Part shown: piece by piece, positions 1 to 64,000 of the stretch
Numbering within the stretch: the first letter of the stretch is position 1
Layout: each line of letters begins with the position of its first letter
Origin: a virus
UHGV virus genome: UHGV-1550212
DNA: 64,000 bases
Direction: 5' to 3' (one strand)
Translations under genes and position numbers: made by a program
The notes under the pieces: generated by a model
What the model saw: the letters and a program-made list of their open reading frames with translations, nothing else
Database searches by the model: none
What the model was told of the DNA's origin: nothing

Positions 1-635
1 CGATACCAAGGGTCAATGAATGCTTTGACAACTTTGTTTTTACCAAGCCACATATGTCGTAATACATGACGTTTAATGAAGCTTAGATATGTTTCATTGC
101 ATTGCAGCCATGTCATTTTGTCATCTGTGCCATCAATGTTTGTGACAAGTCCAAGACCTGTATCTTCGCAAATCTTCTTTATGACATCAATGCTTGTCAT
201 GTCATCAAATGATTGAACCATTGTTTGCTTCAATGCATCATCGACAAACAAATGTGCAGAAATTCGAATGTTGCCATTGTCTTGTTCTGCATTATCAATC
301 AAAAAGTCGGCTTTGATGACCTTAAATTCTGTGTCAGCAGTGTTGCCAATGTAAAGCGTTGCGATGTCATGCACAAGCGGAAAGTCATTGAACATAAAGT
401 TCGCATTGTCATTAAATGACAACTCAAACTGCGGCAAAAAATCTTTGCCATATGACAGCTCAAAGTACTGAATTGACCCAAAGGGCACATTCGTGTTGCA
501 CACATACACAAGTGGCACAAGTTTACCTGCAGACTTCAGCACAGATTTTGTCGAGTCTTCATTGACAGGGTCATAGTTGACCATTATGTCTCGCACTTCA
601 TCAATCAAAGTGCCCTTCAAAACTTCTTTGAGCAT
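1..635 (-). CDS. hypothetical protein, 3' end runs off the window start
   Basis: Minus-strand ATG at 635-633; frame open with no stop down to position 1 (translated by hand: MLKEVLKGTLIDEVRDIMVNYDP...). Not in the supplied track because it is partial. Confidence 0.5.
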   Translation of the reverse strand, partial: MLKEVLKGTLIDEVRDIMVNYDPVNEDSTKSVLKSAGKLVPLVYVCNTNVPFGSIQYFELSYGKDFLPQFELSFNDNANFMFNDFPLVHDIATLYIGNTADTEFKVIKADFLIDNAEQDNGNIRISAHLFVDDALKQTMVQSFDDMTSIDVIKKICEDTGLGLVTNIDGTDDKMTWLQCNETYLSFIKRHVLRHMWLGKNKVVKAFIDPWY

Positions 636-636
636 G

Positions 637-1101
637 TCAGAAGATGATTTTGCCTGCTTGCTGATTGATAATTACATGTGATGTGCTTCGCCTGTTTGCG
701 ACAATTGATGCATTAGATGCTTGTGCTTCAACTTTGTCTGTTGTAGTTTTATTGACTGTCTGTGGAACTGTTTTTGCATCTGCATTCTGCTTGTATGTCA
801 GCACTGTTATGGCATCATATACAGAAGTCTCAGGCACAAGCAAGATGTCATTAGGCTCAAAATCAAATGGGGACTTGCGATTGTTGAATGTCATCAATTG
901 CTCAATGCCGCGTTTATGCGCGTATACGTACTCAGATAAGCCAATAGGATTTGCTGCATACACAGGATGCACAAGAGCAACACCGCCGACACCGACAGTG
1001 TCAAATTGTCTTGATTGCGTAGCTGTTATGGGTTCATCTGAGTGCAATGTAACATTGTCAAGCAATGGCATTGCAACATCATCATAATTATCTGTGACCA
1101 T
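637..1101 (-). CDS. hypothetical protein
   Basis: 154-aa ORF tightly packed in the minus-strand array; no recognisable motif. Confidence 0.5.
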   Translation of the reverse strand: MVTDNYDDVAMPLLDNVTLHSDEPITATQSRQFDTVGVGGVALVHPVYAANPIGLSEYVYAHKRGIEQLMTFNNRKSPFDFEPNDILLVPETSVYDAITVLTYKQNADAKTVPQTVNKTTTDKVEAQASNASIVANRRSTSHVIINQQAGKIIF

Positions 1102-1153
1102 GGTAGATGTGGTTTATGCTTATGAGATTGAGACATGAAATTGAACATCAATG

Positions 1154-1777
1154 TTATGCATTGGCAATTTCAGATGGCATTCTGAACTTGATGTCATTAT
1201 ACACAAATGTCAATGTGAATGTCATCACGTTCTGGTCTACACGAGTTTTGTCATATGTGAGTTCTGAAATTGCAGAAAACACGACATCAATGAAGTCGAT
1301 GCCAAACAATGGTTTCTTTGCACCGCCATATGTCGCTACAAATCTGCAGGGCTGAAAGTAGATAGTTTCGCGTTTATCGTTAGCGTATCTGAACAAACTC
1401 TCTAAGCAACAAAAATAGCTTAAACCACCATTCGTCAATCTGCATGTCACCTGGATTCGCTTATCAAGTGCTTGATGAATTGTCTTGCTGCCCTTATGAA
1501 ACTGTGTAATTGACTTCTTCATGCCACTGTCATCAAGAACTTTATTGACATTCTGAGTAACAATTGGCATCGATATGCCCATCAATGACACAGACTGAAT
1601 TGAATCATGCAACAAGTCATTGATGTCATAAATGATTTGTGTTGGTTGTTGCACAAACACTTTATTGTAAGTATCAGCAATATCTTGCGGAATCAAATCA
1701 ATTGGCAAGTCAAAGCGAAACTGGTCTGACCGTGTATCGAGAATGAGCATATTTTTGATAATTTGTTTATGTACCAT
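1154..1777 (-). CDS. hypothetical protein
   Basis: 207-aa ORF; stop abuts the start of the upstream gene; no motif recognised. Confidence 0.5.
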   Translation of the reverse strand: MVHKQIIKNMLILDTRSDQFRFDLPIDLIPQDIADTYNKVFVQQPTQIIYDINDLLHDSIQSVSLMGISMPIVTQNVNKVLDDSGMKKSITQFHKGSKTIHQALDKRIQVTCRLTNGGLSYFCCLESLFRYANDKRETIYFQPCRFVATYGGAKKPLFGIDFIDVVFSAISELTYDKTRVDQNVMTFTLTFVYNDIKFRMPSEIANA

Positions 1778-2976
1778 TAACTGTCATACGACCAGTGACC
1801 ACAGTCATACACTGGCACAAATCCAGTGTCAAGCATTTCTTGCTCAATAAAGCCATCATCAAGCAAATGTTCACCTGACTTCGTATTGACCCAATGCTTC
1901 TTAATTGTGCATTCATCAACCACAAAGGGATTAAGTGCATTGTCAGTGCAATCAATGAACACATTATTCAAATGCGCGTCAATGACATGCAGCACAATTT
2001 CTGGGTTGTGCCAATCAAATATCATAAGTGGCGTGTAGCCACATACAATTGCAAGTTGTTGCTTCCACCAATGATAGTTTGGCTGTTTTGCTTCTGCGGC
2101 ATTTCGTTTAAAGCCATACACGCTATTATGAGTATGCGTCGGGTTAACGTCAATTAGCAGATTGCCATAATACAGGTCATATGATGTTATGCCAACATCA
2201 TGTTCAAACTCAAAATGCACACCAAGATGTTCTTCAATGTATGATTGCCACCATCTGTTTGGCGCAGATATGATTTGCCCATTTGCTTGCATACATTTAT
2301 TTGTCATGCAAAACCATGGCACACCGTAACGTTCCATACAGGTTTTTGAAATTGCAGCAAGCCATTCATCTTTGTCTCTATGCGGCCATGCATAACCATA
2401 ACGCAGACGACATGTTTGTTGAGCTTTAGCAACGATTGGCGCTAAACGTTCACCGTATATTTCACGTTTAGTTGCGATGGCTTTGCGTGGATTAGTCCAT
2501 CCAGCATCACCCCATCGCTCAAGCTTCGTTTGCTGAGATTTTTCAACAATCAGTTCAAGATTCTCACCATATTTTTGACGACGAGTTTGCATTGCTGCAA
2601 CATAATCTGTAATGCATCTATGGCCATACAAACGTTCTTTTGTCGCACTATGTGCTTTATCGCCATATGAACTGCCGTAGCGTGCAACTTTAGTGGCAAT
2701 TGTTTGCTTGATGTTGCCTGCTTTAGAACCATAACGAGCTTCTTTAGTTGCTACGCATTTTTGTTTGACTTCTGCTCTGTTCCAATTATGCTCAACGCCA
2801 TGTTTACGAAGATGGCCAATTTTCATGTTGTACACGTTTTTGATATGACCATGAGATGTCTTACGTGGTGCATATCGTACAAATGGTGTTTCTGCAAGCA
2901 ACTTATCTCGTTCAGCTTCAAGCTCTTTAATTCGAGCTTCAAGAGCTTCACCAGTCAAATGCTCTACATGTTTCAT
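1777..2976 (-). CDS. tandem-repeat protein (about 8 x TK..RYG-type units) with C-terminal nuclease-like domain; possible homing-endonuclease-like gene
   Basis: N-terminal coiled-coil LTGEALEARIKELEAERDKLL, then ~17-20 aa repeats (ATKEARYGSKAG, ATKVARYGSSYG, KYGENLE, RYGYAWP, ERYGVPWF), C-terminal LLIDVNP...H block. Paralog of 55801..56967 with identical 5' nucleotide stretch. Confidence 0.55.
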   Translation of the reverse strand: MKHVEHLTGEALEARIKELEAERDKLLAETPFVRYAPRKTSHGHIKNVYNMKIGHLRKHGVEHNWNRAEVKQKCVATKEARYGSKAGNIKQTIATKVARYGSSYGDKAHSATKERLYGHRCITDYVAAMQTRRQKYGENLELIVEKSQQTKLERWGDAGWTNPRKAIATKREIYGERLAPIVAKAQQTCRLRYGYAWPHRDKDEWLAAISKTCMERYGVPWFCMTNKCMQANGQIISAPNRWWQSYIEEHLGVHFEFEHDVGITSYDLYYGNLLIDVNPTHTHNSVYGFKRNAAEAKQPNYHWWKQQLAIVCGYTPLMIFDWHNPEIVLHVIDAHLNNVFIDCTDNALNPFVVDECTIKKHWVNTKSGEHLLDDGFIEQEMLDTGFVPVYDCGHWSYDS

Positions 2977-3473
2977 TCGTGTTTGCCAGTTTGAAATAAC
3001 GAATCAATTGGGATGTGAATACCAGGTTTGGATTGAATGTTCCATCCGCGCGCCAAACCATTAAGTACGCAGCTCGTAAGGTAAGAAAACGCGTTTTGAG
3101 TTACTGTTGGGTCAAACATTTGCCACTTTGACGCCAAAATTAACATGGCTTCTGCTGCGACATCTGCTTGTAAGTCTTTGTCCCTGTAGTATAAACGTCT
3201 CTGCACATGTTTGATAAGCAACTCAAACATGTGTATAAGTTTATTTGACAGCTGTCCAGATACTTTGCATGCGCATATTTCTGCACAAAGTTCTTTGCTG
3301 TTGATGTAATAGTTTGATGGCTGACCTCGCTTCTTTGTGTTTGCAGCTTCTTCACGAAGTTGGTCTTCAAGTTGTGTCAACATGTCATCATCTGACACGT
3401 ATTGAATATGCTTGTCTTCTGGTAGTTTAGATTCTATTGGTTGTAAGTTTTGCAGTGGCATAGCAGTGAGCAT
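2973..3473 (-). CDS. hypothetical protein (start trimmed)
   Basis: Track ORF begins at 3518 but would span the promoter at 3490-3518 and approach the terminator at 3523-3550; first ATG downstream of the -10 box is 3473. ATGA overlap with the downstream gene at 2973-2976. Confidence 0.45.
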   Translation of the reverse strand: MLTAMPLQNLQPIESKLPEDKHIQYVSDDDMLTQLEDQLREEAANTKKRGQPSNYYINSKELCAEICACKVSGQLSNKLIHMFELLIKHVQRRLYYRDKDLQADVAAEAMLILASKWQMFDPTVTQNAFSYLTSCVLNGLARGWNIQSKPGIHIPIDSLFQTGKHE

Positions 3474-3489
3474 TAAAATTCCTATATAA

Positions 3490-3518
3490 ATTGTACAACG
3501 CTTTGTGCACATTTGCAA
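3490..3518 (-). promoter_or_regulatory. sigma70-like promoter (TTGCAA-N17-TACAAT on coding strand)
   Basis: Plus-strand ATTGTA at 3490-3495 and TTGCAA at 3513-3518, spacer 17; upstream of 2973..3473. Confidence 0.5.
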
Positions 3519-3522
3519 TCAT

Positions 3523-3550
3523 AAAAAAGCTCAGCCAATTACGGCTGAGC
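3523..3550 (-). terminator. intrinsic terminator
   Basis: Perfect 8-bp stem GCTCAGCC/GGCTGAGC with 6-nt loop, followed on the minus strand by UUUUUU; downstream of 3578..4867. Confidence 0.6.
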
Positions 3551-3577
3551 TTTCATTGAGATGCGTCTTGTCTGCCA

Positions 3578-4867
3578 CTATTCTTTTGGCAGAAGTTCAG
3601 CAATGCGTGACTGCAATTGCTCTTTCTGCTTCAAGTAGCTATCAAGAATTTGCTGATGAGCTGCATAGCCCTCTGATGTCGGGTCCATGCTCTGCATTGT
3701 TACTTGAACTGCAGCAATGTCTGATTCAACATTATTGAGCACTGTTTGATATGCATCAACTTGTGCAGATGCACGAATTGCAGCTTTCATTGCAGTATCA
3801 TAATGTTCACGCCACATTGACTTGATGCATTCGATTTCTGGTGTGCTTACAGAAATTGACTGCAATGCTGCAATGAGTGCAACAATGCCGCCATACACTG
3901 TAATGATGCCAGACTGAGTATCAAGCATATTGAAGTGATTGCCATCAACTGCATATACAATGATAGGCGCAGATTGCAGCTTAACTGAATTGTCGAGAAC
4001 TGCAAGCTTTGTGAACTGCTGTGCTACTGCAATGACTGCATTGCAAATTGCCTCTGCAGTCTCAAATTCGCCAGCAACTTGCATGCTAACTTGATTGAGT
4101 TGCATATAAGTCTTGACTTTCTCAGCGAATTCAAGTGCAGTCATAACTTGTGAATCAAGCTCAACTGCATCTTGGCCAACAATGCGAACATGGCCGACAA
4201 TTGTGTCAGCAAAGAATGCTTCAGTCTTTGGACAATACTGAACAAGTGATATTGCATTCATCAATGCGATAGATTCTGCTGATGGCTCAGATGTTGTAGC
4301 ATACAGCAAATTGCCATCAGACACAGTGAACCACTTGCCAACTACAGGCAGACCCATGATGTCACCTGCAATAATTGCAAGCACATGCTGGCAATCACCT
4401 GTAGCAATGATGTGTTCGGGATTTGCTGCGTAGTAGATGTCTTTTGCCTGCTTAATGAGCGACTTCACCTCAGGGTACATGTCATAATTGTCAAGCACGC
4501 CATCAACTGCAATTGCTCGAATGATTGGCTCATCAGTTGATGCAACATCTACTGCATCTTCGATTGCTGACGCAGCCCTTTGCATATTTGCAGAGCCATC
4601 ACTCATCAAATCCTCCATGACAAGTGATGCTTTGAAGCCAAAGCCATCTGCACCAATTGCTGTTTTCTGTGATTTTGCAAATGCGCGTACAGCAGCATCT
4701 TTGCTATTTGCGGCGCTTTCCAAAATCAATGCAGCTTTTCGAAGAGTCAGACCAGACTTTTTGATTTGTGCAAGTGACTCATTGACAAAGTTTGCACCGC
4801 CAAAAGTCAATGCTTTGATGCCTTTGATACCTTGAACAAATGCATCAACGTTTACAGTATGTTTCAT
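3578..4867 (-). CDS. hypothetical protein with C-terminal coiled-coil
   Basis: 429-aa ORF followed by an intrinsic terminator; C-terminal heptad-like region (QQILDSYLKQKEQLQSRIAELL). Confidence 0.55.
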   Translation of the reverse strand: MKHTVNVDAFVQGIKGIKALTFGGANFVNESLAQIKKSGLTLRKAALILESAANSKDAAVRAFAKSQKTAIGADGFGFKASLVMEDLMSDGSANMQRAASAIEDAVDVASTDEPIIRAIAVDGVLDNYDMYPEVKSLIKQAKDIYYAANPEHIIATGDCQHVLAIIAGDIMGLPVVGKWFTVSDGNLLYATTSEPSAESIALMNAISLVQYCPKTEAFFADTIVGHVRIVGQDAVELDSQVMTALEFAEKVKTYMQLNQVSMQVAGEFETAEAICNAVIAVAQQFTKLAVLDNSVKLQSAPIIVYAVDGNHFNMLDTQSGIITVYGGIVALIAALQSISVSTPEIECIKSMWREHYDTAMKAAIRASAQVDAYQTVLNNVESDIAAVQVTMQSMDPTSEGYAAHQQILDSYLKQKEQLQSRIAELLPKE

Positions 4868-4874
4868 AGTCTAC

Positions 4875-6365
4875 TTATGCCTTTTTAGATTTGCGCTTTG
4901 CGGCAACTACGACTTCTGCTACGATAGCTTCTACAGTAGCTTCAGTTACAACAGACTTGTCTGCAACTTTTACAAGAGCTGCATGCAACTTGTAGTTGCC
5001 GACTTTGCTGAAAGTGCACTTGAATTCTGTTGTTGCGTTGTATTCTGCAGGTACTGCAAAACCACTGTCAGGACCCCATACACCAGTGTCTTCAAATGTC
5101 CAAGACTGTCCTTGTGAATCTGTTGCAGCGAATGTCACATGACCATCTTCAGGTGCTTCTACAATTTCATATTGCAGCTGAACGCCATCAACACCTGCTT
5201 TACCAACGACTTCAGTTGCAAGTGTTGCATTGATTGCAACTTCTGTTGTAGGCTGAATACTTGCAGGGACATCTACAGAAATCTTGTATTCTGACACTTC
5301 AGGCTGAACTGGCTCAGCAACAACTACTGTAGACTCTGCTTCAACAACTACACTGTCATCAGCAACCTTGGCAAGAACTGCATGCAACTTGTATGCGCCT
5401 GCCTTGCTAAAGATTACAGTGAACTTTGTAGTTGCATTGTATTCTGCTGGAATGTCAAAGCCTACTGCAGGACCCCAAGTTCCATTATCGACGAATGTGT
5501 ATTCATTGCCAGTTGTGTCAGTAGCCTTGAATGTCACATGACCATCTTCAGGTGCTACGTCCACGCCATAACGGAACTGAACTTTGTCAACGCCGACGTC
5601 GCCAACAGTCTTCGTTTTGAATGTTGCATCAAGCTCAACTTCAGTGTTTTCGATTATTGTTTCAGGTGCAGACATTTCGAACTCGTACTCAGACACTGTT
5701 TGTGCAGCTTGTTCAAGTTTGATGTTCTTTGTCTTGTTTGAACTCATAGTCTCACGACCAGCATGGCTAATGTAGCCCTCTTTAGACACTTCCCATACAA
5801 TTTCTTCGCCTGACAAAACAGTCAACGAATTGCGAACTTCGCCATTCATCTTGATAACTGCATCTGCAGGTTCTACATTAATTGTCAGTGTAGCTTTGCT
5901 AAGCTTAACAAGCTCCACTACTTGAATGACATCATGATTTGTGAGCGTGATTGTGCCCTCCTGAGATTCATAGCCCTCTTTCGACACTTCCCACTTAATT
6001 GGAATGCCTGCGGGCACATTCTCAAGCATCTTTGTAGCCTCACCATTGATTTCTACATGAGCATCTTCAGGCACTGGCTGAATTGTGATGCTGAACTTGT
6101 CTTTACCAGGTTCAGGGTCTGGTCCGGGTCCTGGGTCATCACCAGTAATTGCAGGGATGATAGTGTTTTCGATGACTTTCTGAGCTTCTGCAGTTGTGCC
6201 ATAGAATTTGAGAGTTTTCTTGGCTTCTTCTACAGACATCTTCTCAAGATTATCTGCAAGATATGTCAGACCAGTGACTGCAGCAATTTTCTGCCGCATT
6301 TCTGGGCTAATGACTACACCAGTAGATTTGACTACTGGAGCAGCTTGTTTTTGTTTCTTTGCCAT
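4875..6365 (-). CDS. protein with tandem internal beta-sandwich-like (Ig-like?) repeats
   Basis: Two ~125-aa near-duplicate blocks (VAPEDGHVTFKATD...PAEYNATTKF / VEAPEDGHVTFAATD...PAEYNATTEF) plus shorter WEVSKEGY repeats; start moved to in-frame ATG (MAKKQKQ) at 6365. Confidence 0.55.
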   Translation of the reverse strand: MAKKQKQAAPVVKSTGVVISPEMRQKIAAVTGLTYLADNLEKMSVEEAKKTLKFYGTTAEAQKVIENTIIPAITGDDPGPGPDPEPGKDKFSITIQPVPEDAHVEINGEATKMLENVPAGIPIKWEVSKEGYESQEGTITLTNHDVIQVVELVKLSKATLTINVEPADAVIKMNGEVRNSLTVLSGEEIVWEVSKEGYISHAGRETMSSNKTKNIKLEQAAQTVSEYEFEMSAPETIIENTEVELDATFKTKTVGDVGVDKVQFRYGVDVAPEDGHVTFKATDTTGNEYTFVDNGTWGPAVGFDIPAEYNATTKFTVIFSKAGAYKLHAVLAKVADDSVVVEAESTVVVAEPVQPEVSEYKISVDVPASIQPTTEVAINATLATEVVGKAGVDGVQLQYEIVEAPEDGHVTFAATDSQGQSWTFEDTGVWGPDSGFAVPAEYNATTEFKCTFSKVGNYKLHAALVKVADKSVVTEATVEAIVAEVVVAAKRKSKKA

Positions 6366-6452
6366 AAGATATTGTGAATTTGGTTGTTTATTCTTAACAA
6401 AATATGTACATACAGATGCAACAGATGATATGTCAGATACACAAAGCTGCAT

Positions 6453-6494
6453 AAAATGACCAGACTTGCAAATAAATTTAAGCAAGTCTGGTCA
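6453..6494 (-). terminator. intrinsic terminator
   Basis: 13-bp stem TGACCAGACTTGC/GCAAGTCTGGTCA, 12-nt loop, U-tract on minus strand; just downstream of the polymerase C-terminal ORF. Confidence 0.6.
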
Positions 6495-6509
6495 TCAGTT
6501 TTGATTGCA

Positions 6510-7802
6510 CTACAACAATGACGGCACTCGTTGAGTTTCAAGTGGGTCGCTGACATTGATGCCTGTGTATGCAACAAGTCGTTGTATTGGGCCAAGTACG
6601 AGTTTTTCGAACATGAGTCGTTTGTTCATTGGCGGCACATCTGGCATATACTTCGGTGTCGGCATTTCGCCTGGTGCAAAGCCAAATGCATCGCAATATT
6701 GACGAGAGCCAATTGGTATATTTGACAAATCTGACTTTGCTCTGTCAACAAAGTAGTAGAACACTCGACCGCCTTCAATCAATGGGTATCGTGTTTCCAA
6801 TCCATGTGCTTTGACAAGACAGTTATGCCAACAACATGCTCTATATTGAGGCAGTACACCTTTTGCTAACTGCCATTCACCATCATAGCTTAGCACATAG
6901 TCATGATACTTGTTTGCATTGACATATGCACAAAGTTTCTCCAAGTCTTGCTCGGCTTCAAAGCGTTTCCATAATTTCTGTATGAGCTTTGGATATGTCG
7001 CAGAAGTTAATTCGCCTCTGAACATTTTCTTGAATGCATAATCAAGCATTTGTCTAACAAGCATTGACGAGCCTGTTTGAATAAGTTCGATGCCTTTGCC
7101 TTGAATGTGCTCAGTAGGGTCTTCGAATACTCGACCATCTACATATATTTGAGCCTTTAAGTACTTTTTCTTTTGGGCAAATAATGCAGTGTCAGAAATC
7201 GTTTCGAGGTCAAATAGCAAAATTGAATTGCCGTGGCGTTTTGCGAGGTCTGCTGCATATGCACCATTGAATAACTCTTCCATACGATATTTGAATATCG
7301 CAAGAATCAAGTCATACCAATTTTTGCCTATGTAGCCAATTGATTTGACAGTTGGCTCAAAGTGAATGTACAAAGAGTCTGTATCAATGTACAACACTTT
7401 GTCTTCATAAGGCTCTTGCTTTGGCGACACAGACAAATCAAAATTGCCCTTCAATTGTGGGTCATTACGCAGCTTTTCATGCAATTCATAATCACACCAC
7501 CACTTATTGTTGAGATAGTCATTTGCTACTCGTTCACCAAAGTGAATGAAGTTGCGGCCTTCAGCAGTAATTGATTCTGCAACTGCCATATTAAAGAAGT
7601 GATAGAAACGATTGCTTGTAGCGCCATATATTGAGTTTCGACAACATTTTGCTGAGACTTGCAGTCCTGCATGCTTTAGTGATTCTTGCATTGCAAAATC
7701 TCTCAATTCAAATAGACGTTCAGTAGACAACTGGCTTAAATCACCAGTCAAATCTACTCCATCTATTTCAATTTTTGACATATCTATCTGAGCTTCTGCC
7801 AT
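6510..7802 (-). CDS. family B DNA polymerase, C-terminal part (motifs B and C)
   Basis: Contains K-x3-NSxYG (KCCRNSIYGATSN), YIDTDS and KKKY motifs; has its own promoter (7824-7853) and terminator (6453-6494). Confidence 0.85.
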   Translation of the reverse strand: MAEAQIDMSKIEIDGVDLTGDLSQLSTERLFELRDFAMQESLKHAGLQVSAKCCRNSIYGATSNRFYHFFNMAVAESITAEGRNFIHFGERVANDYLNNKWWCDYELHEKLRNDPQLKGNFDLSVSPKQEPYEDKVLYIDTDSLYIHFEPTVKSIGYIGKNWYDLILAIFKYRMEELFNGAYAADLAKRHGNSILLFDLETISDTALFAQKKKYLKAQIYVDGRVFEDPTEHIQGKGIELIQTGSSMLVRQMLDYAFKKMFRGELTSATYPKLIQKLWKRFEAEQDLEKLCAYVNANKYHDYVLSYDGEWQLAKGVLPQYRACCWHNCLVKAHGLETRYPLIEGGRVFYYFVDRAKSDLSNIPIGSRQYCDAFGFAPGEMPTPKYMPDVPPMNKRLMFEKLVLGPIQRLVAYTGINVSDPLETQRVPSLL

Positions 7803-7823
7803 AAGTTGTTTATTTTTGATTAA

Positions 7824-7853
7824 ATTGTACTACACATGTTGCAATTTTTGCAA
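7824..7853 (-). promoter_or_regulatory. sigma70-like promoter (TTGCAA-N18-TACAAT)
   Basis: 22 nt upstream of the polymerase C-part ATG (7802). Confidence 0.5.
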
Positions 7854-7866
7854 TACACATGTTAAA

Positions 7867-7899
7867 CCAAAATGCAGCAGCAGATGTTCTGCTGCTGCA
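7867..7899 (-). terminator. intrinsic terminator
   Basis: 11-bp stem TGCAGCAGCAG/CTGCTGCTGCA with 5-nt loop, U-rich tail on minus strand; downstream of 7944..8771 and upstream of the polymerase C-part promoter. Confidence 0.6.
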
Positions 7900-7943
7900 T
7901 CGGCAGGTATCTTCACAATTGTTTGAGTTGATTGCAATGCGAT

Positions 7944-8771
7944 TTAGAATGGCAGGTCGCCATCATCACCTACAGCATCAAAATCAGCAGCAATGTCATA
8001 TACCAACGTCATTGCGATTCGCAAATCACGTTTCTTAGATTTCAGACGCATGATGTCATGACCTGAATTGTTTGTGATGACTGAGCATTCAAACTCTTCA
8101 TTGCCGTCGATGAATGACAGCATTGATTTGTGAATTGTGATTGGCGACAAATCTGACGGATATGACGAATCAATCACATATTCAAAGTTGTTGTTCTTGG
8201 CAATTAGGCCTCGTTCAGTTGTGCGAATCTCAATGCCGGGCAGTTCCTTGTCACCTGTATTCAATGAGCCATACGATGACATGATGCCAAAGTGATTTGA
8301 CGTCAAATCGAGCTTTCTCAGATTTGTTGTGCTATCAAACAGCATTGACATATCATTGTCAGACAGCTCAAAGTAGCCAAGTGATGGCATTGAACAAACC
8401 TGATTGATTTTGAGCTGATTGTTTGAGATTACAATGAGCTCTGCAATTGTATCTGTACCAATTTGTTTGACATAGATTTCAATCATTGCATATGAGCCAA
8501 ATGCAGCAAGTACTCGATTGTTGAATTGCGTGCCATTGTAAATAAGCGCCTTGACTGTGACATCTTTGAGTGTAGACTCATAATGTTCGCAAATGTCAAG
8601 CACATTAAGTGTCTGCGACTTTACAAAGCTACTATTGCCAGCATCAGTTCTGATTCGCTGGTCATTGAGTGAAAAGCTAAGCTTGCCATCGCATTTTAAT
8701 GATGATGCAAACAATGCTCGCAGCATATCAATGTTTGCATTGCGTAACGTAATTTTGTTCAGATTTTCCAT
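7944..8771 (-). CDS. putative replisome/ssDNA-binding protein with SSB-like acidic C-terminal tail
   Basis: Ends ...DFDAVGDDGDLPF, resembling the polymerase-interacting acidic tip of SSBs (DDDIPF). No OB-fold evidence seen by eye, so function is tentative. Confidence 0.4.
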   Translation of the reverse strand: MENLNKITLRNANIDMLRALFASSLKCDGKLSFSLNDQRIRTDAGNSSFVKSQTLNVLDICEHYESTLKDVTVKALIYNGTQFNNRVLAAFGSYAMIEIYVKQIGTDTIAELIVISNNQLKINQVCSMPSLGYFELSDNDMSMLFDSTTNLRKLDLTSNHFGIMSSYGSLNTGDKELPGIEIRTTERGLIAKNNNFEYVIDSSYPSDLSPITIHKSMLSFIDGNEEFECSVITNNSGHDIMRLKSKKRDLRIAMTLVYDIAADFDAVGDDGDLPF

Positions 8772-8805
8772 CTTGTATCTATGTTGTTGATTTTCAATTT
8801 AATAT

Positions 8806-8834
8806 ATTGAACAACATTTGTTGACATTTTGCAA
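8806..8834 (-). promoter_or_regulatory. sigma70-like promoter (TTGCAA-N17-TTCAAT)
   Basis: Upstream of 7944..8771. Confidence 0.45.
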
Positions 8835-8839
8835 CATTG

Positions 8840-9214
8840 TCATCGATTGTCGCCTGACCCATGCAATACACCTCGCAATTTTCGAGACTGCAGTTTCTGA
8901 ATGTTAAGCTGACAAATGTCAGTTAAGCTGTAGCCCAAATCATGTGCAAGAGTTGCAGCATACCACATGACATCGCTGAGCTCTTTTGCGATTTCCTTGC
9001 GAATGTCTTCATTATCAAAATCACCATTCTTGTCTCGAATGACTTTTTTGACTTTGTCTGCAACTTCGCCTGCTTCACCCGTTAAGCCAAGTGTTGGATA
9101 GATAATTGCAGCTGATTTAGGATATACTGCGCTATCAAGCGCAGCAGTCTGATATTCATCAATAGTTGAAATCCAAGTGTGGTCGATTACGCCGTGTTCA
9201 TCTCGTTTAAGCAT
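8840..9214 (-). CDS. mazG: MazG-like nucleoside triphosphate pyrophosphohydrolase
   Basis: LGLTGEAGEVADKVKK ... EIAKELSDVMWYAATLAHDLGYSLTD is the typical all-alpha NTP-PPase pattern. Confidence 0.75.
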   Translation of the reverse strand: MLKRDEHGVIDHTWISTIDEYQTAALDSAVYPKSAAIIYPTLGLTGEAGEVADKVKKVIRDKNGDFDNEDIRKEIAKELSDVMWYAATLAHDLGYSLTDICQLNIQKLQSRKLRGVLHGSGDNR

Positions 9215-9215
9215 A

Positions 9216-9707
9216 TCATTTACGTTTTTGTTTGACTCTTAATCGTTTTTGCATAAATGCTCTTGTAGCTTCACCAAAAGCCATCTCGTCTCGTTCGCCA
9301 CCACAAAGCTTTGCAAGCTTATTGAATGTGTCTTGGTCAATCATTGTGTACGTTGAGTTGTTGACCACATGCAATGCAAACTGAATCAGCGGTGCGCCTG
9401 GCTGCAAGCAGAATGGCTCTTTACCTGCATTGTACACTGCAAGATGAATCTCGCCATGATAGTCTGAATCTACAAACTCACTTGTTTTGATGATAAGATG
9501 ATTTCGTGAAATGCCCGACTTATTGTAGGCAATCAATGCATGACCGGCAGGCACAAGTGCTTTGATGCCAGATGGAATTGCAATGCCCTCACCAGGTTGC
9601 AGCATTGTTTGCACAAAATCATTGGGTATGCAAAAGTCCCATGCGCCAGATTCTGCTGTTGACTTAAAAGGACTTTCTACATTTCTGCATTTTGCAAAGA
9701 ATAACAT
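9216..9707 (-). CDS. dut: dUTP diphosphatase (dUTPase)
   Basis: dUTPase-like motifs SGAWDF, VDSDYHGEI, LIQFAL and C-terminal GGERDEMAFGEATRAF. Confidence 0.7.
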   Translation of the reverse strand: MLFFAKCRNVESPFKSTAESGAWDFCIPNDFVQTMLQPGEGIAIPSGIKALVPAGHALIAYNKSGISRNHLIIKTSEFVDSDYHGEIHLAVYNAGKEPFCLQPGAPLIQFALHVVNNSTYTMIDQDTFNKLAKLCGGERDEMAFGEATRAFMQKRLRVKQKRK

Positions 9708-9730
9708 ATTAAGTATGTGTTTGTATGTTG

Positions 9731-10081
9731 TTAGTACATTTCTCGTTTAACAAGAGCTTTGCGTTTTGAGCGTAGCCCTGCCCTATTACGTAATTCTACT
9801 GACCAATCACGAATCATTTGCCATGCAATCCCACCACGTTGAATACCACCGTGCTTGAACATTTCATTGCAAATACCTTGAATAAACACCGCATCAGACT
9901 TTGTCAATGCGTCAACAATTTGACCATGGTTGTCTTCTGTCTTGACATCATTGCAAAGCTTAAGCTCATCTACTGAAAGTTCGCCAAGCAGCTCATAGTA
10001 GTATATGAGAGCTTTGCGTGCGGCAATTGCTTTTCTTGAATTGCCAGAATAAGACAAAGTCACATGTTTGCTCATATTCAA
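9731..10081 (-). CDS. hypothetical protein
   Basis: 116-aa ORF lying inside the insert that splits the polymerase; no motif recognised. Confidence 0.45.
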   Translation of the reverse strand: MNMSKHVTLSYSGNSRKAIAARKALIYYYELLGELSVDELKLCNDVKTEDNHGQIVDALTKSDAVFIQGICNEMFKHGGIQRGGIAWQMIRDWSVELRNRAGLRSKRKALVKREMY

Positions 10082-10095
10082 TTATTGTTATGGTG

Positions 10096-11601
10096 TTACA
10101 ATTTGATTGCGCCTCTACGAGCAAGCTCTTCTTCAATCAATCGAACATGATTGTTAGCATACCAAAATTGCAATTTTTTGTGATAATTGCGAACGTTGCC
10201 AAGCTGTTCTTGAGTTTCTTTATACATTGAAGGCTCTCTGTTGTCATACAGACAATTGTTGACTGACACAAAGTAATTTGGGTCTGCTTTGTAATGCTCA
10301 ATTTCATCAGGATTTGTTAAACGTCTAATAAAGTTGTCTGGTGAAATATTCGCCGAGCGCATACTTGACGGATACAATGAGTTTGCGTCAACACAGACAA
10401 CCATACGAGCCCAATGGTTAAATGGTTGCTTAACAAAGCCGCCCTCAAATGAATGTACTACATTCTCTGGGCCACCTTGAGCACATACAACTTTGCCGCC
10501 ATATTTGTTGTATAAGTATGTCATCATGACGCCCTCAGATTGCTTAACTGGTCCTTGGCAGTGATTCATGTCAATATTTGTCATATTTGACAATGACATC
10601 ACATTTGATATCAAGTCAGTTTTTGCAGCAATCATTGCATTGACCATAGTATCGACAGCATTGTATGCAATGAATGTGCATGGATGATACAAATACAGCT
10701 CTTTAAGTGTGCAATCATAGGGCAACTTACCTACGCCGAACATACGATGTGCAATGTAGTCAAGTCGCAATGATTCCTTTTGCCACACTGAATAGTCGTA
10801 TGTGTCCATGAGCTGCATGTAGTCATCAATGTACTTGTGATATGGCATACCATTGCCCCAGACAGTTCTGCCAACTGGAGATGCCAATGCTAAATCAATA
10901 TTGTGCATTGCGCATCGATTTTTGACATAGATGTTATCGAAGTCATTGATGTTCCAGCCTGTCAATGCAGGAATGTTTTTGAAGAGCTTAGTCACCCAAA
11001 AATGCAACAATTCATGCTCATTTGCATGTTGAAAAATTTTGACAGTTGGATGTTCTTTCAAATACGCAGCAAAGCAATGTTGACCCATATACTCTTGAAT
11101 GATGCCATTGACAAACTCAAATGCATCATCCAATGTTGGGTTTTGTTTGCCGCAGCTTTTGCGCAAATCATCATCATTCAACAAGTCAACAGTAGTCTGA
11201 ATGACACAATTGCATTGTTCATCGCATGTACTTATTGCATTAATGGGCATTTCAGCTTTGTCAGGCTTTGGAAAGCCATTGCCAATTTCAGTCTCAATAT
11301 CGTAAAAGTACAACTTTGGTCTACGATAAGCAAACAATTCAGCTTTGTCAGCTTCAGGCAATTCAAATAAGAATTGCAGCAAGTCAAATTGATTGAATCG
11401 TTTTGCTGTGACTCGAGTCACTGGCAATTTACGCCAATCTTGAATATCTGCATATTGAGGCTCTACGTGGTCTGATATTTGCCACACTGGAAATTGATAT
11501 GGCTGTTCACAGACTGGGTATGTTTTGATGTCAATGCCACCTTGCTCATTAACATATGAGACTTCAATGCCATGTGACAAATATGCTACGTCAACAATCA
11601 T
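10096..11601 (-). CDS. family B DNA polymerase, N-terminal part (3'-5' exonuclease domain and motif A)
   Basis: Exo I FYDIETE, Exo II NINDFD, Exo III YNAVDT, polymerase motif A DANSLYPS; stops ~100 aa after motif A; own promoter at 11630-11658. Confidence 0.85.
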   Translation of the reverse strand: MIVDVAYLSHGIEVSYVNEQGGIDIKTYPVCEQPYQFPVWQISDHVEPQYADIQDWRKLPVTRVTAKRFNQFDLLQFLFELPEADKAELFAYRRPKLYFYDIETEIGNGFPKPDKAEMPINAISTCDEQCNCVIQTTVDLLNDDDLRKSCGKQNPTLDDAFEFVNGIIQEYMGQHCFAAYLKEHPTVKIFQHANEHELLHFWVTKLFKNIPALTGWNINDFDNIYVKNRCAMHNIDLALASPVGRTVWGNGMPYHKYIDDYMQLMDTYDYSVWQKESLRLDYIAHRMFGVGKLPYDCTLKELYLYHPCTFIAYNAVDTMVNAMIAAKTDLISNVMSLSNMTNIDMNHCQGPVKQSEGVMMTYLYNKYGGKVVCAQGGPENVVHSFEGGFVKQPFNHWARMVVCVDANSLYPSSMRSANISPDNFIRRLTNPDEIEHYKADPNYFVSVNNCLYDNREPSMYKETQEQLGNVRNYHKKLQFWYANNHVRLIEEELARRGAIKL

Positions 11602-11616
11602 ATATCATTATCTTTT

Positions 11617-12027
11617 TTAGAATAGAGATATTGTACAACAATTTGATTCAGGTTGCCATTCTACAATATGCGCATCAAAGTGTTTGTTAAGCCAATGTGC
11701 AAGTATGTGTCTATGACAAAATGCAGATAGTCTGCACCAACATAACAATACAATGTCTCGTTCGCCTGCAAGAATCTTTATGCGATGCAGCATCAAACTT
11801 ATCTGTGACAATGCAGCGTCAAGTTTTGCTGCATATTGCTCTGCATATTGTGCATTGTCAAGCAAGCCTGCTTTATGCAAACGAACAAGTGACATGTAAT
11901 CAGGCATGACGTCAGTCCATGTAAAATCTGCTATGAAGCCCTTAGGCTTTGTTGCAGACACTTGAACAAGAAATGCGTTATCAGGCAGATGCCTGCATGC
12001 ATAATATGAAGTTAAGATTCTTGTCAT
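11617..12027 (-). CDS. hypothetical protein
   Basis: 136-aa ORF with Cys/His-rich C-terminal segment (LLCWCRLSAFCHRHILAHW). Confidence 0.45.
   Translation of the reverse strand: MTRILTSYYACRHLPDNAFLVQVSATKPKGFIADFTWTDVMPDYMSLVRLHKAGLLDNAQYAEQYAAKLDAALSQISLMLHRIKILAGERDIVLLCWCRLSAFCHRHILAHWLNKHFDAHIVEWQPESNCCTISLF
11630..11658 (-). promoter_or_regulatory. sigma70-like promoter (TGGCAA-N17-TACAAT)
   Basis: 29 nt upstream of the polymerase N-part ATG (11601); lies inside the 3' end of the preceding gene. Confidence 0.5.
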
Positions 12028-12947
12028 TCTACAATAATTGTTGCAAGTTTGTTAATTGGCTGTATGAACACATCAAAACCCTTAACAGTGCCGAACGCGT
12101 TTCGTTTGACTGCATATAACATTGCAGTGTTCACATCATGCTTTGCATAACGAGTTTCAATGACTTGACTGATGTAGCCTTTTGAGTCTCGAATGTATTC
12201 TATGCTTGTAGCAATTTTGTTTGCTTTGATAGAATTTACTGTTATCAATGCATCATTCTGACCATACGCATATTGCATTGTTGCTGTAGATGGCTTTGCA
12301 GCATTTACACTTAACTGCTGAATGACTTGCATTTTGCGACCATGCGAATCATAGTAATATGTGAATGTGCATGGAAACTTGCCAACCAAACTGTTCAAAT
12401 GATGCAACTGCTCATAATGATAGCTGAACTGCACTACACTGCTATTAGATTCGCAAATGCTGCTTGGTCTATAGTAGCCATTGAAGTACCCATACTGAAT
12501 TGAGTATGTTTCAAAACGACCTCTACGATACAAACTCAACAAACTAAGCATATTCGTCGCTTCATCAATATGCAAGAACTTGATGTCTGCGCATGCATTG
12601 CTCTTGGCATAATCAGCTGCATTCCACTTATCAACGACTTTCCAAGAGTAGCATTTGATGCTTTGATTGCGCTCATTGACAAAGTGTATACCATTTGACT
12701 GCACCTTTACAATGTCATAGCAATTCAAATGCCCATTACTGTCAATGAATTTTTGCAGCCAATTTAAAGCCATGATGTTTGTTGCAAATGTCTGTGCAAA
12801 TGCAATTTGGCCATCTGCAAATGCTGCAGTGTATGTCTTGTTCTTATCGTAGATTGGCAATGTCGCATCTGCATATGATGCTGCTACAAATGCATAGCCA
12901 ATCACATTATTCTCAGAACTCAAATTAGAGTGTCTTAACTGTTCCAT
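12024..12947 (-). CDS. hypothetical protein
   Basis: 307-aa ORF; 4-nt overlap with downstream gene. Confidence 0.5.
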   Translation of the reverse strand: MEQLRHSNLSSENNVIGYAFVAASYADATLPIYDKNKTYTAAFADGQIAFAQTFATNIMALNWLQKFIDSNGHLNCYDIVKVQSNGIHFVNERNQSIKCYSWKVVDKWNAADYAKSNACADIKFLHIDEATNMLSLLSLYRRGRFETYSIQYGYFNGYYRPSSICESNSSVVQFSYHYEQLHHLNSLVGKFPCTFTYYYDSHGRKMQVIQQLSVNAAKPSTATMQYAYGQNDALITVNSIKANKIATSIEYIRDSKGYISQVIETRYAKHDVNTAMLYAVKRNAFGTVKGFDVFIQPINKLATIIVE

Positions 12948-13144
12948 GTGCCATTACGCTTACGACGTTCAATTTCTGCTTCAACGTCATCAATGTCGTG
13001 ATTTATTTGAGCAAGACGAATGTCATTGTCGTACTCTTTAAGCAATTGTTCAAACAAATCTTCTTTGAACTGCTTCAAACGTTCATTTGAAAATGCTCTT
13101 ACATTCATATCAAAGTCTACAGTCTTTTTCAAGTTTCTTGTCAT
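12935..13144 (-). CDS. hypothetical small protein
   Basis: 69-aa charged ORF in the gene array. Confidence 0.35.
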   Translation of the reverse strand: MTRNLKKTVDFDMNVRAFSNERLKQFKEDLFEQLLKEYDNDIRLAQINHDIDDVEAEIERRKRNGTWNS

Positions 13145-13679
13145 TTATGACTGCATTCAACAAATAATTGACATGCTTACATGAATGACGATACATAAAG
13201 CCTGGGCAATCACAATATGCTTGCATTGATTCAGGATATAACACAAGTACATGTGAATTGCCTCGTGAGCCAAAGACCTTGTACTTGACTGGCGCTGTTG
13301 GCATGCCAATCAAATTGTTAATGTCTTGTGAATGCCTGATATTATGCAGTTGTTTAAGTGAAACCCAGTGTTCTGCGGCTTCAGTAGCAGACATCAAATC
13401 AATGCCAAATGCTTGTTTGTATTGTTGTTTGCAAAACAATTGCCATTTGTGTGCATATACAGAGTTCTTTTGCAGCATCTCTTTATGCAACAAATACTCT
13501 TCAATGTATCTTGGCTGCCAACGAGTTGACCATGACACAAATTCAGGCACAAACTGAATGTCTTCAAGAGTTGTGCCTGCTGGTACAGAATGCCAAGCAT
13601 CACCTGTGCATGCATAAGTACCGGTCGTTGTTACAATTATTGCCGGATTACATTTGCCAATGATTTGAATCTTGTCCAT
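13110..13679 (-). CDS. SWIM zinc-finger protein
   Basis: C-terminal CDCPGFMYRHSCKH fits the C-x-C-xn-C-x-H SWIM pattern; promoter at 13723-13751. Confidence 0.5.
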   Translation of the reverse strand: MDKIQIIGKCNPAIIVTTTGTYACTGDAWHSVPAGTTLEDIQFVPEFVSWSTRWQPRYIEEYLLHKEMLQKNSVYAHKWQLFCKQQYKQAFGIDLMSATEAAEHWVSLKQLHNIRHSQDINNLIGMPTAPVKYKVFGSRGNSHVLVLYPESMQAYCDCPGFMYRHSCKHVNYLLNAVINDKKLEKDCRL

Positions 13680-13722
13680 CTTATTTATGATTTGATGTCT
13701 TGTTATATTATTATATGTTGAT

Positions 13723-13751
13723 ATTGTACAACGCTAAGTGTCATTTTGCAC
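13723..13751 (-). promoter_or_regulatory. sigma70-like promoter (GTGCAA-N17-TACAAT)
   Basis: Upstream of 13110..13679. Confidence 0.5.
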
Positions 13752-13891
13752 TATCGCCGCCAATTTTTATTGATGGCGTTGCAAACAATGCAAGCAAACA
13801 CCAGCCACTTTTAGTAACTGCACAAGCAACTGCTATTGCAGCAAAGAAGCTTGCATAAATGATTGCTGCAGCAAGCCAACTTGTTTTATCG

Positions 13892-14143
13892 CTACATTTG
13901 TTGTTCGATGAGTTCTCCATTGATAATGTCTTTTCTGATGTAAACGCCCTTTAATGTTGGATGCTGCTGTACAAATGTCATGTGACCAATAACATGCACT
14001 TTGTGATTTTTGGGCAGTACAATGCCATACTCGAATATGGCATGAGTATCTGTAAATCGTAACAGTTTTACTGGAGATGTAACACAATTGACGAAGTATA
14101 GCTTGCCAACTTGCGCATCTGCTGCTTTGATTTTGTCTTTCAT
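13892..14143 (-). CDS. hypothetical protein
   Basis: Start trimmed to ATG at 14143 (MKDKIKAAD), immediately after the upstream stop at 14146. Confidence 0.35.
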   Translation of the reverse strand: MKDKIKAADAQVGKLYFVNCVTSPVKLLRFTDTHAIFEYGIVLPKNHKVHVIGHMTFVQQHPTLKGVYIRKDIINGELIEQQM

Positions 14144-14145
14144 TG

Positions 14146-14424
14146 TTATGCAATTTGAGTGCTGGCGTATTTTACTAGCCAAGCGTACACGTCATAATGA
14201 AAAATCTTCACATAATGTGGCATGCTAAAGCATTCACCGCAGCTACAATGAGCGTCAATATTACCTGTAATGACATTGTACGTCAGCCGAACAATTTCAT
14301 ATGACTCAGAACCCATTTGACAATGCTGCTTAATGTCAATTGTTCTGCCAAATCGCTTACGAAACCATATTACAAGCTGAGCATACAACTCATCAACGTT
14401 TGATGTCATTGAGCAATCTTTCAT
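14146..14424 (-). CDS. hypothetical Cys-rich protein
   Basis: 92-aa ORF with CSCGEC motif. Confidence 0.4.
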   Translation of the reverse strand: MKDCSMTSNVDELYAQLVIWFRKRFGRTIDIKQHCQMGSESYEIVRLTYNVITGNIDAHCSCGECFSMPHYVKIFHYDVYAWLVKYASTQIA

Positions 14425-14896
14425 ATGCGCAAGGATATTCAGGATTTGTCAGTATATGTTTGATGAACTGTTTAAGCTGCATTTTGCTGTCGAATGCTTG
14501 AACTGCAGGCTTGCCAACAAATTTGAGATATTTAATTGCTTCTTTAGCAAATTTGCCTGCAGAATTGCTGTCAAGCATTATGTATGATGTCAGAGTATCA
14601 ATCATAAAAATGCTTCGCCAACTTGGTGCGCCGCAAATGACTTCTACTGCATTTCTGTTAGGAATGCGTCGTACACGCACATTAAGAATAGTCATCAAGT
14701 CATTCCAAGATGCATCTCTGCATGTACATGGCTGCAAGTTCCGCTGACGTGTCATATGACACCAATACAAAATTGTGTTTGCAGGCAATTCTGCTCGTTC
14801 AGCTTTGCTAAGCTTATGGCCATCTGCTGCATAGACTGCTTGTCTGCTAATTTGAACAGAGCTAAGCTTGCCTCGTTTGTGCGTAACTGCTACCAT
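14393..14896 (-). CDS. hypothetical protein
   Basis: 167-aa ORF. Confidence 0.45.
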   Translation of the reverse strand: MVAVTHKRGKLSSVQISRQAVYAADGHKLSKAERAELPANTILYWCHMTRQRNLQPCTCRDASWNDLMTILNVRVRRIPNRNAVEVICGAPSWRSIFMIDTLTSYIMLDSNSAGKFAKEAIKYLKFVGKPAVQAFDSKMQLKQFIKHILTNPEYPCAYERLLNDIKR

Positions 14897-15288
14897 GTCT
14901 TTGCGTAGTTAATGAGCTGCTTAATATCACAGAATACAGGATTGTCGTACGCAGACTTGTTGTAATCGAAGATGACACAAATGTTGTTGCCAAGCAATCT
15001 GCAGTTGCCATAGATTTTTGCAATCTTTGTGTTACGTTTATTGTCAACGCAAATATTGATTGCTCGTACTTTCATGACATCAAGCCACTGACCAGTACAT
15101 TCATTCTGAACTGCAGATGGTTCACAAGTTGGCAATGCAAGCACATATGTCTTACCACTGTCAAGTCGTTCAATGACTTCACCATGATATTGAGGTTCAA
15201 GAATGTTGATGCCATTGACATCAGGATTTGCTGTTCGTAATGCAACTTTCAATTCTTCTGTAGTTGCGTTGTAATTTATTCTGTACAT
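14890..15288 (-). CDS. hypothetical protein
   Basis: 132-aa ORF. Confidence 0.45.
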   Translation of the reverse strand: MYRINYNATTEELKVALRTANPDVNGINILEPQYHGEVIERLDSGKTYVLALPTCEPSAVQNECTGQWLDVMKVRAINICVDNKRNTKIAKIYGNCRLLGNNICVIFDYNKSAYDNPVFCDIKQLINYAKTW

Positions 15289-15303
15289 ATCTATTGATAT
15301 TTG

Positions 15304-15540
15304 TTATTCGAAATCCGTGTCATCTGCATTTTCATTAGGGTCATAGATAAGCCATACAAATGCTGCACAGCCAAGTATGAATAAGCCTCCGCCAATGATT
15401 GTCGTAAAAACCGAACCAATCCAATGCTTCATAATATCACCGAGCGGATTCAATGTTTCATAGCCAATCATAAATGCGACAAATACAACTATTATTGCTG
15501 CTATTGCTTTGTTTGTGGTATTTCGTTTTATTGTTGCCAT
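15304..15540 (-). CDS. small membrane protein (2 predicted TM helices)
   Basis: Track ORF trimmed to ATG at 15540 (MATIKRNT...); the longer form would run through the conserved leader element and promoter; hydrophobic segments AIAAIIVVFVAFMIGY and TTIIGGGLFILGCAAFVWLIY. Confidence 0.45.
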   Translation of the reverse strand: MATIKRNTTNKAIAAIIVVFVAFMIGYETLNPLGDIMKHWIGSVFTTIIGGGLFILGCAAFVWLIYDPNENADDTDFE

Positions 15541-15567
15541 TGTAGTAGAGGTTTGTTGTGTTCTGTA

Positions 15568-15600
15568 TATTATGTTCGAATATATGAGGACATATATTAT
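15568..15600 (-). promoter_or_regulatory. conserved structured leader element, copy 3 (core only)
   Basis: Core TTATGTTCGAATATATGAG(G/A)ACATATATTAT with inverted repeat TATGTTC/GAACATA; in the 5' leader of 15304..15540. Confidence 0.45.
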
Positions 15601-15608
15601 ATATAGAT

Positions 15609-15637
15609 ATATTACAACACGCAAATCATTTTTGCAC
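15609..15637 (-). promoter_or_regulatory. sigma70-like promoter (GTGCAA-N17-TAATAT)
   Basis: Upstream of 15304..15540; the conserved leader element lies between -10 and the ATG. Confidence 0.45.
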
Positions 15638-15663
15638 ACTTTTATAAACCAAATTTCACAAAA

Positions 15664-15969
15664 ATGCAAACACAAGAAGTTTTAGATGCAATTGACATGT
15701 CGCAGTCAGCTCGCAATTATGCGCTTGGCACTGTATGCGATGCAGAAGAGCATGAAGATGCTGTTGAAGCAGTTATCGAAGATTACATGCAAGGCGCAAG
15801 AGAAATGTACGTCAAGCTGACTACATTTGTCAATGTTAATGATGCAGTGCCTGCAAACAACTACCCAGTCATTGCAAAGCTTGCAAATGACTCATATGCA
15901 GTTGCAACGTTTGAAAATGACATGTGGTCTGTCGACAACGTAGTTGCATGGCGCAAGTTGCACATTTAA
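15664..15969 (+). CDS. hypothetical acidic protein
   Basis: One of only three plus-strand genes; followed by a bidirectional hairpin terminator. Confidence 0.5.
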   Translation: MQTQEVLDAIDMSQSARNYALGTVCDAEEHEDAVEAVIEDYMQGAREMYVKLTTFVNVNDAVPANNYPVIAKLANDSYAVATFENDMWSVDNVVAWRKLHI

Positions 15970-15981
15970 GCCCTACAGCAC

Positions 15982-16015
15982 AAAAAAAGTCCGAGCATTG
16001 CTCGGACTTTTTTTG
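15982..16015. terminator. bidirectional intrinsic terminator
   Basis: Stem GTCCGAGC/GCTCGGAC with 4-nt loop, flanked by A7 and T7; sits between convergent genes 15664..15969 (+) and 16032..19373 (-). Confidence 0.65.
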
Positions 16016-16031
16016 TTGTGCATTGATTGGC

Positions 16032-19000
16032 CTATCGAACAATCGATGTAATTGATGCTACTGGTATCGTACCAATGATTGATGTAGTTGAGCGGAAGTC
16101 TGCATAGACTTTAATGTCAAATGTGAACTCCTTGCCACCAATGTAGCATATGAAATTCATTGTTTTTGTGTATGACAGCTTATTTTGCTGAGCATTGCTA
16201 TCAATATCAGATGAACCAACTGCATCAGTCATACGAGCTTGGAACAGCAATGGTATCAACAATGCATTATTTTCGCCAGGCTTAACTACATAAGCTGCAG
16301 AATCAGTGCTATTCGAAACTTGCATTTGATTGACTGCAGTTGGATTCAACAACAAGAATGCACCACGACTATTTGCACCAACTGCATAGACATCATTGTC
16401 TGTGAATGCACATTTAGGTGCGTTTTCTGCAGTAAGTTCAAGTGGCAGAATCTGCTGATACTTTGATTTGATGACAGAATTGAACTTAGCAAGCTCTGCA
16501 AATGCTGCAGTCAATGTTGCTTTTGTTTGTTCATTCTTATTTGCTGAGTATGCAATCCATGCTGGATGCTGAACAGACATCAGATTGTATGCATCTGGTG
16601 ATACTGTCGACTTCAATGCGATTGCTTCATAATCATCGCCATTCTTATGAACGAACTTGCGATTTGCTGCTTGTGCAGAAGTATCAATGTTTTGTGTTTC
16701 TACAGTAGACGATGATGGTGTTTCTGCAGCAACGTACAGCTTTTCTGTGCCTGCTACGTTTTTCAAGCCAGCATACAATGTTTGACCCATGTATTGACGA
16801 GTGCCATACGGTGCTAAGATGTCATTGCTGTCATATGCATCGCTGTTAAGTACAACAGGTACGTCATAGACATCTGCGAAATCTTGCAGCTTGTCTGTAA
16901 TATGCTGTGACAAGTCGCCATGATATCGTGGGTACAATGAGATGTTTTCTGCACCAATGTTGTAGAACTTCAACCAATATTGTCGAGTAAGCACTTTGCC
17001 ATAGTTGTCTGCTGAAGTGATGTCAAACTTATCTGCATAAGTGCCTGCAAACAAAACATTGCTTGACCCATTCAGAATTTCTGTTTGATTGCCCTCATCA
17101 TCTACAATTGCGACTCGAAGCATTGAGCCTTGATTCAAAATGATGTCTTTGAGCTGCGCAACTTCATTGCTAAGCGACAGTAGTTTTTCATATGTAGTCA
17201 CTTTTGCAAGCTCTGATGTGAAGAAGCCTGATGCAATGTTTTGAGCATTGTGGGCGTAGTAGATGTTGTTTTCTGAGAATGCATCTGCAATATGCTTGAT
17301 AAGTCCTTTGTTCTCAAGCATATTTTCAAGAGCCACATTTTGCTTATCAATTGCAAGTTCATCTTTAAGCGTGACGAACATTGCAGAAGCTGCAAGACTT
17401 TCTGGGAACTGAATGCTGACAATGTTTGACCACTCAGACTCATTGAGCACGTTTGGATAGCCTGCTTCACCAATCGCCTTAACGCGGAACTGAACAATCT
17501 CATTAGCAGAAATTGGAATTTCAAGCTGATTGCATGAGATTGCGTCAATTGATTCTGAATTGATTGGCTCCCATTGAATGCTACCATCGACAATGATTTT
17601 GCGACGAAGTGGCGTAAATACTTCATTCCATGTGCTAAATGCTGCTGTCGTAATTGTGCCTGCTGCATTTTCGATGTCAAATGTGTCTGCCTTTGCTACT
17701 GTGCCATTCAATGATGCATATCTGTACTGCACCTTGAATTGCACAATGTTTTGTGCTGCAGTAAACCTACTGATTGCAGGGTCTTGTACCGGTAAGAAGC
17801 CTCGAACTCTGAACTTTGGATTGTACAATGCGTCATATGCAGCACCATTGATATTCAGCATCTCATCAATGATATTTGTGAGTGTTTGCAGTCGTTCTGC
17901 TCTTTGCTGAGTCAATGTAACATATTGTGTAGATGCTTTTTGACGTTCAACGTCATTCTTGAAATTATTTGTATTGAGCTTTGACATCACAGATGCGATA
18001 TCAGAGTCAAGTACCGACATTTCTTGCTGAACTGCTCGTTTTTGATTGTACAATGACAAAATTCGAGATTTGTCAGTGTTGTCAATCAAATGCGTGTTAA
18101 GTTGAATGACTTTGAATGCTTCTGCTGACAATTGTAGACGATTTGGCTTAATTGCATATTGCGATGGCGCAAGCATATCAGTAGTCAATGCTGCAATATA
18201 AGCGCCAATTGATGCGTCGCCATGTGACAACATATACGAGTTTGCATTGACAAGCTCATTTGTTGCAGTACGAATTGTAAGTGTTGCAGTGTCAATCAAA
18301 ACTGCTGGGCTGTACTGAGCTACTGTGTTGTATGCATCATGCACAGGCGACAAGAACAGCACGAATTTTTCAGAATGTCGAAGTGGCACTTCAACGACTT
18401 TTCTAACAACAGGCTCTACAAAGACGAGGTCAGTGACTTCTACATTCAATGCATTCAAGCCTGCAGTACGCTGCAGTATGCATGTTTGTGACAGTTTGTC
18501 AATTGAGACAATTTGCAGTAATACTGAACCAGTCGGGTCTGATAACGTGTCACCGACTTTCAATGTCAGTGAACCGGCAGCCTTTGCGTCAATTGCATCA
18601 TATACAATGCTGTCAAGTTTGACAGCGATTGTGCCATTGTTCGCATTTTGCTTCTTGAGAATTTTGAAGCTGCCACTTGATGCTGCTCGTCGTGGTCGCA
18701 AATTAACTGTGAAGTCTTCAAGAGTATAGTCATCATCAGTATGCCAGCCATGCGCATCAATTTCAGCAAGCAATGCAGCATGGCTCATTTCAATGCCTGT
18801 TTGTGCCACAATTTGCTGCAATGCAGCAAACATGGCGTCTGAGCATATGTACTTTGTAACTTGACATTGTTTAAGATACGATGATGCTTGACCAGTCACA
18901 TCAATTTGCACGTGCATACCAAGCGCTGTTGTGCGTTCAAGCATATCATTGCCAAGTGCGACAACATTGTTATCTTCTGCTATCGTGCCTTGCAAAGTTT

Positions 19001-19373
19001 TCAAAGTCTCAGGCTGATTCAACAAGCTCATATGCACCATTGTACGCATATTGTTGTTTGCATCTACAAGTTGTGCATACAACTGCTCGCCATTATTTAA
19101 GCCTGTCAAGACTTTCATGTTTTGCTCAATGACAGCCATGCGACGTTGAATTGACGCAAAGCTTGGTACAGTAATGCTTGTTGTGCTGCCATCGTCATTT
19201 GTCAATGTTATTGTGACTGTATCTTCTGATGATGACACTGCAGCTTGCAGCACATCAAGGTATTGCAGACTATTGTCATACAGTTGCTTAATGTCTGACA
19301 GCAATTGTTGCATTGCATTTGTTGAAACTTCTGACATATGCTTAAAATGTGGTGTTTGAATATGTACAAACAA
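16032..19373 (-). CDS. large hypothetical protein (1113 aa), possibly virion-associated
   Basis: Long uninterrupted ORF, Ser/Thr/Asn-rich with a central coiled-coil-like stretch; no P-loop or catalytic motif recognised. Confidence 0.6.
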   Translation of the reverse strand: MFVHIQTPHFKHMSEVSTNAMQQLLSDIKQLYDNSLQYLDVLQAAVSSSEDTVTITLTNDDGSTTSITVPSFASIQRRMAVIEQNMKVLTGLNNGEQLYAQLVDANNNMRTMVHMSLLNQPETLKTLQGTIAEDNNVVALGNDMLERTTALGMHVQIDVTGQASSYLKQCQVTKYICSDAMFAALQQIVAQTGIEMSHAALLAEIDAHGWHTDDDYTLEDFTVNLRPRRAASSGSFKILKKQNANNGTIAVKLDSIVYDAIDAKAAGSLTLKVGDTLSDPTGSVLLQIVSIDKLSQTCILQRTAGLNALNVEVTDLVFVEPVVRKVVEVPLRHSEKFVLFLSPVHDAYNTVAQYSPAVLIDTATLTIRTATNELVNANSYMLSHGDASIGAYIAALTTDMLAPSQYAIKPNRLQLSAEAFKVIQLNTHLIDNTDKSRILSLYNQKRAVQQEMSVLDSDIASVMSKLNTNNFKNDVERQKASTQYVTLTQQRAERLQTLTNIIDEMLNINGAAYDALYNPKFRVRGFLPVQDPAISRFTAAQNIVQFKVQYRYASLNGTVAKADTFDIENAAGTITTAAFSTWNEVFTPLRRKIIVDGSIQWEPINSESIDAISCNQLEIPISANEIVQFRVKAIGEAGYPNVLNESEWSNIVSIQFPESLAASAMFVTLKDELAIDKQNVALENMLENKGLIKHIADAFSENNIYYAHNAQNIASGFFTSELAKVTTYEKLLSLSNEVAQLKDIILNQGSMLRVAIVDDEGNQTEILNGSSNVLFAGTYADKFDITSADNYGKVLTRQYWLKFYNIGAENISLYPRYHGDLSQHITDKLQDFADVYDVPVVLNSDAYDSNDILAPYGTRQYMGQTLYAGLKNVAGTEKLYVAAETPSSSTVETQNIDTSAQAANRKFVHKNGDDYEAIALKSTVSPDAYNLMSVQHPAWIAYSANKNEQTKATLTAAFAELAKFNSVIKSKYQQILPLELTAENAPKCAFTDNDVYAVGANSRGAFLLLNPTAVNQMQVSNSTDSAAYVVKPGENNALLIPLLFQARMTDAVGSSDIDSNAQQNKLSYTKTMNFICYIGGKEFTFDIKVYADFRSTTSIIGTIPVASITSIVR

Positions 19374-19400
19374 AAAGACTGCTGCAAATTATTGCAGCAG
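19366..19400 (-). terminator. intrinsic terminator
   Basis: 11-bp stem GACTGCTGCAA/TTGCAGCAGTC with 4-nt loop, then UUUUUGUUU on the minus strand. Confidence 0.6.
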
Positions 19401-19423
19401 TCTTTGATAATTGCTTGTTTATG

Positions 19424-20317
19424 CTATGTCAATGCAATAAAGACATCACCAGATTGCTCAGCCTCAAGCTCTTTTTCAACTGTCTGTTGCATTGTTTGAC
19501 CTTTTGACGCAAGTCTATCAAAGTTAATGCGAACATTGCCGGGCAACTTGAAGTCATATGTGCCAATGATATCTGCAAGTTCTTGCATGCATTGACCAGT
19601 GCAGTATCTCAAGAAACGTCTGTCTTCATACAATGACTGCAGTGGCACTCTTACCCAACACATCAACACCAAATCAGACCCTTCATTGTCACCAAGAATG
19701 TTCAGCTTATGACTAAATCTGTTGAAGTTATACGTGATTGTTCGTTGCAAAATGCTTTCATACGTGCCAATTTCATACATTGTCACCCACAAGTCATCTG
19801 CAATTGATGCATTTTGAGAACCTGCAGGCCCAGCGTAGTTAAATGACACACCGTTTGCTTCACTGTAAAAGTTAATTGAGTTGCTAAGCAGTCGTTCAAG
19901 ATAAAAGTTTGCACGACGCATTGACAGCTTATGCTGTGATTCAAGCAACTGCACATCTGATACAGCCCAGATTTGTGGCGGCAATTTGACAATTTTGTTT
20001 GCACCATCAGTCATGTCAATATCGCGAACAACAAACCAGCGCTCTTCAAGAGCAGACTCAGAATGTTCAAAAAACCATTCTGCGCATGTTTCAATGATTT
20101 GCGGCATACGAGTCTTCGGAATTGCAAAGGGCAATGCACAGCCTCGTGTGACTTCTTGAACAAGTCGCTCAATGAATCGCAAGTCTACACTGTAGTCGTA
20201 TTTAGAATTGATATTTTCGACTTCAGGCTTATTGCACTCATTTGTTGTTGCGCCTTCGACTTTCCAAGAAGTTGCGCCGTCATTGATTGGTGGCGCTGGT
20301 TTACGTTGAACTTTCAT
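19424..20317 (-). CDS. hypothetical protein
   Basis: 297-aa ORF followed by a terminator at 19366-19400. Confidence 0.5.
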   Translation of the reverse strand: MKVQRKPAPPINDGATSWKVEGATTNECNKPEVENINSKYDYSVDLRFIERLVQEVTRGCALPFAIPKTRMPQIIETCAEWFFEHSESALEERWFVVRDIDMTDGANKIVKLPPQIWAVSDVQLLESQHKLSMRRANFYLERLLSNSINFYSEANGVSFNYAGPAGSQNASIADDLWVTMYEIGTYESILQRTITYNFNRFSHKLNILGDNEGSDLVLMCWVRVPLQSLYEDRRFLRYCTGQCMQELADIIGTYDFKLPGNVRINFDRLASKGQTMQQTVEKELEAEQSGDVFIALT

Positions 20318-20375
20318 GCTTGATAACGTTGAACTTTCATGTGTCTTGTCTATGGTCTACGGTGTGTGAAACACT

Positions 20376-20933
20376 CTACGGTATGATGTTGAAATTGACT
20401 GCAAGCAACAATGATGTGACATCTTCGCCCAATGGAAATGAACCTGTAGTAAAACCAACTGTTTTTGTTTGTGTATATTGGCTGCTCAAATCGAAGTAGT
20501 ATTGTGATGGCGACAATTCTGGTGTAGCATGCGGCTCAGTTTGACCATTTCGAACAACCATCAATCGTACTGGACCATTGAATGTTGCTTTATGATTCGG
20601 CAATGCAGAACCGTTGTAGTTAAGCGACATGTATTGCATCGTAATTCGAATCTGCTCAGCATATGATTTGCTAAGGTCAAGTTGCTGAGTGCCTTGAACA
20701 CGTAGAATACTTGATTGTCCAGATGACTGCCAATTTGCATACACAGATTGCTCGTTGGTCGTTATGATGGCATTGCCATCAATATCGAGTAGTTCAACAG
20801 TCATCTGACCTGTCAAGCTGATTCGATTGCCAAGATTGTTGCCTACTACTGCAATGCTAACTGAAACGGGCTTCAAAGACCCCCCCTGCGCCACATTTTG
20901 TGAACGATAGTGGTCTTGTGTAACTGTTGACAT
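20376..20933 (-). CDS. hypothetical protein with 5' poly-G tract (paralog 1)
   Basis: Track start is a TTG; first ATG at 20933 gives MSTVTQDHYRSQNVAQGGS; a G7 run (coding strand) at 20880-20886 encodes the Gly-Gly. Confidence 0.5.
   Translation of the reverse strand: MSTVTQDHYRSQNVAQGGSLKPVSVSIAVVGNNLGNRISLTGQMTVELLDIDGNAIITTNEQSVYANWQSSGQSSILRVQGTQQLDLSKSYAEQIRITMQYMSLNYNGSALPNHKATFNGPVRLMVVRNGQTEPHATPELSPSQYYFDLSSQYTQTKTVGFTTGSFPLGEDVTSLLLAVNFNIIP
20880..20886 (-). repeat. homopolymeric G7 tract (coding strand) in 5' coding region
   Basis: C7 on plus strand; codons for Gly-Gly at residues 16-17 of 20376..20933. Confidence 0.8.
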
Positions 20934-20980
20934 ATCATAAAGTGTTTTGCGATGATGCAATCCACTTTATGAATGCATCA

Positions 20981-21352
20981 TCAGTTAAATAATGTTTGAA
21001 TTTTTATTGTAACGTCATTGCAGCCTTTTAGCAAGTCGACTTGAATCATATCGACAAATGCTGAACGATAACTTAAACCATTGCTGTACTGAACGTAAAA
21101 GTACTTGATATGCTCCCAATCATTTACGCAAGCTTTCGTAAAGTTATCTGACAACTGAATGCTTGTTGCTGATAGAGTCGTACATGCAACGTACGAATCA
21201 ACAAATATATGCAAGTCATTTACATTGATGTAACCAACGACATCAAGTTGATTTGTAAACGTGCTCAGCGGCAATGTCAGTATGATGTGGCCTAACTTAA
21301 CAGAGCCCCCCGCGTTTTGTGAACGATAGTGGTCTTGAGTAACGTGTGACAT
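20981..21352 (-). CDS. hypothetical protein with 5' poly-G tract (paralog 2)
   Basis: ATG at 21352 gives MSHVTQDHYRSQNAGGS; G6 run at 21306-21311; 5' nucleotides near-identical to 20376..20933. Confidence 0.5.
   Translation of the reverse strand: MSHVTQDHYRSQNAGGSVKLGHIILTLPLSTFTNQLDVVGYINVNDLHIFVDSYVACTTLSATSIQLSDNFTKACVNDWEHIKYFYVQYSNGLSYRSAFVDMIQVDLLKGCNDVTIKIQTLFN
21306..21311 (-). repeat. homopolymeric G6 tract (coding strand) in 5' coding region
   Basis: C6 on plus strand; residues 15-16 of 20981..21352. Confidence 0.8.
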
Positions 21353-21383
21353 ACTGTAATGAAATTGTTTGTTTGAATATGTA

Positions 21384-21995
21384 TTATGGTGTAATAATCG
21401 GTCCACCGCCAGGCAAACTTGAACATGTTTGCATATATGTGTACAACAAGTTACCTGCATTTTGCATAATGTTTGCAAACATCAATGTGATGCCTCGCAA
21501 ATCTGCTTCGCCTTCAAATGTGTTGATGAACGCTTGCTGTGCACATGCAAACATTACTGGCACAGTCGATGCACTTGTCATTGCAATCACAGGACCGCCA
21601 GGCGACAAGGGCAACACTGGTGGCGATGCAGGCACAGTTAAGTTTGTTGGAATCCATGCTGCAACTGCTGCAGCATAAGGCTTAAAGCCATTGCCAAACT
21701 TTATTGCAATGTTCTTTGGGTCTGCTTCACCTTGAAACGTTTCTATAAGTGCTTGTCTGCCTGCTTCAAATAAAGATTGCTCAAGTGCAGCAGTTGGACC
21801 TGCAGTTATTGGACCGCCAACAGGCAATCCTGTGCAAGTTGCAATGTAGCTTGCTACGCCTGTTGCAAACAATTGACTGAACTTGTTGGCAAACTTTGTC
21901 GCAATTTGTGGTCTATCATGCTCACCTTGAAAAGTTGCAGTATATGCTTGATATGCAATAGGCTGCACAGCAGCTTGCAATGTGGCACCTGGCAT
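21384..21995 (-). CDS. protein with three tandem ~70-aa repeats
   Basis: Repeats TFQGEHDRPQIATKFANKF / TFQGEADPKNIAIKFGNGF / TFEGEADLRGITLMFANIM, each followed by a PxGGP segment; start set to the ATG abutting the upstream stop. Confidence 0.5.
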   Translation of the reverse strand: MPGATLQAAVQPIAYQAYTATFQGEHDRPQIATKFANKFSQLFATGVASYIATCTGLPVGGPITAGPTAALEQSLFEAGRQALIETFQGEADPKNIAIKFGNGFKPYAAAVAAWIPTNLTVPASPPVLPLSPGGPVIAMTSASTVPVMFACAQQAFINTFEGEADLRGITLMFANIMQNAGNLLYTYMQTCSSLPGGGPIITP

Positions 21996-21996
21996 A

Positions 21997-22281
21997 TCAA
22001 TCCAACAATTGAGCAGCAGCAATTGCGCCAAGTGCTGCAGATATAAATGATTGCACAATGTATGATAAACTCCAGCAACGTTCTATTGCATAGAGTTTTG
22101 ACAAGCCACATGCAATGATATCAAGTGCGACTGCACACAATGTAACTGCAAGCAAATGTGTTCGCAATGGCACTTCAATTGTGTCGTATGTCATTAGTGT
22201 TGTTGCAAATGCAATGAATGCGATTATTACGCAGTGCAGCAGTGCAAACATCAAGCGTTCAATGAAATGTTGACTGTTCAT
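21997..22281 (-). CDS. small membrane protein
   Basis: 94 aa, three hydrophobic helices. Confidence 0.4.
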   Translation of the reverse strand: MNSQHFIERLMFALLHCVIIAFIAFATTLMTYDTIEVPLRTHLLAVTLCAVALDIIACGLSKLYAIERCWSLSYIVQSFISAALGAIAAAQLLD

Positions 22282-22283
22282 AT

Positions 22284-23162
22284 TTAGTCTTGGCCTTTAT
22301 CAATTGTTGCGATTTTTGATAGTGTCTCAGGCAAAAAGTCTGAGTCTTTTTTGTGTGTGTTGTTTGATGGTTGCTGCACTTTTGCAGGATATGTGCCAAA
22401 TACAGGTGCAAGTGGGCTTGTGTATGGGTTGCTTTGCGCAGTTGTTTGCAATTGCTTCATGACTTTTGCAAGATTGTCAACAACTTCTTTCACGTAATCA
22501 AGAACATTTTGATGCGCAGTTTTGTTGTCATCTCCAACTACACAAGGCTGTTCTGATTTATCTGTGCTGCCAAAGCTTAAGTGACCATCAGCAGTCATAT
22601 GAATGACACCATTTTTGTCAGCGTCAGTAGTCATATGAATTGATTTATCCTTACGCAAATTGATGTCTGTGCCATTGTAGTAAATGTGCCAGCCTTGTTC
22701 AGGTGTCCACCATATGCCAAACTTACCCTCTGCACCATATCGTTCAGCGTCATCGTAGACAACAATCTTTGCTTTGGCGTTTTCATCACCAATGACATCT
22801 TTTACTATATCTGAGCGAGAATCAAGATGCATCCAAGTCATATTATAGACGCCTCGACTCAAATCAAGCATAACCCAGTCACCCACAATTGGCGCATCAT
22901 ACATGTTCATCATGCTGCTATCTGCATAGCACCATGGCAGCTTGTCTGCAGCAATTTCATTGTCAGCAAATCGAGTAAAGCCGTCAATTTGACAGCGGAT
23001 GCGACATTGCAACATGTCATCATCAACATCAACAACTTCACCAATAAGCTTAACTGGCATGCCCTCTGTCAAAGACCCAATTGATGATGCAGTTATTGAT
23101 GCATTGTATGCTGATATCTTTTCAAACAGCTCTTCTTGAGTAACAAGCAACATATCAGACAT
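22284..23162 (-). CDS. hypothetical protein
   Basis: 292-aa ORF with repeated IHMT.D segments; 1-nt overlap with upstream gene. Confidence 0.5.
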   Translation of the reverse strand: MSDMLLVTQEELFEKISAYNASITASSIGSLTEGMPVKLIGEVVDVDDDMLQCRIRCQIDGFTRFADNEIAADKLPWCYADSSMMNMYDAPIVGDWVMLDLSRGVYNMTWMHLDSRSDIVKDVIGDENAKAKIVVYDDAERYGAEGKFGIWWTPEQGWHIYYNGTDINLRKDKSIHMTTDADKNGVIHMTADGHLSFGSTDKSEQPCVVGDDNKTAHQNVLDYVKEVVDNLAKVMKQLQTTAQSNPYTSPLAPVFGTYPAKVQQPSNNTHKKDSDFLPETLSKIATIDKGQD

Positions 23163-24592
23163 TACATTGAATCTTCATACACATTGATACGACCAAGCTT
23201 TGGCGACTTTTCTTGGTCAGGCTCATACACAGGATTTGCAAGTGCTTTCTGTGATAAGCTGTCATCATATTTTGCTACTGCAGACCCTTTGAGCAATTGC
23301 TTTGCTCTTGAATATGCAAACTGTGGATTTGTCAATGCTGCAATTTCAACAGCATTCAAGCCATAGACATTGCCAACAGTCTTGCCAACAAGTATTCGAC
23401 TTGCTTGCATATTAATTTCAGCCAACGCATTTGCTGCAGTTGACAATGCAAACTCTTTTGCATACTCAAGCGCTTCTTTAGCGGCTTTGTTGACTGCGTC
23501 TTTGAGTAGCTGTTTGACTGACTGGCCTTTCATTGTCGACACAACTTGCTGTGTAATCTTGCCATACTTGCTATCTTTTGCAAGCTTGACAAATTGCTGG
23601 CCATATGTCTCTTTCTTTTTCTCAACTGTTTCTGATGTGTCAGTGTCACTAAGAATTTTTTGAGACTGCACTACAAGACCCTTATGACTGTCTTTCATTG
23701 CTGCAAATGCAGACGAAATTGACAATGTGCCATATGACACTTTGATGTTGTTTGTCGCCATTGTAGGCTCAGCAGTGTTATCTATGTCTTGCACAAAGTT
23801 TGCACCAGAATCGGGCATAAATGCGCATTGACCAAAATTGAAGAGCACATACTGACCAGCGTTAATTACGACTGCGATGTCATCTGGTCTTGCCATTTGA
23901 GTTGATGATGACACGCCTTCTATACGTGCTTGCTGAATTGCTTTGATGTCTTCACCGTAGTTTGCAACTTCTGTTCTCGTATCACCAAAACTGTGCTCTG
24001 ACATACCAAGCATTTGCTCAACTTCATTGTCAAGTTTTAATGACTTGTCATCTGCAAGCTCTTCTTGGAATATGCGAACTTCTGTTACATACACAAACAT
24101 GTTGAAGCGTTGCAAGTTCAGTGGTAGCACATAGACCATGCGGTCGTAGTCATATAACACTTGCTTGAGCAGCGTGTTAATTGTCGCAAATCGCCAGTCA
24201 ACGCTTTCTGTCACAGTAAGCCCAATGGTTTTGTCATTCAAAATGACTTCTTTCATTGTTCGCTTATACGCATCAGCAAGCCCTTGAATGCCTGTAAAGC
24301 AATGAAACGCAGAGTCCTGAATTGCTTGCAGCATCTTTATGACAATTTCAAGCTGTGCATATCGCGTGTCATCACCAATTCGCTTCAAATATGCCAATGC
24401 GCTGTTCTTAAACTTAGCATCTGCAAGTAAACCCATTTCAGAGTCAAAGTTAAAGAACACTCTAAATGTCAAATACGTTGGGTCTTGATATGCATTGCAC
24501 AACACACCATTTATGACCTCTGGGTCAAGTGACATGAATTGGTATACACCATTGAACATGTCTATGCGTGAAGTTGCGTGATTTGATGGCAT
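23162..24592 (-). CDS. hypothetical protein
   Basis: 476-aa ORF with Lys-rich coiled-coil-like C-terminal region. Confidence 0.5.
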   Translation of the reverse strand: MPSNHATSRIDMFNGVYQFMSLDPEVINGVLCNAYQDPTYLTFRVFFNFDSEMGLLADAKFKNSALAYLKRIGDDTRYAQLEIVIKMLQAIQDSAFHCFTGIQGLADAYKRTMKEVILNDKTIGLTVTESVDWRFATINTLLKQVLYDYDRMVYVLPLNLQRFNMFVYVTEVRIFQEELADDKSLKLDNEVEQMLGMSEHSFGDTRTEVANYGEDIKAIQQARIEGVSSSTQMARPDDIAVVINAGQYVLFNFGQCAFMPDSGANFVQDIDNTAEPTMATNNIKVSYGTLSISSAFAAMKDSHKGLVVQSQKILSDTDTSETVEKKKETYGQQFVKLAKDSKYGKITQQVVSTMKGQSVKQLLKDAVNKAAKEALEYAKEFALSTAANALAEINMQASRILVGKTVGNVYGLNAVEIAALTNPQFAYSRAKQLLKGSAVAKYDDSLSQKALANPVYEPDQEKSPKLGRINVYEDSM

Positions 24593-24648
24593 ATTGTGTG
24601 TAGTTTGCTTTCTTAATTTTTGGATATATACACATACTCAAACAGCAC

Positions 24649-24681
24649 AAAAAAACTTCGCATCAATAACTTGATGCGAAG
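24649..24681 (-). terminator. intrinsic terminator
   Basis: 11-bp stem CTTCGCATCAA/TTGATGCGAAG, loop TAAC, U7 on minus strand; downstream of the secreted-protein gene. Confidence 0.65.
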
Positions 24682-24699
24682 TGTACTCAATACAATATG

Positions 24700-26361
24700 C
24701 TAACGACCGTAGCTGTATGCATTCGCCTTATCAGCATTTGCTTTGCGTGCATTGTTTCGTTGAGTTTGACTACGAATTGCTTTCTTATTGCCAGACGCTT
24801 CAAGTGCAGTATTGTACTGCTTAACTGCTGCATTGAGCTCATTCACAAATTGCTGTGTATTGCATTGTTCAAGCAGCAGCATGTTAGATGTCAATTGAGC
24901 AGACTCAGTATTGTCATTGAGCTGCTCCAAATCACGACAATTGTAATATGTGGTGACGTCATCATCTGTAATGCTGACACAAGTTGATGCAAATGCCACT
25001 GTAGGCTTAGCAATGTTGCATTCATATTCATAGTATTTGACGTCTTGATAGTCATATCCACCACTCAAGCGCTTAACTTTGACATTATTGCGAACTTTTT
25101 CTACTTTCTGAATGTTTGCTATCTGTGCAAGCTGTGCATACTTAGACGCATCAATGGTTGCAACTCCAAGCGATTCAGATGCTTTAATGTCTTCAAGCAA
25201 TTCATAAATTGCTGCAGCAATGTTTGACTTGATGCCTACATAATTTGCTGTTAGCTGCTGAGGCGTACGAGCTTGTTCAACAATCTTTACATTTTGACGA
25301 AGCTTAGCAAAGTTGTCAGTGCTTGTTAGCAATGCATTGTAGAGCAAAGTGTCATTTGCAGGCTCACCACCGTATTTGGCGCATAATGCATCATTAGGCT
25401 TGCCAAAAATGTCTTCAATGCGCTTTGCATAGATACCAGTTGGAATTCGTGCAACACTTCTGTTTGTCACATAGATTTCATTACCAGCTTCATCACAAAT
25501 TGCTAAATACTGGTTGTCTTCTGTGTACACTCTGTAAGTTTTGCCTTTGATGTTTTTGAGCTTGTATTTGCGATTGCTATTGTCAAACCACACACTATCG
25601 CTTTTGATGACATTGCCATCGGTGTCATAGTTTGCAAACCACTGAAAAGTTTTAGAATTGAAACTCTTAGACTGCACTGCATCGTTAGGTTCCCAAGTTG
25701 CATTTGGCAGCTGACGAGCATGCGTAGTCAATTCATATCGTCCATCGTCAGCATTCCATGTTTTTGTAATGATATGCGCCTTTGTTTTGTCTGTCCATAC
25801 AGTGCAAGTGCCATCAGATGTTCGCTCAGAATACATTTCACCAATAGGACTGATTTCCCAAAAGATGTCACCAGTTTTGCCAGCAGTCTGTACAAACTTG
25901 CGATTGTCTTCACCAGTGATTCTATCGATGCGACCAACAAGTTCATATTTGCTTACAGTGTATTCATAGCCATTGTCGTCATATGCAATAGTGTGTTTGA
26001 GTCTGCACTGATATTTGCCATTGTCGGTATACAACTCCTGATAAACTTCACGGCCTTTGCTGTCATATGACCACTTGCCTAACAGTTGACCAAGTGAATT
26101 GTATTCAAGCCAAGTGCCTGACTGCTTGCCATCATTGTCCCAAGTTCGAATCATAGCAAGTTGAGCGTTATCGAACCACTGTTCGTCTTTAATGACAACG
26201 CCTGCAGCATTCGTAGTAGTTCTACTACGCAAGCATTTGTCTACAAGACTTCCGTCTTTAAGTGTTTGCCAATGCGTCGTCGTGACTTTTTGTGCGTCTG
26301 CGTTTACATGCATAAGCACACTTGCCGCTAATACAAGCAGCAACATTTTTAGTGTTTTCAT
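24700..26361 (-). CDS. secreted repeat protein (MORN/YD-like repeats) with N-terminal signal peptide
   Basis: Signal-peptide-like MKTLKMLLLVLAASVLMHVNADAQ; repeated W/Y-x-x-Y-D/N-x-x-G-K units; terminator at 24649-24681. Confidence 0.6.
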   Translation of the reverse strand: MKTLKMLLLVLAASVLMHVNADAQKVTTTHWQTLKDGSLVDKCLRSRTTTNAAGVVIKDEQWFDNAQLAMIRTWDNDGKQSGTWLEYNSLGQLLGKWSYDSKGREVYQELYTDNGKYQCRLKHTIAYDDNGYEYTVSKYELVGRIDRITGEDNRKFVQTAGKTGDIFWEISPIGEMYSERTSDGTCTVWTDKTKAHIITKTWNADDGRYELTTHARQLPNATWEPNDAVQSKSFNSKTFQWFANYDTDGNVIKSDSVWFDNSNRKYKLKNIKGKTYRVYTEDNQYLAICDEAGNEIYVTNRSVARIPTGIYAKRIEDIFGKPNDALCAKYGGEPANDTLLYNALLTSTDNFAKLRQNVKIVEQARTPQQLTANYVGIKSNIAAAIYELLEDIKASESLGVATIDASKYAQLAQIANIQKVEKVRNNVKVKRLSGGYDYQDVKYYEYECNIAKPTVAFASTCVSITDDDVTTYYNCRDLEQLNDNTESAQLTSNMLLLEQCNTQQFVNELNAAVKQYNTALEASGNKKAIRSQTQRNNARKANADKANAYSYGR

Positions 26362-26668
26362 TGTTTGTTGTTATTTGAGATGGTTTTGGACAATTAGCAA
26401 AGAATGGATTGCATTTGTAGTTGTTCAGTCGCAAATCATCATACTGTGACTTGTCAATGTATTGCACTGTGACTTTGTTAAACGCTAGTTTAACGCCAAA
26501 TCGAGCAGCACATTGACCATACAACATATAACGATAATTGACGTTCTTACGAGATATGCTGCTGTCCTTATTAAAGGCTATTTTTCGTGTGCTTATGTAT
26601 GCAAATGTAACATCGCCATCAAGACATGTAAACTTGCGTGCATACACATATACTCGAACAGTTTTCAT
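26258..26668 (-). CDS. hypothetical protein (uncertain)
   Basis: Fills an otherwise non-coding 310 bp; start trimmed to the ATG after the upstream stop; 3' end overlaps the 5' end of 24700..26361 by ~100 nt in another frame. Confidence 0.3.
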   Translation of the reverse strand: MKTVRVYVYARKFTCLDGDVTFAYISTRKIAFNKDSSISRKNVNYRYMLYGQCAARFGVKLAFNKVTVQYIDKSQYDDLRLNNYKCNPFFANCPKPSQITTNNENTKNVAACISGKCAYACKRRRTKSHDDALANT

Positions 26669-26672
26669 AGCA

Positions 26673-27938
26673 TTACCGATATTTGATGTGCCATGGCCGC
26701 ATAAATGCACATACATTGATGCGGTTTGCATACACATATCGAAGCATTGCAACTGCATTGCTGACATCACTTACTGCAGCAGGTTCATAATTTGCATGCC
26801 CGCCAATCTTGGCATTCAAAGCATCACGAGTAACTGGCGTAAGACTGCCATTTCTGAGTTCAGGCCATAATTGTGCTGCAAGTGATGCATTGTTTACAAT
26901 GGCTTGCTTATGAAAGATTGCGTTTTCTCGTGCGTTCTTTTTGCAATTTGACTGCCACATGCCATATACGAAGTATGGCTGATGCATAACCACACAATTG
27001 CCAGATAACTGCAAAATTGCATGTACAAAGTCGATTGCAGTATCTGCGTCAAGACCCTTTGTTTTGCAGTCATTGTAGTCAATATTGTACAGCTTCAGCC
27101 ACTCTGCATCGAACAACTCATACGGGTCATTGATGTAAATGTGCTTGAACCACAGCAGCTCTGCATCAGAAGACATCACTGCAATATCTACTTGTGCAAT
27201 ACGCTGCCAGTCATTGTCAAATATGCTGCTTGGGATGTTGTCATGCTTTGCGCCACTGTAGCATGTCATTGCTGCTGTACAATGCAGCATTGGCCAAACT
27301 TGAAGTCGCTTGCAACATTCAGCAAAGACATCTGCACATGCATTGACATCAGCAAGAGCATCATGAGCGGATTCAAAGTCATGACCAAACAAGCCTCGAT
27401 ATGCATCTACAAGTTTTGCAGACCCATTGCTCAAATGCTTTGCAAAGCCTTTGTACAGAAACTTCGTGTCAATGACGGGGTATTGAGTCATAAAGTTTGC
27501 AGTTTTGCAACGCTGACATTCATAATCAAGAATCGTCAAGTCATACGGCGCATTGTGTGCAATGAGATGTGTTACGCCAAAACGTTCCAAGTCAAGTCTG
27601 AACTGGTCAAGCACTTTTTGCATGGGCTCTCCATGTTCATACAACTGCTCCATAGTATGACCATGCACAGCAAGAGCTTCTGCTGGCATATCATCAAAAC
27701 TGCTGTTGAATCTGCCAAGTGGCATTACAAGCATGTTGTTTCGATGCAGTTCTATAATGTTGCCCGCATAGTCAAGTCTGAAGATTTTGTATGCAAGCTG
27801 AACTACAAATGACATCTCTCGCAAGTCAATGACATCTTGCTTGTGATAATAGTCAACTGCTAAGCCTGTTGACTCAGTATCTATGCATGCGCATATCAGC
27901 TCTGTGATATGCTCTTTACTTTTATTGATATGTTCCAT
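26673..27938 (-). CDS. DEDDh-type 3'-5' exonuclease domain protein (DnaQ-like) with extra C-terminal domain
   Basis: Exo I CIDTESTGL, Exo II HNAPYDL, Exo III HDALADV. Confidence 0.7.
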   Translation of the reverse strand: MEHINKSKEHITELICACIDTESTGLAVDYYHKQDVIDLREMSFVVQLAYKIFRLDYAGNIIELHRNNMLVMPLGRFNSSFDDMPAEALAVHGHTMEQLYEHGEPMQKVLDQFRLDLERFGVTHLIAHNAPYDLTILDYECQRCKTANFMTQYPVIDTKFLYKGFAKHLSNGSAKLVDAYRGLFGHDFESAHDALADVNACADVFAECCKRLQVWPMLHCTAAMTCYSGAKHDNIPSSIFDNDWQRIAQVDIAVMSSDAELLWFKHIYINDPYELFDAEWLKLYNIDYNDCKTKGLDADTAIDFVHAILQLSGNCVVMHQPYFVYGMWQSNCKKNARENAIFHKQAIVNNASLAAQLWPELRNGSLTPVTRDALNAKIGGHANYEPAAVSDVSNAVAMLRYVYANRINVCAFMRPWHIKYR

Positions 27939-27940
27939 GC

Positions 27941-28606
27941 TTATGAGATTTTTTCTGCAATCAAGCCAGATGTAAAATCAGGATGGAACTGCAGAGGCCC
28001 ATTATCAATGACATTGATTTCAATATGGTTGCCATCGATGTCTATGACAGATGCTTTGTCAAAGCCTACAGGGCTATTGTAGATGTATGCAGTGCCTGAT
28101 TTGTCAATGACAATGTCACCATGAACAAAGTACTCACGTTCAGTTACTGCAAAGCCTCCGCAAGTTGCAGCATTGTTTGAATCTTGTTCGACATCGTAGT
28201 CAGCTTTCAATGCTTGTGCAAGTATAATGACATTTTTGTTGTACTTTCTGCGGCCAATAGGTGTGTCAATCATATTGATGAGCGACACAATCTTATCTTG
28301 CGGCGACATGTTCATAGCAGCATATTGCAATGCAGACACATAATACAACAATGTTTCAGTGCCATCATTGTCAATGCGAATTTGACAAATATCGCCAATT
28401 GCGATGTCATCAATATTGATGCAGACAACATGTTTAACATTGAATGTTTCATTACGATGCATTGACTTGACTACAATTTTCGTAATTACATTGTCATAAT
28501 CTCTTTCGATATGTGCTACTGTACAAATGTACATATCGTCATGCTCTGTAAAGCGATATTGTTTACTCATATGTGTAAGTGTGAAGTTGTTCAAAAACGT
28601 CTTCAA
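27941..28606 (-). CDS. hypothetical protein
   Basis: 221-aa ORF. Confidence 0.5.
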   Translation of the reverse strand: MKTFLNNFTLTHMSKQYRFTEHDDMYICTVAHIERDYDNVITKIVVKSMHRNETFNVKHVVCINIDDIAIGDICQIRIDNDGTETLLYYVSALQYAAMNMSPQDKIVSLINMIDTPIGRRKYNKNVIILAQALKADYDVEQDSNNAATCGGFAVTEREYFVHGDIVIDKSGTAYIYNSPVGFDKASVIDIDGNHIEINVIDNGPLQFHPDFTSGLIAEKIS

Positions 28607-28784
28607 TCAAGTTTGTTTCAAATGCAAACTCATTTTTTGATATGCAAGTGACCATATAAATGCCATCAATGTTTACGATGCTGCAATCATGACCATCTGG
28701 ACTAAATTTTCTGTCTTTGTACAGAATTTCAGCCATGATGAGTCGTTGATTAAGCATAAGTGGATTGCTATAGAATCGTTTCAT
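28563..28784 (-). CDS. hypothetical small protein
   Basis: 73-aa ORF; overlaps the downstream gene by 44 nt, so the start is uncertain. Confidence 0.35.
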   Translation of the reverse strand: MKRFYSNPLMLNQRLIMAEILYKDRKFSPDGHDCSIVNIDGIYMVTCISKNEFAFETNLIEDVFEQLHTYTYE

Positions 28785-28788
28785 ATCA

Positions 28789-29010
28789 TTAAGCTTCTTT
28801 GAAATTCAAGCAATTATTGAACCAGAGTTCTTCTGAAATCGTAAGCTCCAATTCAAAGCAGTTATTCTTGATGAAGTCGGTCGGGTCATAATTGAAATAC
28901 ACATATTCACCTGAATAGTGAAAAGGCTGTTCCATAGCAATCAATGCGAACATTAAACGGTCAATGTCCTTTTTATTGCCGTATGCTACGTAAACTTTAA
29001 TCTGTTTCAT
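28789..29010 (-). CDS. hypothetical small protein
   Basis: 73-aa ORF with promoter at 29040-29068 and the shared AAAACCTCTACAACA-ATG initiation context. Confidence 0.4.
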   Translation of the reverse strand: MKQIKVYVAYGNKKDIDRLMFALIAMEQPFHYSGEYVYFNYDPTDFIKNNCFELELTISEELWFNNCLNFKEA

Positions 29011-29039
29011 TGTTGTAGAGGTTTTATATTATATATTAA

Positions 29040-29068
29040 TATATTACAACATTTGTTGTCAATTTGCA
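29040..29068 (-). promoter_or_regulatory. sigma70-like promoter (GTGCAA-N17-TAATAT)
   Basis: Upstream of 28789..29010. Confidence 0.45.
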
Positions 29069-29100
29069 CAATTGTTGTTAACAAAATGCATTACATTGAC

Positions 29101-29135
29101 AAAAAAATAAAGGCTCAGTTTGTATAACTGAGCCT
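29101..29135 (-). terminator. intrinsic terminator
   Basis: 8-bp stem AGGCTCAG/CTGAGCCT with 9-nt loop, U-rich tail; downstream of thyA. Confidence 0.55.
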
Positions 29136-29155
29136 CTTGAAATGACACGAACTTA

Positions 29156-30214
29156 TTACTGCTTCAAGCCTGTGAACAGTTCATACTTGAATGCAGGCCC
29201 TGCTGTGTAAGCCTCAAAGTAGAAGTCACCAATATTGATGCTTGCAATAGCGTCATCGACAGCTTTCTTGTAGCCTACACGTTCAATTGTCTGCTTATCG
29301 CATTTACGCCAATATGTGCTGTGCATCATAAGCGTGGGTGATGCAGCATAGTCTACTGCAAGCTGTTGTTTTGCAGTGTCAATGTGATGTTCATAGATGT
29401 GCACATCATTGCCAGTCCAAATGAACTCTCTTGCCACACAGTTAGTCAATGTTGCAACAATATGTGTAAGCAATGCATATGATGCGATATTGATGGGCAC
29501 ACCAAGACACATGTCACAGCTACGCTGAGTAAGCGCACAGTCAAGCCACATGCTTGGTACTTGAGCAGAATCAAGGCATTCTGCAGAACCATCATGCACA
29601 AGCATGCTATCATTAGCAATCTGAATTCGTTCTTCAAGAGTCATTGGCTGACAATTGAACTGAAACAGCATATGACATGGCGGCAATGCCATCTGAGACA
29701 TTTGCGCAGGATTCCATGCAGACACGACTTTGTAGCGGCCAGTTGGATTGATGACAATGTCTTTAATGCAAGTTGCAAGTTGGTCAAATCCACTGTCATT
29801 GAAGTTGCGCCACTGATACCCATAGATAGGTCCGCAATCACCATACTCAGGTTTGCTGAATTTTGTGTTGTGCAGTTCTGTGCACCAAGTGTCAAAGTCG
29901 ACATCTTCACCTGGATGCAGCTTTTGCCAATGACGATATGCATCCTGATGCCAGAACTTTGTAATGCCAAGCGTGTCAAGCGTTTTGACATTAGTGTCAC
30001 CTGACATAAACCACAGAAGTTCTCCAATGACGCCTTTGACAAACATTCTCTTGGATGTCAACAGTGGAAAGCCTTTACGCAAATCAAATCGCATTGATTC
30101 TACAAACAATGACTTTGTGCGAGGCATGTTTTCACGAGCAGGTTCCTTAAATCTGCCATGCTCAATAACATTATTAAGTACTCTCAAGTACTCAGTGTCG
30201 TGTTTGATATTCAT
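29156..30214 (-). CDS. thyA: thymidylate synthase (ThyA family, dUMP-specific type)
   Basis: ThyA blocks GELLWFMSGDTN, GPIYGYQWR, SAWNPAQMSQMALPPCH, QRSCDMCLGVPINIASYALL (Asn retained), WTGNDVHIY; ~60-aa C-terminal extension. Confidence 0.85.
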   Translation of the reverse strand: MNIKHDTEYLRVLNNVIEHGRFKEPARENMPRTKSLFVESMRFDLRKGFPLLTSKRMFVKGVIGELLWFMSGDTNVKTLDTLGITKFWHQDAYRHWQKLHPGEDVDFDTWCTELHNTKFSKPEYGDCGPIYGYQWRNFNDSGFDQLATCIKDIVINPTGRYKVVSAWNPAQMSQMALPPCHMLFQFNCQPMTLEERIQIANDSMLVHDGSAECLDSAQVPSMWLDCALTQRSCDMCLGVPINIASYALLTHIVATLTNCVAREFIWTGNDVHIYEHHIDTAKQQLAVDYAASPTLMMHSTYWRKCDKQTIERVGYKKAVDDAIASINIGDFYFEAYTAGPAFKYELFTGLKQ

Positions 30215-30875
30215 GAATGGGATGTTTATGAGTGTCTAATGATATGTCTGAGAATTCATATGCATACTTTGATATTGCAACACCATTTGCGTCTTCAAAT
30301 GCTTCTGTAAAGTTGCTGTCAATCCATCGTTTGACAGACTTAACTCCGCCTAAATGACATGCTGCAAGCAATGATGCTTCGGTTATTATAAATGCGCTAT
30401 CATTGTATGTCGCTTTACGCCCAATTGCGTCATAGCAATTGTAGTGCTGCAGCAATTCTTGTTGACGTTCAAGTAGCATATGCTGTGCCGCAATCTGCTT
30501 TGTAGAATCTTTGGCAATTTCTTGCAGTGACCAAGTCAATCCTTTGTATCGTACCAAGTCATCATGAGCAATCTTTGTTAGCTGCCATCGCCCTGTTGCG
30601 CCAAATCGATTTGTGATATGCCAACGATTACGAGATTCAAGATAGCCCAGCTTGTCTAAGTATTCTGCAAAGCTGCAAGTTTCTGGTTCAGTGACGTCTA
30701 ACAAGACGTGTACATTTGACAAATTTGCGACTGGCGCATATGTGACATGTTTTGTTGCAGTGCAATCACATAATGTCGGCCATGCAATGATAAAAGCAAC
30801 ACCAATTTTGATGAGCGATTCACATAATCTTATCATTTGTTTGAAATTAGTGAAGAGCACTTGCAGGCAGCTCAA
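30192..30875 (-). CDS. membrane-anchored lytic transglycosylase-like (SLT domain) protein
   Basis: YLESRNRWHITNRFGATGRWQL resembles the SLT motif ES..N..A.S..GA.GLMQ; N-terminal hydrophobic anchor. Confidence 0.5.
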   Translation of the reverse strand: MSCLQVLFTNFKQMIRLCESLIKIGVAFIIAWPTLCDCTATKHVTYAPVANLSNVHVLLDVTEPETCSFAEYLDKLGYLESRNRWHITNRFGATGRWQLTKIAHDDLVRYKGLTWSLQEIAKDSTKQIAAQHMLLERQQELLQHYNCYDAIGRKATYNDSAFIITEASLLAACHLGGVKSVKRWIDSNFTEAFEDANGVAISKYAYEFSDISLDTHKHPIHEYQTRH

Positions 30876-30901
30876 TCTCCTGACAGTACACTGTCATGCA
30901 A

Positions 30902-32779
30902 TCAAAAGCCTGCAAAGAAATCAGCATCAGCAGCATCTTGCTGAGGTGTCGACTCTTGTTCAATCACAAATCGACTGTGCAACTTTTGATTATGTTTTAT
31001 GTATGGCATAATGCGCCGGATTGATTCGTCAATGACAAATGTTTCACACCAGTCATTTGCATGTCGAATGCCTCGACCAACTGACTGTACGAAGCTTTGA
31101 TAGCACTTGTTGCGATACCAGCTTTCGTGATTTGCAGCCTTTGTTTTTACTACGATATCACCAAGTGACTGCCAAGGTAATTTTGCAACAATTTGACATC
31201 TACAACGATTGTCTGGTAAGTCAACGCCTTCAGTAATGCTAAAGCCTACAAGTACGTAGTTAGTGCCATCAGCAAGCATTGCAAGTTTATTTTGTTTGTC
31301 TTCAGCATTGACATATGTCAGCATTCTGCGTTTGTGCTTGCTGTTGTTGATGATATAGTTTGCAATGTCTCGTGTTGATGTGTGTATGATACAGTTGCAG
31401 TCATGTGTATCAAGAATGCTGTCAATCTTCTCAACAAGTCGAGGCATATTTGCTGCTTTATTCTTGTAGCTCAATGACAACGCAGGTTTGCACAGTACAA
31501 TGGGCGATTTGCTAAAATCCCAATCAGGCTCCATGTAGAATGCTACATAGTTTTTGATGCCATTGAGCGTAGCAAATGTATCAATGTCACCAATTGTCGC
31601 TGACATCCACAATTGTGCATGCGTAGCATCACTATGATGCACCAGTGTATTTGCAAGAAGCTCATCATTGACACATTTGAATTGCAAGCTGTTTGTTGCA
31701 GCATCAAGTACTACAAGCATGTCACCAGGTGATTGTTCAGTTGCATCAAGCATTGTAATGATTGAATATGACAACGTATCACAGCTGGCAACAAAGCGAA
31801 TGAACGCTTTCTCAAATTGACCAAGCATTTTGCCTGAATCCTGAAGTTCACGTAGCTTTTCATATGCAGTATGCAAAAAGTCTACAAGTTCTGACAACTG
31901 CTGTGCAAGCACTCTTGCTTCTGCTCGCATTGTTGCAATGTCATATTGTGTTGTTGCAAGCTTAATGACTGCTTTGACTTGTGCAAACACATTGTTGCGA
32001 AGTTCTACATATTTGTTCTGATTTTCAAGAGTCATGATACCTGCAATCAGTGACTCGGCCTTTGTGCAATTCTGAATGAATCGAGGACCAATTGACGTGT
32101 CAAGAAAGCCTGACAAAATGTCATCAATCTTATGGCACTCATCGAATATCGTCAATTCACGAGGCCCAAACAAGTTTTTGACGCAATTAACTTGTATCAA
32201 CCAGTACGCATAGTTAAGCACTGTGCAATTTGCTGCGGCAGCCTTTTGACGAGTCTGCAAATATGCGCATTTAGGTCCACATGGCAATGCAAGAGCTTTC
32301 TTTGATGACAACCCGTCTTGTTGGCATTTGCCCATACTGAATGGCAGACCATTGACATGACAAATGTAATTGTCTCGACCTTTGAGCATTACACAACTTC
32401 TGAATGCTGAAGTAGTTGTGTCTGCTTTAGCATTGTTGTCGTACAAATATTGTTGAATGAACTTGTCATACTGGTCTTGCAGCAGTTTATCAGAAGTCAG
32501 CACATACGACTTGAAGAATGTTGCGCAAAACATCGCAACCACAGATTTTCCCGTTCCAGTCGCTCCCTGCAATATGACATGTTGCCCATTTGCAATTGCT
32601 CGAATAATGTCGATGATTAGATGACGCTGAGTTGCATCAAAACGCGCTTGGTCCCACTTGCATGTCTTTGATTGCGCAAGATATGCTGAGAATTTATCAA
32701 TATGTGCTACAATAAGCTCATCAAGTTCTTGCTGAGATTGCTCTTCTGTCTTATGTTCTGCTGGTGTTAGTCTACCCAT
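30902..32779 (-). CDS. Rad3/XPD/DinG-like SF2 DNA helicase (Fe-S type)
   Basis: Walker A GATGTGKS, DECH box, four-Cys cluster between motifs (CHVNG...C...C...C), motif VI QSVGRGIRH; preceded by promoter and conserved leader element. Confidence 0.75.
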   Translation of the reverse strand: MGRLTPAEHKTEEQSQQELDELIVAHIDKFSAYLAQSKTCKWDQARFDATQRHLIIDIIRAIANGQHVILQGATGTGKSVVAMFCATFFKSYVLTSDKLLQDQYDKFIQQYLYDNNAKADTTTSAFRSCVMLKGRDNYICHVNGLPFSMGKCQQDGLSSKKALALPCGPKCAYLQTRQKAAAANCTVLNYAYWLIQVNCVKNLFGPRELTIFDECHKIDDILSGFLDTSIGPRFIQNCTKAESLIAGIMTLENQNKYVELRNNVFAQVKAVIKLATTQYDIATMRAEARVLAQQLSELVDFLHTAYEKLRELQDSGKMLGQFEKAFIRFVASCDTLSYSIITMLDATEQSPGDMLVVLDAATNSLQFKCVNDELLANTLVHHSDATHAQLWMSATIGDIDTFATLNGIKNYVAFYMEPDWDFSKSPIVLCKPALSLSYKNKAANMPRLVEKIDSILDTHDCNCIIHTSTRDIANYIINNSKHKRRMLTYVNAEDKQNKLAMLADGTNYVLVGFSITEGVDLPDNRCRCQIVAKLPWQSLGDIVVKTKAANHESWYRNKCYQSFVQSVGRGIRHANDWCETFVIDESIRRIMPYIKHNQKLHSRFVIEQESTPQQDAADADFFAGF

Positions 32780-32827
32780 TCTAAATGAGATTTAGATTAT
32801 GTTCGAATATATGAGAACATATATTAT
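32779..32827 (-). promoter_or_regulatory. conserved structured leader element, copy 1
   Basis: ~48-bp element with two inverted repeats (ATGTTC-N10-GAACAT and CTAAAT-CTC-ATTTAG) ending at the ATG of the Rad3/DinG-like helicase. Confidence 0.5.
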
Positions 32828-32837
32828 TTGTAAAAAT

Positions 32838-32866
32838 ATAATACTACAATCAGCATACATTTGCAC
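32838..32866 (-). promoter_or_regulatory. sigma70-like promoter (GTGCAA-N17-TATTAT)
   Basis: Upstream of the Rad3/DinG-like helicase; leader contains the conserved element. Confidence 0.45.
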
Positions 32867-33018
32867 TTTGACATAACTGATTGATACTCAATCAGTTATG
32901 AGTTTATAAAAGTTTTCAAAAGTAGGGTGTTGTTGTTTGAGTAGAGTGTTGCTGATTCTGTCAGCTGTCTTGTTTGCGTTATCGATTGCTTGCAAACTGT
33001 CAGCTGTCATAGAACATC

Positions 33019-33056
33019 ACAAAAGCAAGCAGACTACAATTGCAGTCTGCTTGCTT
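33019..33056 (-). terminator. intrinsic terminator
   Basis: 13-bp stem AAGCAAGCAGACT/AGTCTGCTTGCTT, then UUUUG; near-identical palindrome recurs at 49383-49410. Confidence 0.55.
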
Positions 33057-33077
33057 TGACATAGTTGTAATGTGAGT

Positions 33078-33434
33078 CTACTTGCGCATAAACAATGCAG
33101 CAAGCCAATTCACTGGCTTGTCAATAAGCTGCTTCCACATAGTCCAATTGTACATGCCATGCGCAAACATTGTAAGAGCAAACAACAGCATGCACATTGA
33201 TACAAGCCAATCAGCAAATGGCATATTGCCCCATCGAATGTACTCGAAAATGCCAACTTTAACAAGCTGAGCAAACAAAATGAGCATTACAGCCATTGCA
33301 AGTCGCATCCAGACTACATATTGCTGAGTCTTATCTACAAACTTTGCAATCAATGCTGGCACAAAGTACATAATGTACGCAAACAGCAACAAGCAAAAGC
33401 CTGCATACAGCAGATTAGAAATAAAAGCTCCCAT
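33078..33434 (-). CDS. multi-pass membrane protein (holin-like?)
   Basis: 118 aa, 3-4 hydrophobic helices; terminator at 33019-33056. Confidence 0.5.
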   Translation of the reverse strand: MGAFISNLLYAGFCLLLFAYIMYFVPALIAKFVDKTQQYVVWMRLAMAVMLILFAQLVKVGIFEYIRWGNMPFADWLVSMCMLLFALTMFAHGMYNWTMWKQLIDKPVNWLAALFMRK

Positions 33435-33437
33435 ATT

Positions 33438-34319
33438 TTATCGTTTGAATTTGATGAAGTGTTCAGCATCAAGGCCCTCAAATATGTACGGGTCAAGAGT
33501 TTCCCAGAAGTTTGAGTATGTCGTTGTCTTTGCAATACTTGTCTGCTTTGACAAGTTCATGTTTGGATAGCCAAGCATTGCATAGTGTCGCTCATATATG
33601 TGCATTGACGTTGCATTATGCATATAAGCGCCAAGCTTAAGACCAAGTTCATTTGCGACAAGTTCTTGCAACAAAGTGAATGCAAACTGGTCGTTACAGA
33701 AGCCCCAAATGACATCATTGCTTCGCATATATGTTGTCAAGTACAGCTTATCACCACGAACATTGAAAACAAGATTCAATGTGCACGGCATATCTTTGCC
33801 AGTGTAGTTTGCATATTGCGGCTCATAAATGCTAATAACTGCTCGTCTTGTGCATTCATGATTTCGCAAACGTTCAATGACATCTGCAATCTGCTTGTGC
33901 CAAATTGCGCCATACTGTGAATTGACATTGACGCCATCATCACTGAACTGCTTCCAACGAGGCAAATAACGTTCAATGCATTCAACTGCAGGATTGGCTG
34001 TCATATACCATGCAAATTCTGCAGCAGCATTGAGCTTTTTCCATGGTCGTACATCAATCTTGATTTGTCGCTGTGAAGGGTCCTGAATAACTACAGACAC
34101 ATTCAGCAATTCTTTTGTTCGAGTCACTGTTTGTGCATTGTTGCCCTTTGATTCTACAAACTCACCTCTACAATGAAGTTCATACAAAATTGAGCGAAAT
34201 GCTTCTGTTGCAGTGTTTTCAACGATTGTCGTCTGTTGATAGCATAAATTTGACGACAATGCTTCAGCATCATTGTACTTTATGCTGTCATTGTCATAAG
34301 GTGAATTTTTTGTGTGCAT
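33438..34319 (-). CDS. ThyA-family pyrimidine hydroxymethylase/methylase, cytosine-specific type (dCMP hydroxymethylase-like)
   Basis: ThyA-like blocks EFAWYMTANP, YGAIWHKQ, TRRAVISIYEP, DMPCT (catalytic Cys), YMRSNDVIWGFCNDQFAF where the ThyA Asn aligns with Asp; start trimmed to 34319 to avoid a 116-nt overlap. Confidence 0.55.
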   Translation of the reverse strand: MHTKNSPYDNDSIKYNDAEALSSNLCYQQTTIVENTATEAFRSILYELHCRGEFVESKGNNAQTVTRTKELLNVSVVIQDPSQRQIKIDVRPWKKLNAAAEFAWYMTANPAVECIERYLPRWKQFSDDGVNVNSQYGAIWHKQIADVIERLRNHECTRRAVISIYEPQYANYTGKDMPCTLNLVFNVRGDKLYLTTYMRSNDVIWGFCNDQFAFTLLQELVANELGLKLGAYMHNATSMHIYERHYAMLGYPNMNLSKQTSIAKTTTYSNFWETLDPYIFEGLDAEHFIKFKR

Positions 34320-34344
34320 ATTTTGGGATGTTTGTTTTTTATTA

Positions 34345-35439
34345 TCATACAACGATAGTATCTCGTTTGCAATCTGTTTTGTCAAATATTGAACAACAAT
34401 ACGATGCAGATTGTTCTTTGATTTCAAGAGCTTCATCATTATCAAGTGATGAAATGCCATCTATGTATGCTTTTGCATTGCCAGCAATGTCATCATTTGT
34501 TAACAACGCTGCACGACGTTCAGTGCCAAAGAAGCCAAAGCACAATTGATGTTGCAGTGCTTCACGAGAAGTCTTGTCATCAAACTCTGATTTCATGTGT
34601 TGCATAAATTCGACAATATCATCAATGTCGCATTGAGTAAAGTCAATGCACAATTTATGCATGTACTTGAATCGTTTGTAGTCTGTTGCAAGAATTTCTG
34701 GGTGCACAATGAACAACGTCTTTTTGCTGTCTATTGGATTTGCAATGACTGATGCTTGAACATAATCGACAAGCATACCAGATTCACGAAGTTGCTCAAT
34801 TGTTTTGCCAAACACATGCCCAAGCGTGTCATCAAACCACTTCAAGTATGCTTCACTGTCTTCATCTTTTGACGCGCCAACAATGTAAATCTCATTGACT
34901 CCAAGTGCTTTGAGACGAGTATCAGACAACATAGTATTCAATTGATGCTGCACGTACAGCATTGGGCTGCTATGCAAAACCGTTTTAACAATCTCACAAG
35001 CAATGTCCATATATGCATAGTCAAGCTTTGCAGATTTTGACACATACACTGCACGTTGCTGCAATGGCTCAATTGCCGAGCATGTAGTTACAAAGTTGCC
35101 AACACATTCTGCTACTGCAATGTCATGCAAGTCATCTGCAATGTACACAATACTTGACAAGTCATCAAATGTTTGAACAAGTTGCTGAAGCTTTGTTTTG
35201 TAATTGCAGAGCATCAATGACTTGATGTTGCAATTACTTAGCATTGTCTTGATGAGTCGTTGACCTGCTTCAGTGCTGTCACCAGAAATGACATGCACAT
35301 CGCAGTCAAACCAGTTCAGCATGTCAATTGCATGCCGAACACCATATTGCATTTGTTTTGCAAACTTACCAGATTCATTGAACAGCATTTCACCTGACAT
35401 AATGCCGTCAAAGTCACATACGATTTGAAGTCTGTCCAT
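34345..35439 (-). CDS. HAD-superfamily (KdsC-like) sugar-phosphate phosphatase domain protein with unknown C-terminal domain
   Basis: IVCDFDGIMSGEMLFNESGKF (DxDG motif I), VHVISGDS, YIADDLHDIAV (motif IV), resembling KdsC/YrbI-type phosphatases. Confidence 0.5.
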   Translation of the reverse strand: MDRLQIVCDFDGIMSGEMLFNESGKFAKQMQYGVRHAIDMLNWFDCDVHVISGDSTEAGQRLIKTMLSNCNIKSLMLCNYKTKLQQLVQTFDDLSSIVYIADDLHDIAVAECVGNFVTTCSAIEPLQQRAVYVSKSAKLDYAYMDIACEIVKTVLHSSPMLYVQHQLNTMLSDTRLKALGVNEIYIVGASKDEDSEAYLKWFDDTLGHVFGKTIEQLRESGMLVDYVQASVIANPIDSKKTLFIVHPEILATDYKRFKYMHKLCIDFTQCDIDDIVEFMQHMKSEFDDKTSREALQHQLCFGFFGTERRAALLTNDDIAGNAKAYIDGISSLDNDEALEIKEQSASYCCSIFDKTDCKRDTIVV

Positions 35440-35443
35440 GCTG

Positions 35444-35749
35444 CTACAATTTTGAAGTTAAGTCAATTCGAATTTTGTCTGCATTGCTTTGGTCTACAAA
35501 TCTGTCATCAAAGAAACATTCAACTACGACAAGCTTCTTTGAATTCACAAATTCAATTAGCGATTTTTGCATTGCATCAAGCTGTTTCATGCATTTGCAA
35601 AAACTGCTGTATGACATGATTTGCTTTGGTGACATATCAAATGCATCCGCAATTCGCTGATGAGCAATCTTTTTTGATGTTGCAATAATGACATCTGCTT
35701 TGTTATCATTTGCATGATTGCCAAATATCGCAATATGATAAACTTTCAT
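35444..35749 (-). CDS. hypothetical protein
   Basis: Start set to ATG at 35749 (MKVYHIAIFG...); alternative start at 35776. Confidence 0.4.
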   Translation of the reverse strand: MKVYHIAIFGNHANDNKADVIIATSKKIAHQRIADAFDMSPKQIMSYSSFCKCMKQLDAMQKSLIEFVNSKKLVVVECFFDDRFVDQSNADKIRIDLTSKL

Positions 35750-35803
35750 TGTATGAGTGATTTTACTGTTATACATTTATGTTATATATGCACATTGTGC
35801 CAG

Positions 35804-38800
35804 TTAACAAATTGATGATGTGCCATCAGTGTTTGCTACAACTGTCAATGCGCTATCAAACTCATCTTGCTGTAACACATGGTCAACTATGAGTGTTTTG
35901 CGAATTGCAGAAAGCTTAGTAAGCAACTGCATCAACACTTGCTGATAATTGATGGTGTTGACGTCATGCTCAGCGCCAACAATCTGCCCGTTGCTAAGCT
36001 TGCCGCTAATTTCATCAATGAGCAAGATGTTGCCAACTTTGTTTAAGCGTTGAGTCAAAATGAGATGCACGATTGCAAGACCTGCGAAAGTCCCTTCCAT
36101 ACCAGACATTTGACTTACACTTCGAATTGACTTCGAGCCCATCAAGTCAATCATCTTTAGCACATTGTTGTCATTGATGTCAAAGAACACTCGGTAGTTC
36201 AATGAATCAAGCAAATCATTGAGCTGTGCATTCAGTGATGTTGCAATTGCTGCAAAGACATATGAAACTAAGCCTCGTTTGCTTGTGCACTGCTTATATG
36301 CATTGTACACCAAGTTTGCAATGTTCCACTTTTTCGAAGCTTGCAAATCTTTCTTGAGAGCTTCAATTCGCACATTGTTTGCTGACAAGTCTGCTTGCAT
36401 TGTTGCAATTTCTGCATTGATGCTTAGCAGTTTTGAGTTTGCTTCAGTTTCATGCTGCTTAGCATCATCAATGTCGACTTGCAATGCAGCGTTTGCCACA
36501 ATATGCTGCTGAGTTTGCTGTGCATGTTCAAGTGCAAATGCTGCAGCAGTCTTGTCAATCTCAAGTTGTTTAAGAGTAGACTCATATGATGCTTTCTTAT
36601 CATATTCTGCTTGAGCAATTTCAAGTTCAGCATTTATTGCAGCCAGTTCTGATTCTACTGCAGATTTTGATTGCAATACATCTTGCTTTGCTTGTTCAGC
36701 TTTACGTTTGATGTCTGCAAGTTGATTTGTGATATCTGCAATTTGCGTTTTGACTGCTTCAACTTCAAGCAATGTTGCTGCAGTAGCCATTGGCTGTGCA
36801 ATGAATGCATCCAAGTCTCTTTGCGCATTGACTACAGTTCTTTGCAAGTCATTAAGCTTTTCTGCATGCATATCATATGCAGCTTTATGTGCTGTATTCA
36901 GTGCAGCAATTATTGCATTTGAATCTGTGACATCAATGATTGCTGCTTGCAATTGCTCAATCTCATACTTCAAATTGCCAATTTTGACAACATTCTCATT
37001 GAATTGCTCTGTCTTTTGCGCGTATTCTTGACGCAACTTAGCAAGCTCAGTTGACAACCACAGCTTGTATGCTTGCCCTGTGCCAGATGTCAAATCATTT
37101 GTGCACACAGGACATTTATCATTTTCAAGTTGCTTTTGCTTGTCTATAACATTGTCGATGTTTGTTTTTGCAGCAGATACTTCTGTTCTAAGTGCATTTT
37201 GAACAGTGTTGATGTCTTCAATTTGCTTTTGCAAAGCATCTATTTTTGCCCGAGTGTCTGCATTATATGACTTGCCAAGATTTACCAGCACAGAATCAAT
37301 GCGCTGCTTTGCTGCATCATATGCAAGCTTTGATTCATCAAGCTTTGTTCTGTACAATGATTCTGCATGCGCAACTTCTTTCTGCACTTTTGCAGATAGC
37401 TCATTCTGTTTTGTAAGCAGCTCAGCATATGTATTGTGCAGCTGTGAGCCAGATGCTATGACATTTGTGTATGCTGCATTAGCTTCATTGTCAATATTAG
37501 TGAGTTGTTGCTCAATCTGCGCTTTTACTGTTTGCAATTTAGACATGTCTTGCAATGCAAGTGCAGCAATGTCAAGCTCAACTTTGCGAATCTTTGCAAC
37601 GATGCTATCGACATTTGCTGTTGCATCTTCTACAGTTAAAATATCTGCAGGAATTTGATGCAGTCTTTTTGAGAGCTCTTCTACTTTTGCACGTGCTTTT
37701 GTAAGTTTTGCAGACCATTCCCTTTGATTATCTTGTCGTAACTGCAAAGAGTCATTGAGTTCATTGCAAGTTGTATTGAGAGACTCAAGTTCTGCTTTTA
37801 TTGCGACATCAGTCAATGCGGGCTTACTAAGGCCATCAAACAATGCGGCCTTTGCAGCATCATTAGAATTGCCCAGTTGCACGAATGTGTTGATGCCAAG
37901 AGTATCAAGCAACCAGTCATTCAATGAATTTGAATCCATTGCAATGATTTGGTCAAGTAATGTCTGATTGATGCAGACATATCGCGACAATTCCCAGATA
38001 GAACCAAAGATTGCGTATAGCGTGTCTTTGATTTCATGCTGTGGCACTACGTAGTCATCTGACAATCTTACAAGCTGCACAGTCTCATTGACTGCTGACA
38101 CGTTATCTCGCCATGAGCCATCTGCATTTATTCGAGAGCCCCGTTTGAATCTACGTTCAAGTGTTCGAGTTAATTTGTAGTGAACATTTTGACCAGCTAC
38201 TACATGTACAAATACACAAGATGCTTCAAGCTTATCATATGACTCATTGTCAATCAATTTGTCATTGAAGTATGTCAAAGCGTTCTGCTTTGTTGCTGCA
38301 GAAGACTGTCCAGCGTCAATAAAGCCAGTCAGCAGCCATTTAATGAGTCTGAAGATTGTTGTTTTGCCATTGCCGTTGTTGCCTCTAACTTGTGTAAGCT
38401 GTGCAAGATTGTCAAAGCTGACATCGACATCTTTCAATGCCATGAACTGATTTGCTTTGACATTTTGAATGACGTATTTTGCAACTTCAGTGTCAAAAGA
38501 CAATTTATCAATTTGCTCATCAATCAATGACTTGAACATGTCAACAAACTGCTGAGCGTCTTCAGTAGCAACTATAGCATTGCGTTCAATGTACGCATTG
38601 ACCCAGTCAAGTGCAGCATCTTTAAGCCATTCAGCAGTTTGAACTTTTTGCAGCAAATTGTCGCCATTTGCATCTACAGCATTGATTGAATCAATGACAG
38701 CAGAATCATACAGAATGTCAATTGCGGCAACAACGTATGAACTTACAAGATTCTGTGCAATGCGCTCAACAATGCCAGACAGTTCGGGCTTTGTGACCTT

Positions 38801-39730
38801 TGACTTGATTTTGATTTTGTTGATGCGACCAGGATTGATGAGTGCAATCTTATCTGTTTTGATGTCATTGTCAATTGTGATTGTATGATAATGCACAAGC
38901 TGCTCAAGCGAATGCCACTCTACTACAATTCGCTTGTTGTCAATATCGATGTCAAGCAAGTTGTAGCCATGTTCTGCAGTGCCCTGTTGCGTTGCAGTGT
39001 CATTCAACAAATAGTCGCCTTCACCAAAATCTCTGACAATTGGCGAGCCGCAGTATGTCAATGTCTTGGTGCCAGAAGTCCATATTGCATGTTTGTGAAT
39101 ATCACCCATTGCAACAAAGTTGCTGTGAAACTGTGTTGCATCTATACGACTGTCATTGTCACCACGAACAATGCAGTCATCAAAGTTGACGCAATTCTTT
39201 ACAGGGTCATGGAACAGCTCAATAACACACATTGATGACAATGCAGCAATCTGCGATTCGTCAAGTGATGCCCAAGGCGAATATGTGCCACCAGACCACT
39301 TCTCATTTTGAGCCCATACTGCAGCAGCAAAACCAGGTGCAAGCAGTTCAACTCTTGAACTGTTGATATACTTGATTCGCTTGTCATCAATTGCAGTTAC
39401 AAGCTTGTCAATGCTATCTGTCCACTGCATTTGTGAACCATCACCAGCATCAAATGTGTTATCACGTTGCTTCAAATCATGATTGCCAGCAGTAATGACA
39501 ATTTGAAGCTTGTCATTGACTTCAAGCATGCCTTTGAGCAGCTTAACAAACAGCGACTCTTCAAGTGAATTGCTGTTCCACTGCTCAAACACATCGCCAA
39601 CAATAAACACAAACTCAACCGACTTTGCTTTGTCAATTAGTTGTTTGTTGATGTGCTCATATTCTACGAAACGTCGTAAATGCCCTTGTCGAACATTATA
39701 TTGAATGTCTGCTATGTGAAGTGCTTTCAT
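35804..39730 (-). CDS. fused SbcD-SbcC (Mre11-Rad50-like) nuclease/ATPase
   Basis: N-terminal calcineurin-like phosphoesterase motifs (HIADIQ, IVGDVFE, TAGNHD, GDIHKH); Walker A GNNGNGKTT; long coiled coil with CPVC zinc hook; C-terminal LLIDE Walker B. Confidence 0.8.
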   Translation of the reverse strand: MKALHIADIQYNVRQGHLRRFVEYEHINKQLIDKAKSVEFVFIVGDVFEQWNSNSLEESLFVKLLKGMLEVNDKLQIVITAGNHDLKQRDNTFDAGDGSQMQWTDSIDKLVTAIDDKRIKYINSSRVELLAPGFAAAVWAQNEKWSGGTYSPWASLDESQIAALSSMCVIELFHDPVKNCVNFDDCIVRGDNDSRIDATQFHSNFVAMGDIHKHAIWTSGTKTLTYCGSPIVRDFGEGDYLLNDTATQQGTAEHGYNLLDIDIDNKRIVVEWHSLEQLVHYHTITIDNDIKTDKIALINPGRINKIKIKSKVTKPELSGIVERIAQNLVSSYVVAAIDILYDSAVIDSINAVDANGDNLLQKVQTAEWLKDAALDWVNAYIERNAIVATEDAQQFVDMFKSLIDEQIDKLSFDTEVAKYVIQNVKANQFMALKDVDVSFDNLAQLTQVRGNNGNGKTTIFRLIKWLLTGFIDAGQSSAATKQNALTYFNDKLIDNESYDKLEASCVFVHVVAGQNVHYKLTRTLERRFKRGSRINADGSWRDNVSAVNETVQLVRLSDDYVVPQHEIKDTLYAIFGSIWELSRYVCINQTLLDQIIAMDSNSLNDWLLDTLGINTFVQLGNSNDAAKAALFDGLSKPALTDVAIKAELESLNTTCNELNDSLQLRQDNQREWSAKLTKARAKVEELSKRLHQIPADILTVEDATANVDSIVAKIRKVELDIAALALQDMSKLQTVKAQIEQQLTNIDNEANAAYTNVIASGSQLHNTYAELLTKQNELSAKVQKEVAHAESLYRTKLDESKLAYDAAKQRIDSVLVNLGKSYNADTRAKIDALQKQIEDINTVQNALRTEVSAAKTNIDNVIDKQKQLENDKCPVCTNDLTSGTGQAYKLWLSTELAKLRQEYAQKTEQFNENVVKIGNLKYEIEQLQAAIIDVTDSNAIIAALNTAHKAAYDMHAEKLNDLQRTVVNAQRDLDAFIAQPMATAATLLEVEAVKTQIADITNQLADIKRKAEQAKQDVLQSKSAVESELAAINAELEIAQAEYDKKASYESTLKQLEIDKTAAAFALEHAQQTQQHIVANAALQVDIDDAKQHETEANSKLLSINAEIATMQADLSANNVRIEALKKDLQASKKWNIANLVYNAYKQCTSKRGLVSYVFAAIATSLNAQLNDLLDSLNYRVFFDINDNNVLKMIDLMGSKSIRSVSQMSGMEGTFAGLAIVHLILTQRLNKVGNILLIDEISGKLSNGQIVGAEHDVNTINYQQVLMQLLTKLSAIRKTLIVDHVLQQDEFDSALTVVANTDGTSSIC

Positions 39731-39731
39731 A

Positions 39732-39781
39732 TTCTAAATGAGATTTAGATTATGTTCGAAATATATGAGAACATATATTAT
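39732..39781 (-). promoter_or_regulatory. conserved structured leader element, copy 2
   Basis: Near-identical to the 32779-32827 copy (one A insertion); immediately upstream of the SbcD-SbcC ATG. Confidence 0.5.
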
Positions 39782-39789
39782 ATGTTGAT

Positions 39790-39818
39790 ATTGTACAACA
39801 TATGTTATCATTTTGCAA
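39790..39818 (-). promoter_or_regulatory. sigma70-like promoter (TTGCAA-N17-TACAAT)
   Basis: Upstream of the SbcD-SbcC gene; leader contains the conserved element. Confidence 0.55.
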
Positions 39819-40155
39819 GCATTTTGATGATTGCATCTATCACAGTTTCACTGAGCAAGTAGTAGACAACGCTTATCAGCAATGATATCAGTACTGCAGC
39901 TGTGATAAATTGCAACGCATTCACAATTGCACGCACAAATGTTATCTGCGTGTTGTATGCAAGCACTATGCAGCATAGCACAATAATGACACACCAGACT
40001 ACAATTGCATATGCAGGCATCAATGAATTTGTCCATATGCAGTACAATACAGTAATTAGCATCAAAAATGCTATTGCTCTGATAACTGACACAATGATGT
40101 CTATGTAAGGCTTCATTGCACGCAAATGAACTCTTGGTTTATGTTGCTTCATCAT
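39808..40155 (-). CDS. multi-pass membrane protein
   Basis: 115 aa, highly hydrophobic. Confidence 0.5.
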   Translation of the reverse strand: MMKQHKPRVHLRAMKPYIDIIVSVIRAIAFLMLITVLYCIWTNSLMPAYAIVVWCVIIVLCCIVLAYNTQITFVRAIVNALQFITAAVLISLLISVVYYLLSETVIDAIIKMLAK

Positions 40156-41390
40156 GACTTTATGTACAATTCTGCAAGTTGTCTGGTGTACAGTCGTGGA
40201 TTATGATATGCTTTCCAATACGCAGTAGACTTTATTGCAGCAAGAATTTCATCATAATGTTTGACTGCTTCTGCTACAACTTCATCAAGCACGCTCAAAT
40301 CTTCTACACTGACAAGCAACCATTTTTCTACAATATCAATGAACTCCTGATTGCAATTGAAGCCATACTTGTAGTTGCAAGTATCAAGTACAAGTGGAAT
40401 GCAATCATTTGTCAATGCTTCAAAAAATCTACGAAGACTGAAACAATTCTCATCATATGATGGAATGCTCAATGTAAACTTGGCAGTCTTGATGAGTTGC
40501 AAATACTCTTCGTATGGAATCAGAGGACCATTGTGCTTCCATTGATTATTGTGTCGTCTTGTCGTGTACTTGAACAAAAACTTTGAATTGTCAAGTTCAC
40601 AAAGATGGTCCATGCGTAAAATGTAGTTATAGCGGTCTCTTCTGTCAGGCCAACTGTCAGTCATCGCAAACACAAAGTCTCTTTGCTTGTCACATTTTGC
40701 TGACATACCTCTATGCTGACACATGCAATACCAATATTGCTGCGATGGGCTGAACTCAAACTTTGAATGATGCTCACTTCCATCTTTGCATTGCTGAACA
40801 TAAATGTTGTCAGGCACAAAGTGAAAATAAAAGTGTCGAATTTGCAAGTCATTGATGTAGTCAAGCTTATGCTGCAATGGGTCTTCACAGAAATTGTAAC
40901 ACTGAATATGCTTTGCTGCTGCGTACTCAGCAACTATGAACGTGCACATCCATTGCAATGCAATATCTTCACTCTTCAAAAAGTTTACAAGCGGCTCATT
41001 TGGATGCGCTTTGCATTCATTGAACATTTTGTACCACTTGCATTGCTCCATATCGTACTTTGATACTGTATTGCCATTAAAGAACGACACAGTGTCAATT
41101 TTGAATGCATCAAGTTGTTTATGCACAATGTCAAGTGCTTGTGCGTATGTGATTGTCTCATCAGACATTATCTGCGCAAACTTGATTGGATGCGCATGCA
41201 AATTTGCGATAGTGTCTGCCGACATTTTACGCTGTGTGTGATAATCGACATACAAAAACTGACACTTGTCTGTAAGCAATTCAAGCATTGCTACAGATTT
41301 CCATCGAATTGCTTGAAAGAAATTGAAGTGTGCAGTTTGAAAGATGAGATGCGTAGGTTTATCAGAATGAGTCAAAGTTTGCATGGACAA
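40152..41390 (-). CDS. putative glycosyltransferase-like protein (cassette copy A1)
   Basis: Paralog of 44432..45988 (shared EDPLQHKL, PSQQYWY, FTLSIPSYDENCFSLRRFFEAL...CIPLV); the last block resembles a GT-B C-terminal motif. Confidence 0.4.
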   Translation of the reverse strand: MSMQTLTHSDKPTHLIFQTAHFNFFQAIRWKSVAMLELLTDKCQFLYVDYHTQRKMSADTIANLHAHPIKFAQIMSDETITYAQALDIVHKQLDAFKIDTVSFFNGNTVSKYDMEQCKWYKMFNECKAHPNEPLVNFLKSEDIALQWMCTFIVAEYAAAKHIQCYNFCEDPLQHKLDYINDLQIRHFYFHFVPDNIYVQQCKDGSEHHSKFEFSPSQQYWYCMCQHRGMSAKCDKQRDFVFAMTDSWPDRRDRYNYILRMDHLCELDNSKFLFKYTTRRHNNQWKHNGPLIPYEEYLQLIKTAKFTLSIPSYDENCFSLRRFFEALTNDCIPLVLDTCNYKYGFNCNQEFIDIVEKWLLVSVEDLSVLDEVVAEAVKHYDEILAAIKSTAYWKAYHNPRLYTRQLAELYIKS

Positions 41391-42547
41391 ATGTCGCAGT
41401 TATGTTGATGTTTGTGTTTATTTATGAAGTCATATGTCACTGCAAAAAAGTGCTTTGCAATGTCATATCGAGTTTTCAAATATGCTGCTTGGCGTTCACA
41501 AAACGCTGCATAAATGTCTGGGTGTCGTTTGAATGCAGCAATGCGTTGCTGTACTTGTTCTGCAGAATGTACATATGACACTTTGCTCAAATATGCATCA
41601 TCTGCAAATAATCGTCTGTCTTTGTCAACTGCGCAATCAACAAAAGTTGCAATTCGTGCAACAATGGCTTCACCAACACGATTTGGCATCAACCCATATT
41701 GCTCATATTGTTGGTCACCGATAGCAATGTGCGCTGCTGCATATGACATTGCATATGGCACACTATAAAATGGCACACTAAAATCAAATGAGCAATTTGA
41801 CTGTAGTAGTTGCGTTTGTGCATCAGACAATCTACTTGTCAAGTTGCCTGTATGTTTGTGCTCACCAAGAAAACTTGAGCGACAACCTGAATCTACATAG
41901 TATCGAATGACTTTGTTTATGCGACTGTCAGATAGCATATGCCAATCTCTTGTAGCATATATCAAGTCTACTGTTTTTGCACCAATATGACGAGGCTCTA
42001 TCGCAACATTGCTGTATGTTGGCAGCATGAACAATGGCAGCCATTTGACATTGTTGAACACTGAATGTTCATTTGACAAATTCATGCACTGGCTAAGTTC
42101 AAGTACTGGCTCATCATACACGCCATGCAGTTCAACTCTGCCTGCATGCACAAAGTTGACACGCTTAAATGGAAATCGCATATCAGTGCAAACCGTCATT
42201 CTTGCTGCAGTAGACATTCGCCACATAGCATGCAGCTTAACAACTGCTTCGGCTTGAGGTCGAGGCAGCATATTTAGCAAATCAATCCAGCCACCCCACA
42301 AAATCCAAACATCATTTGAACAGATGTTGAATTGCAAACTCAATATGTCTTCTACTGTTGCAGCAATGATGTCATGCCCATTGATGCTTGCAAGGTGCTT
42401 TCGTTGATTTGCAATAAGAATGACTTGACTGAACGGAGACTCTGGAAATGACACAAGCGCCTTTGCAAACAACACGGGTTCTTGTGATACCAAGTTGTTT
42501 GAGTATGGGTCGATTATGCAATCAAGCTTGTGTATGAAAAGTCTCAT
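41372..42547 (-). CDS. hypothetical enzyme-like protein (cassette copy B1)
   Basis: Paralog of 45985..47151 (shared N-terminus LFI.K.D, TDxRF.F, L.PNR). Confidence 0.45.
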   Translation of the reverse strand: MRLFIHKLDCIIDPYSNNLVSQEPVLFAKALVSFPESPFSQVILIANQRKHLASINGHDIIAATVEDILSLQFNICSNDVWILWGGWIDLLNMLPRPQAEAVVKLHAMWRMSTAARMTVCTDMRFPFKRVNFVHAGRVELHGVYDEPVLELSQCMNLSNEHSVFNNVKWLPLFMLPTYSNVAIEPRHIGAKTVDLIYATRDWHMLSDSRINKVIRYYVDSGCRSSFLGEHKHTGNLTSRLSDAQTQLLQSNCSFDFSVPFYSVPYAMSYAAAHIAIGDQQYEQYGLMPNRVGEAIVARIATFVDCAVDKDRRLFADDAYLSKVSYVHSAEQVQQRIAAFKRHPDIYAAFCERQAAYLKTRYDIAKHFFAVTYDFINKHKHQHNCDICPCKL

Positions 42548-43278
42548 TTTGCAGACGATTCAAAAAATTTGTAGACATCACAGTTAGCAATGTGGTCATT
42601 CCAAGCATCTTCAGAGTCTGCAACAAAGCCACAATGACAGCGTTTTGGCTGCCAAACTGGTTCAACTACTGCAGGCATTGCTTCTTCAATAGTGTTTGCA
42701 GGTTCATTATCTGCTGGCAATACTTCAACGTCTTCAACTTGTGCTGCATCTTGTTGTGCACGCTGCTCAATGACATTGCCCTCAAAGTCAAACTGAATGC
42801 CAGCTTGTTCTGCTTTTGTACGATTGTTACGAGCTACGAACAAATACGCAAAGATGAATTCGACAAGCGCTATGGCAAGTGACTTCAGTGCATTGACAAG
42901 AAGCATGATGCCCGTTGACAAGTGGCCGTCAAAGCTCAAAAATACGAACACGCATGTAAAGCATGACATAAACACTGCAATCAGTGGAATGTTCTTGTAT
43001 TTTGGCAACAAATCAGAGTTGACTGATGTAAGCAACACAACGAATTGATAACCTATTGCAAGCCAATAGTCGCCAAACACTGCATAGATATGCGTAGTGA
43101 TGCCAATAAGAAATGTGATAGTCACAATCATAATGAGCAACACACTTGTCAGAAAGTCTGCAATAGAATTGCTGAGCTTGTCATACCAGTGTTTGTTGAC
43201 AATTGATGTGTTGGCTACGCGCACTTTACTAAGTGCATCTATGCCGCTTTTGATATTTGATTGTGCTTTCATACACAT
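42544..43278 (-). CDS. membrane protein with cytoplasmic acidic C-terminal domain
   Basis: 244 aa, about four TM helices, then Cys/His-containing tail (CHCGF...HIANCD). Confidence 0.5.
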   Translation of the reverse strand: MCMKAQSNIKSGIDALSKVRVANTSIVNKHWYDKLSNSIADFLTSVLLIMIVTITFLIGITTHIYAVFGDYWLAIGYQFVVLLTSVNSDLLPKYKNIPLIAVFMSCFTCVFVFLSFDGHLSTGIMLLVNALKSLAIALVEFIFAYLFVARNNRTKAEQAGIQFDFEGNVIEQRAQQDAAQVEDVEVLPADNEPANTIEEAMPAVVEPVWQPKRCHCGFVADSEDAWNDHIANCDVYKFFESSAK

Positions 43279-43284
43279 ATAATG

Positions 43285-43422
43285 TTATATCATATCTACA
43301 CACAAAGCAAATGCTACTGCAAGTGCAGCCATAATTGCATATACGACTATCGATGCAATATAATCTGATTCAGGATTCCACTTATCAGGTGTGTTAAGCT
43401 TGTGATACTTGTCTCGTCTCAT
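43285..43422 (-). CDS. possible small membrane protein (45 aa)
   Basis: Hand-translated MRRDKYHKLNTPDKWNPESDYIASIVVYAIMAALAVAFALCVDMI; sits just downstream of a terminator-like hairpin; below the track length cutoff. Confidence 0.25.
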   Translation of the reverse strand: MRRDKYHKLNTPDKWNPESDYIASIVVYAIMAALAVAFALCVDMI

Positions 43423-43430
43423 CTTGAGTC

Positions 43431-43481
43431 AAAAAATGATGGCTGCTGCTACATTTTGTGAAATCATGTGCAGCAGCCATC
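43431..43481 (-). terminator. terminator-like hairpin (possible attenuator or sRNA 3' end)
   Basis: 12-bp perfect stem GATGGCTGCTGC/GCAGCAGCCATC with 20-nt loop, followed by UUUUUU on the minus strand; lies ~55 nt downstream of a promoter. Confidence 0.5.
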
Positions 43482-43530
43482 TGGCAGGTTTCTTGCTTTG
43501 TAAAGCTTGGATAGAGGATGGATTTTATAT
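43431..43530 (-). ncRNA. candidate ~100-nt small RNA or transcription attenuator (speculative)
   Basis: Defined only by promoter (-10 at 43537-43542) upstream and a strong hairpin/U6 terminator at its 3' end; no sequence family recognised. Confidence 0.2.
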
Positions 43531-43536
43531 GTTGAT

Positions 43537-43565
43537 ATTGTACAACATGCAAAATGCATTTGCAT
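43537..43565 (-). promoter_or_regulatory. sigma70-like promoter (ATGCAA-N17-TACAAT) with adjacent 17-bp tandem repeats
   Basis: Followed ~55 nt downstream by the terminator-like hairpin 43438-43481. Confidence 0.4.
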
Positions 43566-43594
43566 TTTGATACAACATGCATTTTGATACAACA
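43561..43594. repeat. perfect 17-bp tandem direct repeat x2 (TGCATTTTGATACAACA)
   Basis: Read directly; overlaps the -35 region of promoter 43537-43565, next to an AAAATGCA-TT-TGCATTTT palindrome. Confidence 0.7.
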
Positions 43595-43601
43595 TATATT
43601 G

Positions 43602-43817
43602 TCATTTTGCACAGTCTGAGGCAATCAAATCTTTGTCAAAGCATTCATCTATAATGTCTTCAATAAGATACGCTTCGACATTGTTAAGCTTCAAGATATC
43701 TACGAGTTTTGCTTTGATATCGCAAGCTAATGCAGATTCAACTGTATGCAATATGACTGATGATGCGACATGCTTGTCTGTCATCATTTGTAATTGCTGT
43801 GGTGTTACTCTACTCAT
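43602..43817 (-). CDS. hypothetical small protein
   Basis: 71-aa ORF with 4-nt overlap to the upstream kinase gene. Confidence 0.35.
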   Translation of the reverse strand: MSRVTPQQLQMMTDKHVASSVILHTVESALACDIKAKLVDILKLNNVEAYLIEDIIDECFDKDLIASDCAK

Positions 43818-44386
43818 GCGCCAAGTTCAGCTAAGCATTTTAGCACATTGTCTTGCAGACTTACATTGTTGTCGATTTCGACAATATGCAATGGTGAGTT
43901 CTTTCGCCACTCATCATATGCAGCAATCATTTTATTGCGTTTGTTGACATCAATGTTGACATCGCCACAAAAGTTATCAACAAAATCTGGTGCAACATCA
44001 CGCTTGCATAAGAACACTATATGCGGCAATGTTGCAAGCTTCTTTTCATATGCTTCAAAGAATGCTTGATGCTTATCAGTGTGCAACTCTTTGTAAAGCG
44101 TTGTGTTAAAGATTTGATGTGTGATGAACGAACGGTCACACAAAAATGTTGCTTTGCCAAAGCCTTTAGAGTCATTTCCAATGAACTCTAAGAAGAAGCG
44201 CCAATCATAAAAGAACGCTTCATTGAGGTCCCAAGGTTCGGGCATTGGGTCATCACCTGACTCATGCTGTTGCCACCAAGAACGAGATGTTCGTTTGCAA
44301 TTGATAAACCATGGGCGCCACTTCATCAATTCATTGATGAGTGTTGTTTTGCCTGAAGCTTCTACACCTTCAAATATCGCTATCAT
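43814..44386 (-). CDS. P-loop deoxynucleoside monophosphate kinase-like protein
   Basis: Walker A IFEGVEASGKTT and a CDRSF (DRY/DRS-like) motif as in thymidylate/dNMP kinases. Confidence 0.6.
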   Translation of the reverse strand: MIAIFEGVEASGKTTLINELMKWRPWFINCKRTSRSWWQQHESGDDPMPEPWDLNEAFFYDWRFFLEFIGNDSKGFGKATFLCDRSFITHQIFNTTLYKELHTDKHQAFFEAYEKKLATLPHIVFLCKRDVAPDFVDNFCGDVNIDVNKRNKMIAAYDEWRKNSPLHIVEIDNNVSLQDNVLKCLAELGA

Positions 44387-44411
44387 TGTGTATTATGTTT
44401 GATTTTTGATT

Positions 44412-44440
44412 ACAGTACAACGTAGTTATGCTCATTGCAC
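44412..44440 (-). promoter_or_regulatory. weak sigma70-like promoter (GTGCAA-N17-TACTGT)
   Basis: Upstream of the dNMP kinase gene; -10 is a poor match. Confidence 0.3.
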
Positions 44441-45988
44441 TTCTACGAATGGCTCTTTCAACACAAAGCTGTCACCATTGCAACATGCGGCTGAGCCATC
44501 GTCTGCATCAAGTGCACATGACATATCAGACTTGCAGAACTTGCAATATAAACATGACCATGCATGACTCATGAAGTTGTTTGCTTCACAAATTGCGCAA
44601 CGCTCATGCATAAGTGCATTGTCGCAATTATCACAAGACTTCTTGATTGGCACAGTTTTGTTGATGTATGCAAGATGCAATGCAATATCATACACAAAGT
44701 CACCCGTATATTGCTGAATGAAATCAGTATGCCACAACTCTTTTAACAATTGTGCATGTCTATATGGCTGAACAATGTCTTCAAGATGCTGCAAGTCATC
44801 ATCGCTAACCATGAGCTTCTTAATGACAAATTGTTTGAACTGTGGCCATCTGTCAAACATATAGAGTTTGCATGAGTTGTGCACAAGTGGAACACAGCCA
44901 AGCACAATGCTTTCACAGAATCTACGCAAACTAAAACAGTTTGCATCATATGACGGCACAATCAATGTGAATCTGCTATGCTTGATGAGTTCAAGGTATG
45001 TGTCATATGGCAGTAGCTTATCTGACAATTGCTGTTGTTGTTTGTCTCTGCTGAAAAATCTGAACACAATACCCTTGTCAATTGCATCTTGATTGTGCAG
45101 ATGCATGAGTTTGTTGATGAGTTCTGTGCGTTCAGTTTTGTCTCGCCAAGTATTCGTCAATGCAAATGCAAAATTCAGTCGCTTGTCATCAAACGTCGCT
45201 TCAATATCATTCCAAGTTTTGTCATGCAAATACCAGTATTGCTGTGATGGGCACCATCCATAATATGCAATAGCATCTTGTTCTGCTGTAACGTCATACA
45301 CATATGCAGAATTGTATTCAAGGCCAAGCCTTTTGACGTTGTTGCAGTCATGAAAGTACCAATGCTGCACTTTGAATATCTTTGATGCACTGAATGCGCT
45401 TTCATATGGCCCTGAATAGCGATAGTCAATGTAATTGAGCTTGTGCTGCAATGGGTCTTCGACAAAGTTGTTTATGACTGTGCCTTGTTGTTTGCCCTTA
45501 GTCTTGCGAGCATTCAATGCAACATTGTATTGCATGATGACTGACAGCATCTCATACACTACATACATGAGTGCTTTGTAGACTGAGCCTGCTGCGTCAA
45601 TTAGTGGCAAATCACGTTTGACTGATGTAGCGCCAAATGTCTTGCAATATGCAGAAAATGTGTCAAGTTCTGCTTGCTGAAATGAATTGCATGCACCATT
45701 GAATATGTTGAATGTTGCAATGTAGCTCATATTGCAAGATGTCATTGACATATCAAGACGCTTCATAATGTCGACAATGCGACATTGAGCAAAATCTGAC
45801 ACATCAACATATTTGACATGATGGCCTGATGTAGTCAAGCCATCTGCGACATCTTTCATCTGTGGCACAAAGCCTACAACAATGAATAAGTCATCTTTGT
45901 TTGCTCGTTCAAACATTGCTGCACTTTTCCAAGTCAATGAATTGAAAAAGTCTATGTAGCCAGTTTGAGTGATTATATGCGTTCTCAT
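44432..45988 (-). CDS. putative glycosyltransferase-like protein (cassette copy A2) with Cys-rich C-terminal extension
   Basis: Paralog of 40152..41390 (EDPLQHKLNY, PSQQYWY, FTLIVPSYDANCFSLRRFCESIVLGCVPLV); extra CDNCDN...C cluster. Confidence 0.4.
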   Translation of the reverse strand: MRTHIITQTGYIDFFNSLTWKSAAMFERANKDDLFIVVGFVPQMKDVADGLTTSGHHVKYVDVSDFAQCRIVDIMKRLDMSMTSCNMSYIATFNIFNGACNSFQQAELDTFSAYCKTFGATSVKRDLPLIDAAGSVYKALMYVVYEMLSVIMQYNVALNARKTKGKQQGTVINNFVEDPLQHKLNYIDYRYSGPYESAFSASKIFKVQHWYFHDCNNVKRLGLEYNSAYVYDVTAEQDAIAYYGWCPSQQYWYLHDKTWNDIEATFDDKRLNFAFALTNTWRDKTERTELINKLMHLHNQDAIDKGIVFRFFSRDKQQQQLSDKLLPYDTYLELIKHSRFTLIVPSYDANCFSLRRFCESIVLGCVPLVHNSCKLYMFDRWPQFKQFVIKKLMVSDDDLQHLEDIVQPYRHAQLLKELWHTDFIQQYTGDFVYDIALHLAYINKTVPIKKSCDNCDNALMHERCAICEANNFMSHAWSCLYCKFCKSDMSCALDADDGSAACCNGDSFVLKEPFVEVQ

Positions 45989-47151
45989 GATTTGAATGTT
46001 TGTTCAAGAATTGTATAGCACTGTGCAATCATTGTTGCAAGAGCTTTTTGCTGAAGCTGTTTGCAATTTGAAGATATTGTGTATTGCTGACGCTCAGTTG
46101 TAGTACTGCTTAATGTCGCAAATTGCAGGTACTCATCTTCTGACATGATATCAGCAAACAATGCAGACAATTCATAATCTACAATGACATTTGAGCAGTT
46201 TGCAAGTACGCCTTCAACCCATCGATTTGGCAACAAACATGCTTGCACATACAATGAATCGCCGACTACAAGATTGCACATTGACTGCGACATTACATAC
46301 GTCATCATGTCATATGGCACTTTGTACTTAAGTGTGAAGTTTTGTGCTGCTGACTTAATTGCTTGCAGAATTGTGTCATCAAGATATGATGTTATAAGGC
46401 AAGTATTGTATGCCTGCATAATGTAACGCTCAATCACGCTTCTACGATACTCGTCAAGATATGTGAAACCTGCACAACTTGCACAACATGCATATTGCTG
46501 CTTTATGTCAGCAAAGCTACACACATGCGCTTCAATTGCATTTTGCATTGTTGCTTGTCGTTTGAGCAATCTTGGCTCTTTAATGCATTGAAGCTTCAAT
46601 GCATTGACTGCTGCAATGATTTGCAATGGCACAAACACGCATTGAGACTCATCAAGCCAAGCATACTTGAGATTTTTATGTTGACACAGATGCGTAATGT
46701 TGTCTTTTTGTGATTCTAAGTACTCTTTGTAATTATGCAATCGCTTTGTCAATGTGCACTCTTTGTCAAAATCAAATCGCAAATCAGTTGTTAGTGTAAA
46801 TTTGCGAACATTTGACAAGCACCATGCTTTGAATGCATTCCACAGAACATCTTGCTGAAATTCTGAACAATGTTCAAGAGCAGCCTTTGAGCCCTGCCAG
46901 AATATTGCGCAATCATCTGATTTTGCACACTTCAGCATATCTTGCCATGCATGTATGCTATTGATGATATGCACTTTATTATGCACAAGCTCATTAAGTG
47001 TTGCATGCTTGTTCTCAGGGTCGCCAAACACGTATACTGTATCAAACATTGTTTGAACAAACCCTGCAAATGCAATGGGTTCTGTATGTTTAAGATGCTG
47101 TATGTCTGAACGCACACATGTGTCAAATTTCAAAATGAAGAGTTTGCTCAT
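45985..47151 (-). CDS. hypothetical enzyme-like protein (cassette copy B2)
   Basis: Paralog of 41372..42547; promoter at 47181-47210. Confidence 0.45.
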   Translation of the reverse strand: MSKLFILKFDTCVRSDIQHLKHTEPIAFAGFVQTMFDTVYVFGDPENKHATLNELVHNKVHIINSIHAWQDMLKCAKSDDCAIFWQGSKAALEHCSEFQQDVLWNAFKAWCLSNVRKFTLTTDLRFDFDKECTLTKRLHNYKEYLESQKDNITHLCQHKNLKYAWLDESQCVFVPLQIIAAVNALKLQCIKEPRLLKRQATMQNAIEAHVCSFADIKQQYACCASCAGFTYLDEYRRSVIERYIMQAYNTCLITSYLDDTILQAIKSAAQNFTLKYKVPYDMMTYVMSQSMCNLVVGDSLYVQACLLPNRWVEGVLANCSNVIVDYELSALFADIMSEDEYLQFATLSSTTTERQQYTISSNCKQLQQKALATMIAQCYTILEQTFKS

Positions 47152-47848
47152 ATGCTTTGCAATTATCTATTACATGTTGATATTGTACTTCATCTATGAT
47201 GTGATTTGCAATGACACCATATGACGTGTCATACATTGGCATCTTCTCATATGACAATGCTGCGTCAAGATTGCATATCACATAATTGCAATGCACAATG
47301 TCATCTACATTGTCACTAACTGCTACGATATTGACGCAATTTGCAAGAAATGCATCATCAAAGTCTACTTGATTGCATGCAACCTCATAATCTGCAGCAC
47401 TTCTTGGGTACCAATATAACTCAATGCCGGCACTACTAAGTAGTCGCAAGCCATCTATGTGATGATACAAGTCAACAAAATGCACTTGCTTAACGCCTGC
47501 TTGCAAAATAAGCTTTGCGCAATCAATGCATGGACTATATGTTACATATAGCACTGCGTCATTTGCAGTCGCATTGCCATATTTGCACAGCTTCATCAAT
47601 GCATTTGATTCTGCATGCAAAACTTCTTTGTTGGTTTTGATGCCTGCTGATGTTGCATGTTCACAACAATTTGACATGCCAGTTGGCATGCCATTGTAGC
47701 CATCTGAAATTATGCAGCCATCTTTTACAAGCAATGCGCCGACTTTTGCTCGCTGAGCATGTGAATTTAATGACCAGAGCTCAGCCATTTTAAGATATAT
47801 GAGATTTCGTTGAAACCACTTTGTTTCAGACCAAGTTAGCCATTTCAT
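47123..47848 (-). CDS. dCMP deaminase (zinc-dependent cytidine/deoxycytidylate deaminase family)
   Basis: HAESNAL and YSPCIDCAKLI zinc-binding motifs; ~90-aa C-terminal extension. Confidence 0.8.
   Translation of the reverse strand: MKWLTWSETKWFQRNLIYLKMAELWSLNSHAQRAKVGALLVKDGCIISDGYNGMPTGMSNCCEHATSAGIKTNKEVLHAESNALMKLCKYGNATANDAVLYVTYSPCIDCAKLILQAGVKQVHFVDLYHHIDGLRLLSSAGIELYWYPRSAADYEVACNQVDFDDAFLANCVNIVAVSDNVDDIVHCNYVICNLDAALSYEKMPMYDTSYGVIANHIIDEVQYQHVIDNCKAYEQTLHFEI
47181..47210 (-). promoter_or_regulatory. sigma70-like promoter (TTGCAA-N18-TACAAT)
   Basis: Upstream of 45985..47151, inside the 3' end of the dCMP deaminase gene. Confidence 0.45.
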
Positions 47849-47852
47849 ATGC

Positions 47853-49235
47853 TTATAGTGAATTTATGATTTTGCTGAAGTCTGTTACAATGTTTGAATG
47901 CAACTCAATGAGATAGTTGTCTTGCAATGTCATAAGCTCATCAAGTTCATCTACACTTAATGACTTGAAGACTTCTGCACAATGCTTGGCATTTTTGATG
48001 TGTGCGACTTTATGATACTTGATAAAGTCAGGACACACACAATTATTCACGTACATACAAGGCAAGCCTGCAAGCATTGATTCAGTTGCTCTGAATGTAA
48101 TTGCGTTGCATTGTTTCATATTCTCTTCACACACAATGTATGCAAAATCGAACTGTGACAAGTATGTTAACATGTCAAAATACTTGATTGTGCCATCATA
48201 GACATGTGGCATATCAATGTCAATATTGCCGACAACATGAGTTTCGATGTCTGCGCAGCCAAGCAAATCAATGACTTCTTGTTTGCGTTCAGCACACATG
48301 TCATTCCAAGCCACCATCGGCATTGCAGTAGTCAACTTGCCTGATTGCAATTTTGCTAAACGTTTTTCATTATGTGATGCATACAATGGAATGCCTTCAA
48401 GTCTTGCATGCTGAATTGCGTTGACATTGATTTCTGTCAACATTGACAACGCATTATGTATGTTCTGCGCTTGTGTGACAACTGTCATCTTTTTGCAGTG
48501 CAATCTAAAGTTTGCAATGTGTGGCACGAGTCGTAAATCATACCATAGCCATACAATGTCGCCCTTCCATGATTCAATGAGCTGCTTGTGCTGTTTGTAG
48601 ATGACTGACTGACTCATCGAGTCATTCATTGCTGAGCATACAATGTACAACACACCATATTTGTCAATTGAGTGCTGCACATAGTCAGCTGAGCAGCATA
48701 GCACATCTTTGTCGAAAAGTTTTGGGTCATGCACTTCTGCATCATCTACAATAAGATGCGCCTTGTATTGATGCCGCTTTGTTACATCAATGATGCGAGC
48801 AATTGCGAAACATTCTCTGCTTTGAATGTCTGTCTTGTCTTGTCGCAGCTGGTCTTGTGTTCGTACTGGATACGCAGGTTTCAGTATTACAGGCACAAAA
48901 TGTGTTTTTGCAGAATATGGTGCATCTACTGCAGCAAACTCCGCGTTGCATCGTTGTGAATGCAGATGTCGTGCATATGATTGCAACAATTCATGAATCA
49001 TTGCAATATACTCTTCCAATTCAAACAGCTCGTGTTCAGTTGCGTTTGTTATGTCAACTACGACAGTTTGTCGCACAATTGGATACACACAAATAACGTA
49101 ATCATTATATGGCAGTGGAATGCCTATAAATGTTGAGCATCTGTTTCGAAGCCATGCAATGCAATCAACATCAAACACAATTTCATATTGCTGCTGCAAA
49201 GCATTTAATTGCGCTATAATCAAATCATTGTGCAT
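47853..49235 (-). CDS. putative GT-B fold glycosyltransferase
   Basis: C-terminal ...YIVCEENMKQCNAITFRATESMLAGLPCMYVN resembles the E-x7-E / G.P donor-binding motif of GT1/GT4 enzymes; two tandem promoters upstream. Confidence 0.45.
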   Translation of the reverse strand: MHNDLIIAQLNALQQQYEIVFDVDCIAWLRNRCSTFIGIPLPYNDYVICVYPIVRQTVVVDITNATEHELFELEEYIAMIHELLQSYARHLHSQRCNAEFAAVDAPYSAKTHFVPVILKPAYPVRTQDQLRQDKTDIQSRECFAIARIIDVTKRHQYKAHLIVDDAEVHDPKLFDKDVLCCSADYVQHSIDKYGVLYIVCSAMNDSMSQSVIYKQHKQLIESWKGDIVWLWYDLRLVPHIANFRLHCKKMTVVTQAQNIHNALSMLTEINVNAIQHARLEGIPLYASHNEKRLAKLQSGKLTTAMPMVAWNDMCAERKQEVIDLLGCADIETHVVGNIDIDMPHVYDGTIKYFDMLTYLSQFDFAYIVCEENMKQCNAITFRATESMLAGLPCMYVNNCVCPDFIKYHKVAHIKNAKHCAEVFKSLSVDELDELMTLQDNYLIELHSNIVTDFSKIINSL

Positions 49236-49264
49236 GTTCGTATTGTTTTATCATATATGAATAT

Positions 49265-49293
49265 ATTGTACAACATGTATTGAGCTTTTGCAC
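49265..49293 (-). promoter_or_regulatory. sigma70-like promoter, proximal of a tandem pair (GTGCAA-N17-TACAAT)
   Basis: 29 nt upstream of the GT-B gene ATG (49235). Confidence 0.5.
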
Positions 49294-49317
49294 AACACTT
49301 GTTGTTAAAATATCGTC

Positions 49318-49346
49318 ATTGTACAACATAAAGTGCATACTTGCAC
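49318..49346 (-). promoter_or_regulatory. sigma70-like promoter, distal of a tandem pair (GTGCAA-N17-TACAAT)
   Basis: ~53 bp upstream of the first copy; a third, degenerate unit overlaps the terminator palindrome. Confidence 0.45.
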
Positions 49347-49374
49347 TTTGTGTTGCTAAAAATATCGTTATTGT

Positions 49375-49410
49375 ACATAAAACAAGCAGACTGCAATTGC
49401 AGTCTGCTTG
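49375..49410 (-). terminator. intrinsic terminator
   Basis: 28-bp perfect palindrome CAAGCAGACTGCAATTGCAGTCTGCTTG followed by UUUUAUG on the minus strand; downstream of 49456..50001. Confidence 0.55.
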
Positions 49411-49455
49411 CACTTTACTAACCCTTAAAATCAATGACACTATGTCAATGTCATT

Positions 49456-50001
49456 TTAATTTGCGTCTGCTTCCTGCAATTCAGCTTCAGCAGTCTTTTC
49501 AGCAAGTTCGGCTTGCTTACGCTTGTCGATTTCCTGCAAACATGCGTCAAGTGCAGTGGCGTTTTCACGATACTGCTCATCGAACTTCTGTACTTCTGCT
49601 GCAGGTGCCTCAAGCAGATTGTTGAGTGAATCAAGTGCTGCAGCAACCTGAGCACCCTTGAACTTCGTCGTCGATACAGCACGAACAATGTACTTGAACT
49701 CGAAGATGCCCATGGTGCTTCGTCCTTTTGCAGCGCCCGTAGCCCATGCAGCAAATGCGACAACATCACGCATAAGTTGCATATCAAACTCAAGCTGCGG
49801 CAAAACAAGTTCGCACACATTACGTGCAACAGACTTGAGCAATTCGCCATCAGTCGTGACAATCATCTGCATTGACTGCGATTTGTCTTCGAGTTCTTTT
49901 CGAGCTTCACTGAGCGACTTTTTGAGTGCTTCCAGTTGCTCCATTGTCATGTCTTTGAGTTCAGTTGCAGGCTTTGCTGCAACAGCATTTTTCTTTGCCA
50001 T
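49456..50001 (-). CDS. hypothetical Lys/Ala/Glu-rich protein
   Basis: Start set to ATG at 50001 (MAKKNAVAAKP...); coiled-coil-like; locally GC-richer coding sequence. Confidence 0.45.
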   Translation of the reverse strand: MAKKNAVAAKPATELKDMTMEQLEALKKSLSEARKELEDKSQSMQMIVTTDGELLKSVARNVCELVLPQLEFDMQLMRDVVAFAAWATGAAKGRSTMGIFEFKYIVRAVSTTKFKGAQVAAALDSLNNLLEAPAAEVQKFDEQYRENATALDACLQEIDKRKQAELAEKTAEAELQEADAN

Positions 50002-50015
50002 ATGAATAAATTGTG

Positions 50016-50576
50016 TTATGAGATGATTTTGATGATTGCTAATGCTAATGCTGCTAAGCACAATGCACTTAACAGAATCTTCCATATTGCAGCGGAACAT
50101 CTTAACAATCGTAAGGGCTGTTCTTCTGCATATGCAAGATATTCAAGTTCAGCAACATTTGACATCACAGTTCTAATGATGCCATTACCAGTGTAGTTAT
50201 GTCGAAGCGTTACGACATCAAGCAGATTGTTTTGCACAAGTTGATTGAAGACAGGTTCCATGCGTTCATGCATGATGTGCTCAACAATTGCAACTGAGTC
50301 AAGTGCTTCAAATTCTGTACCTTGTATTGTTGCAATGACTTCAGCAGGGAGCTGCGTATGCACAATGAGACATCGTTGTTCATTGAACAATGCAAATCCA
50401 CTGTTCTTCAAAAATGTCAAAAAGTACTCATGCTCAGGGTCATTAAGATAGTCAAGCAGATATTGATGCCACTTGTTAGCTTCTGCATCAAGCTTGTTTA
50501 GACGTCGAATGACACCAAATGGCCATAAAGCCAATTTGACGTTGTGGAGGATGGTTTTATATTTCATATGCATCAA
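50016..50576 (-). CDS. hypothetical protein with C-terminal membrane anchor
   Basis: 186 aa ending in hydrophobic LSALCLAALALAIIKIIS. Confidence 0.45.
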   Translation of the reverse strand: MMHMKYKTILHNVKLALWPFGVIRRLNKLDAEANKWHQYLLDYLNDPEHEYFLTFLKNSGFALFNEQRCLIVHTQLPAEVIATIQGTEFEALDSVAIVEHIMHERMEPVFNQLVQNNLLDVVTLRHNYTGNGIIRTVMSNVAELEYLAYAEEQPLRLLRCSAAIWKILLSALCLAALALAIIKIIS

Positions 50577-51571
50577 TGTTCAAGATGACATGCGCCATTC
50601 TGACAGCCTGTATTGCCATCTGACACGCTTGCAAGATTTGCATTGTTGCTGCCGCCAGCAGCTTGACCAGCATTGCCAGATGAGCCTACAATGCTTATGA
50701 GTCTGCTATCAGACATTGCAGAGCCTACATTAGCTGAACCTGATTTGCTTGGCAATGATATTCTGGCTTCATCATAGTTGCCACCAAATGTGATGTTCAA
50801 ATCAAGTGTAGAATCATCACCATCAATGTCAATGTCGTGCTCGTAGTCTGTAATGATGTCATCGCCAGCCCATATATTATCGCCAGAATTAATTGCAGGA
50901 TATTGCAAGTGTAATGTCAATGGAAGCTTGATGACTGCATCAATGTCTTCTTTGCCATGCGCAATTGTATGCTGAGCATCCATAGAAGACACATCAAATT
51001 CATATGATGCGCCATGCATGGTGCCTGCCCAGACAAAGCCATACATGTTCAACTGATACAGCTTGCTAAGCAAATACTCGTAAGTCTCAAGCGCAGTTAG
51101 CCAATCTGTTGAAAACACTTGAGCATTGATTGCAAAGTCTACTGGTATTCGTCTCATTGTGCTATACAATGCAACAGGCACGCCGTCAATTGTAGCAATC
51201 AAACGAATCTGTGTATCTTGCATGCCAAGTGCTTGTTTGTTGATTCGATGCGACTCTACTTCAACAACACATCGTGGCACAGTTTGAACAAAGTTCTTCG
51301 CGTCAACTAATGCATTTTCAAGTGAATTTGTTGGTGTATTGCCAACTGGGCTTGAGCCTTTACCAACAAGTTCACCTGACCAATATCGTTGGTCGCCAGT
51401 GCTCAGCATGTATGTTGGCATATTCAGACGAGCATACAAATCAGACAGCAGACCAATAAATGCATTACGAAAGAAGTGCTGAAATGTCACGTCTTTTGCA
51501 TTGACTTGCTGTTTGATTGCAGCTTGAGCTGATTTCAGCTCAGCTGAGCCTCTGTTCAGTGAATCTTTCAT
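50573..51571 (-). CDS. hypothetical protein with Gly/Ser/Asn-rich C-terminus
   Basis: 332-aa ORF; 4-nt overlap with upstream gene. Confidence 0.5.
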   Translation of the reverse strand: MKDSLNRGSAELKSAQAAIKQQVNAKDVTFQHFFRNAFIGLLSDLYARLNMPTYMLSTGDQRYWSGELVGKGSSPVGNTPTNSLENALVDAKNFVQTVPRCVVEVESHRINKQALGMQDTQIRLIATIDGVPVALYSTMRRIPVDFAINAQVFSTDWLTALETYEYLLSKLYQLNMYGFVWAGTMHGASYEFDVSSMDAQHTIAHGKEDIDAVIKLPLTLHLQYPAINSGDNIWAGDDIITDYEHDIDIDGDDSTLDLNITFGGNYDEARISLPSKSGSANVGSAMSDSRLISIVGSSGNAGQAAGGSNNANLASVSDGNTGCQNGACHLEH

Positions 51572-52002
51572 TGGTCAAGCATGTCATTAGCTGCTTTTTG
51601 CTGCATAACAAGTTTTAGCAAAGCGTCATTACCCTGTGATTCAAGCATGTCTTTAGCTATGATGAGCTTGTTTGTGTATGACAACTGGTCCCAACAAAGC
51701 TTTGTGTCAAGCTCATAGTATGTGTTGATTGCATCAAACACATCAATAAGCTGCAAAGCATTTCTTGTTAACGCAGCGCATTTTGCGATGCACTCATTGT
51801 ATTTTGTAGGCTCAATGAACTTGTATTTGCGAAGTCTTATTCTAATGTACCTGTGATACGAAGACTTTTGCAAAAACTGTTCTATTGTAGATGTTGCTGA
51901 TGCTACTACAGTGTCGTCATTGATTGAAAGCTTGTCGTATTTGATTTCAAACCGCTCAAGTTCCGTAGATAGCCATTCATTGTCAAATATCGACTTGCCC
52001 AT
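51568..52002 (-). CDS. hypothetical protein
   Basis: 144-aa ORF. Confidence 0.45.
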   Translation of the reverse strand: MGKSIFDNEWLSTELERFEIKYDKLSINDDTVVASATSTIEQFLQKSSYHRYIRIRLRKYKFIEPTKYNECIAKCAALTRNALQLIDVFDAINTYYELDTKLCWDQLSYTNKLIIAKDMLESQGNDALLKLVMQQKAANDMLDQ

Positions 52003-52026
52003 AGCGTATGAACTGCTTATAGTGTG

Positions 52027-52344
52027 TTATTGCATATTGTCGACAATCAGCTGTTCAAGTGCAATAGCTGACAATGCACCAGTAGCACGACCAACTTCAA
52101 TGCAATCACGAAAGACAATTGTCGTTGGCACTGAACGAACATTGTGAGTGCTATCAAGTTCATCGCACTCTTCAACATTCACTTCAGCAAATGTCACCTT
52201 GCCATTGAATTTCTTTTCAGTTGACTCGAAAATTGGCGCATAGCCTTGACAAGGCACGCACCATGGCGCACTGAACTTCACTACAACGAGCGGATTGTTT
52301 GCAAGCGCTCGAGCCATTTCGGCTTTATGTTTGAGTTGCAACAT
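52027..52344 (-). CDS. thioredoxin
   Basis: Active-site WCVPC within a thioredoxin-like context (VVVKFSAPWCVPCQGYAPIFE). Confidence 0.8.
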   Translation of the reverse strand: MLQLKHKAEMARALANNPLVVVKFSAPWCVPCQGYAPIFESTEKKFNGKVTFAEVNVEECDELDSTHNVRSVPTTIVFRDCIEVGRATGALSAIALEQLIVDNMQ

Positions 52345-52384
52345 ATCTTTGTATTTTTGTTATTGCAGTTATATTTATACGCAA

Positions 52385-52825
52385 TCATGCATTGTCTTCT
52401 ACAGCAAGAACAACTTCAAGCAATCTTGCGGTGCTTTTGCTAATGTTCTTATCTTTGACGTTGGTGAGCTTTTTAAGGTCATACTGCATGATACGCTCAA
52501 GCTTCTTTGCAGACTTGACTATGTCAACATCTTCAGCACGCATTGCTTTTGCAATTTGTGCTGCAAAGATGCGCTTATAGATATCAAGTTCTACGAAATC
52601 TACTGCTTTGATGCCCTGTTCTTTGTACAGCTCAGTCAATGCTAAGCCAAACTGATTTGACGCTCTGTCAAAATCAACTTTTGTTGCGGGCTGTTGTGTT
52701 GCATTTGCTGCAGCTTGAATTCGCTTTGTGACAAGCAAATAAGTGTCAAACACACCTTTGAGGTCTCGCTGCTCAACTATAGGCCGCAGCATTTCTTTGA
52801 TTTCAGTAGAAGTGTATGGTTGCAT
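52385..52825 (-). CDS. hypothetical protein
   Basis: 146-aa ORF with promoter at 52845-52873. Confidence 0.45.
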   Translation of the reverse strand: MQPYTSTEIKEMLRPIVEQRDLKGVFDTYLLVTKRIQAAANATQQPATKVDFDRASNQFGLALTELYKEQGIKAVDFVELDIYKRIFAAQIAKAMRAEDVDIVKSAKKLERIMQYDLKKLTNVKDKNISKSTARLLEVVLAVEDNA

Positions 52826-52844
52826 ATTGTTTTGTTATATGATT

Positions 52845-52873
52845 AATGTACTACGTAGCATCAACTTTTGCAC
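52845..52873 (-). promoter_or_regulatory. sigma70-like promoter (GTGCAA-N17-TACATT)
   Basis: Upstream of 52385..52825. Confidence 0.45.
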
Positions 52874-52878
52874 AAATG

Positions 52879-54474
52879 TCAAAGCTTGAATTTTTGCACT
52901 TTTGCATCTACTGGCATCTTTTCAGCGTCATAGATTCGTTTTCGAGCAGCAAAGTGTTGCATGTCATAATTGCAGTAGCAATAGCCTTTGCGAAGCTTGA
53001 CAAGCATATCACTGTGAATTGTAAGCTTATGTGCAATATCAATAATGATTGCTTTCTGCTTAAGTGGATGCTTACGCAACAGTCGCCCAATTGACTGCAA
53101 TGTTACGTTGTCAGATTTGCCAATCATCAAGAATGCAGCATAAAACCAAGCATGCACAGATACGCCTGTAGATAATGTACCAGTTGTTGCAATCATGATG
53201 TGTCTGTCAGGCTCTGCTTCCATCATTGCAAGCATGTCTTTGCGTTCATGCAAGGGTACATCACCTCTAATGATGTGAACAACCTTGTCAACACCAGACT
53301 GCTGTATGAATGTTTGACAAGCATCATAGATGTTCTGCACATGGTCTCGTCGTTTGCAAAGTACAAGAGCATTTTTGTCAAGCGAACAAATGATTTTTGC
53401 AATGAGCTTGTTAGCATCGACATAGTTCATGCAATGATGTTGTTCTGCTGGAAGCAGTCTTGCAGTGTTATCAAACACTTCAGGATGCTCTTCAAGATAC
53501 TGCACAAATGGCGCATCATATTCTGCTGAATGCTCAATGACTACTCGTTTGATTTCAAAGTCAGACACAATGTTCTTTTCAAGTGCTTGAGCTACGCCAA
53601 ATGTGCCCAATATTGGCCCAATGTATGATTCAATTGTCAAACGAGCTGCAGTATGCTCAAGTGGCAATGAACCAGACACTCCAAGACGATAATGAGCTTT
53701 TGTGCAATGACTGAAGATTTCACGAATTGATGCTGCAGGTGCACCATGAGCTTCATCAGTTACAATGAAGTCAAACTGTTCGAAAAAGTCTGCTGGCATA
53801 TTGACAAGACTTTGATATGTGCCGACAACCATATCTGCATCTTGCATCTTGTACTCATTGCGAACACCTGAATGGATTTTGTAGAGTTTGTAATTCTTGT
53901 TTGCTAAATCTGACTCATTTTGTTGATAGCTGACAACAATATCGTCAAACGCTTGTGACACGAGATGCACCGAGGGCACAATCATAAGTGTTTTGCCATT
54001 GATTCTCTTGCTGTCTTTTAAGAAGCGACTAATTACATAAACAAGAGCTGTTTTGCCATAAGAAGTCGCAAGGCGCAAACAACATTTCTTGAATTTGCAA
54101 GCAGTCAAAATGAATTTGAGCTGGTCATCACGCATGTCAAATGGCATATCAAGACATTCTGACCATTGCTCAAGCTCTTCAAGTGACACAATGCGGTCAA
54201 AGTTGTCAATGAGGCCCTCAATCTTGACTTCATATGGAATTGGCTTACGCAATTGTAGGTCCCAGATACGCTTCCATAAGCCAAATGGCAGGTATACGCC
54301 ATTGAACACATAGCAAATTTGCCCATTCCAATCTGTTTTGCGTCCTTTGCGCTTATTGACTGCTGCTGCAACAAAGTTTGGCACTTCTGCAGTAGCTTCA
54401 GCATACAATTGCTTGACTTCCAAATCATTTGCTTCGACAATCTGAAGCAAATCGCCTATGACTTTAAGTCTCAT
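52879..54474 (-). CDS. SF2 DEAH-box helicase (UvsW-like)
   Basis: Motif I LATSYGKTA, motif II IVTDEAHGA, motif VI QSIGRLLR; start trimmed to the ATG at 54474 downstream of the terminator hairpin at 54491-54528. Confidence 0.75.
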   Translation of the reverse strand: MRLKVIGDLLQIVEANDLEVKQLYAEATAEVPNFVAAAVNKRKGRKTDWNGQICYVFNGVYLPFGLWKRIWDLQLRKPIPYEVKIEGLIDNFDRIVSLEELEQWSECLDMPFDMRDDQLKFILTACKFKKCCLRLATSYGKTALVYVISRFLKDSKRINGKTLMIVPSVHLVSQAFDDIVVSYQQNESDLANKNYKLYKIHSGVRNEYKMQDADMVVGTYQSLVNMPADFFEQFDFIVTDEAHGAPAASIREIFSHCTKAHYRLGVSGSLPLEHTAARLTIESYIGPILGTFGVAQALEKNIVSDFEIKRVVIEHSAEYDAPFVQYLEEHPEVFDNTARLLPAEQHHCMNYVDANKLIAKIICSLDKNALVLCKRRDHVQNIYDACQTFIQQSGVDKVVHIIRGDVPLHERKDMLAMMEAEPDRHIMIATTGTLSTGVSVHAWFYAAFLMIGKSDNVTLQSIGRLLRKHPLKQKAIIIDIAHKLTIHSDMLVKLRKGYCYCNYDMQHFAARKRIYDAEKMPVDAKVQKFKL

Positions 54475-54490
54475 GACATGACTTGTTATG

Positions 54491-54528
54491 AAAAAGAGGC
54501 TCAGACAGACATTGTTTGTCTGAGCCTC
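54491..54528 (-). terminator. intrinsic terminator
   Basis: 11-bp stem GAGGCTCAGAC/GTCTGAGCCTC, U5 on the minus strand; downstream of 54554..55684. Confidence 0.6.
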
Positions 54529-54553
54529 GAGCATCTTTGATGCGTTTGTGCTA

Positions 54554-55684
54554 CTACTTGAGCCCGTTGATGAATGCTTCAGTTTCAGCATCCATCGTTG
54601 CTGCTGCAGGTGCTGCTGCCGGAGCTGCTGCAGGTGCAGGTTCTGGTGCAGGCGCTAAAGCTGCTGCAAACGGGTCAATGGCTGTCTGAGCTGCTGGTGC
54701 AGTAGCAGGCGCAGCTGCCTGAGCTGTTGCAGGTGCAGGCTGAGTAGTCTGTGCCTGCTGAGCTGCTGACGAATTGATGACAATGTCAGGCCAGATATCC
54801 GACACATCCTTGTAGTTAGCAAGGCGCATCTTAACCTGACGCTTGATGTCATCAGAAGCTTCGTGGTAGCCCCACTCCTTTTCGACATTCGGGTACTCCT
54901 TGAGCATGTCGACAATCTGCTGCATAATTTGCTGCTTGTATGCAGGGTCAGTGTCATACTTCGCCTGGTCAACAAGCGTGCCATCTGCAAGCAGCATCGA
55001 CGATACGTTGGGCGAAATCGTCGAAGTCTCGTAGTCACGCATTTCAACGCCATTGACGTCTTTCAGCGTAATCTTCAAGAGAATGTCGTGGCCCTTAACG
55101 GGATGGAACATGTCCATAGGCTGAGCACCCATCTGGATGTCTTCGTCGGTAGGCTTCATTGCAGACATGCAACGCTTGTAGATGGCTGCAGGGAGTCGAT
55201 ATGGGAGTACTTTCCCAACGTTCTCAGGGTGCACTGAATCAGCCTTGATTTGCACGAGGCAAGTGTACTGACTCTGCATGCTGAACTCTCGCTTTGCAAG
55301 CGCTTCCTGCTGAGCATCCTTGGTATTGATGAGTTCCCAGTAGAATGCCGAAATGGGACACCATCCATAGGGCTTCATCAAATTTTCAGGATTTTCAGGA
55401 TGCGGATTCGGCGAGCTCGGCGAATTGTAGCGGAAGCCCTGATTAGCGCCAGTGCCAAACCAGTAGTAACGGACGATTGAAATCGGCACCGCGGGGTCAT
55501 TCAAGTTCGGCAGAATTCGAATGACTGCTCGATAGATTCGGTCCTTACTTTCGGAAGGCTTAGGATTAAAAAACTCAGGTCCTGCAGAACGTTCCGGCTT
55601 AGCAAAGCTTGCTACATTGTCCGGCTGGACATCAAAGATTGACAGCGGCTGATTACCGGTCTGCCCATTTTCAATTTGTGACAT
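54554..55684 (-). CDS. hypothetical protein with Ala/Pro-rich low-complexity C-terminal region
   Basis: 376 aa; visibly GC-richer codon usage than neighbours; C-terminal (AP/AAP)n linker then a short conserved-looking tip; possible abundant DNA-binding protein. Confidence 0.5.
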   Translation of the reverse strand: MSQIENGQTGNQPLSIFDVQPDNVASFAKPERSAGPEFFNPKPSESKDRIYRAVIRILPNLNDPAVPISIVRYYWFGTGANQGFRYNSPSSPNPHPENPENLMKPYGWCPISAFYWELINTKDAQQEALAKREFSMQSQYTCLVQIKADSVHPENVGKVLPYRLPAAIYKRCMSAMKPTDEDIQMGAQPMDMFHPVKGHDILLKITLKDVNGVEMRDYETSTISPNVSSMLLADGTLVDQAKYDTDPAYKQQIMQQIVDMLKEYPNVEKEWGYHEASDDIKRQVKMRLANYKDVSDIWPDIVINSSAAQQAQTTQPAPATAQAAAPATAPAAQTAIDPFAAALAPAPEPAPAAAPAAAPAAATMDAETEAFINGLK

Positions 55685-55771
55685 CGCAATAAAATTTTAG
55701 AAAGTTTAACAAAAAGTTTGAAATGAACTCTTCAGAAAAGCTTCAGAAGTTTATTTGTTATTTGTATATGT

Positions 55772-55800
55772 ATTGTATAACATGCAAAGTACTTTTGCAC
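55772..55800 (-). promoter_or_regulatory. sigma70-like promoter (GTGCAA-N17-TACAAT)
   Basis: Upstream of 54554..55684 with ~87-nt leader. Confidence 0.5.
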
Positions 55801-56967
55801 TTATCTTGCATGACCACAGTCATCTGCAAGCAGTTTAGCATGACCGCAGTCATATACTGCAACATAACCGACGTCAATCATCTCTTGTTCATCTTGACCG
55901 ATATCTTCAATATGTTCTTTTGTCTTCAAATGACACCAGTGCTTATGAATGGTTGACTTGTCATCTGACAACTGCGGGTTGAGCGCGAAGTCAGCTGAGT
56001 CTACTTGTTCACCTGCAAGATGCTTTCTAATGGCGTCAATGACTTCGTTGTCATCCATCCATTCGAATATTGTAATGCAAGTGTAGCCATGCTTAAGAGC
56101 AAGTTGAGTTTTGTCGAAGTGGTAGAATTTGCCAACTGGCTTATTGTGTTTTGTGCGCCCAGTTAAATATGCAAAGCCATATGTTGCATTGTGTGACCAA
56201 AGAGGATTAACTTCAATCAAAAGTTTGCAGTATTCATTACAATAGTCAAGGTCATATGACCATCGCCCAAGATTGACATTATCAAGCCCGCAATCAATAC
56301 CAAGTTCTTGCAGCAATTTGTCGTGCCACCAATGGTTTGCTCGTGATTTTACATGACCTTGAGCATCACGGCATTTAGTAGTCATACAAAACCATGGCAC
56401 ACCATGTCGTTCCATATTGACTTCTTGAACGCGTTCAAGATTGCCGCTCTTATTGCCATAACGTTGCTGTTTTGTTTGCAATGCAGCATCAATATTGCCC
56501 CATGCATTGCCATATCGTTTTACAACAGTTTGTTTGCGTTTTTCAACATCACAGCACTTATTGCCATATTTACGCAATTTAGTGTCAAATGCTTTTTGTG
56601 TATTGCCTATGCCACGTTTGCCCCATTTGCGCTCTTTGCCTTGTTGACATCGTTCTTGGTCACCCCATGTGCTGCCATATCGTTCTAAATTTGTTTGTCT
56701 ACGTTTTTCAACATTGCCTGCTTTGCATCCATGTCGTGCTAAATTTGTTTGTTGTTGTTTAGCTACGCAATCTTTGTTACGTGCAGGAAATTCAACGCCT
56801 AATGAACGTAGACAGCCAATTCTACGATTATAATTACGTTTAATATTGCCGTGTGATGTTTTACAAGGCCCATATCTTACAAACTCAGTTGTTCTCAACA
56901 ACTCATCTCGCTCTTGCTCAAGCTCTGCAATGCGCTTCTCAAGAGCTTCACCAGTTAGTGGCGTCAT
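55801..56967 (-). CDS. tandem-repeat protein (RYG/KYG units) with C-terminal nuclease-like domain; paralog of 1777..2976
   Basis: Same architecture: LTGEALEKRIAELEQERDELL coiled coil, repeats (ARHGCKAG, ERYGSTWG, KYGNKCC, RYGNAWG, RYGNKSG), C-terminal LLIEVNP...H. Confidence 0.55.
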   Translation of the reverse strand: MTPLTGEALEKRIAELEQERDELLRTTEFVRYGPCKTSHGNIKRNYNRRIGCLRSLGVEFPARNKDCVAKQQQTNLARHGCKAGNVEKRRQTNLERYGSTWGDQERCQQGKERKWGKRGIGNTQKAFDTKLRKYGNKCCDVEKRKQTVVKRYGNAWGNIDAALQTKQQRYGNKSGNLERVQEVNMERHGVPWFCMTTKCRDAQGHVKSRANHWWHDKLLQELGIDCGLDNVNLGRWSYDLDYCNEYCKLLIEVNPLWSHNATYGFAYLTGRTKHNKPVGKFYHFDKTQLALKHGYTCITIFEWMDDNEVIDAIRKHLAGEQVDSADFALNPQLSDDKSTIHKHWCHLKTKEHIEDIGQDEQEMIDVGYVAVYDCGHAKLLADDCGHAR

Positions 56968-57719
56968 TTCACTTCAGGTTTTGCTTGCTTGGCCAACTCA
57001 GCTTCAGCATTGAACTCTTTGCCCTCAGCTTTCATTGTTTCAGCATAAGTCTTTTCATCAGTGTAACGTTCTACGCCATCACCAAGCAGTTTTGCAACTT
57101 CATCATCTGCTTCAAACAATGGCTGTGGATTGTCATCATTGTCATCTTTGAGTTGCTCAAATGTGCTGTTATGCTTTTCTGCAATTTTGATGAGGTCAAC
57201 GATTGAACGAGTTACGAGTTCACCATTGATGCCTGACTGTTGTTCAGATTGACCAGTGCCTTGTTGCAATTCTGCTTGAGTTGCTCGAACATTATTATTG
57301 AGTGATGCAAGTACATTGGGAAGAGTTCGACAATATGATATATATTGCTGAACCAACGACATTGCATCATTCTGCAGTTTGATGAGAAACGCAAACTCAC
57401 CCATGCCTCCGCCTTGTGCATCAATGCGCTCGAATACTGAATCAAGTGCATGCATTGCATAGAACACTTGTTTGCAAAGTAAATTGATGTTTGTCTTCTC
57501 CATCTCAATTGATGCATCGATAAATGGCGACTTAACATCTGCTGCTATGCACAATTTGCGAACTTCATCAACGTATTTTGAACACTTGTCAAGTGTCTTG
57601 TCAAGTTTGCTTCGGTCAAACTGCTTGTAAACTTCTAACGCATCGCTTACTTCTGCAGCATCCAATATTGCATTTGCTGCAGCCAATTCTGATTCTCTGC
57701 TCATCTCAAAATGGTCCAA
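56964..57719 (-). CDS. hypothetical acidic protein
   Basis: 251-aa ORF with ATGA overlap to the upstream gene. Confidence 0.45.
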   Translation of the reverse strand: MDHFEMSRESELAAANAILDAAEVSDALEVYKQFDRSKLDKTLDKCSKYVDEVRKLCIAADVKSPFIDASIEMEKTNINLLCKQVFYAMHALDSVFERIDAQGGGMGEFAFLIKLQNDAMSLVQQYISYCRTLPNVLASLNNNVRATQAELQQGTGQSEQQSGINGELVTRSIVDLIKIAEKHNSTFEQLKDDNDDNPQPLFEADDEVAKLLGDGVERYTDEKTYAETMKAEGKEFNAEAELAKQAKPEVK

Positions 57720-58315
57720 GCTTCAATAATTGCTGAAAAATCTTCAAATGACATCGTAGTATAGCCTGCGTCGCCCCAAGATACACCCCAGCTATTCTTG
57801 ATGATGAATGCGTCTTTTGTGTAGCCCACAATTGACACTGCATGACCACCAAAATTACCATCGCCTTTCCAGAAATGCTCAGCTTCAATGTCTTTTACGA
57901 GCATGCCAACAAATACAGGCCCATTTGCCACAACAGCAGATTTGACTTCATCAATTGTGTAACAACGTCTATATGCAGTTATTGGCAATTGCTCTGAGCC
58001 CTTTGACATCTTGATTGGCTGCGCTTTGAGCAACTTAAAGACGTCACGTGGAATCATGCCCTCTTGAGGCGCATTTGAACGACGCTCATACAATGCTTTG
58101 ATGTCAAGCTTGCCTTGCATAGACAGCACAGAAGACCACCAGTCAATCATTGTTGCTGCTGTGTAAGCTGCACACATTGATGTACTGCCTTGGTCTTCTA
58201 CTTGAAGTTGAGCCAACTTGTACACAAGTGGCAAATCAGTTTTTGCATCAAAACGCAAGTCTCTGTCATCTTTAGGTGACTGGATGTAGCCCAGTCCATA
58301 TGTTGTATGTTTCAT
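57701..58315 (-). CDS. papain-like (C1 family) cysteine peptidase
   Basis: Catalytic-triad contexts QGSTSMCAAY (Cys), GGHAVSIVGY (His), IKNSWGVSWGDAGY (Asn-Ser-Trp). Confidence 0.65.
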   Translation of the reverse strand: MKHTTYGLGYIQSPKDDRDLRFDAKTDLPLVYKLAQLQVEDQGSTSMCAAYTAATMIDWWSSVLSMQGKLDIKALYERRSNAPQEGMIPRDVFKLLKAQPIKMSKGSEQLPITAYRRCYTIDEVKSAVVANGPVFVGMLVKDIEAEHFWKGDGNFGGHAVSIVGYTKDAFIIKNSWGVSWGDAGYTTMSFEDFSAIIEAWTILR

Positions 58316-58330
58316 ATCAGATAATGTATC

Positions 58331-58603
58331 TCATTGCTCATGCCAGTGCCTTGTCAAGTCAAACATTGCTTCACGTTGCGCCTTTGTGCATTTCGTAGTA
58401 CCTTCCACAGCTGTAATATCGAATGTAGCATAATTGCTCAAGTTCTGCAACTGGGTCATATGCAAGACTAATTGGCATATTGTATGCGTCAACAACTCTG
58501 GTTTGAGCTTTTGCAACAATATGTCAGCAGTTTTGCTATGTTCAGCAAAGTCACAGTAGGTGACTTGGCCTGATGGGCTTAACCAGCAAGATTGCATTGT
58601 CAT
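58331..58603 (-). CDS. hypothetical small protein
   Basis: 90-aa ORF. Confidence 0.35.
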   Translation of the reverse strand: MTMQSCWLSPSGQVTYCDFAEHSKTADILLQKLKPELLTHTICQLVLHMTQLQNLSNYATFDITAVEGTTKCTKAQREAMFDLTRHWHEQ

Positions 58604-58974
58604 TCATTTGGTTGAGGCTCAATTCGCATAACTACACGCACAGAATCTCTGTAAGGATACACTGATGCGACAATCAAATACCAACGTTTGTTGTCAACTT
58701 TGCCATTTGACTTAATGTATGGCGCTGAAGTAGTAATGTATCGAGCATGTTTGAATGTCGTATCTACTCTTGCAACAAGACAGGTAGAATCAGTCACTTG
58801 AGCATGCCACACATCAATTTCTGGTAAATACGTGTTATGAGCATTGCATACACTATCAACAAATTCTCGTGGTTGCAAAGTGACAGTTGACACATATGTT
58901 GGCTTAACTGCAGCGCATGCAATGCATACAATTGCAATGAACAACAATGTAAATCGTTTCATATTCTTAGACAT
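58600..58974 (-). CDS. putative lipoprotein
   Basis: N-terminal MKRFTLLFIAIVCIACAA signal with lipobox-like Cys. Confidence 0.45.
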   Translation of the reverse strand: MSKNMKRFTLLFIAIVCIACAAVKPTYVSTVTLQPREFVDSVCNAHNTYLPEIDVWHAQVTDSTCLVARVDTTFKHARYITTSAPYIKSNGKVDNKRWYLIVASVYPYRDSVRVVMRIEPQPNE

Positions 58975-59236
58975 TTTGTAGTTCTACAATATCATATCGC
59001 TTATGCAATTCAGACCAGTCATGAACGTAGCCTGTCATAAAGACGTGCAACATGTGTGGCTTGTTGTCAGCATACTTGACTGCACCTGCAGCATCTTTGA
59101 TTTGCTTGGCTGTTAGCCAAACTTCTGCATTGTTGTTTGCATACACGCAACGATACACCGGTTCTGATAATTCAGTCACTGTGATTTTCTTGCCATTGCG
59201 AAGTATGCATCGTACTTGTTTGTCCATTGCTTGCAA
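58967..59236 (-). CDS. hypothetical small protein
   Basis: 89 aa; shares a C-terminal GYV..W.EL...Y pattern with 59551..59745. Confidence 0.4.
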   Translation of the reverse strand: MQAMDKQVRCILRNGKKITVTELSEPVYRCVYANNNAEVWLTAKQIKDAAGAVKYADNKPHMLHVFMTGYVHDWSELHKRYDIVELQNV

Positions 59237-59257
59237 TTTATGATATTGTTAAGATAT

Positions 59258-59554
59258 CTACAAAAAGCAATACACCATAAAACCCAAGAACATAATTATT
59301 GCAGGCTGCATGATGCAATACATAAAGAAGTGTGCAGCAATCGGCAATTCACTGAACTTGTTAAATGCGTCATGATTCTTGAACAATGTCAGTACAAATG
59401 ATATCCCAATTGCATGCTTAAGCGATAACGCAGTCAATGCGGGCCACACAGGCATCACAAACCACTCCCAGAAGTTCATAATAATGCAGCCATTCAGAAT
59501 GTAGCCTAACAGCATGAACATAATGCATGCAACAGTTGTCAGAAAGTTTTTCAT
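59258..59554 (-). CDS. membrane protein
   Basis: 98 aa, three hydrophobic helices. Confidence 0.4.
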   Translation of the reverse strand: MKNFLTTVACIMFMLLGYILNGCIIMNFWEWFVMPVWPALTALSLKHAIGISFVLTLFKNHDAFNKFSELPIAAHFFMYCIMQPAIIMFLGFMVYCFL

Positions 59555-59745
59555 ATACGCTCAAGTTTTATGATGTCAGTTCTTAATGATTTGTATACAG
59601 CAAATAATTCAGTCCAGCCTCGTACATAACCAACGCCGATTACATGCAATGCGTGTGCATCTGGTTTTGTATGGCAATGTCTTGCATGAGGCTGCTGTTC
59701 AAGTTCTGCTTGTGTAAGATAAACCTTTGATGTGTCATCATACAC
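59551..59745 (-). CDS. hypothetical small protein
   Basis: 64-aa ORF; track start is GTG, true start uncertain; weak paralog of 58967..59236. Confidence 0.3.
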   Translation of the reverse strand: MYDDTSKVYLTQAELEQQPHARHCHTKPDAHALHVIGVGYVRGWTELFAVYKSLRTDIIKLERI

Positions 59746-59972
59746 AAAGCATGGAAATACTGGCTATGCAAGTTCTGTTATGTCAATGTCTTGGCCATTA
59801 GATAGCCTTGCAAGATATAATGTGTTAGTTTGCATATTACATTGAGATATTAAGAATTCGCTTGACTACAGAATCGATATCATTGTTTACAGAATTGCGC
59901 AGTTACATGTGAACATTAGAATCAATGAACAAGTTATGAAACGTTGACGCAGCTTGAACAACTTGTTCGATT

Positions 59973-60263
59973 TTATGCTCGTACGAGTTTGATGACACAG
60001 TGCCGACAAGCTGCAAAAGTACTCAATATTGTTTCTACTTTGACACTGTACTGCACGTCAATGACACGATATGTGCCACACAATGCAGACATTTCTTGAC
60101 GACGTTCTGCAGGTACATTGACACTGTCTGTCAAATTGATGATTGCGCCAATCTGCATAGATGACATGACTGCAAATTGTTCGGGACCTACTTCTGCTTT
60201 GCGATATGCGACTTGTTTGTTGTTTTCGCAAATGCTGAATGCTACTATATAATCTGGTGTCAT
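59973..60263 (-). CDS. hypothetical small protein
   Basis: 96-aa ORF. Confidence 0.35.
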   Translation of the reverse strand: MTPDYIVAFSICENNKQVAYRKAEVGPEQFAVMSSMQIGAIINLTDSVNVPAERRQEMSALCGTYRVIDVQYSVKVETILSTFAACRHCVIKLVRA

Positions 60264-60275
60264 GATAGTCGCGTT

Positions 60276-60755
60276 TTATTCATTATCGTCATCATATCCT
60301 ATGCAATCTTCAAGACTTGCAAAGTCATCATCAAAGTCATCGAATTCAGGCTCTTTATTGCACCATTTGTAAGGTGGATTGTTGAGCAATTCAAGCTCTA
60401 TTGCATTTGACTGTGCAGAAATCGGAACATATTCGAATGCTTTGACTGACATGTTAAATTTGATACAATGCAGCCACGGAAACATATCAGTGTCCTCATG
60501 CACAATTGGCTGACGAACGTAGTCTTTCATTGCAATGAACTTGCTGCTGTCGTCCCAGTCTTCAATAGGTATTTCAAACTGCGATATGACAGTATGACAG
60601 CTTTCAAAGAAATTGCAGGATACACCTACAATAACATGAGAGTCTGTACGTTGGCGTTCTATTGCAAGAAAGTCATATTTCTTAGAAAGACGAACTTCTC
60701 CATGCTTCTCTAAGAAGATTTTAAGAAGCTCTTTGTTAATGTCGTTGATGTTCAT
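60276..60755 (-). CDS. hypothetical protein with strongly acidic C-terminus
   Basis: 159 aa ending EFDDFDDDFASLEDCIGYDDDNE. Confidence 0.45.
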   Translation of the reverse strand: MNINDINKELLKIFLEKHGEVRLSKKYDFLAIERQRTDSHVIVGVSCNFFESCHTVISQFEIPIEDWDDSSKFIAMKDYVRQPIVHEDTDMFPWLHCIKFNMSVKAFEYVPISAQSNAIELELLNNPPYKWCNKEPEFDDFDDDFASLEDCIGYDDDNE

Positions 60756-60777
60756 TGTTGTAGAGATTTTAAGTTGT

Positions 60778-61089
60778 TTAATGCCGAGTTTTTGCAGATA
60801 TAGCTACTTTAATTGTTGCTTTAATTTGTTCGATTGCATCTTGTGAGAACAATTCTGACACTGCTAAATAGTGATACCATGATGTTGGCGCTGCCTGCAT
60901 ATCAGTTCGTTTAATTGCGAACCGAAGTTCTTTTGGTGAACCAAGGCAACCCATATATTGGCAGCTTATTAGCTTAACTTGCACATTGTTAATGCTGCTA
61001 TGAATAGCAAGATGAGACAGATTTATTCTGTCATAGAATTTTAGATGCTTGAGTTGTTTTTCAATTGCTTTGAATGTGTTTGTGTTCAT
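60778..61089 (-). CDS. hypothetical protein
   Basis: 103-aa ORF with promoter at 61128-61156 and the shared initiation context. Confidence 0.4.
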   Translation of the reverse strand: MNTNTFKAIEKQLKHLKFYDRINLSHLAIHSSINNVQVKLISCQYMGCLGSPKELRFAIKRTDMQAAPTSWYHYLAVSELFSQDAIEQIKATIKVAISAKTRH

Positions 61090-61127
61090 TGTTGTAGAGG
61101 TTTTATATCATATATTGATATATGATA

Positions 61128-61156
61128 ATTATACTACAACAATCATAAATTTGCAC
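61128..61156 (-). promoter_or_regulatory. sigma70-like promoter (GTGCAA-N17-TATAAT)
   Basis: Consensus -10; upstream of 60778..61089, in the divergent region shared with the plus-strand genes. Confidence 0.5.
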
Positions 61157-61255
61157 TAATTTAATATATATAATATGTCAATAAATTTCACATACAAAAG
61201 TCTTTTCGCTTATGAAAACTACTCAACTCTGGTTTGAACGCCAGCAGTCAATCGC

Positions 61256-61262
61256 GGGGGGG
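61256..61262 (+). repeat. homopolymeric G7 tract separating upstream ATG from the main ORF
   Basis: ATG at 61212 and ORF 61280..61912 are in different frames across this tract. Confidence 0.8.
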
Positions 61263-61279
61263 CTCTTCGTGACACAGGC

Positions 61280-61912
61280 GTGCACATATATGTGCGTGAC
61301 AATGCTGATAACATTGTTAATGGGTTAGCTTGCTATTTACACTGTATTGAAACAGGGCGAACACTTCAAAGAGGCTTGTATACAAGCAATAATGGTGATG
61401 GCGTCACATTTTACATAACTGGTGATGACTATAAGCAATTAGTCGGTTCAACAAAAGATGCACAGTTTTATCTTATTGACACACCTGATGCTGCAAATAT
61501 GTCTTGGTTATCTGTAGCATTTACACTTAGATATGGCGCAGATATTGCTAACAACACACTAAATGTCAATATTGAAGCGTTCAAATCATGCGAAGTAACA
61601 ATAACTAACAGTGGCAATACATGCAGTTGCACCGCAATGCTTGAATGCAAGTTGCCAGCGGCAATTAAACTGTCAACAATTTGCAATACATCAGTAGCAT
61701 CTAATGTCAATGTGTCAGTTAATATAACAGCAAATAGCTTGGCTGCTAATTTTAGAGTTGGCAATAGCTTATCTGCAAAATTGACACATGTCGGCATATG
61801 GTCTATTGCTAATGCTTCTTATGTTTCACCAATATATGAGGGCGCTATAATTGTAAGAACACTGTCTGACATATTTCATGTGTTCATAACAGATAATACA
61901 ACACTTGCCTAA
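61280..61912 (+). CDS. hypothetical protein; likely phase-variable (5' ATG at 61212 is out of frame across a G7 tract)
   Basis: Track ORF starts at a GTG; an upstream ATG (61212) reads MKTTQLWFERQQSIAGG through the G7 run at 61256-61262 and stops at 61328; one extra G would fuse it to this ORF. Confidence 0.4.
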   Translation: MHIYVRDNADNIVNGLACYLHCIETGRTLQRGLYTSNNGDGVTFYITGDDYKQLVGSTKDAQFYLIDTPDAANMSWLSVAFTLRYGADIANNTLNVNIEAFKSCEVTITNSGNTCSCTAMLECKLPAAIKLSTICNTSVASNVNVSVNITANSLAANFRVGNSLSAKLTHVGIWSIANASYVSPIYEGAIIVRTLSDIFHVFITDNTTLA

Positions 61913-61937
61913 GTTTTTAACATAAACTCCTCAAATC

Positions 61938-62435
61938 ATGAACATTACAATGAACTGGGGGGGCTCTAAATTAGTCTACCTGCAGCTTGTTATTGGTGAT
62001 GCTTCATTGTACAACTTTGGCACTACTGAAACAATGGCGATACAAGGTACAATATCGCTTGACAATGTGGCAGTTAACATACCAACGTCAGGCTTTCCTA
62101 TCAAAATGATGGAATGCCGCGGTGGTGAAACTTACGCCATTGGTGCGTTAATGATGCCAAAAGCTTATGACTACTCAAACTTTGCTGCAAAAATTGGCTT
62201 TGGCTGTTATGCAGCAGATGGCCGTGGCACCGGCAATATTTACAACATCAATGCGTATGCCAACATCAACAGCACAAGCCCTGGTGGCAATCCTATACTG
62301 TTAACTTCTATGGCATGGCAGTATCCATTGGGTGTTGGTGATAAGTTTACATTGCCAATGTCAAACCCATCTGTCAAAGTTAACAATGGAGATATCGTGT
62401 CAATCATACTTAAGAATGCAAAGAAAGTCAGCTAA
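61938..62435 (+). CDS. hypothetical protein with 5' poly-G tract (in frame)
   Basis: MNITMNWGGS...; G7 run at 61957-61963 in codons 7-9; followed by a plus-strand terminator. Confidence 0.5.
   Translation: MNITMNWGGSKLVYLQLVIGDASLYNFGTTETMAIQGTISLDNVAVNIPTSGFPIKMMECRGGETYAIGALMMPKAYDYSNFAAKIGFGCYAADGRGTGNIYNINAYANINSTSPGGNPILLTSMAWQYPLGVGDKFTLPMSNPSVKVNNGDIVSIILKNAKKVS
61957..61963 (+). repeat. homopolymeric G7 tract in 5' coding region
   Basis: Codons 7-9 (W-G-G) of 61938..62435. Confidence 0.8.
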
Positions 62436-62461
62436 CTGACAAACGCATCACATATAAGCAA

Positions 62462-62495
62462 TGCACCACTGAGATTTCTCAGTGGTGCATTTTTA
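62462..62495 (+). terminator. intrinsic terminator
   Basis: 13-bp stem TGCACCACTGAGA/TCTCAGTGGTGCA with 2-nt loop, followed by TTTTT; downstream of 61938..62435. Confidence 0.65.
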
Positions 62496-62500
62496 TGTTA

Positions 62501-62552
62501 TTTGCAAGTGGAGTTGTCACCCACCTCAGCACAATTTGGCGACCTCATTGAT
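62501..62552. repeat. 52-bp direct repeat, copy 1
   Basis: TTTGCAAGTGGAGTTGTCACCCACCTCAGCACAATTTGGCGACCTCATTGAT; identical except one base to 62586-62637. Confidence 0.75.
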
Positions 62553-62585
62553 GTTAATAAACATCATTCAGTGGTTGATGACTTG

Positions 62586-62637
62586 TTTGCATGTGGAGTT
62601 GTCACCCACCTCAGCACAATTTGGCGACCTCATTGAT
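62586..62637. repeat. 52-bp direct repeat, copy 2
   Basis: TTTGCATGTGGAGTTGTCACCCACCTCAGCACAATTTGGCGACCTCATTGAT; period 85 bp; in the convergent intergenic region 62496-62737. Confidence 0.75.
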
Positions 62638-62737
62638 AGTGCGTTGATGGCGAATTTTACACGACATCTATATACTTTAATGTACCAACCTAAGCATACG
62701 ATGATCTATATGCAAAAGTAAGAATTTTAAGTATTTA

Positions 62738-62771
62738 TACAATAAAAGCGACCCAAATCATTAGGTCGCTT
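62738..62771 (-). terminator. intrinsic terminator
   Basis: 8-bp stem AAGCGACC/GGTCGCTT with 10-nt loop and U-rich tail on the minus strand; downstream of the BNR lipoprotein gene. Confidence 0.5.
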
Positions 62772-62797
62772 CTTATATATTCCACCATTAAAACTGG

Positions 62798-63799
62798 CTA
62801 TTTTGCTGGCACAGCAATTATTCCACTTGGAACAGTTGTTATAATGCCTCCATTTTCATCTTTAACTATTTCTGTGGGTGTCCATGTTTCACCATCTATT
62901 GATGTTGTTATCATATTAACATATTTGGAATAACTATTATTCCAAGAACGGCCGACAGCAATAAACATTTCACCATTATATATGACATCCATCCAATTAC
63001 CATTAACATCTGTGGTGAATTTTGTCCAAGTTTGTCCATCATTGGATGTAAAAATATGCCCGTTAGAACTACTACATACGAATTTACCATTGCCAAACGC
63101 CATTCCATATCCTATAAGCATACTCGACGGTACTGCATATTTTGACCAAGTTGTACCATCAGTAGACACTCCAATATATGTACTACCATTGCCCATTGTA
63201 ACAAACCTGCCATTGCCATACGCAATTGACAACAAACCGTGACTTGAATCAAACCATTTCGGCGTTGTCCAACTTGTCCCATTGGCGGAGGTTGATATAC
63301 GGCCACTACTACCAACCACTACGAATTTACTATTACCGTATGCAATATCAGCCCAATTATATGTAGCAGAGGAATCTACTTTATAAGTTGTCCAATTTGT
63401 ACCATCAGTGGATACTGCGATATAACTATATTGGCCACAGACAACAAATTTTCCATTCGCATATATAATTCCATTCCATGTATAAGAAGAACCTGCTATT
63501 TGTTTCGGCGTTGTCCAATTCACGCCATCGGTTGACGTTGTTACATATCCATTCGCACCAACAGCTACGTATTTTCCATTACCATATGCAATGGCATTCC
63601 AACCATTTGTACCAACTACTGCCATAATGTTTTCTTCGATTTTAATTGTTCTTAAATCTTCGGTCAACGGCGGAGTAGTCGGTTCTTCCGGCTTTTCAAT
63701 AGGTGGTTCTACCGGCTCATCAAATCCCCCCCCGTCATTTTTCTCGCAGGATGCACACATCCAAGCACATACCGCAATGCAAATCATCTTTTTAATCAT
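62798..63799 (-). CDS. BNR/Asp-box repeat (beta-propeller-like) lipoprotein with 5' poly-G tract
   Basis: Lipoprotein-type signal MIKKMICIAVCAWMCASC; six repeats each with S-x-D-G-x-x-W-T (STDGVNWT, STDGTNWT, VSTDGTTWS...); G8 run at 63726-63733 encodes NDGGGF. Confidence 0.6.
   Translation of the reverse strand: MIKKMICIAVCAWMCASCEKNDGGGFDEPVEPPIEKPEEPTTPPLTEDLRTIKIEENIMAVVGTNGWNAIAYGNGKYVAVGANGYVTTSTDGVNWTTPKQIAGSSYTWNGIIYANGKFVVCGQYSYIAVSTDGTNWTTYKVDSSATYNWADIAYGNSKFVVVGSSGRISTSANGTSWTTPKWFDSSHGLLSIAYGNGRFVTMGNGSTYIGVSTDGTTWSKYAVPSSMLIGYGMAFGNGKFVCSSSNGHIFTSNDGQTWTKFTTDVNGNWMDVIYNGEMFIAVGRSWNNSYSKYVNMITTSIDGETWTPTEIVKDENGGIITTVPSGIIAVPAK
63726..63733 (-). repeat. homopolymeric G8 tract (coding strand) in 5' coding region
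   Basis: C8 on plus strand; encodes GGG just after the lipoprotein signal peptide of 62798..63799. Confidence 0.8.
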
Positions 63800-64000
63800 A
63801 ACTGCGTTTTTTAAGGTTTGTATAAATCGACATTAAAAGTAGTCATTTCAGATGATATTGCAAAATCGGAATTTCAGCAATCATTTCGGTTGTACGGTCG
63901 TTTTTACAATCGTGCCCTTTGTTCCGACAATAATTACATCCACAGTTTTTTTCGTCTTGGCTGCATTCTGTGCCCAATACCAAAGTGTCGTTACATTCAT

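Follow-up and report, generated by a model that had tools for sequence, protein, structure and literature searches.

The gene at 35804..39730 on the minus strand of this viral DNA very probably codes for a true Mre11-Rad50 (SbcD-SbcC) enzyme made as one chain by a PAU-like jumbo phage; we infer for this enzyme a dimeric mechanism and a role in phage DNA metabolism. The gene is one open reading frame of 1308 aa without interruption, with a predicted product of about 148 kDa. The protein begins with a di-metal phosphoesterase nuclease and the capping domain that goes with it; towards the C-terminus there follow a flexible segment, two helices, an 8-residue connector and a Rad50-type ABC ATPase (Table 1). 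The earlier note had described SbcD and SbcC joined in one 1308-aa chain, and the single-chain fusion is supported by the reading frame, the sequence motifs, the profile matches, the predicted folds and an architecture kept in independent genomes and assemblies. The phosphoesterase motifs, Walker A, coiled coil, CPVC hook and Walker B that it listed are all found in the translation. The domain annotation and structure prediction that it proposed as checks, carried out with Pfam, PHROG and PDB profiles and AlphaFold models of the halves, likewise favour the fusion. Below, "the window" means the whole 64-kb stretch of DNA that was analysed.

Table 1. Features of the fusion gene, its product and its upstream region
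Feature	Residues (aa)	Position	Strand	Basis or remark
Single-chain Mre11/SbcD-Rad50/SbcC gene	1-1308	35804..39730	-	ATG start, 1308 aa, stop codon included
Mre11/SbcD-type nuclease and capping domain	1-300	38831..39730	-	Translation, model, fold and profile matches
Motif I, HIADIQ	5-10	39701-39718	-	Translation
Motif II, GDVFE	45-49	39584-39598	-	Translation
Motif III, GNHD	82-85	39476-39487	-	Translation
Motif IV, H174	174	39209-39211	-	Translation
Motif V, GDIH	209-212	39095-39106	-	Translation
Alpha/beta module and flexible variable-length segment	303-341, 346-365	38636..38830	-	Model, homologue lengths
Two long helices	366-383, 389-408	38507..38635	-	Model; putative helix-loop-helix
Connector KLSFDTEV (8 residues)	409-416	38483..38506	-	Joins helix pair to first ATPase strand
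Rad50/SbcC ATPase N-lobe	417-640	37811..38482	-	Pfam, model, profile
Walker A, GNNGNGKT	450-457	38360-38383	-	Translation
Q-loop, Q589	589	37964-37966	-	Translation
Ascending coiled-coil arm	641-867	37130..37810	-	Model helices 641-688, 700-721, 732-759, 762-867
Zinc-hook apex	868-883	37082..37129	-	Translation, conservation, profile
CPVC	873-876	37103-37114	-	Translation
Descending coiled-coil arm	884-1148	36287..37081	-	Model
Rad50/SbcC ATPase C-lobe	1149-1308	35807..36286	-	Model, translation, conservation
Signature SGME	1209-1212	36095-36106	-	Translation
Walker B, LLIDE	1236-1240	36011-36025	-	Translation
H-loop, DH	1283-1284	35879-35884	-	Translation
5' leader, two predicted hairpins		39731..39785	-	Repeat, alignment, folding energy, relative
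Promoter-like motif GTTGTACAATAT		39788..39799	-	Directly upstream of leader

Domain matches and conservation

Two Pfam domains, Metallophos (aa 1-103) and AAA_23 (aa 427-690), match above their curated cut-offs, and Rad50_zn_hook (aa 862-883) gives a sub-threshold match. The PHROG profile phrog_35725 (1376 positions) matches the protein in two stretches (E 5.9e-114, 383 bits), the best of which pairs aa 2-736 with profile positions 8-752. AlphaFold was run on the two halves separately, giving pLDDT values of 85.4 and 83.6, and both models resemble solved Mre11/SbcD and Rad50/SMC structures; their pTM of about 0.5 leaves the inter-domain geometry uncertain. Residue conservation was counted over 156 full-length homologues, in which D8, D46, N83, H84, H174, H212, K456, C873, C876, S1209, G1210, D1239, E1240 and H1284 are near-invariant. 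Every catalytic position of both halves is among these residues, so both activities are under selection.

The ATPase half and the genomic neighbourhood

The model and the profile matches of the C-terminal half show two ATPase lobes with a long antiparallel coiled coil between them; its arms measure 227 and 265 residues, and CPVC lies at the apex. Walker A, the Q-loop, Walker B and the H-loop are all present in the translation. All 156 homologues have K456, 155 have D1239-E1240, 155 have both hook cysteines (C873 and C876), 150 have H1284, and only 87 keep the Q-loop glutamine. Two motifs deviate from the canonical (L)SGG(Q/E) signature and D-loop Asp, as variants and not as absences: the signature reads S-G-M-E/Q (153 of 155 homologues have the Met), and at the D-loop position 120 homologues carry Asn and 25 carry Ser in place of Asp. 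The family profile matches the Rad50 hook (1l8d, 9e-8; 6zff, 4e-8) and the Rad50 nucleotide-binding domain (3tho_A, 2.5e-6) in the PDB. The best fold match of the ATPase model is Rad50 7zr1 (E 1e-19), and E. coli SbcC is matched with a TM score of 0.60 normalised by target.

Genes for a DNA polymerase, helicases and a thymidylate-synthase-like protein lie nearby, in an order preserved in relatives, and no separate SbcC or SbcD paralogue was found within the window. The "conserved leader element" ascribed to the gene by the earlier note is real upstream of it, but the full element is common in the window only to the DinG-like helicase gene (30902..32779). Upstream of both genes lies nearly the same sequence of about 50 nt; it includes an exact 28-nt repeat with two occurrences only, where none is expected by chance. 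A third site (about 15569-15597) has the first hairpin alone. The leader is therefore not a general feature, being found at only one or two other genes in the window. Its predicted fold has a dG of -11.4 kcal/mol (z -3.8), the second hairpin stops 3 nt short of the AUG, and the 97%-identical relative has the leader too, altered by G-U wobble changes. The promoter-like motif occurs five times exactly, each time on the coding strand and upstream of a gene, and has 29 matches with at most two mismatches against 12.5 expected. The leader held in common with a DinG/XPD-type helicase gene suggests co-expression of the two genes.

With its Rad50/SMC-type ATPase, the protein might alternatively be no enzyme of replication or recombination but a conflict weapon akin to the SMC-like defence ATPases (Lamassu LmuB, Wadjet JetC), with which the phage would destroy host or competitor DNA or counter host defences. 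The ATPase part is hit by PADLOC LmuB models (best E 1.6e-16), Lamassu and Wadjet structures are among the fold matches, and cellular carriers of fusions usually retain the canonical pair too, suggesting a different role there (PMC3175470). The partners in Lamassu and Wadjet are LmuA and LmuC, and JetA, JetB and JetD, respectively; the ORFs flanking the fusion gene have no Pfam domains. However, the Lamassu and Wadjet matches are limited to the generic Rad50/SMC ATPase and coiled coil; the nuclease is of the Mre11 type, and at its apex the coiled coil bears a zinc hook of the Rad50 kind. In lytic jumbo phages the fusion gene belongs to the syntenic core of the replication module, it is the sole SbcCD-like gene seen in the window, and nearly all jumbo phages have SbcC and SbcD among their core recombination genes (PMC7824862). 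We consider such a weapon unlikely.

The junction

Upstream of the ATPase, the flexible segment varies from 8 to 48 residues across the 156 homologues, and its pLDDT falls below 50 at aa 350-357. The two-helix segment that follows is kept at 42-45 residues. In canonical Mre11, a C-terminal helix-loop-helix binds Rad50 (arrangement per PMC3175470), and by their position the two helices are its putative counterpart. In the 156 proteins, the connector behind them has a median length of 8 residues (interquartile range 8-8, range 6-10) and a poorly conserved sequence. With a flexible, variable segment in front of the helices and a tether of fixed length behind them, the layout agrees with the helix-loop-helix being docked and the nuclease mobile.

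The low-confidence, variable-length segment at aa 346-365 could also be read as a processing site: a precursor would be cleaved there, or the ATPase would be made from an internal start, giving a conventional two-subunit enzyme. P0147, a protein of 439 aa with the DIQ motif of the family, is possibly an unfused relative, but its contig of just 1.7 kb is uninformative. The segment precedes the helix-loop-helix-like helices, so that cleavage in it would cut off the nuclease from the helices presumed to anchor it to Rad50. The true domain junction is the fixed 8-residue connector, and no conserved internal start was seen. A precursor is very improbable.

The nuclease half

The nuclease and capping region is modelled with a pLDDT of about 90. 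The top 50 Foldseek matches of the N-terminal half in the PDB are Mre11/SbcD without exception, including 1ii7 (E 8e-13, TM 0.65 normalised by target) and 7dog (TM 0.68). The family profile matches SbcD (6e-13) and, over positions 4-241, P. furiosus Mre11 (4e-10). Motif II (GDVFE, for GDxxD/H), GNH(D/E) (as GNHD), the motif IV His (H174) and the second His of motif V (H212) are all present, and each of D46, N83, H84, H174 and H212 is kept by 155-156 of the 156 homologues. The canonical D-x-H of motif I and GHxH of motif V are not found in the protein. Motif I is D-x-Q, with Gln at position 10 in 145/156 homologues, and motif V is G-D-x-H, its first His being replaced by Asp (position 210, 146/156); not one of the 156 has both canonical histidines. 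These two changes make the metal site non-canonical. The Gln and Asp substitutes could still bind metal, and the nuclease activity is putative.

The same two substitutions might mean that the nuclease half is catalytically dead or repurposed, and that the protein acts only as an ATP-driven DNA tether or sensor. This has little probability, given that the remaining metal and catalytic residues (D8 and the five above) are invariant, a conservation not expected of a dead site, that Gln and Asp side chains are still able to bind metal ions, and that Mimivirus R555 shows the same His-to-Asp change. A glutamine metal ligand is known in E. coli 5'-nucleotidase, a member of the same superfamily.

A family of fused proteins

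An exhaustive search recovered homologues in 199 clusters at 50% identity. Among the 150 best representatives, 133 have at least 1100 aa, and 90 of these 133 span the junction in one aligned stretch. The first-pass homologues (18/18), and likewise all full-length collinear homologues at 22-51% identity, are 1284-1401 aa long. The window stems from an uncultured lineage distinct from the cultured PAU-group phages, and its closest relatives are metagenomic (97%, 51% and 39% identity); the first of them, P0001, also has 1308 aa and was assembled in three separate metagenome samples.

A single CDS of about 1300 aa is annotated in six cultured phages: Sphingomonas phage PAU (gp288), the Tenacibaculum phages PTm1 and PTm5 (ORF-075) and pT24 (gp019), and the Chryseobacterium phages MA9V-1 and MA9V-2 (ORF70), all corresponding to phrog_35725, "metallo-phosphoesterase". 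These proteins are only 20-26% identical to the 1308-aa protein, and there is no DNA-level match to the PAU-group phages. They are nevertheless collinear over the full length, have every motif in common with it (D-x-Q, CxxC and SGM(E/Q) included) and are its best viral structural matches (E 5e-50 to 6e-44), and the genome neighbourhoods are similar in type. In tblastn, 98-100% of the query is covered in one piece in MA9V-1/2 and PTm1/PTm5, and 81% in two pieces in PAU. In databases and genome papers the PAU-group proteins appear only as phosphoesterase or DNA repair exonuclease, and the Rad50 half goes unmentioned. We found no description in the literature of D-x-Q, G-D-x-H, S-G-M-E/Q and the connector of nearly always 8 residues as traits of a family.

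An assembly or sequencing artefact, in which adjacent sbcD and sbcC genes were joined through a missed stop codon or frameshift, is ruled out by an uninterrupted frame conserved across divergent genomes: P0001 recurs in three independent assemblies, the divergent collinear homologues all have similar lengths, the six cultured phages show a single CDS, 90 representatives align over the junction, and the junction itself has conserved residues and a fixed-length connector.

Proposed mechanism

Two chains of the Mre11-Rad50 fusion would form a homodimer reproducing the canonical M2R2 complex, in which the two nuclease domains pair and the two helices of each chain dock on its own coiled-coil base, like the Mre11 helix-loop-helix in solved complexes. 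ATP binding would engage the ATPase heads and zinc would join the hooks, and the ATP cycle (binding and hydrolysis) may toggle the nuclease, on DNA ends and hairpins, from a position in which it is blocked to one in which it cuts, and back. An earlier published analysis of natural fusions arrived at this structural logic as well (PMC3175470); no biochemistry of any natural Mre11-Rad50 fusion was found in the searchable literature. In the phage, the enzyme may process DNA ends for recombination-dependent replication and repair, like T4 gp46/gp47. Its gene sits in what appears to be a replication and nucleotide-metabolism module, with the DinG/XPD-type helicase gene as its leader partner.

A more far-reaching idea, which we regard as speculative, is that the PAU group and the roughly 200 metagenomic clusters constitute a specialised phage lineage with three peculiarities. 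First, its di-metal centre might be rewired by His-to-Gln and/or His-to-Asp changes, the two canonical histidines never occurring together. Second, its ATP-signature motif is changed to SGM(E/Q). Third, the length-locked 8-residue tether might force the helix-loop-helix to dock on its own chain. In the phage of the window, the shared structured 5' leader might in addition co-regulate the fusion with the DinG-type helicase as a dedicated end-resection module. If so, the fusion would be a mechanistically distinct variant, more than two subunits stitched together.

Significance and comparison with known systems

The fusion family in phages is large and under-annotated. Its members of about 1300 aa in jumbo phages, now "metallo-phosphoesterase" or "DNA repair exonuclease", are properly named Mre11-Rad50 (SbcDC) fusion proteins, and this renaming explains the apparent absence of SbcC from those genomes. 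A natural MR in one chain, its stoichiometry fixed at 1:1 and its tether defined, would be handy for structural and single-molecule study of the ATP control of the nuclease, and the conserved Gln and Asp ligands provide a natural test of what the canonical histidines contribute.

Natural Mre11/Rad50 fusions were already published in 2011 (Yoshida, Claverie and Ogata, Virol J 8:427, PMC3175470), namely Mimivirus R555 and 12 others, occurring in a Bacillus jumbo phage, plasmids and eukaryotes as well; the 1308-aa protein is a further case. The trees of that study suggested several independent fusion events, and a phage origin was predicted for many metagenomic homologues (PMC3175470). The 199 clusters, nearly all of them fused, support its proposal that viruses are the main reservoir of fusions. 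Like R555 (1351 aa, long coiled coil), the phage protein has in one ORF an N-terminal Mre11-like nuclease and then a C-terminal Rad50-like ATPase, in an architecture that is conserved; both have Asp for the first His of motif V, and in both viruses the fusion is the sole copy (in the phage, within the window). In the structural comparison with viral proteins, only the PAU group scores better than the giant-virus fusions, which align over both domains (E 7e-33 to 5e-23). However, these fusions are only 13-17% identical to the phage protein, the sequence searches turned up no named giant-virus sequence, and R555 has D-x-H in motif I and GDxxH in motif II, against D-x-Q and GDxxE in the phage family.

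The RloC anticodon nuclease and the OLD-family nucleases also have an ABC/Rad50-like ATPase controlling a nuclease within the same polypeptide; RloC, which has a zinc hook, cleaves tRNA, and the nuclease domain of the OLD family is a Toprim domain. The design principle is common to these enzymes and the phage fusion, whereas nuclease domains, targets and domain order are unlike, and no similarity to RloC or OLD was detected beyond the ATPase. The two-subunit complexes (E. coli SbcCD, archaeal and eukaryotic Mre11-Rad50, T4 gp47/gp46) have the same folds, phosphoesterase and ABC motifs and zinc hook as the phage fusion, and probably also the helix-loop-helix anchor on the coiled-coil base. The phage enzyme differs from them in being one chain and in its motif I, motif V, signature and D-loop variants. 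Its arms of about 230-265 residues also set it apart from T4 gp46, the coiled coil of which is much shorter than the cellular ones (PMC3175470).

An intact reading frame encoding both nuclease and ATPase

The fusion gene is one open reading frame running from 39730 to 35804 on the minus strand, with an ATG start and 1308 codons. No other ORF of the region approaches it in length, and those overlapping it are only short, spurious ones. The uninterrupted frame bears out the earlier note, which had claimed a single 1308-aa polypeptide at 35804-39730, and the phosphoesterase, Walker A, CPVC hook and Walker B motifs that it named are all present in the direct translation (see the table). In the protein, the Pfam domains Metallophos (aa 1-103) and AAA_23 (aa 427-690) both exceed the curated cut-offs, while Rad50_zn_hook (aa 862-883) is matched below threshold, as are the NCBIfam SbcD and Rad50 families at the corresponding positions. 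The PHROGs profile phrog_35725, 1376 positions long, matches the protein at E 5.9e-114.

Two overlapping AlphaFold2 models, covering residues 1-720 (mean pLDDT 85.4) and 415-1308 (mean pLDDT 83.6), were built with 17-sequence alignments. The long coiled coil with a CPVC hook that had been proposed corresponds in the second model to two helical arms around an apical loop. In Foldseek searches against PDB, the best 50 matches of the 1-720 model are exclusively Mre11/SbcD structures, including Pyrococcus furiosus Mre11 (1ii7, E 8e-13, TM 0.65 normalised by target) and the SbcD structures of E. coli and S. aureus. For the 415-1308 model, Rad50 (7zr1, E 1e-19) ranks first and SMC-class proteins come next; E. 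coli SbcC aligns with TM 0.60 normalised by target. The family profile, searched against PDB by sequence alone, finds E. coli SbcD at 6e-13, T. maritima Mre11 at 6e-11, P. furiosus Mre11 over positions 4-241 at 4e-10, the Rad50 zinc-hook crystal constructs 1l8d (9e-8) and 6zff (4e-8), and Rad50 head domains at about 1e-6. Myosins and other coiled-coil proteins, which top this list, were set aside as compositional matches to the coiled-coil region. Motifs, domain libraries, folds and profile matches thus support the reading of SbcD (Mre11) and SbcC (Rad50) in one chain.

Features of the fusion protein and of the upstream elements (protein positions in residues, nucleotide positions in the window; conservation as sequences of 156 in the alignment)
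Feature	Position	Strand or model	Remarks
Nuclease motif HIADIQ	aa 5-10	- (gene)	direct translation; D8 155/156
Nuclease motif GDVFE	aa 45-49	- (gene)	direct translation; D46 155/156
Nuclease motif GNHD	aa 82-85	- (gene)	direct translation; N83 and H84 156/156
Nuclease motif H174	aa 174	- (gene)	direct translation; 156/156
Nuclease motif GDIH	aa 209-212	- (gene)	direct translation; H212 156/156
ATPase Walker A GNNGNGKT	aa 450-457	- (gene)	direct translation; K456 156/156
ATPase Q589	aa 589	- (gene)	direct translation
Zinc hook CPVC	aa 873-876	- (gene)	direct translation; C873 and C876 155/156
ATPase signature SGME	aa 1209-1212	- (gene)	direct translation; S1209 152/156, G1210 154/156
ATPase Walker B LLIDE	aa 1236-1240	- (gene)	direct translation; D1239-E1240 155/156
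ATPase H-loop DH	aa 1283-1284	- (gene)	direct translation; H1284 150/156
Phosphoesterase sandwich and capping strands	up to about 300	model 1-720	
Small alpha/beta module	303-341	model 1-720	
Low-confidence stretch	350-357	model 1-720	
Two long helices	366-383 and 389-408	model 1-720	
First ATPase strand	417	model 1-720	eight residues after second long helix
ATPase N-lobe		model 415-1308	first element
Ascending helical arm	641-867	model 415-1308	
Apical loop	between the arms	model 415-1308	carries C873 and C876
Descending arm	884-1148	model 415-1308	
ATPase C-lobe	after descending arm	model 415-1308	
Leader, fusion gene	39731-39785	-	two hairpins
Leader, DinG/XPD-like helicase	32778-32830	-	two hairpins
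Leader, partial third copy	about 15569-15597	-	first hairpin only, with TTCGAACATAAT
Dodecamer GTTGTACAATAT	11628-11639	- (coding strand)	intergenic, upstream of a gene
Dodecamer GTTGTACAATAT	13721-13732	- (coding strand)	intergenic, upstream of a gene
Dodecamer GTTGTACAATAT	39788-39799	- (coding strand)	intergenic, upstream of a gene
Dodecamer GTTGTACAATAT	43535-43546	- (coding strand)	
Dodecamer GTTGTACAATAT	49263-49274	- (coding strand)	intergenic, upstream of a gene

A missed stop codon or frameshift joining adjacent sbcD and sbcC genes, the artefact for which a check at the junction had been advised, is ruled out by five homologue and profile results. First, a 1308-aa homologue 97% identical to the fusion protein is encoded on contigs of three separate metagenome samples; the downstream neighbour genes are alike in all three contigs and the upstream genes in both longer ones. 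Second, all 18 homologues of the first database search are 1284-1401 aa long; for 15 of them the alignment spans 97-100% of the query, with identity as low as 22%. Third, in a tblastn search of GenBank phages, one unbroken alignment spans 98-100% of the query for Chryseobacterium phages MA9V-1/2 and Tenacibaculum phages PTm1/PTm5; Sphingomonas phage PAU covers 81% in two pieces, and the match to Tenacibaculum phage pT24 is restricted to the C-terminal part. In all four records inspected (MA9V-1, PTm1, PAU and pT24), the gene is annotated as one CDS of 1301-1326 aa. Fourth, aa 1-720, a query that includes the junction, was scanned exhaustively with HMMER against 1.84 billion representative proteins and returned 199 clusters; among the best 150 of them, 133 have a length of at least 1100 aa (median 1326), and for 90 of these a single alignment runs from the nuclease through Walker A. 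Finally, the family already has its own PHROGs profile, phrog_35725, whose 1376 positions exceed the length of the fusion protein.

Conservation and altered active-site motifs

The window protein was aligned by MAFFT with 155 full-length homologues (n=156), and the catalytic positions proved essentially invariant. Judged by this pattern, both activities, nuclease and ATPase, are under selection. Several motifs depart from the textbook form. Motif I reads D-x-Q instead of D-x-H (Gln in 145, His in 10), and motif V reads G-D-x-H instead of G-H-x-H (Asp in 146, His in 10). The signature motif is S-G-M-E/Q, with Met in 153/155, and the acidic residue of the D-loop is replaced by Asn in 120 sequences and by Ser in 25. 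Residues 10 and 210 (nt 39701-39703 and 39101-39103) are paired as Gln/Asp in 135 proteins, as Gln/His in 10 and as His/Asp in another 10; none of the 156 aligned family members has His/His. The absence of a joint reversion of both histidines suggests a constraint on the nuclease metal centre. Since Gln and Asp keep side chains capable of binding metal, we infer a metal site that is active but modified. The same His-to-Asp change was reported for R555, the Mre11/Rad50 fusion of Mimivirus (PMC3175470).

The domain junction has a variable and a fixed part. Across the 156 proteins, the segment from the capping region to the helices (aa 346-365), which is poorly predicted, varies from 8 to 48 residues, while the two-helix segment keeps a length of 42-45 residues. 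Between the helices and the ATPase, nearly all members have an 8-residue connector (interquartile range 8-8, range 6-10), although its sequence is weakly conserved. For T. maritima, the Mre11 C-terminus and the Rad50 N-terminus of the complex were calculated to lie about 28 Å apart, a gap for which 9-12 residues suffice (PMC3175470). The fixed short tether and variable upstream linker of the family are compatible with such an arrangement, in which the two helices would dock on the base of the chain's own coiled coil.

Leader and promoter-like motif

The 28-mer CGAACATAATCTAAATCTCATTTAGAAT has two exact copies in the window, with none expected by chance: one immediately upstream of the fusion gene and one upstream of a DinG/XPD-type helicase gene (30902..32779). 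The two upstream regions are near-identical for about 50 nt. The leader RNA is predicted to form two hairpins (dG -11.4 kcal/mol, z -3.8), the second ending 3 nt before the AUG. A partial third copy lies ahead of a small membrane-protein ORF, for which the ATG at 15540 is the likely start codon. The 97%-identity relative, L005, retains the leader; two changes in it leave the bases paired as G-U, and the second hairpin is present in an additional copy. The leader is not present in the 39%-identity relative, L008, and is therefore lineage-specific; an Rfam scan of the window gave no matches, and the leader belongs to no Rfam family. The conserved leader described in the earlier note is thus a real element upstream of the gene, with its conservation limited to this lineage and its occurrence common to two or three genes. 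Its distribution is consistent with co-regulation of the nuclease-ATPase and the helicase.

Just upstream of the fusion-gene leader lies the promoter-like dodecamer GTTGTACAATAT, present in five exact copies. Allowing up to 2 mismatches gives 29 matches vs 12.5 expected. The dodecamer is unlike the standard sigma-70 promoter and may represent a phage-specific promoter class.

Genome neighbourhood and proposed role

The long ORFs of the window lie nearly all on the minus strand and make up a module for replication and nucleotide metabolism. Among them are genes for a DNA polymerase and for helicases of two kinds, as well as a thymidylate-synthase-like gene and others resembling glycosyltransferases. 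The gene order around the fusion gene is retained in the 97%- and 39%-identity relatives, and family HMMs detect no second SbcC- or SbcD-like sequence within the 64 kb. SbcC and SbcD are described in a comparative study as nearly universal core recombination genes in jumbo phages (PMC7824862), and T4 gp46/gp47 serve recombination-dependent replication (summarised in PMC3175470). The best explanation is therefore that the protein would act as a homodimeric single-chain equivalent of the canonical Mre11-Rad50 complex (M2R2), processing DNA ends for phage recombination, replication and repair. Its fold, motifs and conservation are observed directly; its oligomeric state, docking and biological role are inferred.

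Other features of the module deserve mention. In the thymidylate-synthase-like ORF (33438-34460, minus strand), Pfam Thymidylat_synt spans only aa 144-296 of 340, and the ORF overlaps an upstream 364-aa ORF (34345-35439, minus strand) by 116 nt. Because the gene is called at 293 aa in close relatives, its true start is probably an internal ATG. L008 has two such genes. They could encode DNA-modification enzymes of the pyrimidine hydroxymethylase type; PAU DNA is reportedly heavily modified (PMC7824862). Weak exostosin/GT47-like glycosyltransferase matches lie directly upstream of the fusion gene (40152-41390, minus strand) and are kept in the relatives (L005 93-1211; L008 831-2084 and 8179-9414), with DNA or surface glycosylation as possible functions. 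A large conserved phage protein is encoded by a 1113-aa ORF (16032-19373, minus strand), which is without a Pfam domain and matches phrog_29329, a family of unknown function, very strongly (E 7e-156). The GC content is about 40% across the window, with a local rise to 46.5% at 54001-56000, and a tRNA scan of the window found no tRNA genes.

Relation to known Mre11/Rad50 fusions

A near-identity DNA search (megablast) with the fusion-gene region as sole query found no match in 50,697 phage records, so the genome itself is absent from that collection and is apparently that of an uncultured phage, distantly related to the group formed by PAU, PTm1/PTm5/pT24 and MA9V-1/2. In genome papers and records of this group, the protein is called only 'metallo-phosphoesterase' or 'DNA repair exonuclease', its fused nature being unremarked in the annotations.

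A profile search revealed further size classes of about 1050, 1220 and 1262 aa with precomputed Metallophos matches (P0194-P0200, P0192/P0193 and P0214/P0223-P0229). The first two have AAA_23 and/or SMC_N matches too; in the third, Metallophos is the only Pfam match, and the JGI name gives both SbcCD subunits. One 439-aa protein (P0147; L010 120-1439) has the family-specific DIQ, GDFFE and GDIH motifs and ends within the helix-loop-helix-like part; the small ORF after it is unrelated. The protein may represent the nuclease half in unfused form, on a 1.7-kb contig too short to reveal a separate Rad50 gene.

Mre11/Rad50 fusions were described by Yoshida, Claverie and Ogata (Virol J 2011, PMC3175470) in Mimivirus (R555, 1351 aa), Bacillus jumbo phage 0305phi8-36, several eukaryotes, and plasmids of Clostridium kluyveri and Deferribacter. 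The domain order was judged suited to the known complex, and many aquatic metagenomic homologues were predicted to be phage (PMC3175470). The additional size classes suggest that fusion lineages outnumber the 13 of the 2011 list. A literature search found no experimental or functional study of any natural Mre11/Rad50 fusion.

In the viral structure library BFVD, the N-half model is best matched by PAU gp288, pT24 and PTm1 (E 5e-50 to 6e-44). The next-best matches are giant-virus fusions, from Bodo saltans virus, Klosneuvirus, Yasminevirus, Harvfovirus, Tupanvirus, Tetraselmis virus and Catovirus, with both domains aligned (E 7e-33 to 5e-23, 13-17% identity). The 0305phi8-36 protein is matched at 2e-15. 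Unfused phage SbcD/gp47 proteins rank below the fusions, partly because they match in a single domain only. The giant-virus link comes solely from this fold search; two cluster look-ups and one profile search, in which Mimivirus R555 was sought, returned no giant-virus names.

The fusion of the two subunits is thus confirmed as an observation, and its interpretation as SbcD-SbcC is supported. Since this kind of fusion is already known, the protein counts as a new and divergent representative of a phage family that is large and mostly metagenomic, and the fusion per se would not surprise a specialist. Its peculiarities are concrete and testable: Gln and Asp conserved as metal ligands, the SGM(E/Q) signature and a tether of locked length.

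Follow-up and report, generated by a model that had tools for sequence, protein, structure and literature searches.

A predicted DNA-hypermodification cluster with paired T4 beta-glucosyltransferase-like and A-family glycosyltransferase genes in an uncultured phage

The window analyzed here, a 64,000-nucleotide stretch from an uncultured phage of ~176 kb, contains five predicted GT-B glycosyltransferase (GT) genes, three of which (B1, B2, and B3) encode relatives of T4 beta-glucosyltransferase (BGT), while the other two (A1 and A2) form a separate A family. We lean toward reading the region as a DNA-hypermodification cluster in a phage with T4-like replication, in which 5hmC would substitute for cytosine and would then be glycosylated on the DNA, with B acting first and A extending. 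A MazG-type dCTPase, a gp42-type dCMP hydroxymethylase, and a Tmk-like kinase would supply hmdCTP. After replication, B1, B2, and B3 would flip out 5hmC and move a sugar from a host UDP-sugar onto its hydroxymethyl group, with a conserved Asp that corresponds to T4 Asp100 serving as the base, and A1 and A2, the translationally coupled partner in each pair, would extend the B product by another sugar. With B3 and two B-A pairs that diverged long ago, the phage might then make at least two kinds of di- or oligosaccharide mark, or lengthen a single glycan step by step, and its DNA would be more broadly protected from restriction, type IV and glycosylase defenses. The five enzymes most likely serve to build complex sugar coats on the phage DNA, which would shield it from bacterial nucleases. 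We infer DNA as the acceptor, the B-then-A order, and the sugar identity.

All genes of the cluster lie on the minus strand, and the ORF list has open reading frames at exactly the coordinates given beforehand in an earlier note on this DNA. The features, with their predicted functions, are as follows.

47853..49235, minus strand: B3, third BGT-like GT-B glycosyltransferase, 460 aa, upstream of the dCMP deaminase gene
47123..47848, minus strand: dCMP deaminase, 241 aa (Pfam dCMP_cyt_deam_1, E=6e-21; PHROG 174, E=1e-43)
45985..47151, minus strand: B2, BGT-like GT-B glycosyltransferase, 388 aa, paralog of B1
44432..45988, minus strand: A2, A-family GT-B glycosyltransferase, 518 aa, paralog of A1
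43814..44386, minus strand: P-loop nucleotide kinase, thymidylate-kinase-like, 190 aa (weak Pfam matches, PHROG 761)
43602..43817, minus strand: orf71, small acidic ORF, 71 aa, between the kinase and membrane protein genes
42544..43278, minus strand: 4-TM membrane protein, 244 aa, directly upstream of B1-A1
41372..42547, minus strand: B1, BGT-like GT-B glycosyltransferase, 391 aa (PHROG 7922, profile, motif residues)
40152..41390, minus strand: A1, A-family GT-B glycosyltransferase, 410-412 aa
39808..40155, minus strand: small membrane protein, 115 aa, between A1 and the Mre11-Rad50 gene
33438..34460, minus strand: TS homolog, predicted dCMP hydroxymethylase (PDB matches, motif)
9216-9707: dUTPase
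8840..9214, minus strand: MazG-type NTP pyrophosphohydrolase, candidate dCTPase (Pfam MazG, E=8e-9)

The order of transcription is B2-A2-kinase-orf71-membrane-B1-A1. The locus had been described as A-B, membrane protein, kinase, A-B; this content holds, but because of the minus-strand orientation of the genes each cassette reads B then A, and the 71-aa ORF is additional. B2 and A2 overlap by 4 nt and B1 and A1 by 13-19 nt; A1 would be 412 aa long from a TTG start, or 410 aa, the length of homolog P0006, from the ATG at 41384. The 115-aa small membrane protein has an ortholog in the matching position in relative L009. The genes among which the cluster lies serve nucleotide metabolism and replication (deaminase, kinase, hydroxymethylase, Mre11-Rad50, gp32, and helicases). 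A 23-nt motif, ATGTTGTACAATATCAACATATA, is present in five copies at three or fewer mismatches (0.00 expected), all on the coding strand and upstream of genes, and from its placement it is probably a phage promoter or regulatory element at the head of each cluster unit.

49254-49276: ATGTTGTACAATATCAACATATA copy upstream of B3
47171-47193: ATGTTGTACAATATCAACATATA copy upstream of B2
43526..43548, minus strand: ATGTTGTACAATATCAACATATA copy
39779-39801: ATGTTGTACAATATCAACATATA copy upstream of Mre11-Rad50
13712-13734: ATGTTGTACAATATCAACATATA copy

A1 and A2 are 30% identical over 446 columns (BLASTP, E=6e-48) and B1 and B2 are 24% identical over 368 columns (E=1e-15). Both are true paralogous pairs, far beyond chance, as the earlier note had claimed, and the relationship persists under alignment. 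The simple two-by-two duplication that it envisaged does not describe the locus, however, as there are five predicted GT-B genes here and three, four or more in related phages, in differing combinations.

The function of the B family, previously regarded as unknown, can now be narrowed to that of a divergent T4 BGT relative with the catalytic Asp and donor-binding Arg/Glu kept. B1 matches PHROG 7922 ('beta-glucosyltransferase', E=5e-8), and the B profile matches PDB 1bgt/1nzd (E=2.7e-9) over BGT residues 95-334. TD122MRFPF of B1 aligns to T4 TD100IRLPF, placing the invariant B Asp at T4 D100, and the D100A entry 1nzd confirms this register. In a nine-sequence alignment including T4 BGT, E22, T99, D100, R102, Q137, Y261, and E272 are invariant, and B2 retains the equivalents of E22, D100, R102, Q137, Y261, and E272; at the R269 position L001 has Lys, whereas B1, B2, and the majority of homologs have Arg. 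From the Morera and Lariviere structures of T4 BGT, we take Asp100 to be the catalytic base (plus Glu22), and Arg269, Glu272, and Tyr261 to bind UDP. PF09198 is found in 21 of 40 remote B homologs, and a family-wide profile of B and these homologs matches T4 BGT at 6e-71. Identity between the B proteins and T4 BGT is only 16-21%, and B1, B2, and B3 have no direct PF09198 match even at E<=1; they form a divergent sister group, not canonical members. The AF2 model of B1 has a pLDDT of 59 with a poorly modeled C-domain, and its sole significant Foldseek PDB match is T4 BGT (E=2.4e-5).

B3, which lies outside the coordinates of the earlier note, carries an N-terminal extension of ~115 aa. It matches a broad BGT-like profile (hhalign probability 98.2%, E=4.7e-14; hmmsearch E=3.4e-14), and the B3 profile matches that of T4 BGT plus B (96.2%, E=2.3e-9, 323 columns). 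Its YDLRLVP (~T4 TD100IRLPF) and FRATE (~R269..E272) are invariant in four homologs, and DLRL and FRxxE align to T4 BGT catalytic/donor positions. Judged by sequence, B1, B2, and B3 are homologs of T4 BGT across both of its Rossmann-like domains, keeping its catalytic and donor residues, and therefore both members of each pair are predicted transferases. The residues conserved in B relate to the donor and to general-base catalysis rather than to the acceptor, so the proposal of DNA as acceptor draws on homology and the surrounding genes.

The A family shares a donor-site block, IPSYDxNCFSLRRFFEAxxxxCIPL (A1 residues ~309-334). The A proteins had been said to end with such a block; it is present, but stops ~80 aa short of the C-terminus in A1 and ~160 aa short in A2, which has an extra Cys-rich C-terminal tail of ~75 aa with four CxxC motifs, kept in P0016 and P0017. 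A2, with orthologs in L001 and L008, contains all 36 of the 36 invariant A-family columns. Both A1 and A2 fit the GT-B superfamily, having two Rossmann-like domains of which the C-terminal one holds the nucleotide-sugar site, and the A proteins are GT-B glycosyltransferases by fold, as had been supposed. The donor-site block resembles the motif of Exostosin/GT47 (PF03016), with precomputed PF03016 matches in seven of 12 A homologs and sub-threshold matches for A (E=6e-6 and 9e-5) at profile positions ~158-260 of 293. A1 (22.4 bits) and A2 (26.3 bits) fall below the Pfam gathering score of 33.4 bits for Exostosin_GT47, and the structure is not closest to GT47 members. Homology to T4 AGT (GT72) was not detectable by sequence, and the A-family profile had no PDB glycosyltransferase match. 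The closest structural match of A is T4 BGT, and therefore A could itself act on the base.

It is conceivable, though unlikely, that A and B act in parallel, each putting sugar directly on 5hmC in DNA like T4 alpha-GT and beta-GT. The distinction among the enzymes would then lie in the anomeric linkage, the sugar, or the sequence context, and a mosaic of monosaccharides, not oligosaccharides, would result from the five paralogs. This is at odds with the B-A adjacency, mostly with overlapping stop and start, that holds across lineages ~35-70% identical, which argues for a functional pair, and published adjacent phage GT pairs work sequentially (bioRxiv 10.1101/2023.12.21.572611). The adjacency occurs in six lineages, and the overlap is usual (both window pairs, L004, L008, and L009). 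The comparison of cassette content across related phages that the earlier note had called for recovered the double cassette in L008 (proteins ~45% identical, with a B2 ortholog in the matching position), but GT number and pairing vary: L001 lacks a B2 alongside its A2, and a single A accompanies two B genes in L004. Not every lineage, therefore, couples each B strictly to one A in that order. Purifying selection acts on every gene of the cluster: compared with L006, a relative at 95% identity, dN/dS ranges from 0.03 to 0.17 (0.12 for B3, and 0.17 for B2, in which divergence peaks locally in the C-terminal half).

The coupling could also mean that each B-A pair is an obligate heterocomplex, with one subunit catalytic per step and the other binding DNA or the partner, which we regard as improbable. 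The pairs are translationally coupled, and each has exactly one Cys/His-rich, metal-binding-like tail that might serve as a docking or DNA-binding module (C-terminal in B1 and kept in P0001-P0005; in A2, shared with P0016/P0017); further, the adjacent GTs gp76 and gp77 of DLP3 function only jointly, both being required for the third arabinose on DNA (PMC13326640). However, complete donor-site and putative base motifs are present in both A and B under purifying selection, the tail is missing from the L001 B1 ortholog, and some relatives have an A2 without its partner or additional B genes. The addition of sugars in succession or as alternatives, as suggested earlier, remains the most reasonable reading, with precedents (PMC13326640; bioRxiv 10.1101/2023.12.21.572611) and with nearby genes that fit hydroxymethylated-pyrimidine glycosylation.

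Taken together, the gp42-type dCMP hydroxymethylase, candidate dCTPase, dUTPase, dCMP deaminase, ThyA, and Tmk-like kinase encoded in the window point to 5hmC DNA, and the phage probably replaces cytosine with hydroxymethylcytosine. Translation of the TS homolog probably begins at the ATG at 34319. Among PDB entries it best matches MilA CMP hydroxymethylase (E=1.4e-22), followed by T4 dCMP hydroxymethylase (E=2e-11), and its DMPC...MRSNDVIWGFCND corresponds to DFMC...MRSNDVVFGFRND of T4 gp42, where the ThyA also encoded in the window reads QRSCD...PIN. Numbered as in E. coli ThyA, the TS homolog has L143D and N177D with D169 kept, and so carries the T4 gp42 signature of a cytosine-specific Asp at N177 and an acidic residue at L143; it is predicted to make the acceptor base 5hmC. 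A 5hoC pathway of the RB69/DLP3 type was considered and rejected: D169N is diagnostic of 5hodCMP synthases (PMC13326640), whereas the TS homolog has Asp (RSND), like T4 gp42, and therefore the predicted base is 5hmC and not 5hoC. The MazG-type protein is a candidate dCTPase that would exclude dC, and analogous dCTP pyrophosphatases are present in RB69 and DLP3 (PMC13326640 Table 1). The kinase, with weak Pfam matches to Thymidylate_kin, dNK, and AAA_28 and a match to PHROG 761, shows no similarity to T4 gp1 and is 36% identical to a 'thymidylate kinase' of Chryseobacterium phage MA9V-2 that adjoins the MA9V-2 TS homolog. It is likely an hmdCMP kinase, and there is precedent for a Tmk-like kinase gene embedded among glycosyltransferases (PMC13326640). 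Sugar-nucleotide biosynthesis genes, including those for arabinose/UDP-sugar synthesis, were not identified within the window.

The 4-TM membrane protein has a C-terminal zinc-finger-like tail (C-x-C...H...C) and shows zero amino-acid changes relative to L006. The membrane-B1-A1 trio is present in the window, L001, L008, L009, and L010, the membrane gene always being immediately upstream, with polar TM residues and Cys/His positions invariant; a family search gave no match. The presence of so strongly conserved a membrane protein inside the glycosyltransferase module counts against the proposed pathway, as do the low identity of the B proteins to T4 BGT, the varying GT content of relatives, the pI values of the GTs, and the lack of identified sugar-nucleotide genes in the window. 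The small orf71 is conserved in L006 (dN/dS 0.08) and had no match in family searches (Pfam and PHROG among those searched).

Together with this membrane protein, the GTs might modify a non-DNA acceptor (a host envelope glycan or lipid, or a phage protein), for superinfection exclusion or receptor masking. The constant position of the highly conserved 4-TM protein ahead of B1-A1, the GT47-like and group-1-like A motifs typical of polysaccharide glycosyltransferases, and the fact that the GTs are not basic are consistent with such a role, which we nevertheless consider very improbable. B and B3 are related specifically to the DNA beta-glucosyltransferase family, PF09198 dominates the remote homologs, T4 BGT is the sole significant PDB match of B, and the surrounding genes serve nucleotide metabolism and replication; T4 also has small membrane genes (imm, 47.1) beside its gt genes, functionally unlinked to them. 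A bolder form of the DNA-glycosylation hypothesis, which we find doubtful, is that every 5hmC bears a branched or long glycan (at least three sugars) or two distinct disaccharides, built on DNA by five GT-B enzymes, with A as a previously undescribed family and dedicated partner of BGT-like primers, and with the 4-TM zinc-finger protein as an integral component, e.g., tethering glycosylation to the membrane or supplying donor. If true, this would be a DNA-glycan assembly line beyond any characterized in complexity.

Among known systems, T4 BGT (CAZy GT63, PF09198; PDB 1bgt, 1c3j, 1nzd) has B1, B2, and B3 as detectable homologs with key residues kept. The predicted nucleotide pathway is likewise that of T4 (gp42-type hydroxymethylase, dCMP deaminase, ThyA, putative hmdCMP kinase, and candidate dCTPase), and A1 occupies the location of T4 a-gt, upstream of the gp47/46 homolog. 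Unlike T4 with its one BGT, this phage has three BGT-like paralogs, two of them each coupled to A, a GT-B family unrelated in sequence, and all five GTs are near neutral or acidic (pI 5.7-7.6) in contrast to the basic T4 BGT (pI 9.05).

Gentiobiosyl-5hmC in T2/T6 is made by an alpha-GT followed by beta-glucosyl-HMC-alpha-glucosyltransferase, the first acting on the base and the second on the sugar to give a disaccharide. This base-then-sugar concept matches our proposal, but here the presumed primer is BGT-like, the presumed extender is of a new family, and the pair is duplicated; a tblastn search of 50,697 phage records gave no T-even matches to A1 or B1.

The arabinosyl-5-hydroxycytosine clusters of RB69, DLP3, and RL38J1 combine several GT-B genes with a thymidylate-kinase-like 'nucleotide kinase' and a MilA-like TS homolog (PMC13326640), all three of which recur in this phage. 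Their GTs are GT4-like, whereas those described here are BGT-like and A-family; in addition, the window differs in having no arabinose/UDP-sugar synthesis genes found and a TS homolog that keeps Asp at ThyA-169. In MT/TET(5mYOX)-associated clusters, 5hmC arises post-replicatively through a methyltransferase and a dioxygenase, whereas here it is predicted to be pre-replicative, via dCMP hydroxymethylase, and the A family is absent from the classes described for those clusters in that text (bioRxiv 10.1101/2023.12.21.572611). Some of their GT-B enzymes resemble T4 BGT, and neighboring GTs assemble glycans of one to three sugars on 5hmC, one priming and the adjacent one extending (bioRxiv 10.1101/2023.12.21.572611).

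The glycosyltransferase (GT) region of UHGV-1550212 is wholly encoded on the minus strand, and the ORF list gives the following genes in order of transcription:

47853-49235, minus: 460-aa ORF (B3)
47123-47848, minus: dCMP deaminase
45985-47151, minus: B2
44432-45988, minus: A2
43814-44386, minus: P-loop kinase, Tmk-like
43602-43817, minus: 71-aa ORF (orf71)
42544-43278, minus: 244-aa membrane protein
41372-42547, minus: B1
40152-41384/41390, minus: A1
39808-40155, minus: 115-aa membrane protein
35804-39730, minus: Mre11-Rad50 fusion, 1308 aa

The earlier note had read this region as a duplicated two-gene cassette around a membrane protein and a kinase. Its coordinates and paralogy are correct, as the ORF list and the identities between A1 and A2 (30%, E=6e-48) and between B1 and B2 (24%, E=1e-15) indicate, while its overall interpretation stands in part, the observation being confirmed and now extended by a third B-type gene. 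In both cassettes the transcription order is B then A, with an overlap of 4 nt between B2 and A2 and of 13-19 nt between B1 and A1.

Neither B1 nor B2 has a match in Pfam or NCBIfam, and B1 falls in the PHROGs family phrog_7922, 'beta-glucosyltransferase' (E=5e-8). A profile built from B1, B2 and five database homologs matches T4 DNA beta-glucosyltransferase (BGT) in the PDB (E=2.7e-9) over BGT residues 95-334, and places the invariant B motif TDMRFPF on T4 FTD100IRLPF; the register of this alignment is fixed, since the D100A mutant entry 1nzd shows Ala at the aligned position. When B1, B2 and their orthologs in four further phages are aligned jointly, the positions corresponding to T4 E22, T99, D100, R102, Q137, Y261 and E272 are invariant, and the one corresponding to R269 is Arg in most sequences and Lys in one. 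An exhaustive HMMER search of 1.84 billion representatives returned only 8 proteins at E<=1e-30 and 229 at E<=1e-3, and PF09198 ('T4 beta-glucosyltransferase') was found in 21 of 40 sequences scanned, namely B1, B2 and 38 homologs sampled from this search. T4 BGT itself matches a joint profile of B and the remote homologs at 6e-71. The AF2 model of B1 is poor (pLDDT 59) and unfit for residue-level inference, and its sole significant PDB match is T4 BGT. Taken together, these lines of evidence identify B as a branch that diverged deeply within the BGT family and is predicted to have kept an intact active site, and the PHROGs assignment, the PDB match and the active-site residues supersede the view that its function was unknown.

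The 460-aa ORF, B3, was considered as an A-type protein and rejected as such, being B-type by sequence. It matches a broad BGT-like profile with 98.2% probability (E=4.7e-14; hmmsearch 3.4e-14), and its own small profile aligns with the T4 BGT and B alignment over 323 columns (96.2%, E=2.3e-9), its invariant motifs YDLRLVP and FRxxE coinciding with the D100 and R269/E272 positions. Matched straight against the PDB, the B3 profile finds no GT, so that the link to BGT runs only via intermediate profiles. B3 carries an N-terminal extension of ~115 aa and is very rare: the database contains just two clusters. Since B3 is B-type, the cluster holds five GT-B genes.

The A family is also rare, with 12 homolog clusters (at 90% identity) among 5.8 billion protein clusters, none in 185,579 reference genomes, and essentially no counterpart in 50,697 cultured-phage records, where tblastn with A1 and B1 gave marginal matches only; an IMG/VR search found only the same phage species. 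Pfam yields sub-threshold matches to Exostosin_GT47 and Glyco_trans_1_2, restricted to the C-terminal domain, and the A profile has no meaningful match among PDB sequences. In comparisons with known proteins, A scored as follows:

T4 BGT: 17.9
WlaC: 17.5
PimA: 15.9
phage HY126 glycosyltransferase: 15.2
T4 AGT: 15.1
EXTL3: 11.6

Neither Pfam nor structure comparison supports membership of A in GT47. The best viral-model matches include 'DNA beta-glucosyltransferase', the SP-15 glycosyltransferase and a cyanophage DNA alpha-GT, and the LRRFFEA block of A can be aligned with the R..E donor motif of BGT-like enzymes (E=2e-6). The invariant E169-D170 closes the last strand of the N-domain, a position that makes it a possible catalytic base. 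We also rejected mutual paralogy of A and B: hhalign of the narrow profiles is not significant (E=0.42), and alignment to the broad BGT profile is confined to the donor-site block, and therefore the two are treated as separate families of one fold. A forms a new GT-B family and cannot be demonstrated to belong to GT47.

As for the acceptor, the nucleotide-metabolism genes in the window include, besides the dCMP deaminase and the Tmk-like kinase, the following:

29156-30214: canonical ThyA, E=4e-76
33438-34460: divergent TS homolog
8840-9707: MazG-type pyrophosphohydrolase and dUTPase

The TS homolog matches the MilA CMP hydroxymethylase and T4 dCMP hydroxymethylase, and bears the T4 gp42-type signature (L143D, N177D, D169 retained, in E. 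coli ThyA numbering; MRSNDVIWGFCND vs MRSNDVVFGFRND). As the 2026 NAR paper on RB69 and DLP3 shows (PMC13326640), 5-hydroxycytosine synthases carry D169N, which is absent from the TS homolog of the window. This absence and the gp42-type signature point to 5hmC as the predicted modified base; RB69-type 5-hydroxycytosine was rejected on the D169 signature, and 5hmU on account of the Asp at the N177 equivalent and of the canonical ThyA in the window. The kinase shows no similarity to T4 gp1 and was rejected as a dNMP kinase of that type; a role as DNA 5-hydroxymethyl kinase was considered, and nothing found supports it. The window has no recognisable nucleotide-sugar genes.

In its longest form, the ORF of the TS homolog shares 116 nt with the upstream gene; since the alignment to T4 gp42 and homologs begins near residue 78, translation probably starts at the ATG at 34319 and yields 293 aa. 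That upstream gene (34345-35439, minus), adjoining the predicted hydroxymethylase, encodes 364 aa; its N-domain is that of a KdsC-type HAD phosphatase with the motifs intact (DFDGI...DDxxD), and for the C-terminal ~200 aa family scans gave no match. The protein was considered as a sugar-activating enzyme and could be a nucleotide or sugar-phosphate phosphatase; the matching interval in L007 is 8410-9780. The trio of KdsC-like protein, Tmk-like kinase and TS homolog also occurs in Chryseobacterium phage MA9V-2.

Based on homology, active-site conservation and gene context, post-replicative glycosylation of 5hmC is the best explanation of the cluster. We hypothesize that a B enzyme would prime a sugar on 5hmC and that an A enzyme would extend it, because B is a clear BGT homolog, the pairs are translationally coupled, and in published cases neighbouring phage GTs act on 5hmC one after the other (bioRxiv 10.1101/2023.12.21.572611), DLP3 gp76 and gp77 being jointly required on DNA (PMC13326640). 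Alternatively, A and B might both modify 5hmC directly and in parallel, in the manner of the T4 alpha- and beta-GT, which we regard as rather unlikely. A metal-binding-like Cys/His-rich tail occurs once per GT pair, at the C-terminus of B1 (41372-41420, HKHQHNCDICPCKL) and of A2 (44432-44660, ~75 aa with four CxxC motifs), A1 and B2 being without; this distribution speaks for the pairs as obligate heterocomplexes, an arrangement we nevertheless hold to be quite improbable.

The 244-aa membrane protein is the most conserved product of the cluster: compared with the 95%-identical relative L006, it shows 0 amino-acid changes. Polar residues within the TM helices are invariant and a C-x-C...H...C tail is present, features that suggest an enzyme or transporter more than a passive anchor. 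In a further alternative, the GTs would act on a non-DNA acceptor linked to this conserved protein; we consider such an acceptor very unlikely and retain priming by B and extension by A on 5hmC as the favored reading.

Near-identical DNA was not found in cultured phages. An IMG/VR contig of 175.6 kb is collinear with the window and 95% identical, with all cluster genes intact (dN/dS 0.03-0.17), and the A-family clusters include dozens of almost identical variants, which come from numerous metagenome assemblies and lie on contigs of 176-181 kb. Comparing cassette content among related phages, as the earlier note had proposed, we found the double cassette kept in L008 (deaminase-B2-A2-kinase...membrane-B1-A1; proteins ~45-50% identical). 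L001 has B3-deaminase-A2...kinase...membrane-B1-A1 without B2, L009 and L010 have membrane-B1-A1, and L004 has an extra B followed by B-A, so that GT number varies from 3 to 5. The gene content of these relatives and retention of the double cassette at such identity indicate that the duplication is ancient, and the B-A pair adjoining Mre11-Rad50 forms the conserved core. In the C-terminal half of B2 (45800-46600), nucleotide identity to the 95%-identical relative drops to 85-87%, vs ~96% in the flanks, with the ORF intact; this local hot spot of divergence may reflect allelic exchange or shifting specificity.

A 23-nt motif, ATGTTGTACAATATCAACATATA, has 5 copies (at most 3 mismatches) on the coding strand vs 0 expected, always upstream of genes:

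13712-13734, minus: ATGTTGTACAATATCAACATATA
39779-39801, minus: ATGTTGTACAATATCAACATATA
43526-43548, minus: ATGTTGTACAATATCAACATATA
47171-47193, minus: ATGTTGTACAATATCAACATATA
49254-49276, minus: ATGTTGTACAATATCAACATATA

Of these, four stand at the head of B3, B2, the membrane-B1-A1 unit and Mre11-Rad50, and the motif probably serves as a phage-specific promoter or regulatory element. Scans for sigma-70 promoters and terminators gave counts at chance level, except for one strong terminator-like hairpin (49382-49411, minus; 13-bp stem, 7 GC pairs) between the upstream 214-aa gene and B3, which delimits the GT cluster at its start as a unit of its own. The motif copies heading units and this hairpin suggest co-regulated units. 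A shorter core, ATGTTGTACAAT, also lies at 49318-49329, and a tandem 17-nt repeat (ATGTTGTATCAAAATGC x2, 43561-43597, minus) adjoins the 23-nt motif in the 323 nt that separate orf71 from the membrane gene.

Elsewhere in the window, Mre11 (Metallophos) and Rad50 (AAA_23/SMC) form a single fusion protein, whereas gp47 and gp46 of T4 are separate proteins; the fused form persists at 1309-1313 aa in L001, L004 and L009. The family-B DNA polymerase appears split into 10096-11601 (exonuclease and N-terminal palm) and 6510-7802 (C-terminal part), both minus and ~2.3 kb apart, with the dUTPase (9216-9707), the MazG pyrophosphohydrolase (8840-9214) and a 275-aa ORF in between. Other genes encode a papain-like (Peptidase_C1) protein (57701-58315), a DUF488-N3a protein (11617-12027) and a protein with head-fiber dimeric and PEGA domains (4875-6485).

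Glycosylated hydroxymethylcytosine is a classic phage counter-defence, and recent work has revealed its chemistry to be much more diverse than T4 glucose. The cluster offers three very divergent BGT-like enzymes together with a new, rare GT-B family, and a natural experiment in which an anciently duplicated putative primer-extender pair persists in phages that share only ~45% identity. Should the enzymes build distinct glycans on DNA, they would provide new tools for labelling 5hmC selectively and would allow a test of the trade-off of glycan complexity against type IV restriction enzymes and DNA glycosylases; if they just duplicate T4-like monoglucosylation, they would be a routine addition to a known theme. 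With its five GT-B genes, the cluster is an unusually rich variant of the known phage strategy of 5hmC-DNA glycosylation.

Follow-up and report, generated by a model that had tools for sequence, protein, structure and literature searches.

A conserved promoter-proximal hairpin with the anatomy of an intrinsic terminator in an uncultured gut jumbo phage

What is a promoter for, when a strong terminator hairpin follows it within about 50 nt and no gene lies between the two? A preliminary description of this phage locus proposed a small RNA or an attenuator ahead of a small membrane ORF, with tandem repeats and a palindrome over the −35 element that might form a regulator-binding array. All the features that it named (promoter, hairpin with U6, repeats and palindrome) are present where it had placed them on the minus strand, far beyond chance expectation.

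The window analyzed here is a stretch of 64,000 nt from the ~175-kb genome of an uncultured gut jumbo phage. Nearly all of its genes are on the minus strand, and protein identities mark it as the replication and nucleotide-metabolism region of a large phage. It encodes a split DNA polymerase, helicases, an SbcC-like nuclease and a gp32-like protein, together with two thymidylate-synthase homologs and dUTPase/DCD-like, MazG and dCMP-deaminase proteins; a P-loop kinase and four glycosyltransferase-like paralogs are found as well. The nearest cultured relatives, at 25–31% protein identity, are jumbo phages of Chryseobacterium, Tenacibaculum, Flavobacterium and ‘Sphingomonas’ PAU. The close relatives are uncultured and metagenome-derived, with gut metagenome as the label of one record. 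A Shine-Dalgarno-like 4-mer precedes only 2 of 59 gene starts (background 5.5%), and the upstream regions of the window genes are A/U-rich without Shine-Dalgarno motifs. The hosts of the relatives, taken with this scarcity of Shine-Dalgarno motifs, suggest that the host is probably Bacteroidota-like. A 6-kb megablast against phage records gave no match, and a tRNA and tmRNA search gave nothing meaningful.

The locus is the 179-nt gap (43423-43601) between a 71-aa ORF and a 45-aa ORF, read on the minus strand. The promoter comes first, then about 50 nt of leader, then the hairpin with its T6, and 10 nt on the ATG of the 45-aa gene. The parts of the locus and the genes around it are these, with relatives identified further below:
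43602..43817, minus strand: upstream ORF of 71 aa, taken from the ORF list; called as a gene in L009, L010, L011 and L012
43531..43565, minus strand: promoter of the phage consensus type, 34.3 bits against a weight matrix derived from the phage
43483..43530, minus strand: unstructured, G-poor 5′ leader, −6.3 kcal/mol when folded without the terminator
43437..43482, minus strand: predicted terminator hairpin, −27.6 kcal/mol, z −6.1
43431..43436, minus strand: T6 tract (U6 in RNA), one base (A) past the stem
43285..43422, minus strand: gene for a small membrane protein of 45 aa, an ORF with a C-terminal transmembrane helix
42544..43278, minus strand: gene for a polytopic membrane protein of 244 aa, from 41 homologs and synteny
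39808..42547, minus strand: two glycosyltransferase-like genes (391 aa and 412 aa) and a 115-aa gene, from Pfam and PHROG matches and promoter positions

The small membrane ORF of the preliminary description is a real conserved gene, since it is intact in five genomes (homologs of 45–49 aa), has a conserved motif, KW..SDY.ASIV.Y, that is kept in the relative with 62% identity, and encodes the C-terminal transmembrane helix. Its ATG is at 43422, and the hairpin ends 16 nt before it. The downstream unit of five genes runs to the next consensus promoter, at 39818-39784, and the upstream unit of ~6 kb holds deaminase, glycosyltransferase and kinase genes. Two other ORFs were rejected, one of 76 aa across the gap (43394-43624) and one of 27 codons beginning in the hairpin: the frame shifts in relatives, and L012 is here without any ORF of more than 29 codons.

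The promoter motif was learned from the phage's own minus-strand intergenic gaps, and replaced a generic sigma-70 scan. The generic scan gave fewer sites overall than shuffled sequence and did not flag the promoter of this locus, because the −35 element agrees with TTGACA at only 3 of 6 positions. The usual Bacteroidota promoter is also different from the motif of this phage. The learned consensus is (G/T)TGCAAA-N16-TAcAAT, with the −10 mostly preceded by GTTG or GTAG and followed after about 7 nt by a TATAAT-like hexamer. It matches 18 sites on the minus strand of the window and one weak site on the plus strand, against 0–2 in 20 shuffles; all 18 lie on the coding strand, and most fall in the short gaps that precede gene starts. 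Of 2.9 million viral contigs, the contig of one relative has 11 occurrences of the exact pattern TGCAAA-N12-GTTGTACAAT and no other has more than one; the motif is specific to this phage lineage.

In the promoter of the locus, the −35 is ATGCAA (43565-43560), the spacer has 17 nt and ends in GTTG, and the −10 is TACAAT (43542-43537). A second −10-like element, TATAAA, is found at 43529-43524, 7 nt past the −10, and transcription would start near 43530 or 43517. Such a second hexamer follows most promoters of the phage, including ones without terminators. The core promoter has 16 bases that are invariant in 6 relatives. The promoter called in the preliminary description therefore fits a phage-wide consensus and is genuine in that sense, and we infer that 43565-43531 is used as a promoter.

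The hairpin has perfect 12-bp arms (43470-43481 and 43438-43449) with G-C at 8 of the 12 basal pairs; toward the apex come a one-base bulge (A), four further pairs and a loop of 11 nt. None of 200 shuffles folded as stably. It has two marks of an intrinsic terminator, a stable GC-rich stem-loop and a U-tract of at least 4–6 bases within 2 nt of the stem. Intrinsic terminator loops are typically 3–8 nt, and the predicted 11-nt loop exceeds this textbook length and differs by up to 4 nt among close relatives. The minus strand of the window has 13 compact hairpins at or below −15 kcal/mol with T-rich tails. Six of the 13 are 8–160 nt upstream of a consensus promoter, and others are inside gene arrays, far from promoter matches. 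A terminator just upstream of a promoter is the expected, ordinary junction between units. The hairpin at 43482-43437 is the strongest of the set, has the best U-tract, and alone among them follows a promoter at a distance of 48 nt without an intervening ORF.

In its anatomy the hairpin with U6 matches the phage's terminators elsewhere, in line with its earlier description as a terminator, and we infer that it would terminate transcription in vivo. It is the sole strong terminator from the promoter at 49293 to that at 39818, and should therefore stop the upstream unit. A search with the hairpin pattern through 2.9 million viral contigs and the JGI metagenomes recovered only this lineage (L007, L055 and L059); all other matches were chance or coding.

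Syntenic contigs for comparison were reached through homologs of the 244-aa protein; contigs found through the upstream kinase-like gene stop short of the locus and fall outside the comparison. The close set has six members: L009 and L010 (both 95%), L011 (93%), L055 (91%), L059 and the IMG/VR locus L007. One repeat copy is found in the IMG/VR contig 3300045988_149023, a ~98% relative; L012 is a more distant one (62% protein identity). The order of promoter, leader, hairpin, T6 and small ORF, as first described for the window, is kept in all six close relatives and in L012. Among the six close genomes, 2 of 104 columns vary in the core promoter, leader, stems and stretch from T-run to ATG, versus 50 of 350 in the two flanking ORFs (Fisher p = 1.6e-4). 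The leader segment 43530-43482 (49 nt) has 2 variable sites among the six; the stem arms and the whole stretch from T-run to ATG are invariant among them, and T6 is invariant in 7 relatives including L012. The apical and loop region, in contrast to the arms, has 5 substituted and 4 indel columns of 23, with three length variants. An invariant stem and U-tract with a free loop is the pattern that a terminator predicts, in which only the stem and U-tract matter.

Further out the arrangement thins and then disappears. The leader of L012 has mostly diverged, keeping AACCTGCCA, a 9-bp core stem (TGGCTGCTG / CAGCAGCCA) and T6; its locus reads as a 21-bit promoter, 35 nt, a TGGCUGCUG/CAGCAGCCA hairpin with U6, and then the homolog of the small ORF. 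Relatives at ~50% identity (L013–L021, L061 and L062) have no hairpin and no separate small ORF, with a plain promoter directly before the membrane gene, so the promoter-terminator arrangement is not essential to that gene. A second module was found in the lineage, at locus L063 of a ~98% relative, outside the window. The module there opens with a triple promoter-like array, continues with a leader of 53 nt and a hairpin of −19.5 kcal/mol with T5, and reaches after a further 46 nt the ATG of a gene whose product has at least 493 aa and a DUF5856-like domain. Promoter-then-terminator order was thus seen at 2 of the ~30 promoter sites looked at in the lineage, and the second module makes the inverted order a recurrent design.

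The region over and upstream of the −35 element behaves differently from the rest of the locus. Three features overlap there:
43561..43594/5, minus strand: two perfect 17-nt tandem copies of ATGTTGTATCAAAATGC, from TRF (score 70) and a repeat finder
43550-43558 and 43561-43569: palindrome CAAAATGCA-AA-TGCATTTTG, with 9-nt arms and a 2-nt spacer, overlapping the −35
43578..43612, minus strand: residual upstream copy of the promoter, 29.3 bits

The zone 43547-43598 is an indel hotspot among relatives. The 17-mer is present in no copy in L011, in one copy in L055, L059 and L007, and in two copies only in the window, these relatives being 93–99% identical; elsewhere in the window no sequence came within 2 mismatches of it. 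The insert of L055, L059 and L007 has 30 nt and consists of one 17-mer plus AAATGCATTTTGC, and L009 and L010 have a different version of 46 nt. L011 has no repeats and no palindrome, yet its promoter is the best of all (43.3 bits), a single promoter whose −35 is in the stop-codon region of the 71-aa ORF. The outgroup L012 shares this simple arrangement, which makes the uninterrupted promoter the ancestral state. Where the insert is present, it divides that promoter into an upstream remnant with the old −35 and a downstream working copy with the new −35, ATGCAA. In the window the ancestral −35 sits in the last codons and stop (GTGCAAAATGA) of the 71-aa ORF; the remnant retains this element, GTGCAAA, and the spacer, and its −10 has degraded to TATCAA. 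A half-promoter of the same kind is found in L055, L059 and L007.

The palindrome is no more stable than the repeats: its right arm is the common promoter spacer (C)ATTTTGCATGTTG, and L007, the closest relative, has a G-to-A substitution inside it. A similar insert of ~30 nt is found at the equivalent of the promoter P39818 in L004 and L009, and is absent there in the window, L011 and L055. Copy numbers of 0, 1 and 2 in near-identical genomes, and similar inserts that are polymorphic elsewhere, point to promoter duplication and not to a conserved operator array. The repeats and palindrome belong to a recent, derived insert by which a portion of the promoter was doubled, and within it the tandem duplication of the 17-mer is strain-specific. 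The element can do without this insert, which is an instance of a recurrent promoter polymorphism in this phage, and the repeats are products of recurrent duplication or of recombination among dispersed promoter copies. The regulator-binding array of the preliminary description finds no support in the comparison with L011 and L007.

The leader itself was examined for signs of a switch. Folded without the 3′ arm of the terminator it reaches only −6.3 to −6.9 kcal/mol, with the 5′ arm not sequestered, so that the alternative anti-terminator fold for which a check had been proposed was not found; RNAalifold gave no structure other than the terminator. Because the stem arms never vary, covariation is uninformative, neither for nor against structure. 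The relatives differ by loop indels of +3 and −1 and by inserts of 30, 46 and 47 nt, so that no leader-peptide reading frame is preserved among them. Rfam models gave nothing at gathering score, and permissive thresholds only sub-threshold chance matches. Riboswitch, T-box and leader-peptide attenuators resemble the locus in having a terminator in the 5′ leader, but differ in that a competing anti-terminator fold, a conserved leader ORF or an Rfam match is not found here, where the leader is unstructured and has diverged in the 62% relative.

The reading that we favor, at somewhat better than even odds (about 0.55), is that the locus is a conserved promoter-proximal (leader) intrinsic terminator that ends the upstream unit, and that the five downstream genes depend on read-through. 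The promoter at 43565-43531 would start an RNA with an unstructured first ~50 nt. Polymerase would next transcribe the very stable hairpin and U6 (43482-43431), where most transcripts would end, giving a leader RNA of ~85–100 nt. The same hairpin would also end the upstream ~6-kb unit. A motif scan from 43437 to 39818 found no promoter match of 12 bits or more, the only match being one of 10.9 bits at 42078; the five genes behind the hairpin have no recognizable promoter of their own, and would therefore be expressed only by read-through. The hairpin would then act as an insulator and as an attenuator that sets or gates the level of the downstream genes, with read-through coming either from constitutive leakage or through an antitermination factor of phage or host. 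We count against this reading that a strong terminator placed immediately after a promoter would seem a waste if read-through were not regulated, and that no NusG/KOW-like or Q-like antiterminator was seen among the proteins of the window; the long loop and the plain promoter of the ~50% relatives count against it as well.

A promoter-proximal terminator is in itself an ordinary, known type of leader attenuator. Leader intrinsic terminators that act as constitutive attenuators likewise have a GC-rich stem and U-tract between the promoter and first gene, and in them, as predicted here, the downstream genes rely on read-through and a short leader RNA is released; the present, predicted case differs in its longer loop. 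Ordinary terminator-then-promoter junctions, of which the window has at least six, are likewise built from a terminator and a promoter, but here the order is inverted, and the inversion is conserved and occurs also at a second locus. NusG paralogs such as Bacteroides UpxY act at the leaders of polysaccharide operons (PMC11685472). RfaH/ops and UpxY (PMC11685472) offer a possible analogy, with a long leader before glycosyltransferase and membrane genes that need suppression of early termination, and with a host that is probably Bacteroidota-like here; they differ in that no NusG-like gene adjoins this locus and no ops-like element was identified.

Regulated read-through could take the form of a Q/AlpA-type antitermination switch, in which a factor loads at the promoter by way of a DNA site and a pause and then passes the hairpin, while polymerases derived from upstream stop there (mechanism as described in PMC6606751, PMC7969949 and PMC9371919). 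The defining layout, shared with lambda PR′-tR′ (6S RNA)/Q and with Pseudomonas AlpA, is present, in that an intrinsic terminator comes directly after the promoter with no intervening gene. There is also a −10-like element in the initially transcribed region, TATAAA at 7 nt past the −10, where lambdoid late promoters have sigma-dependent pause elements; a DNA palindrome lies in the promoter, overlapping the −35; and the lineage has a second module. We nevertheless think such a switch unlikely. The −10-like element is common to most promoters of the phage, also those without terminators, and so is not specific to the locus. L011 lacks the palindrome and L007 has it in altered form; a close relative can thus do without it, and it is no conserved promoter-embedded element for a protein to bind. 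No member of the NusG/KOW, Q-like, AlpA, sigma or RNA polymerase families is found among the ~68 proteins of the window, which covers 64 kb of the ~175-kb genome, and the downstream membrane and glycosyltransferase genes are no late lysis or structural operon. Equally doubtful is the proposal that the two promoter-leader-terminator modules are dedicated devices, either Q/AlpA-like antitermination switches or genes for abundant ~100-nt RNAs. If true, either device would time the membrane and glycosyltransferase part of the DNA-hypermodification cluster; to our knowledge, neither has been described for phages of Bacteroidota-type hosts.

A stand-alone small RNA gene, whose ~100-nt product would act in trans on mRNAs of the host or the phage and would have the terminator as its 3′ end, would account for a strong (duplicated) promoter, the lack of an ORF, a strong terminator and the length of ~85–100 nt; the 5′ half is unusually conserved in close relatives (2 of 49 sites variable), and the L063 module gives an RNA of similar length. 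It is quite improbable all the same, as this 5′ half is not kept in L012, no Rfam family applies, and the complementarity to phage mRNAs that had been suggested as a check came out at shuffled level, the best duplex with the 71 start regions of the window having −20.1 kcal/mol against a shuffled mean of −20.2. Moreover the ATG comes 10 nt past the U-tract with no space for a separate promoter, so that the RNA also serves as leader of the conserved 45-aa gene. The original wording, small RNA or attenuator, was pitched at the right level, the two not being separable from sequence. The hairpin might instead not terminate at all, being a 5′ stabilizing or processing structure next to a U-rich translation enhancer in a host without Shine-Dalgarno motifs. 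The A/U-rich upstream regions and lack of Shine-Dalgarno motifs of the window genes would suit this, as would the short distance of 16 nt to the ATG, the invariant stretch from T-run to ATG, and two other leaders with small hairpins right before the ATG; but hairpins of the same build with T-runs occupy the expected terminator positions elsewhere in the genome, and the one here is the strongest of its set with the best U-tract, which makes a non-terminating role improbable to a marked degree. Least probable, and very much so, is a role of the repeats and palindrome as an array of operators or iterons that a DNA-binding regulator recognizes, or as a replication origin. Two direct and one inverted copy of CAAAATGCA are packed into 37 bp over the −35, the promoter at 49346 likewise has a similar palindrome across its −35, and a binding site that spreads could explain why other promoters in relatives carry the similar insert. 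Set against this are the varying repeat number in near-identical genomes, the better promoter of the repeat-free L011, the identity of the right palindrome arm with a common spacer and the lack of the exact 17-mer elsewhere in the window; for an origin, the GC-skew of the window shows no inflection at the locus.

With the conserved leader terminator as the favored reading, the analysis gives a first, predicted transcription map for an uncultured gut jumbo phage family, comprising a promoter consensus, a terminator set and likely unit boundaries, and flags two places where expression would have to pass a strong terminator. If that read-through is regulated, antitermination control in phages of hosts that lack Shine-Dalgarno motifs (probably Bacteroidota) would become accessible from these places, as would the timing of a DNA-modification gene cluster. 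Rapid rearrangement of promoter regions in these phages is evident from the copy-number alleles, which are a caution that perfect repeats beside promoters need not be binding arrays. The same fluidity is seen at other sites: the equivalent of the promoter P3518 is a tandem promoter in L095, and the insert variant of L009 resembles the promoter array of locus L063.

The phage carries its own promoter consensus on the minus strand of the window, (G/T)TGCAAA-N16-TA(C)AAT, with GTTG or GTAG directly before the -10 and, in most consensus promoters, a second TATAAT-like hexamer about 7 nt downstream. There are 18 matches on the coding strand of the window, against 0-2 in shuffles. The consensus looks sigma-70-like, despite a host that is probably Bacteroidota-like. 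Matches (35 nt) are given by their 5′ ends:

3518, 7852, 8834, 11658, 13751, 15637, 29069, 32866, 34372; minus strand; consensus promoters, first part
39818, 43565, 43612, 49293, 49346, 52873, 55800, 61156; minus strand; consensus promoters, second part

Promoters 49346 and 49293 form a tandem pair, and over the -35 of the upstream member, 49346, lies a palindrome (AAAGTGCA-N4-TGCACTTT, 49330-49349) similar to that at 43550-43569 over the -35 of the promoter-hairpin unit. Gene starts throughout the window have an upstream A content of 43%, and Shine-Dalgarno-like 4-mers precede only 2 of 59 (background 5.5%).

Downstream of three promoters runs a near-identical minus-strand leader (39731-39783, 32780-32831 and about 15560-15602), with the common sequence ATATATGT(T/C)CTCATATATT(T)CGAACATAAT... 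The copies at 39.8k and 32.8k are about 50 nt long, contain two small hairpins (TATGTTC/GAACATA and TCTAAAT/ATTTAGA) and run on into CTAAATCTCATTTAGAAT-ATG. The common leader is a putative shared 5′ UTR module. Another leader end, ATATAAAACCTCTACAACA-ATG, is common to two genes (minus strand, 29011-29034 and 61090-61121).

Terminator hairpins also recur: two near-identical ones lie 16 kb apart on the minus strand (49411-49382 and 33054-33025), with the sequence GCAAGCAGACTGCAATTG(C/T)AGTCTGCTTG plus a T-run and promoters downstream of each, and CTGCTGC/GCAGCAG is a building unit of several terminator stems. A second promoter-then-terminator module is found outside the window in L063, a locus of the roughly 98% related IMG/VR contig 3300045988_149023 (reverse strand, about 440-670). 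It opens with three promoter-like elements in an array, after which come a 53-nt leader that contains an 8-bp hairpin of its own, the terminator (CAATGCTCAGACT/AGTCTGAGCATTG and T5) and a DUF5856-like gene encoding 493 aa or more, with an HNH/homing-endonuclease-like ORF just upstream. In the relatives about 50% identical, a terminator-like hairpin (about 2890-2925 in L014, arms AAATGCAATTGCAAG / CTTGCAATTGCATTT) lies upstream of the membrane gene, and its loop holds a 15-nt tandem duplication in L014 only, versus L015-L017; this is a further case of a hairpin loop as an indel hotspot.

L059, a close relative with the same promoter-to-small-ORF order, has TGA for TGG at codon 15 of the small membrane ORF (about 830-836). 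Coverage of this contig is low (2.7), and the change reflects either a sequencing error or pseudogenisation of the copy.

One gene set of the window suggests DNA base hypermodification. Its members are thymidylate-synthase homologues (one canonical, one diverged), a dCMP deaminase, MazG and dUTPase/DCD-like proteins, a P-loop protein resembling nucleotide kinases, and glycosyltransferase-like paralogues, four in number, of which one matches a PHROG for beta-glucosyltransferase. Two membrane proteins lie mid-set. The putative set comprises:

29156-30214, 33438-34460, 47123-47848, 9216-9707, 8840-9214, 43814-44386; non-glycosyltransferase genes
40152-41390, 41372-42547, 44432-45988, 45985-47151; glycosyltransferase-like genes

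The DNA polymerase is apparently split into two ORFs (6510-7802 and 10096-11601), separated by about 2.3 kb that hold four genes: a 275-aa ORF, MazG, the dUTPase-like gene and a 116-aa ORF.
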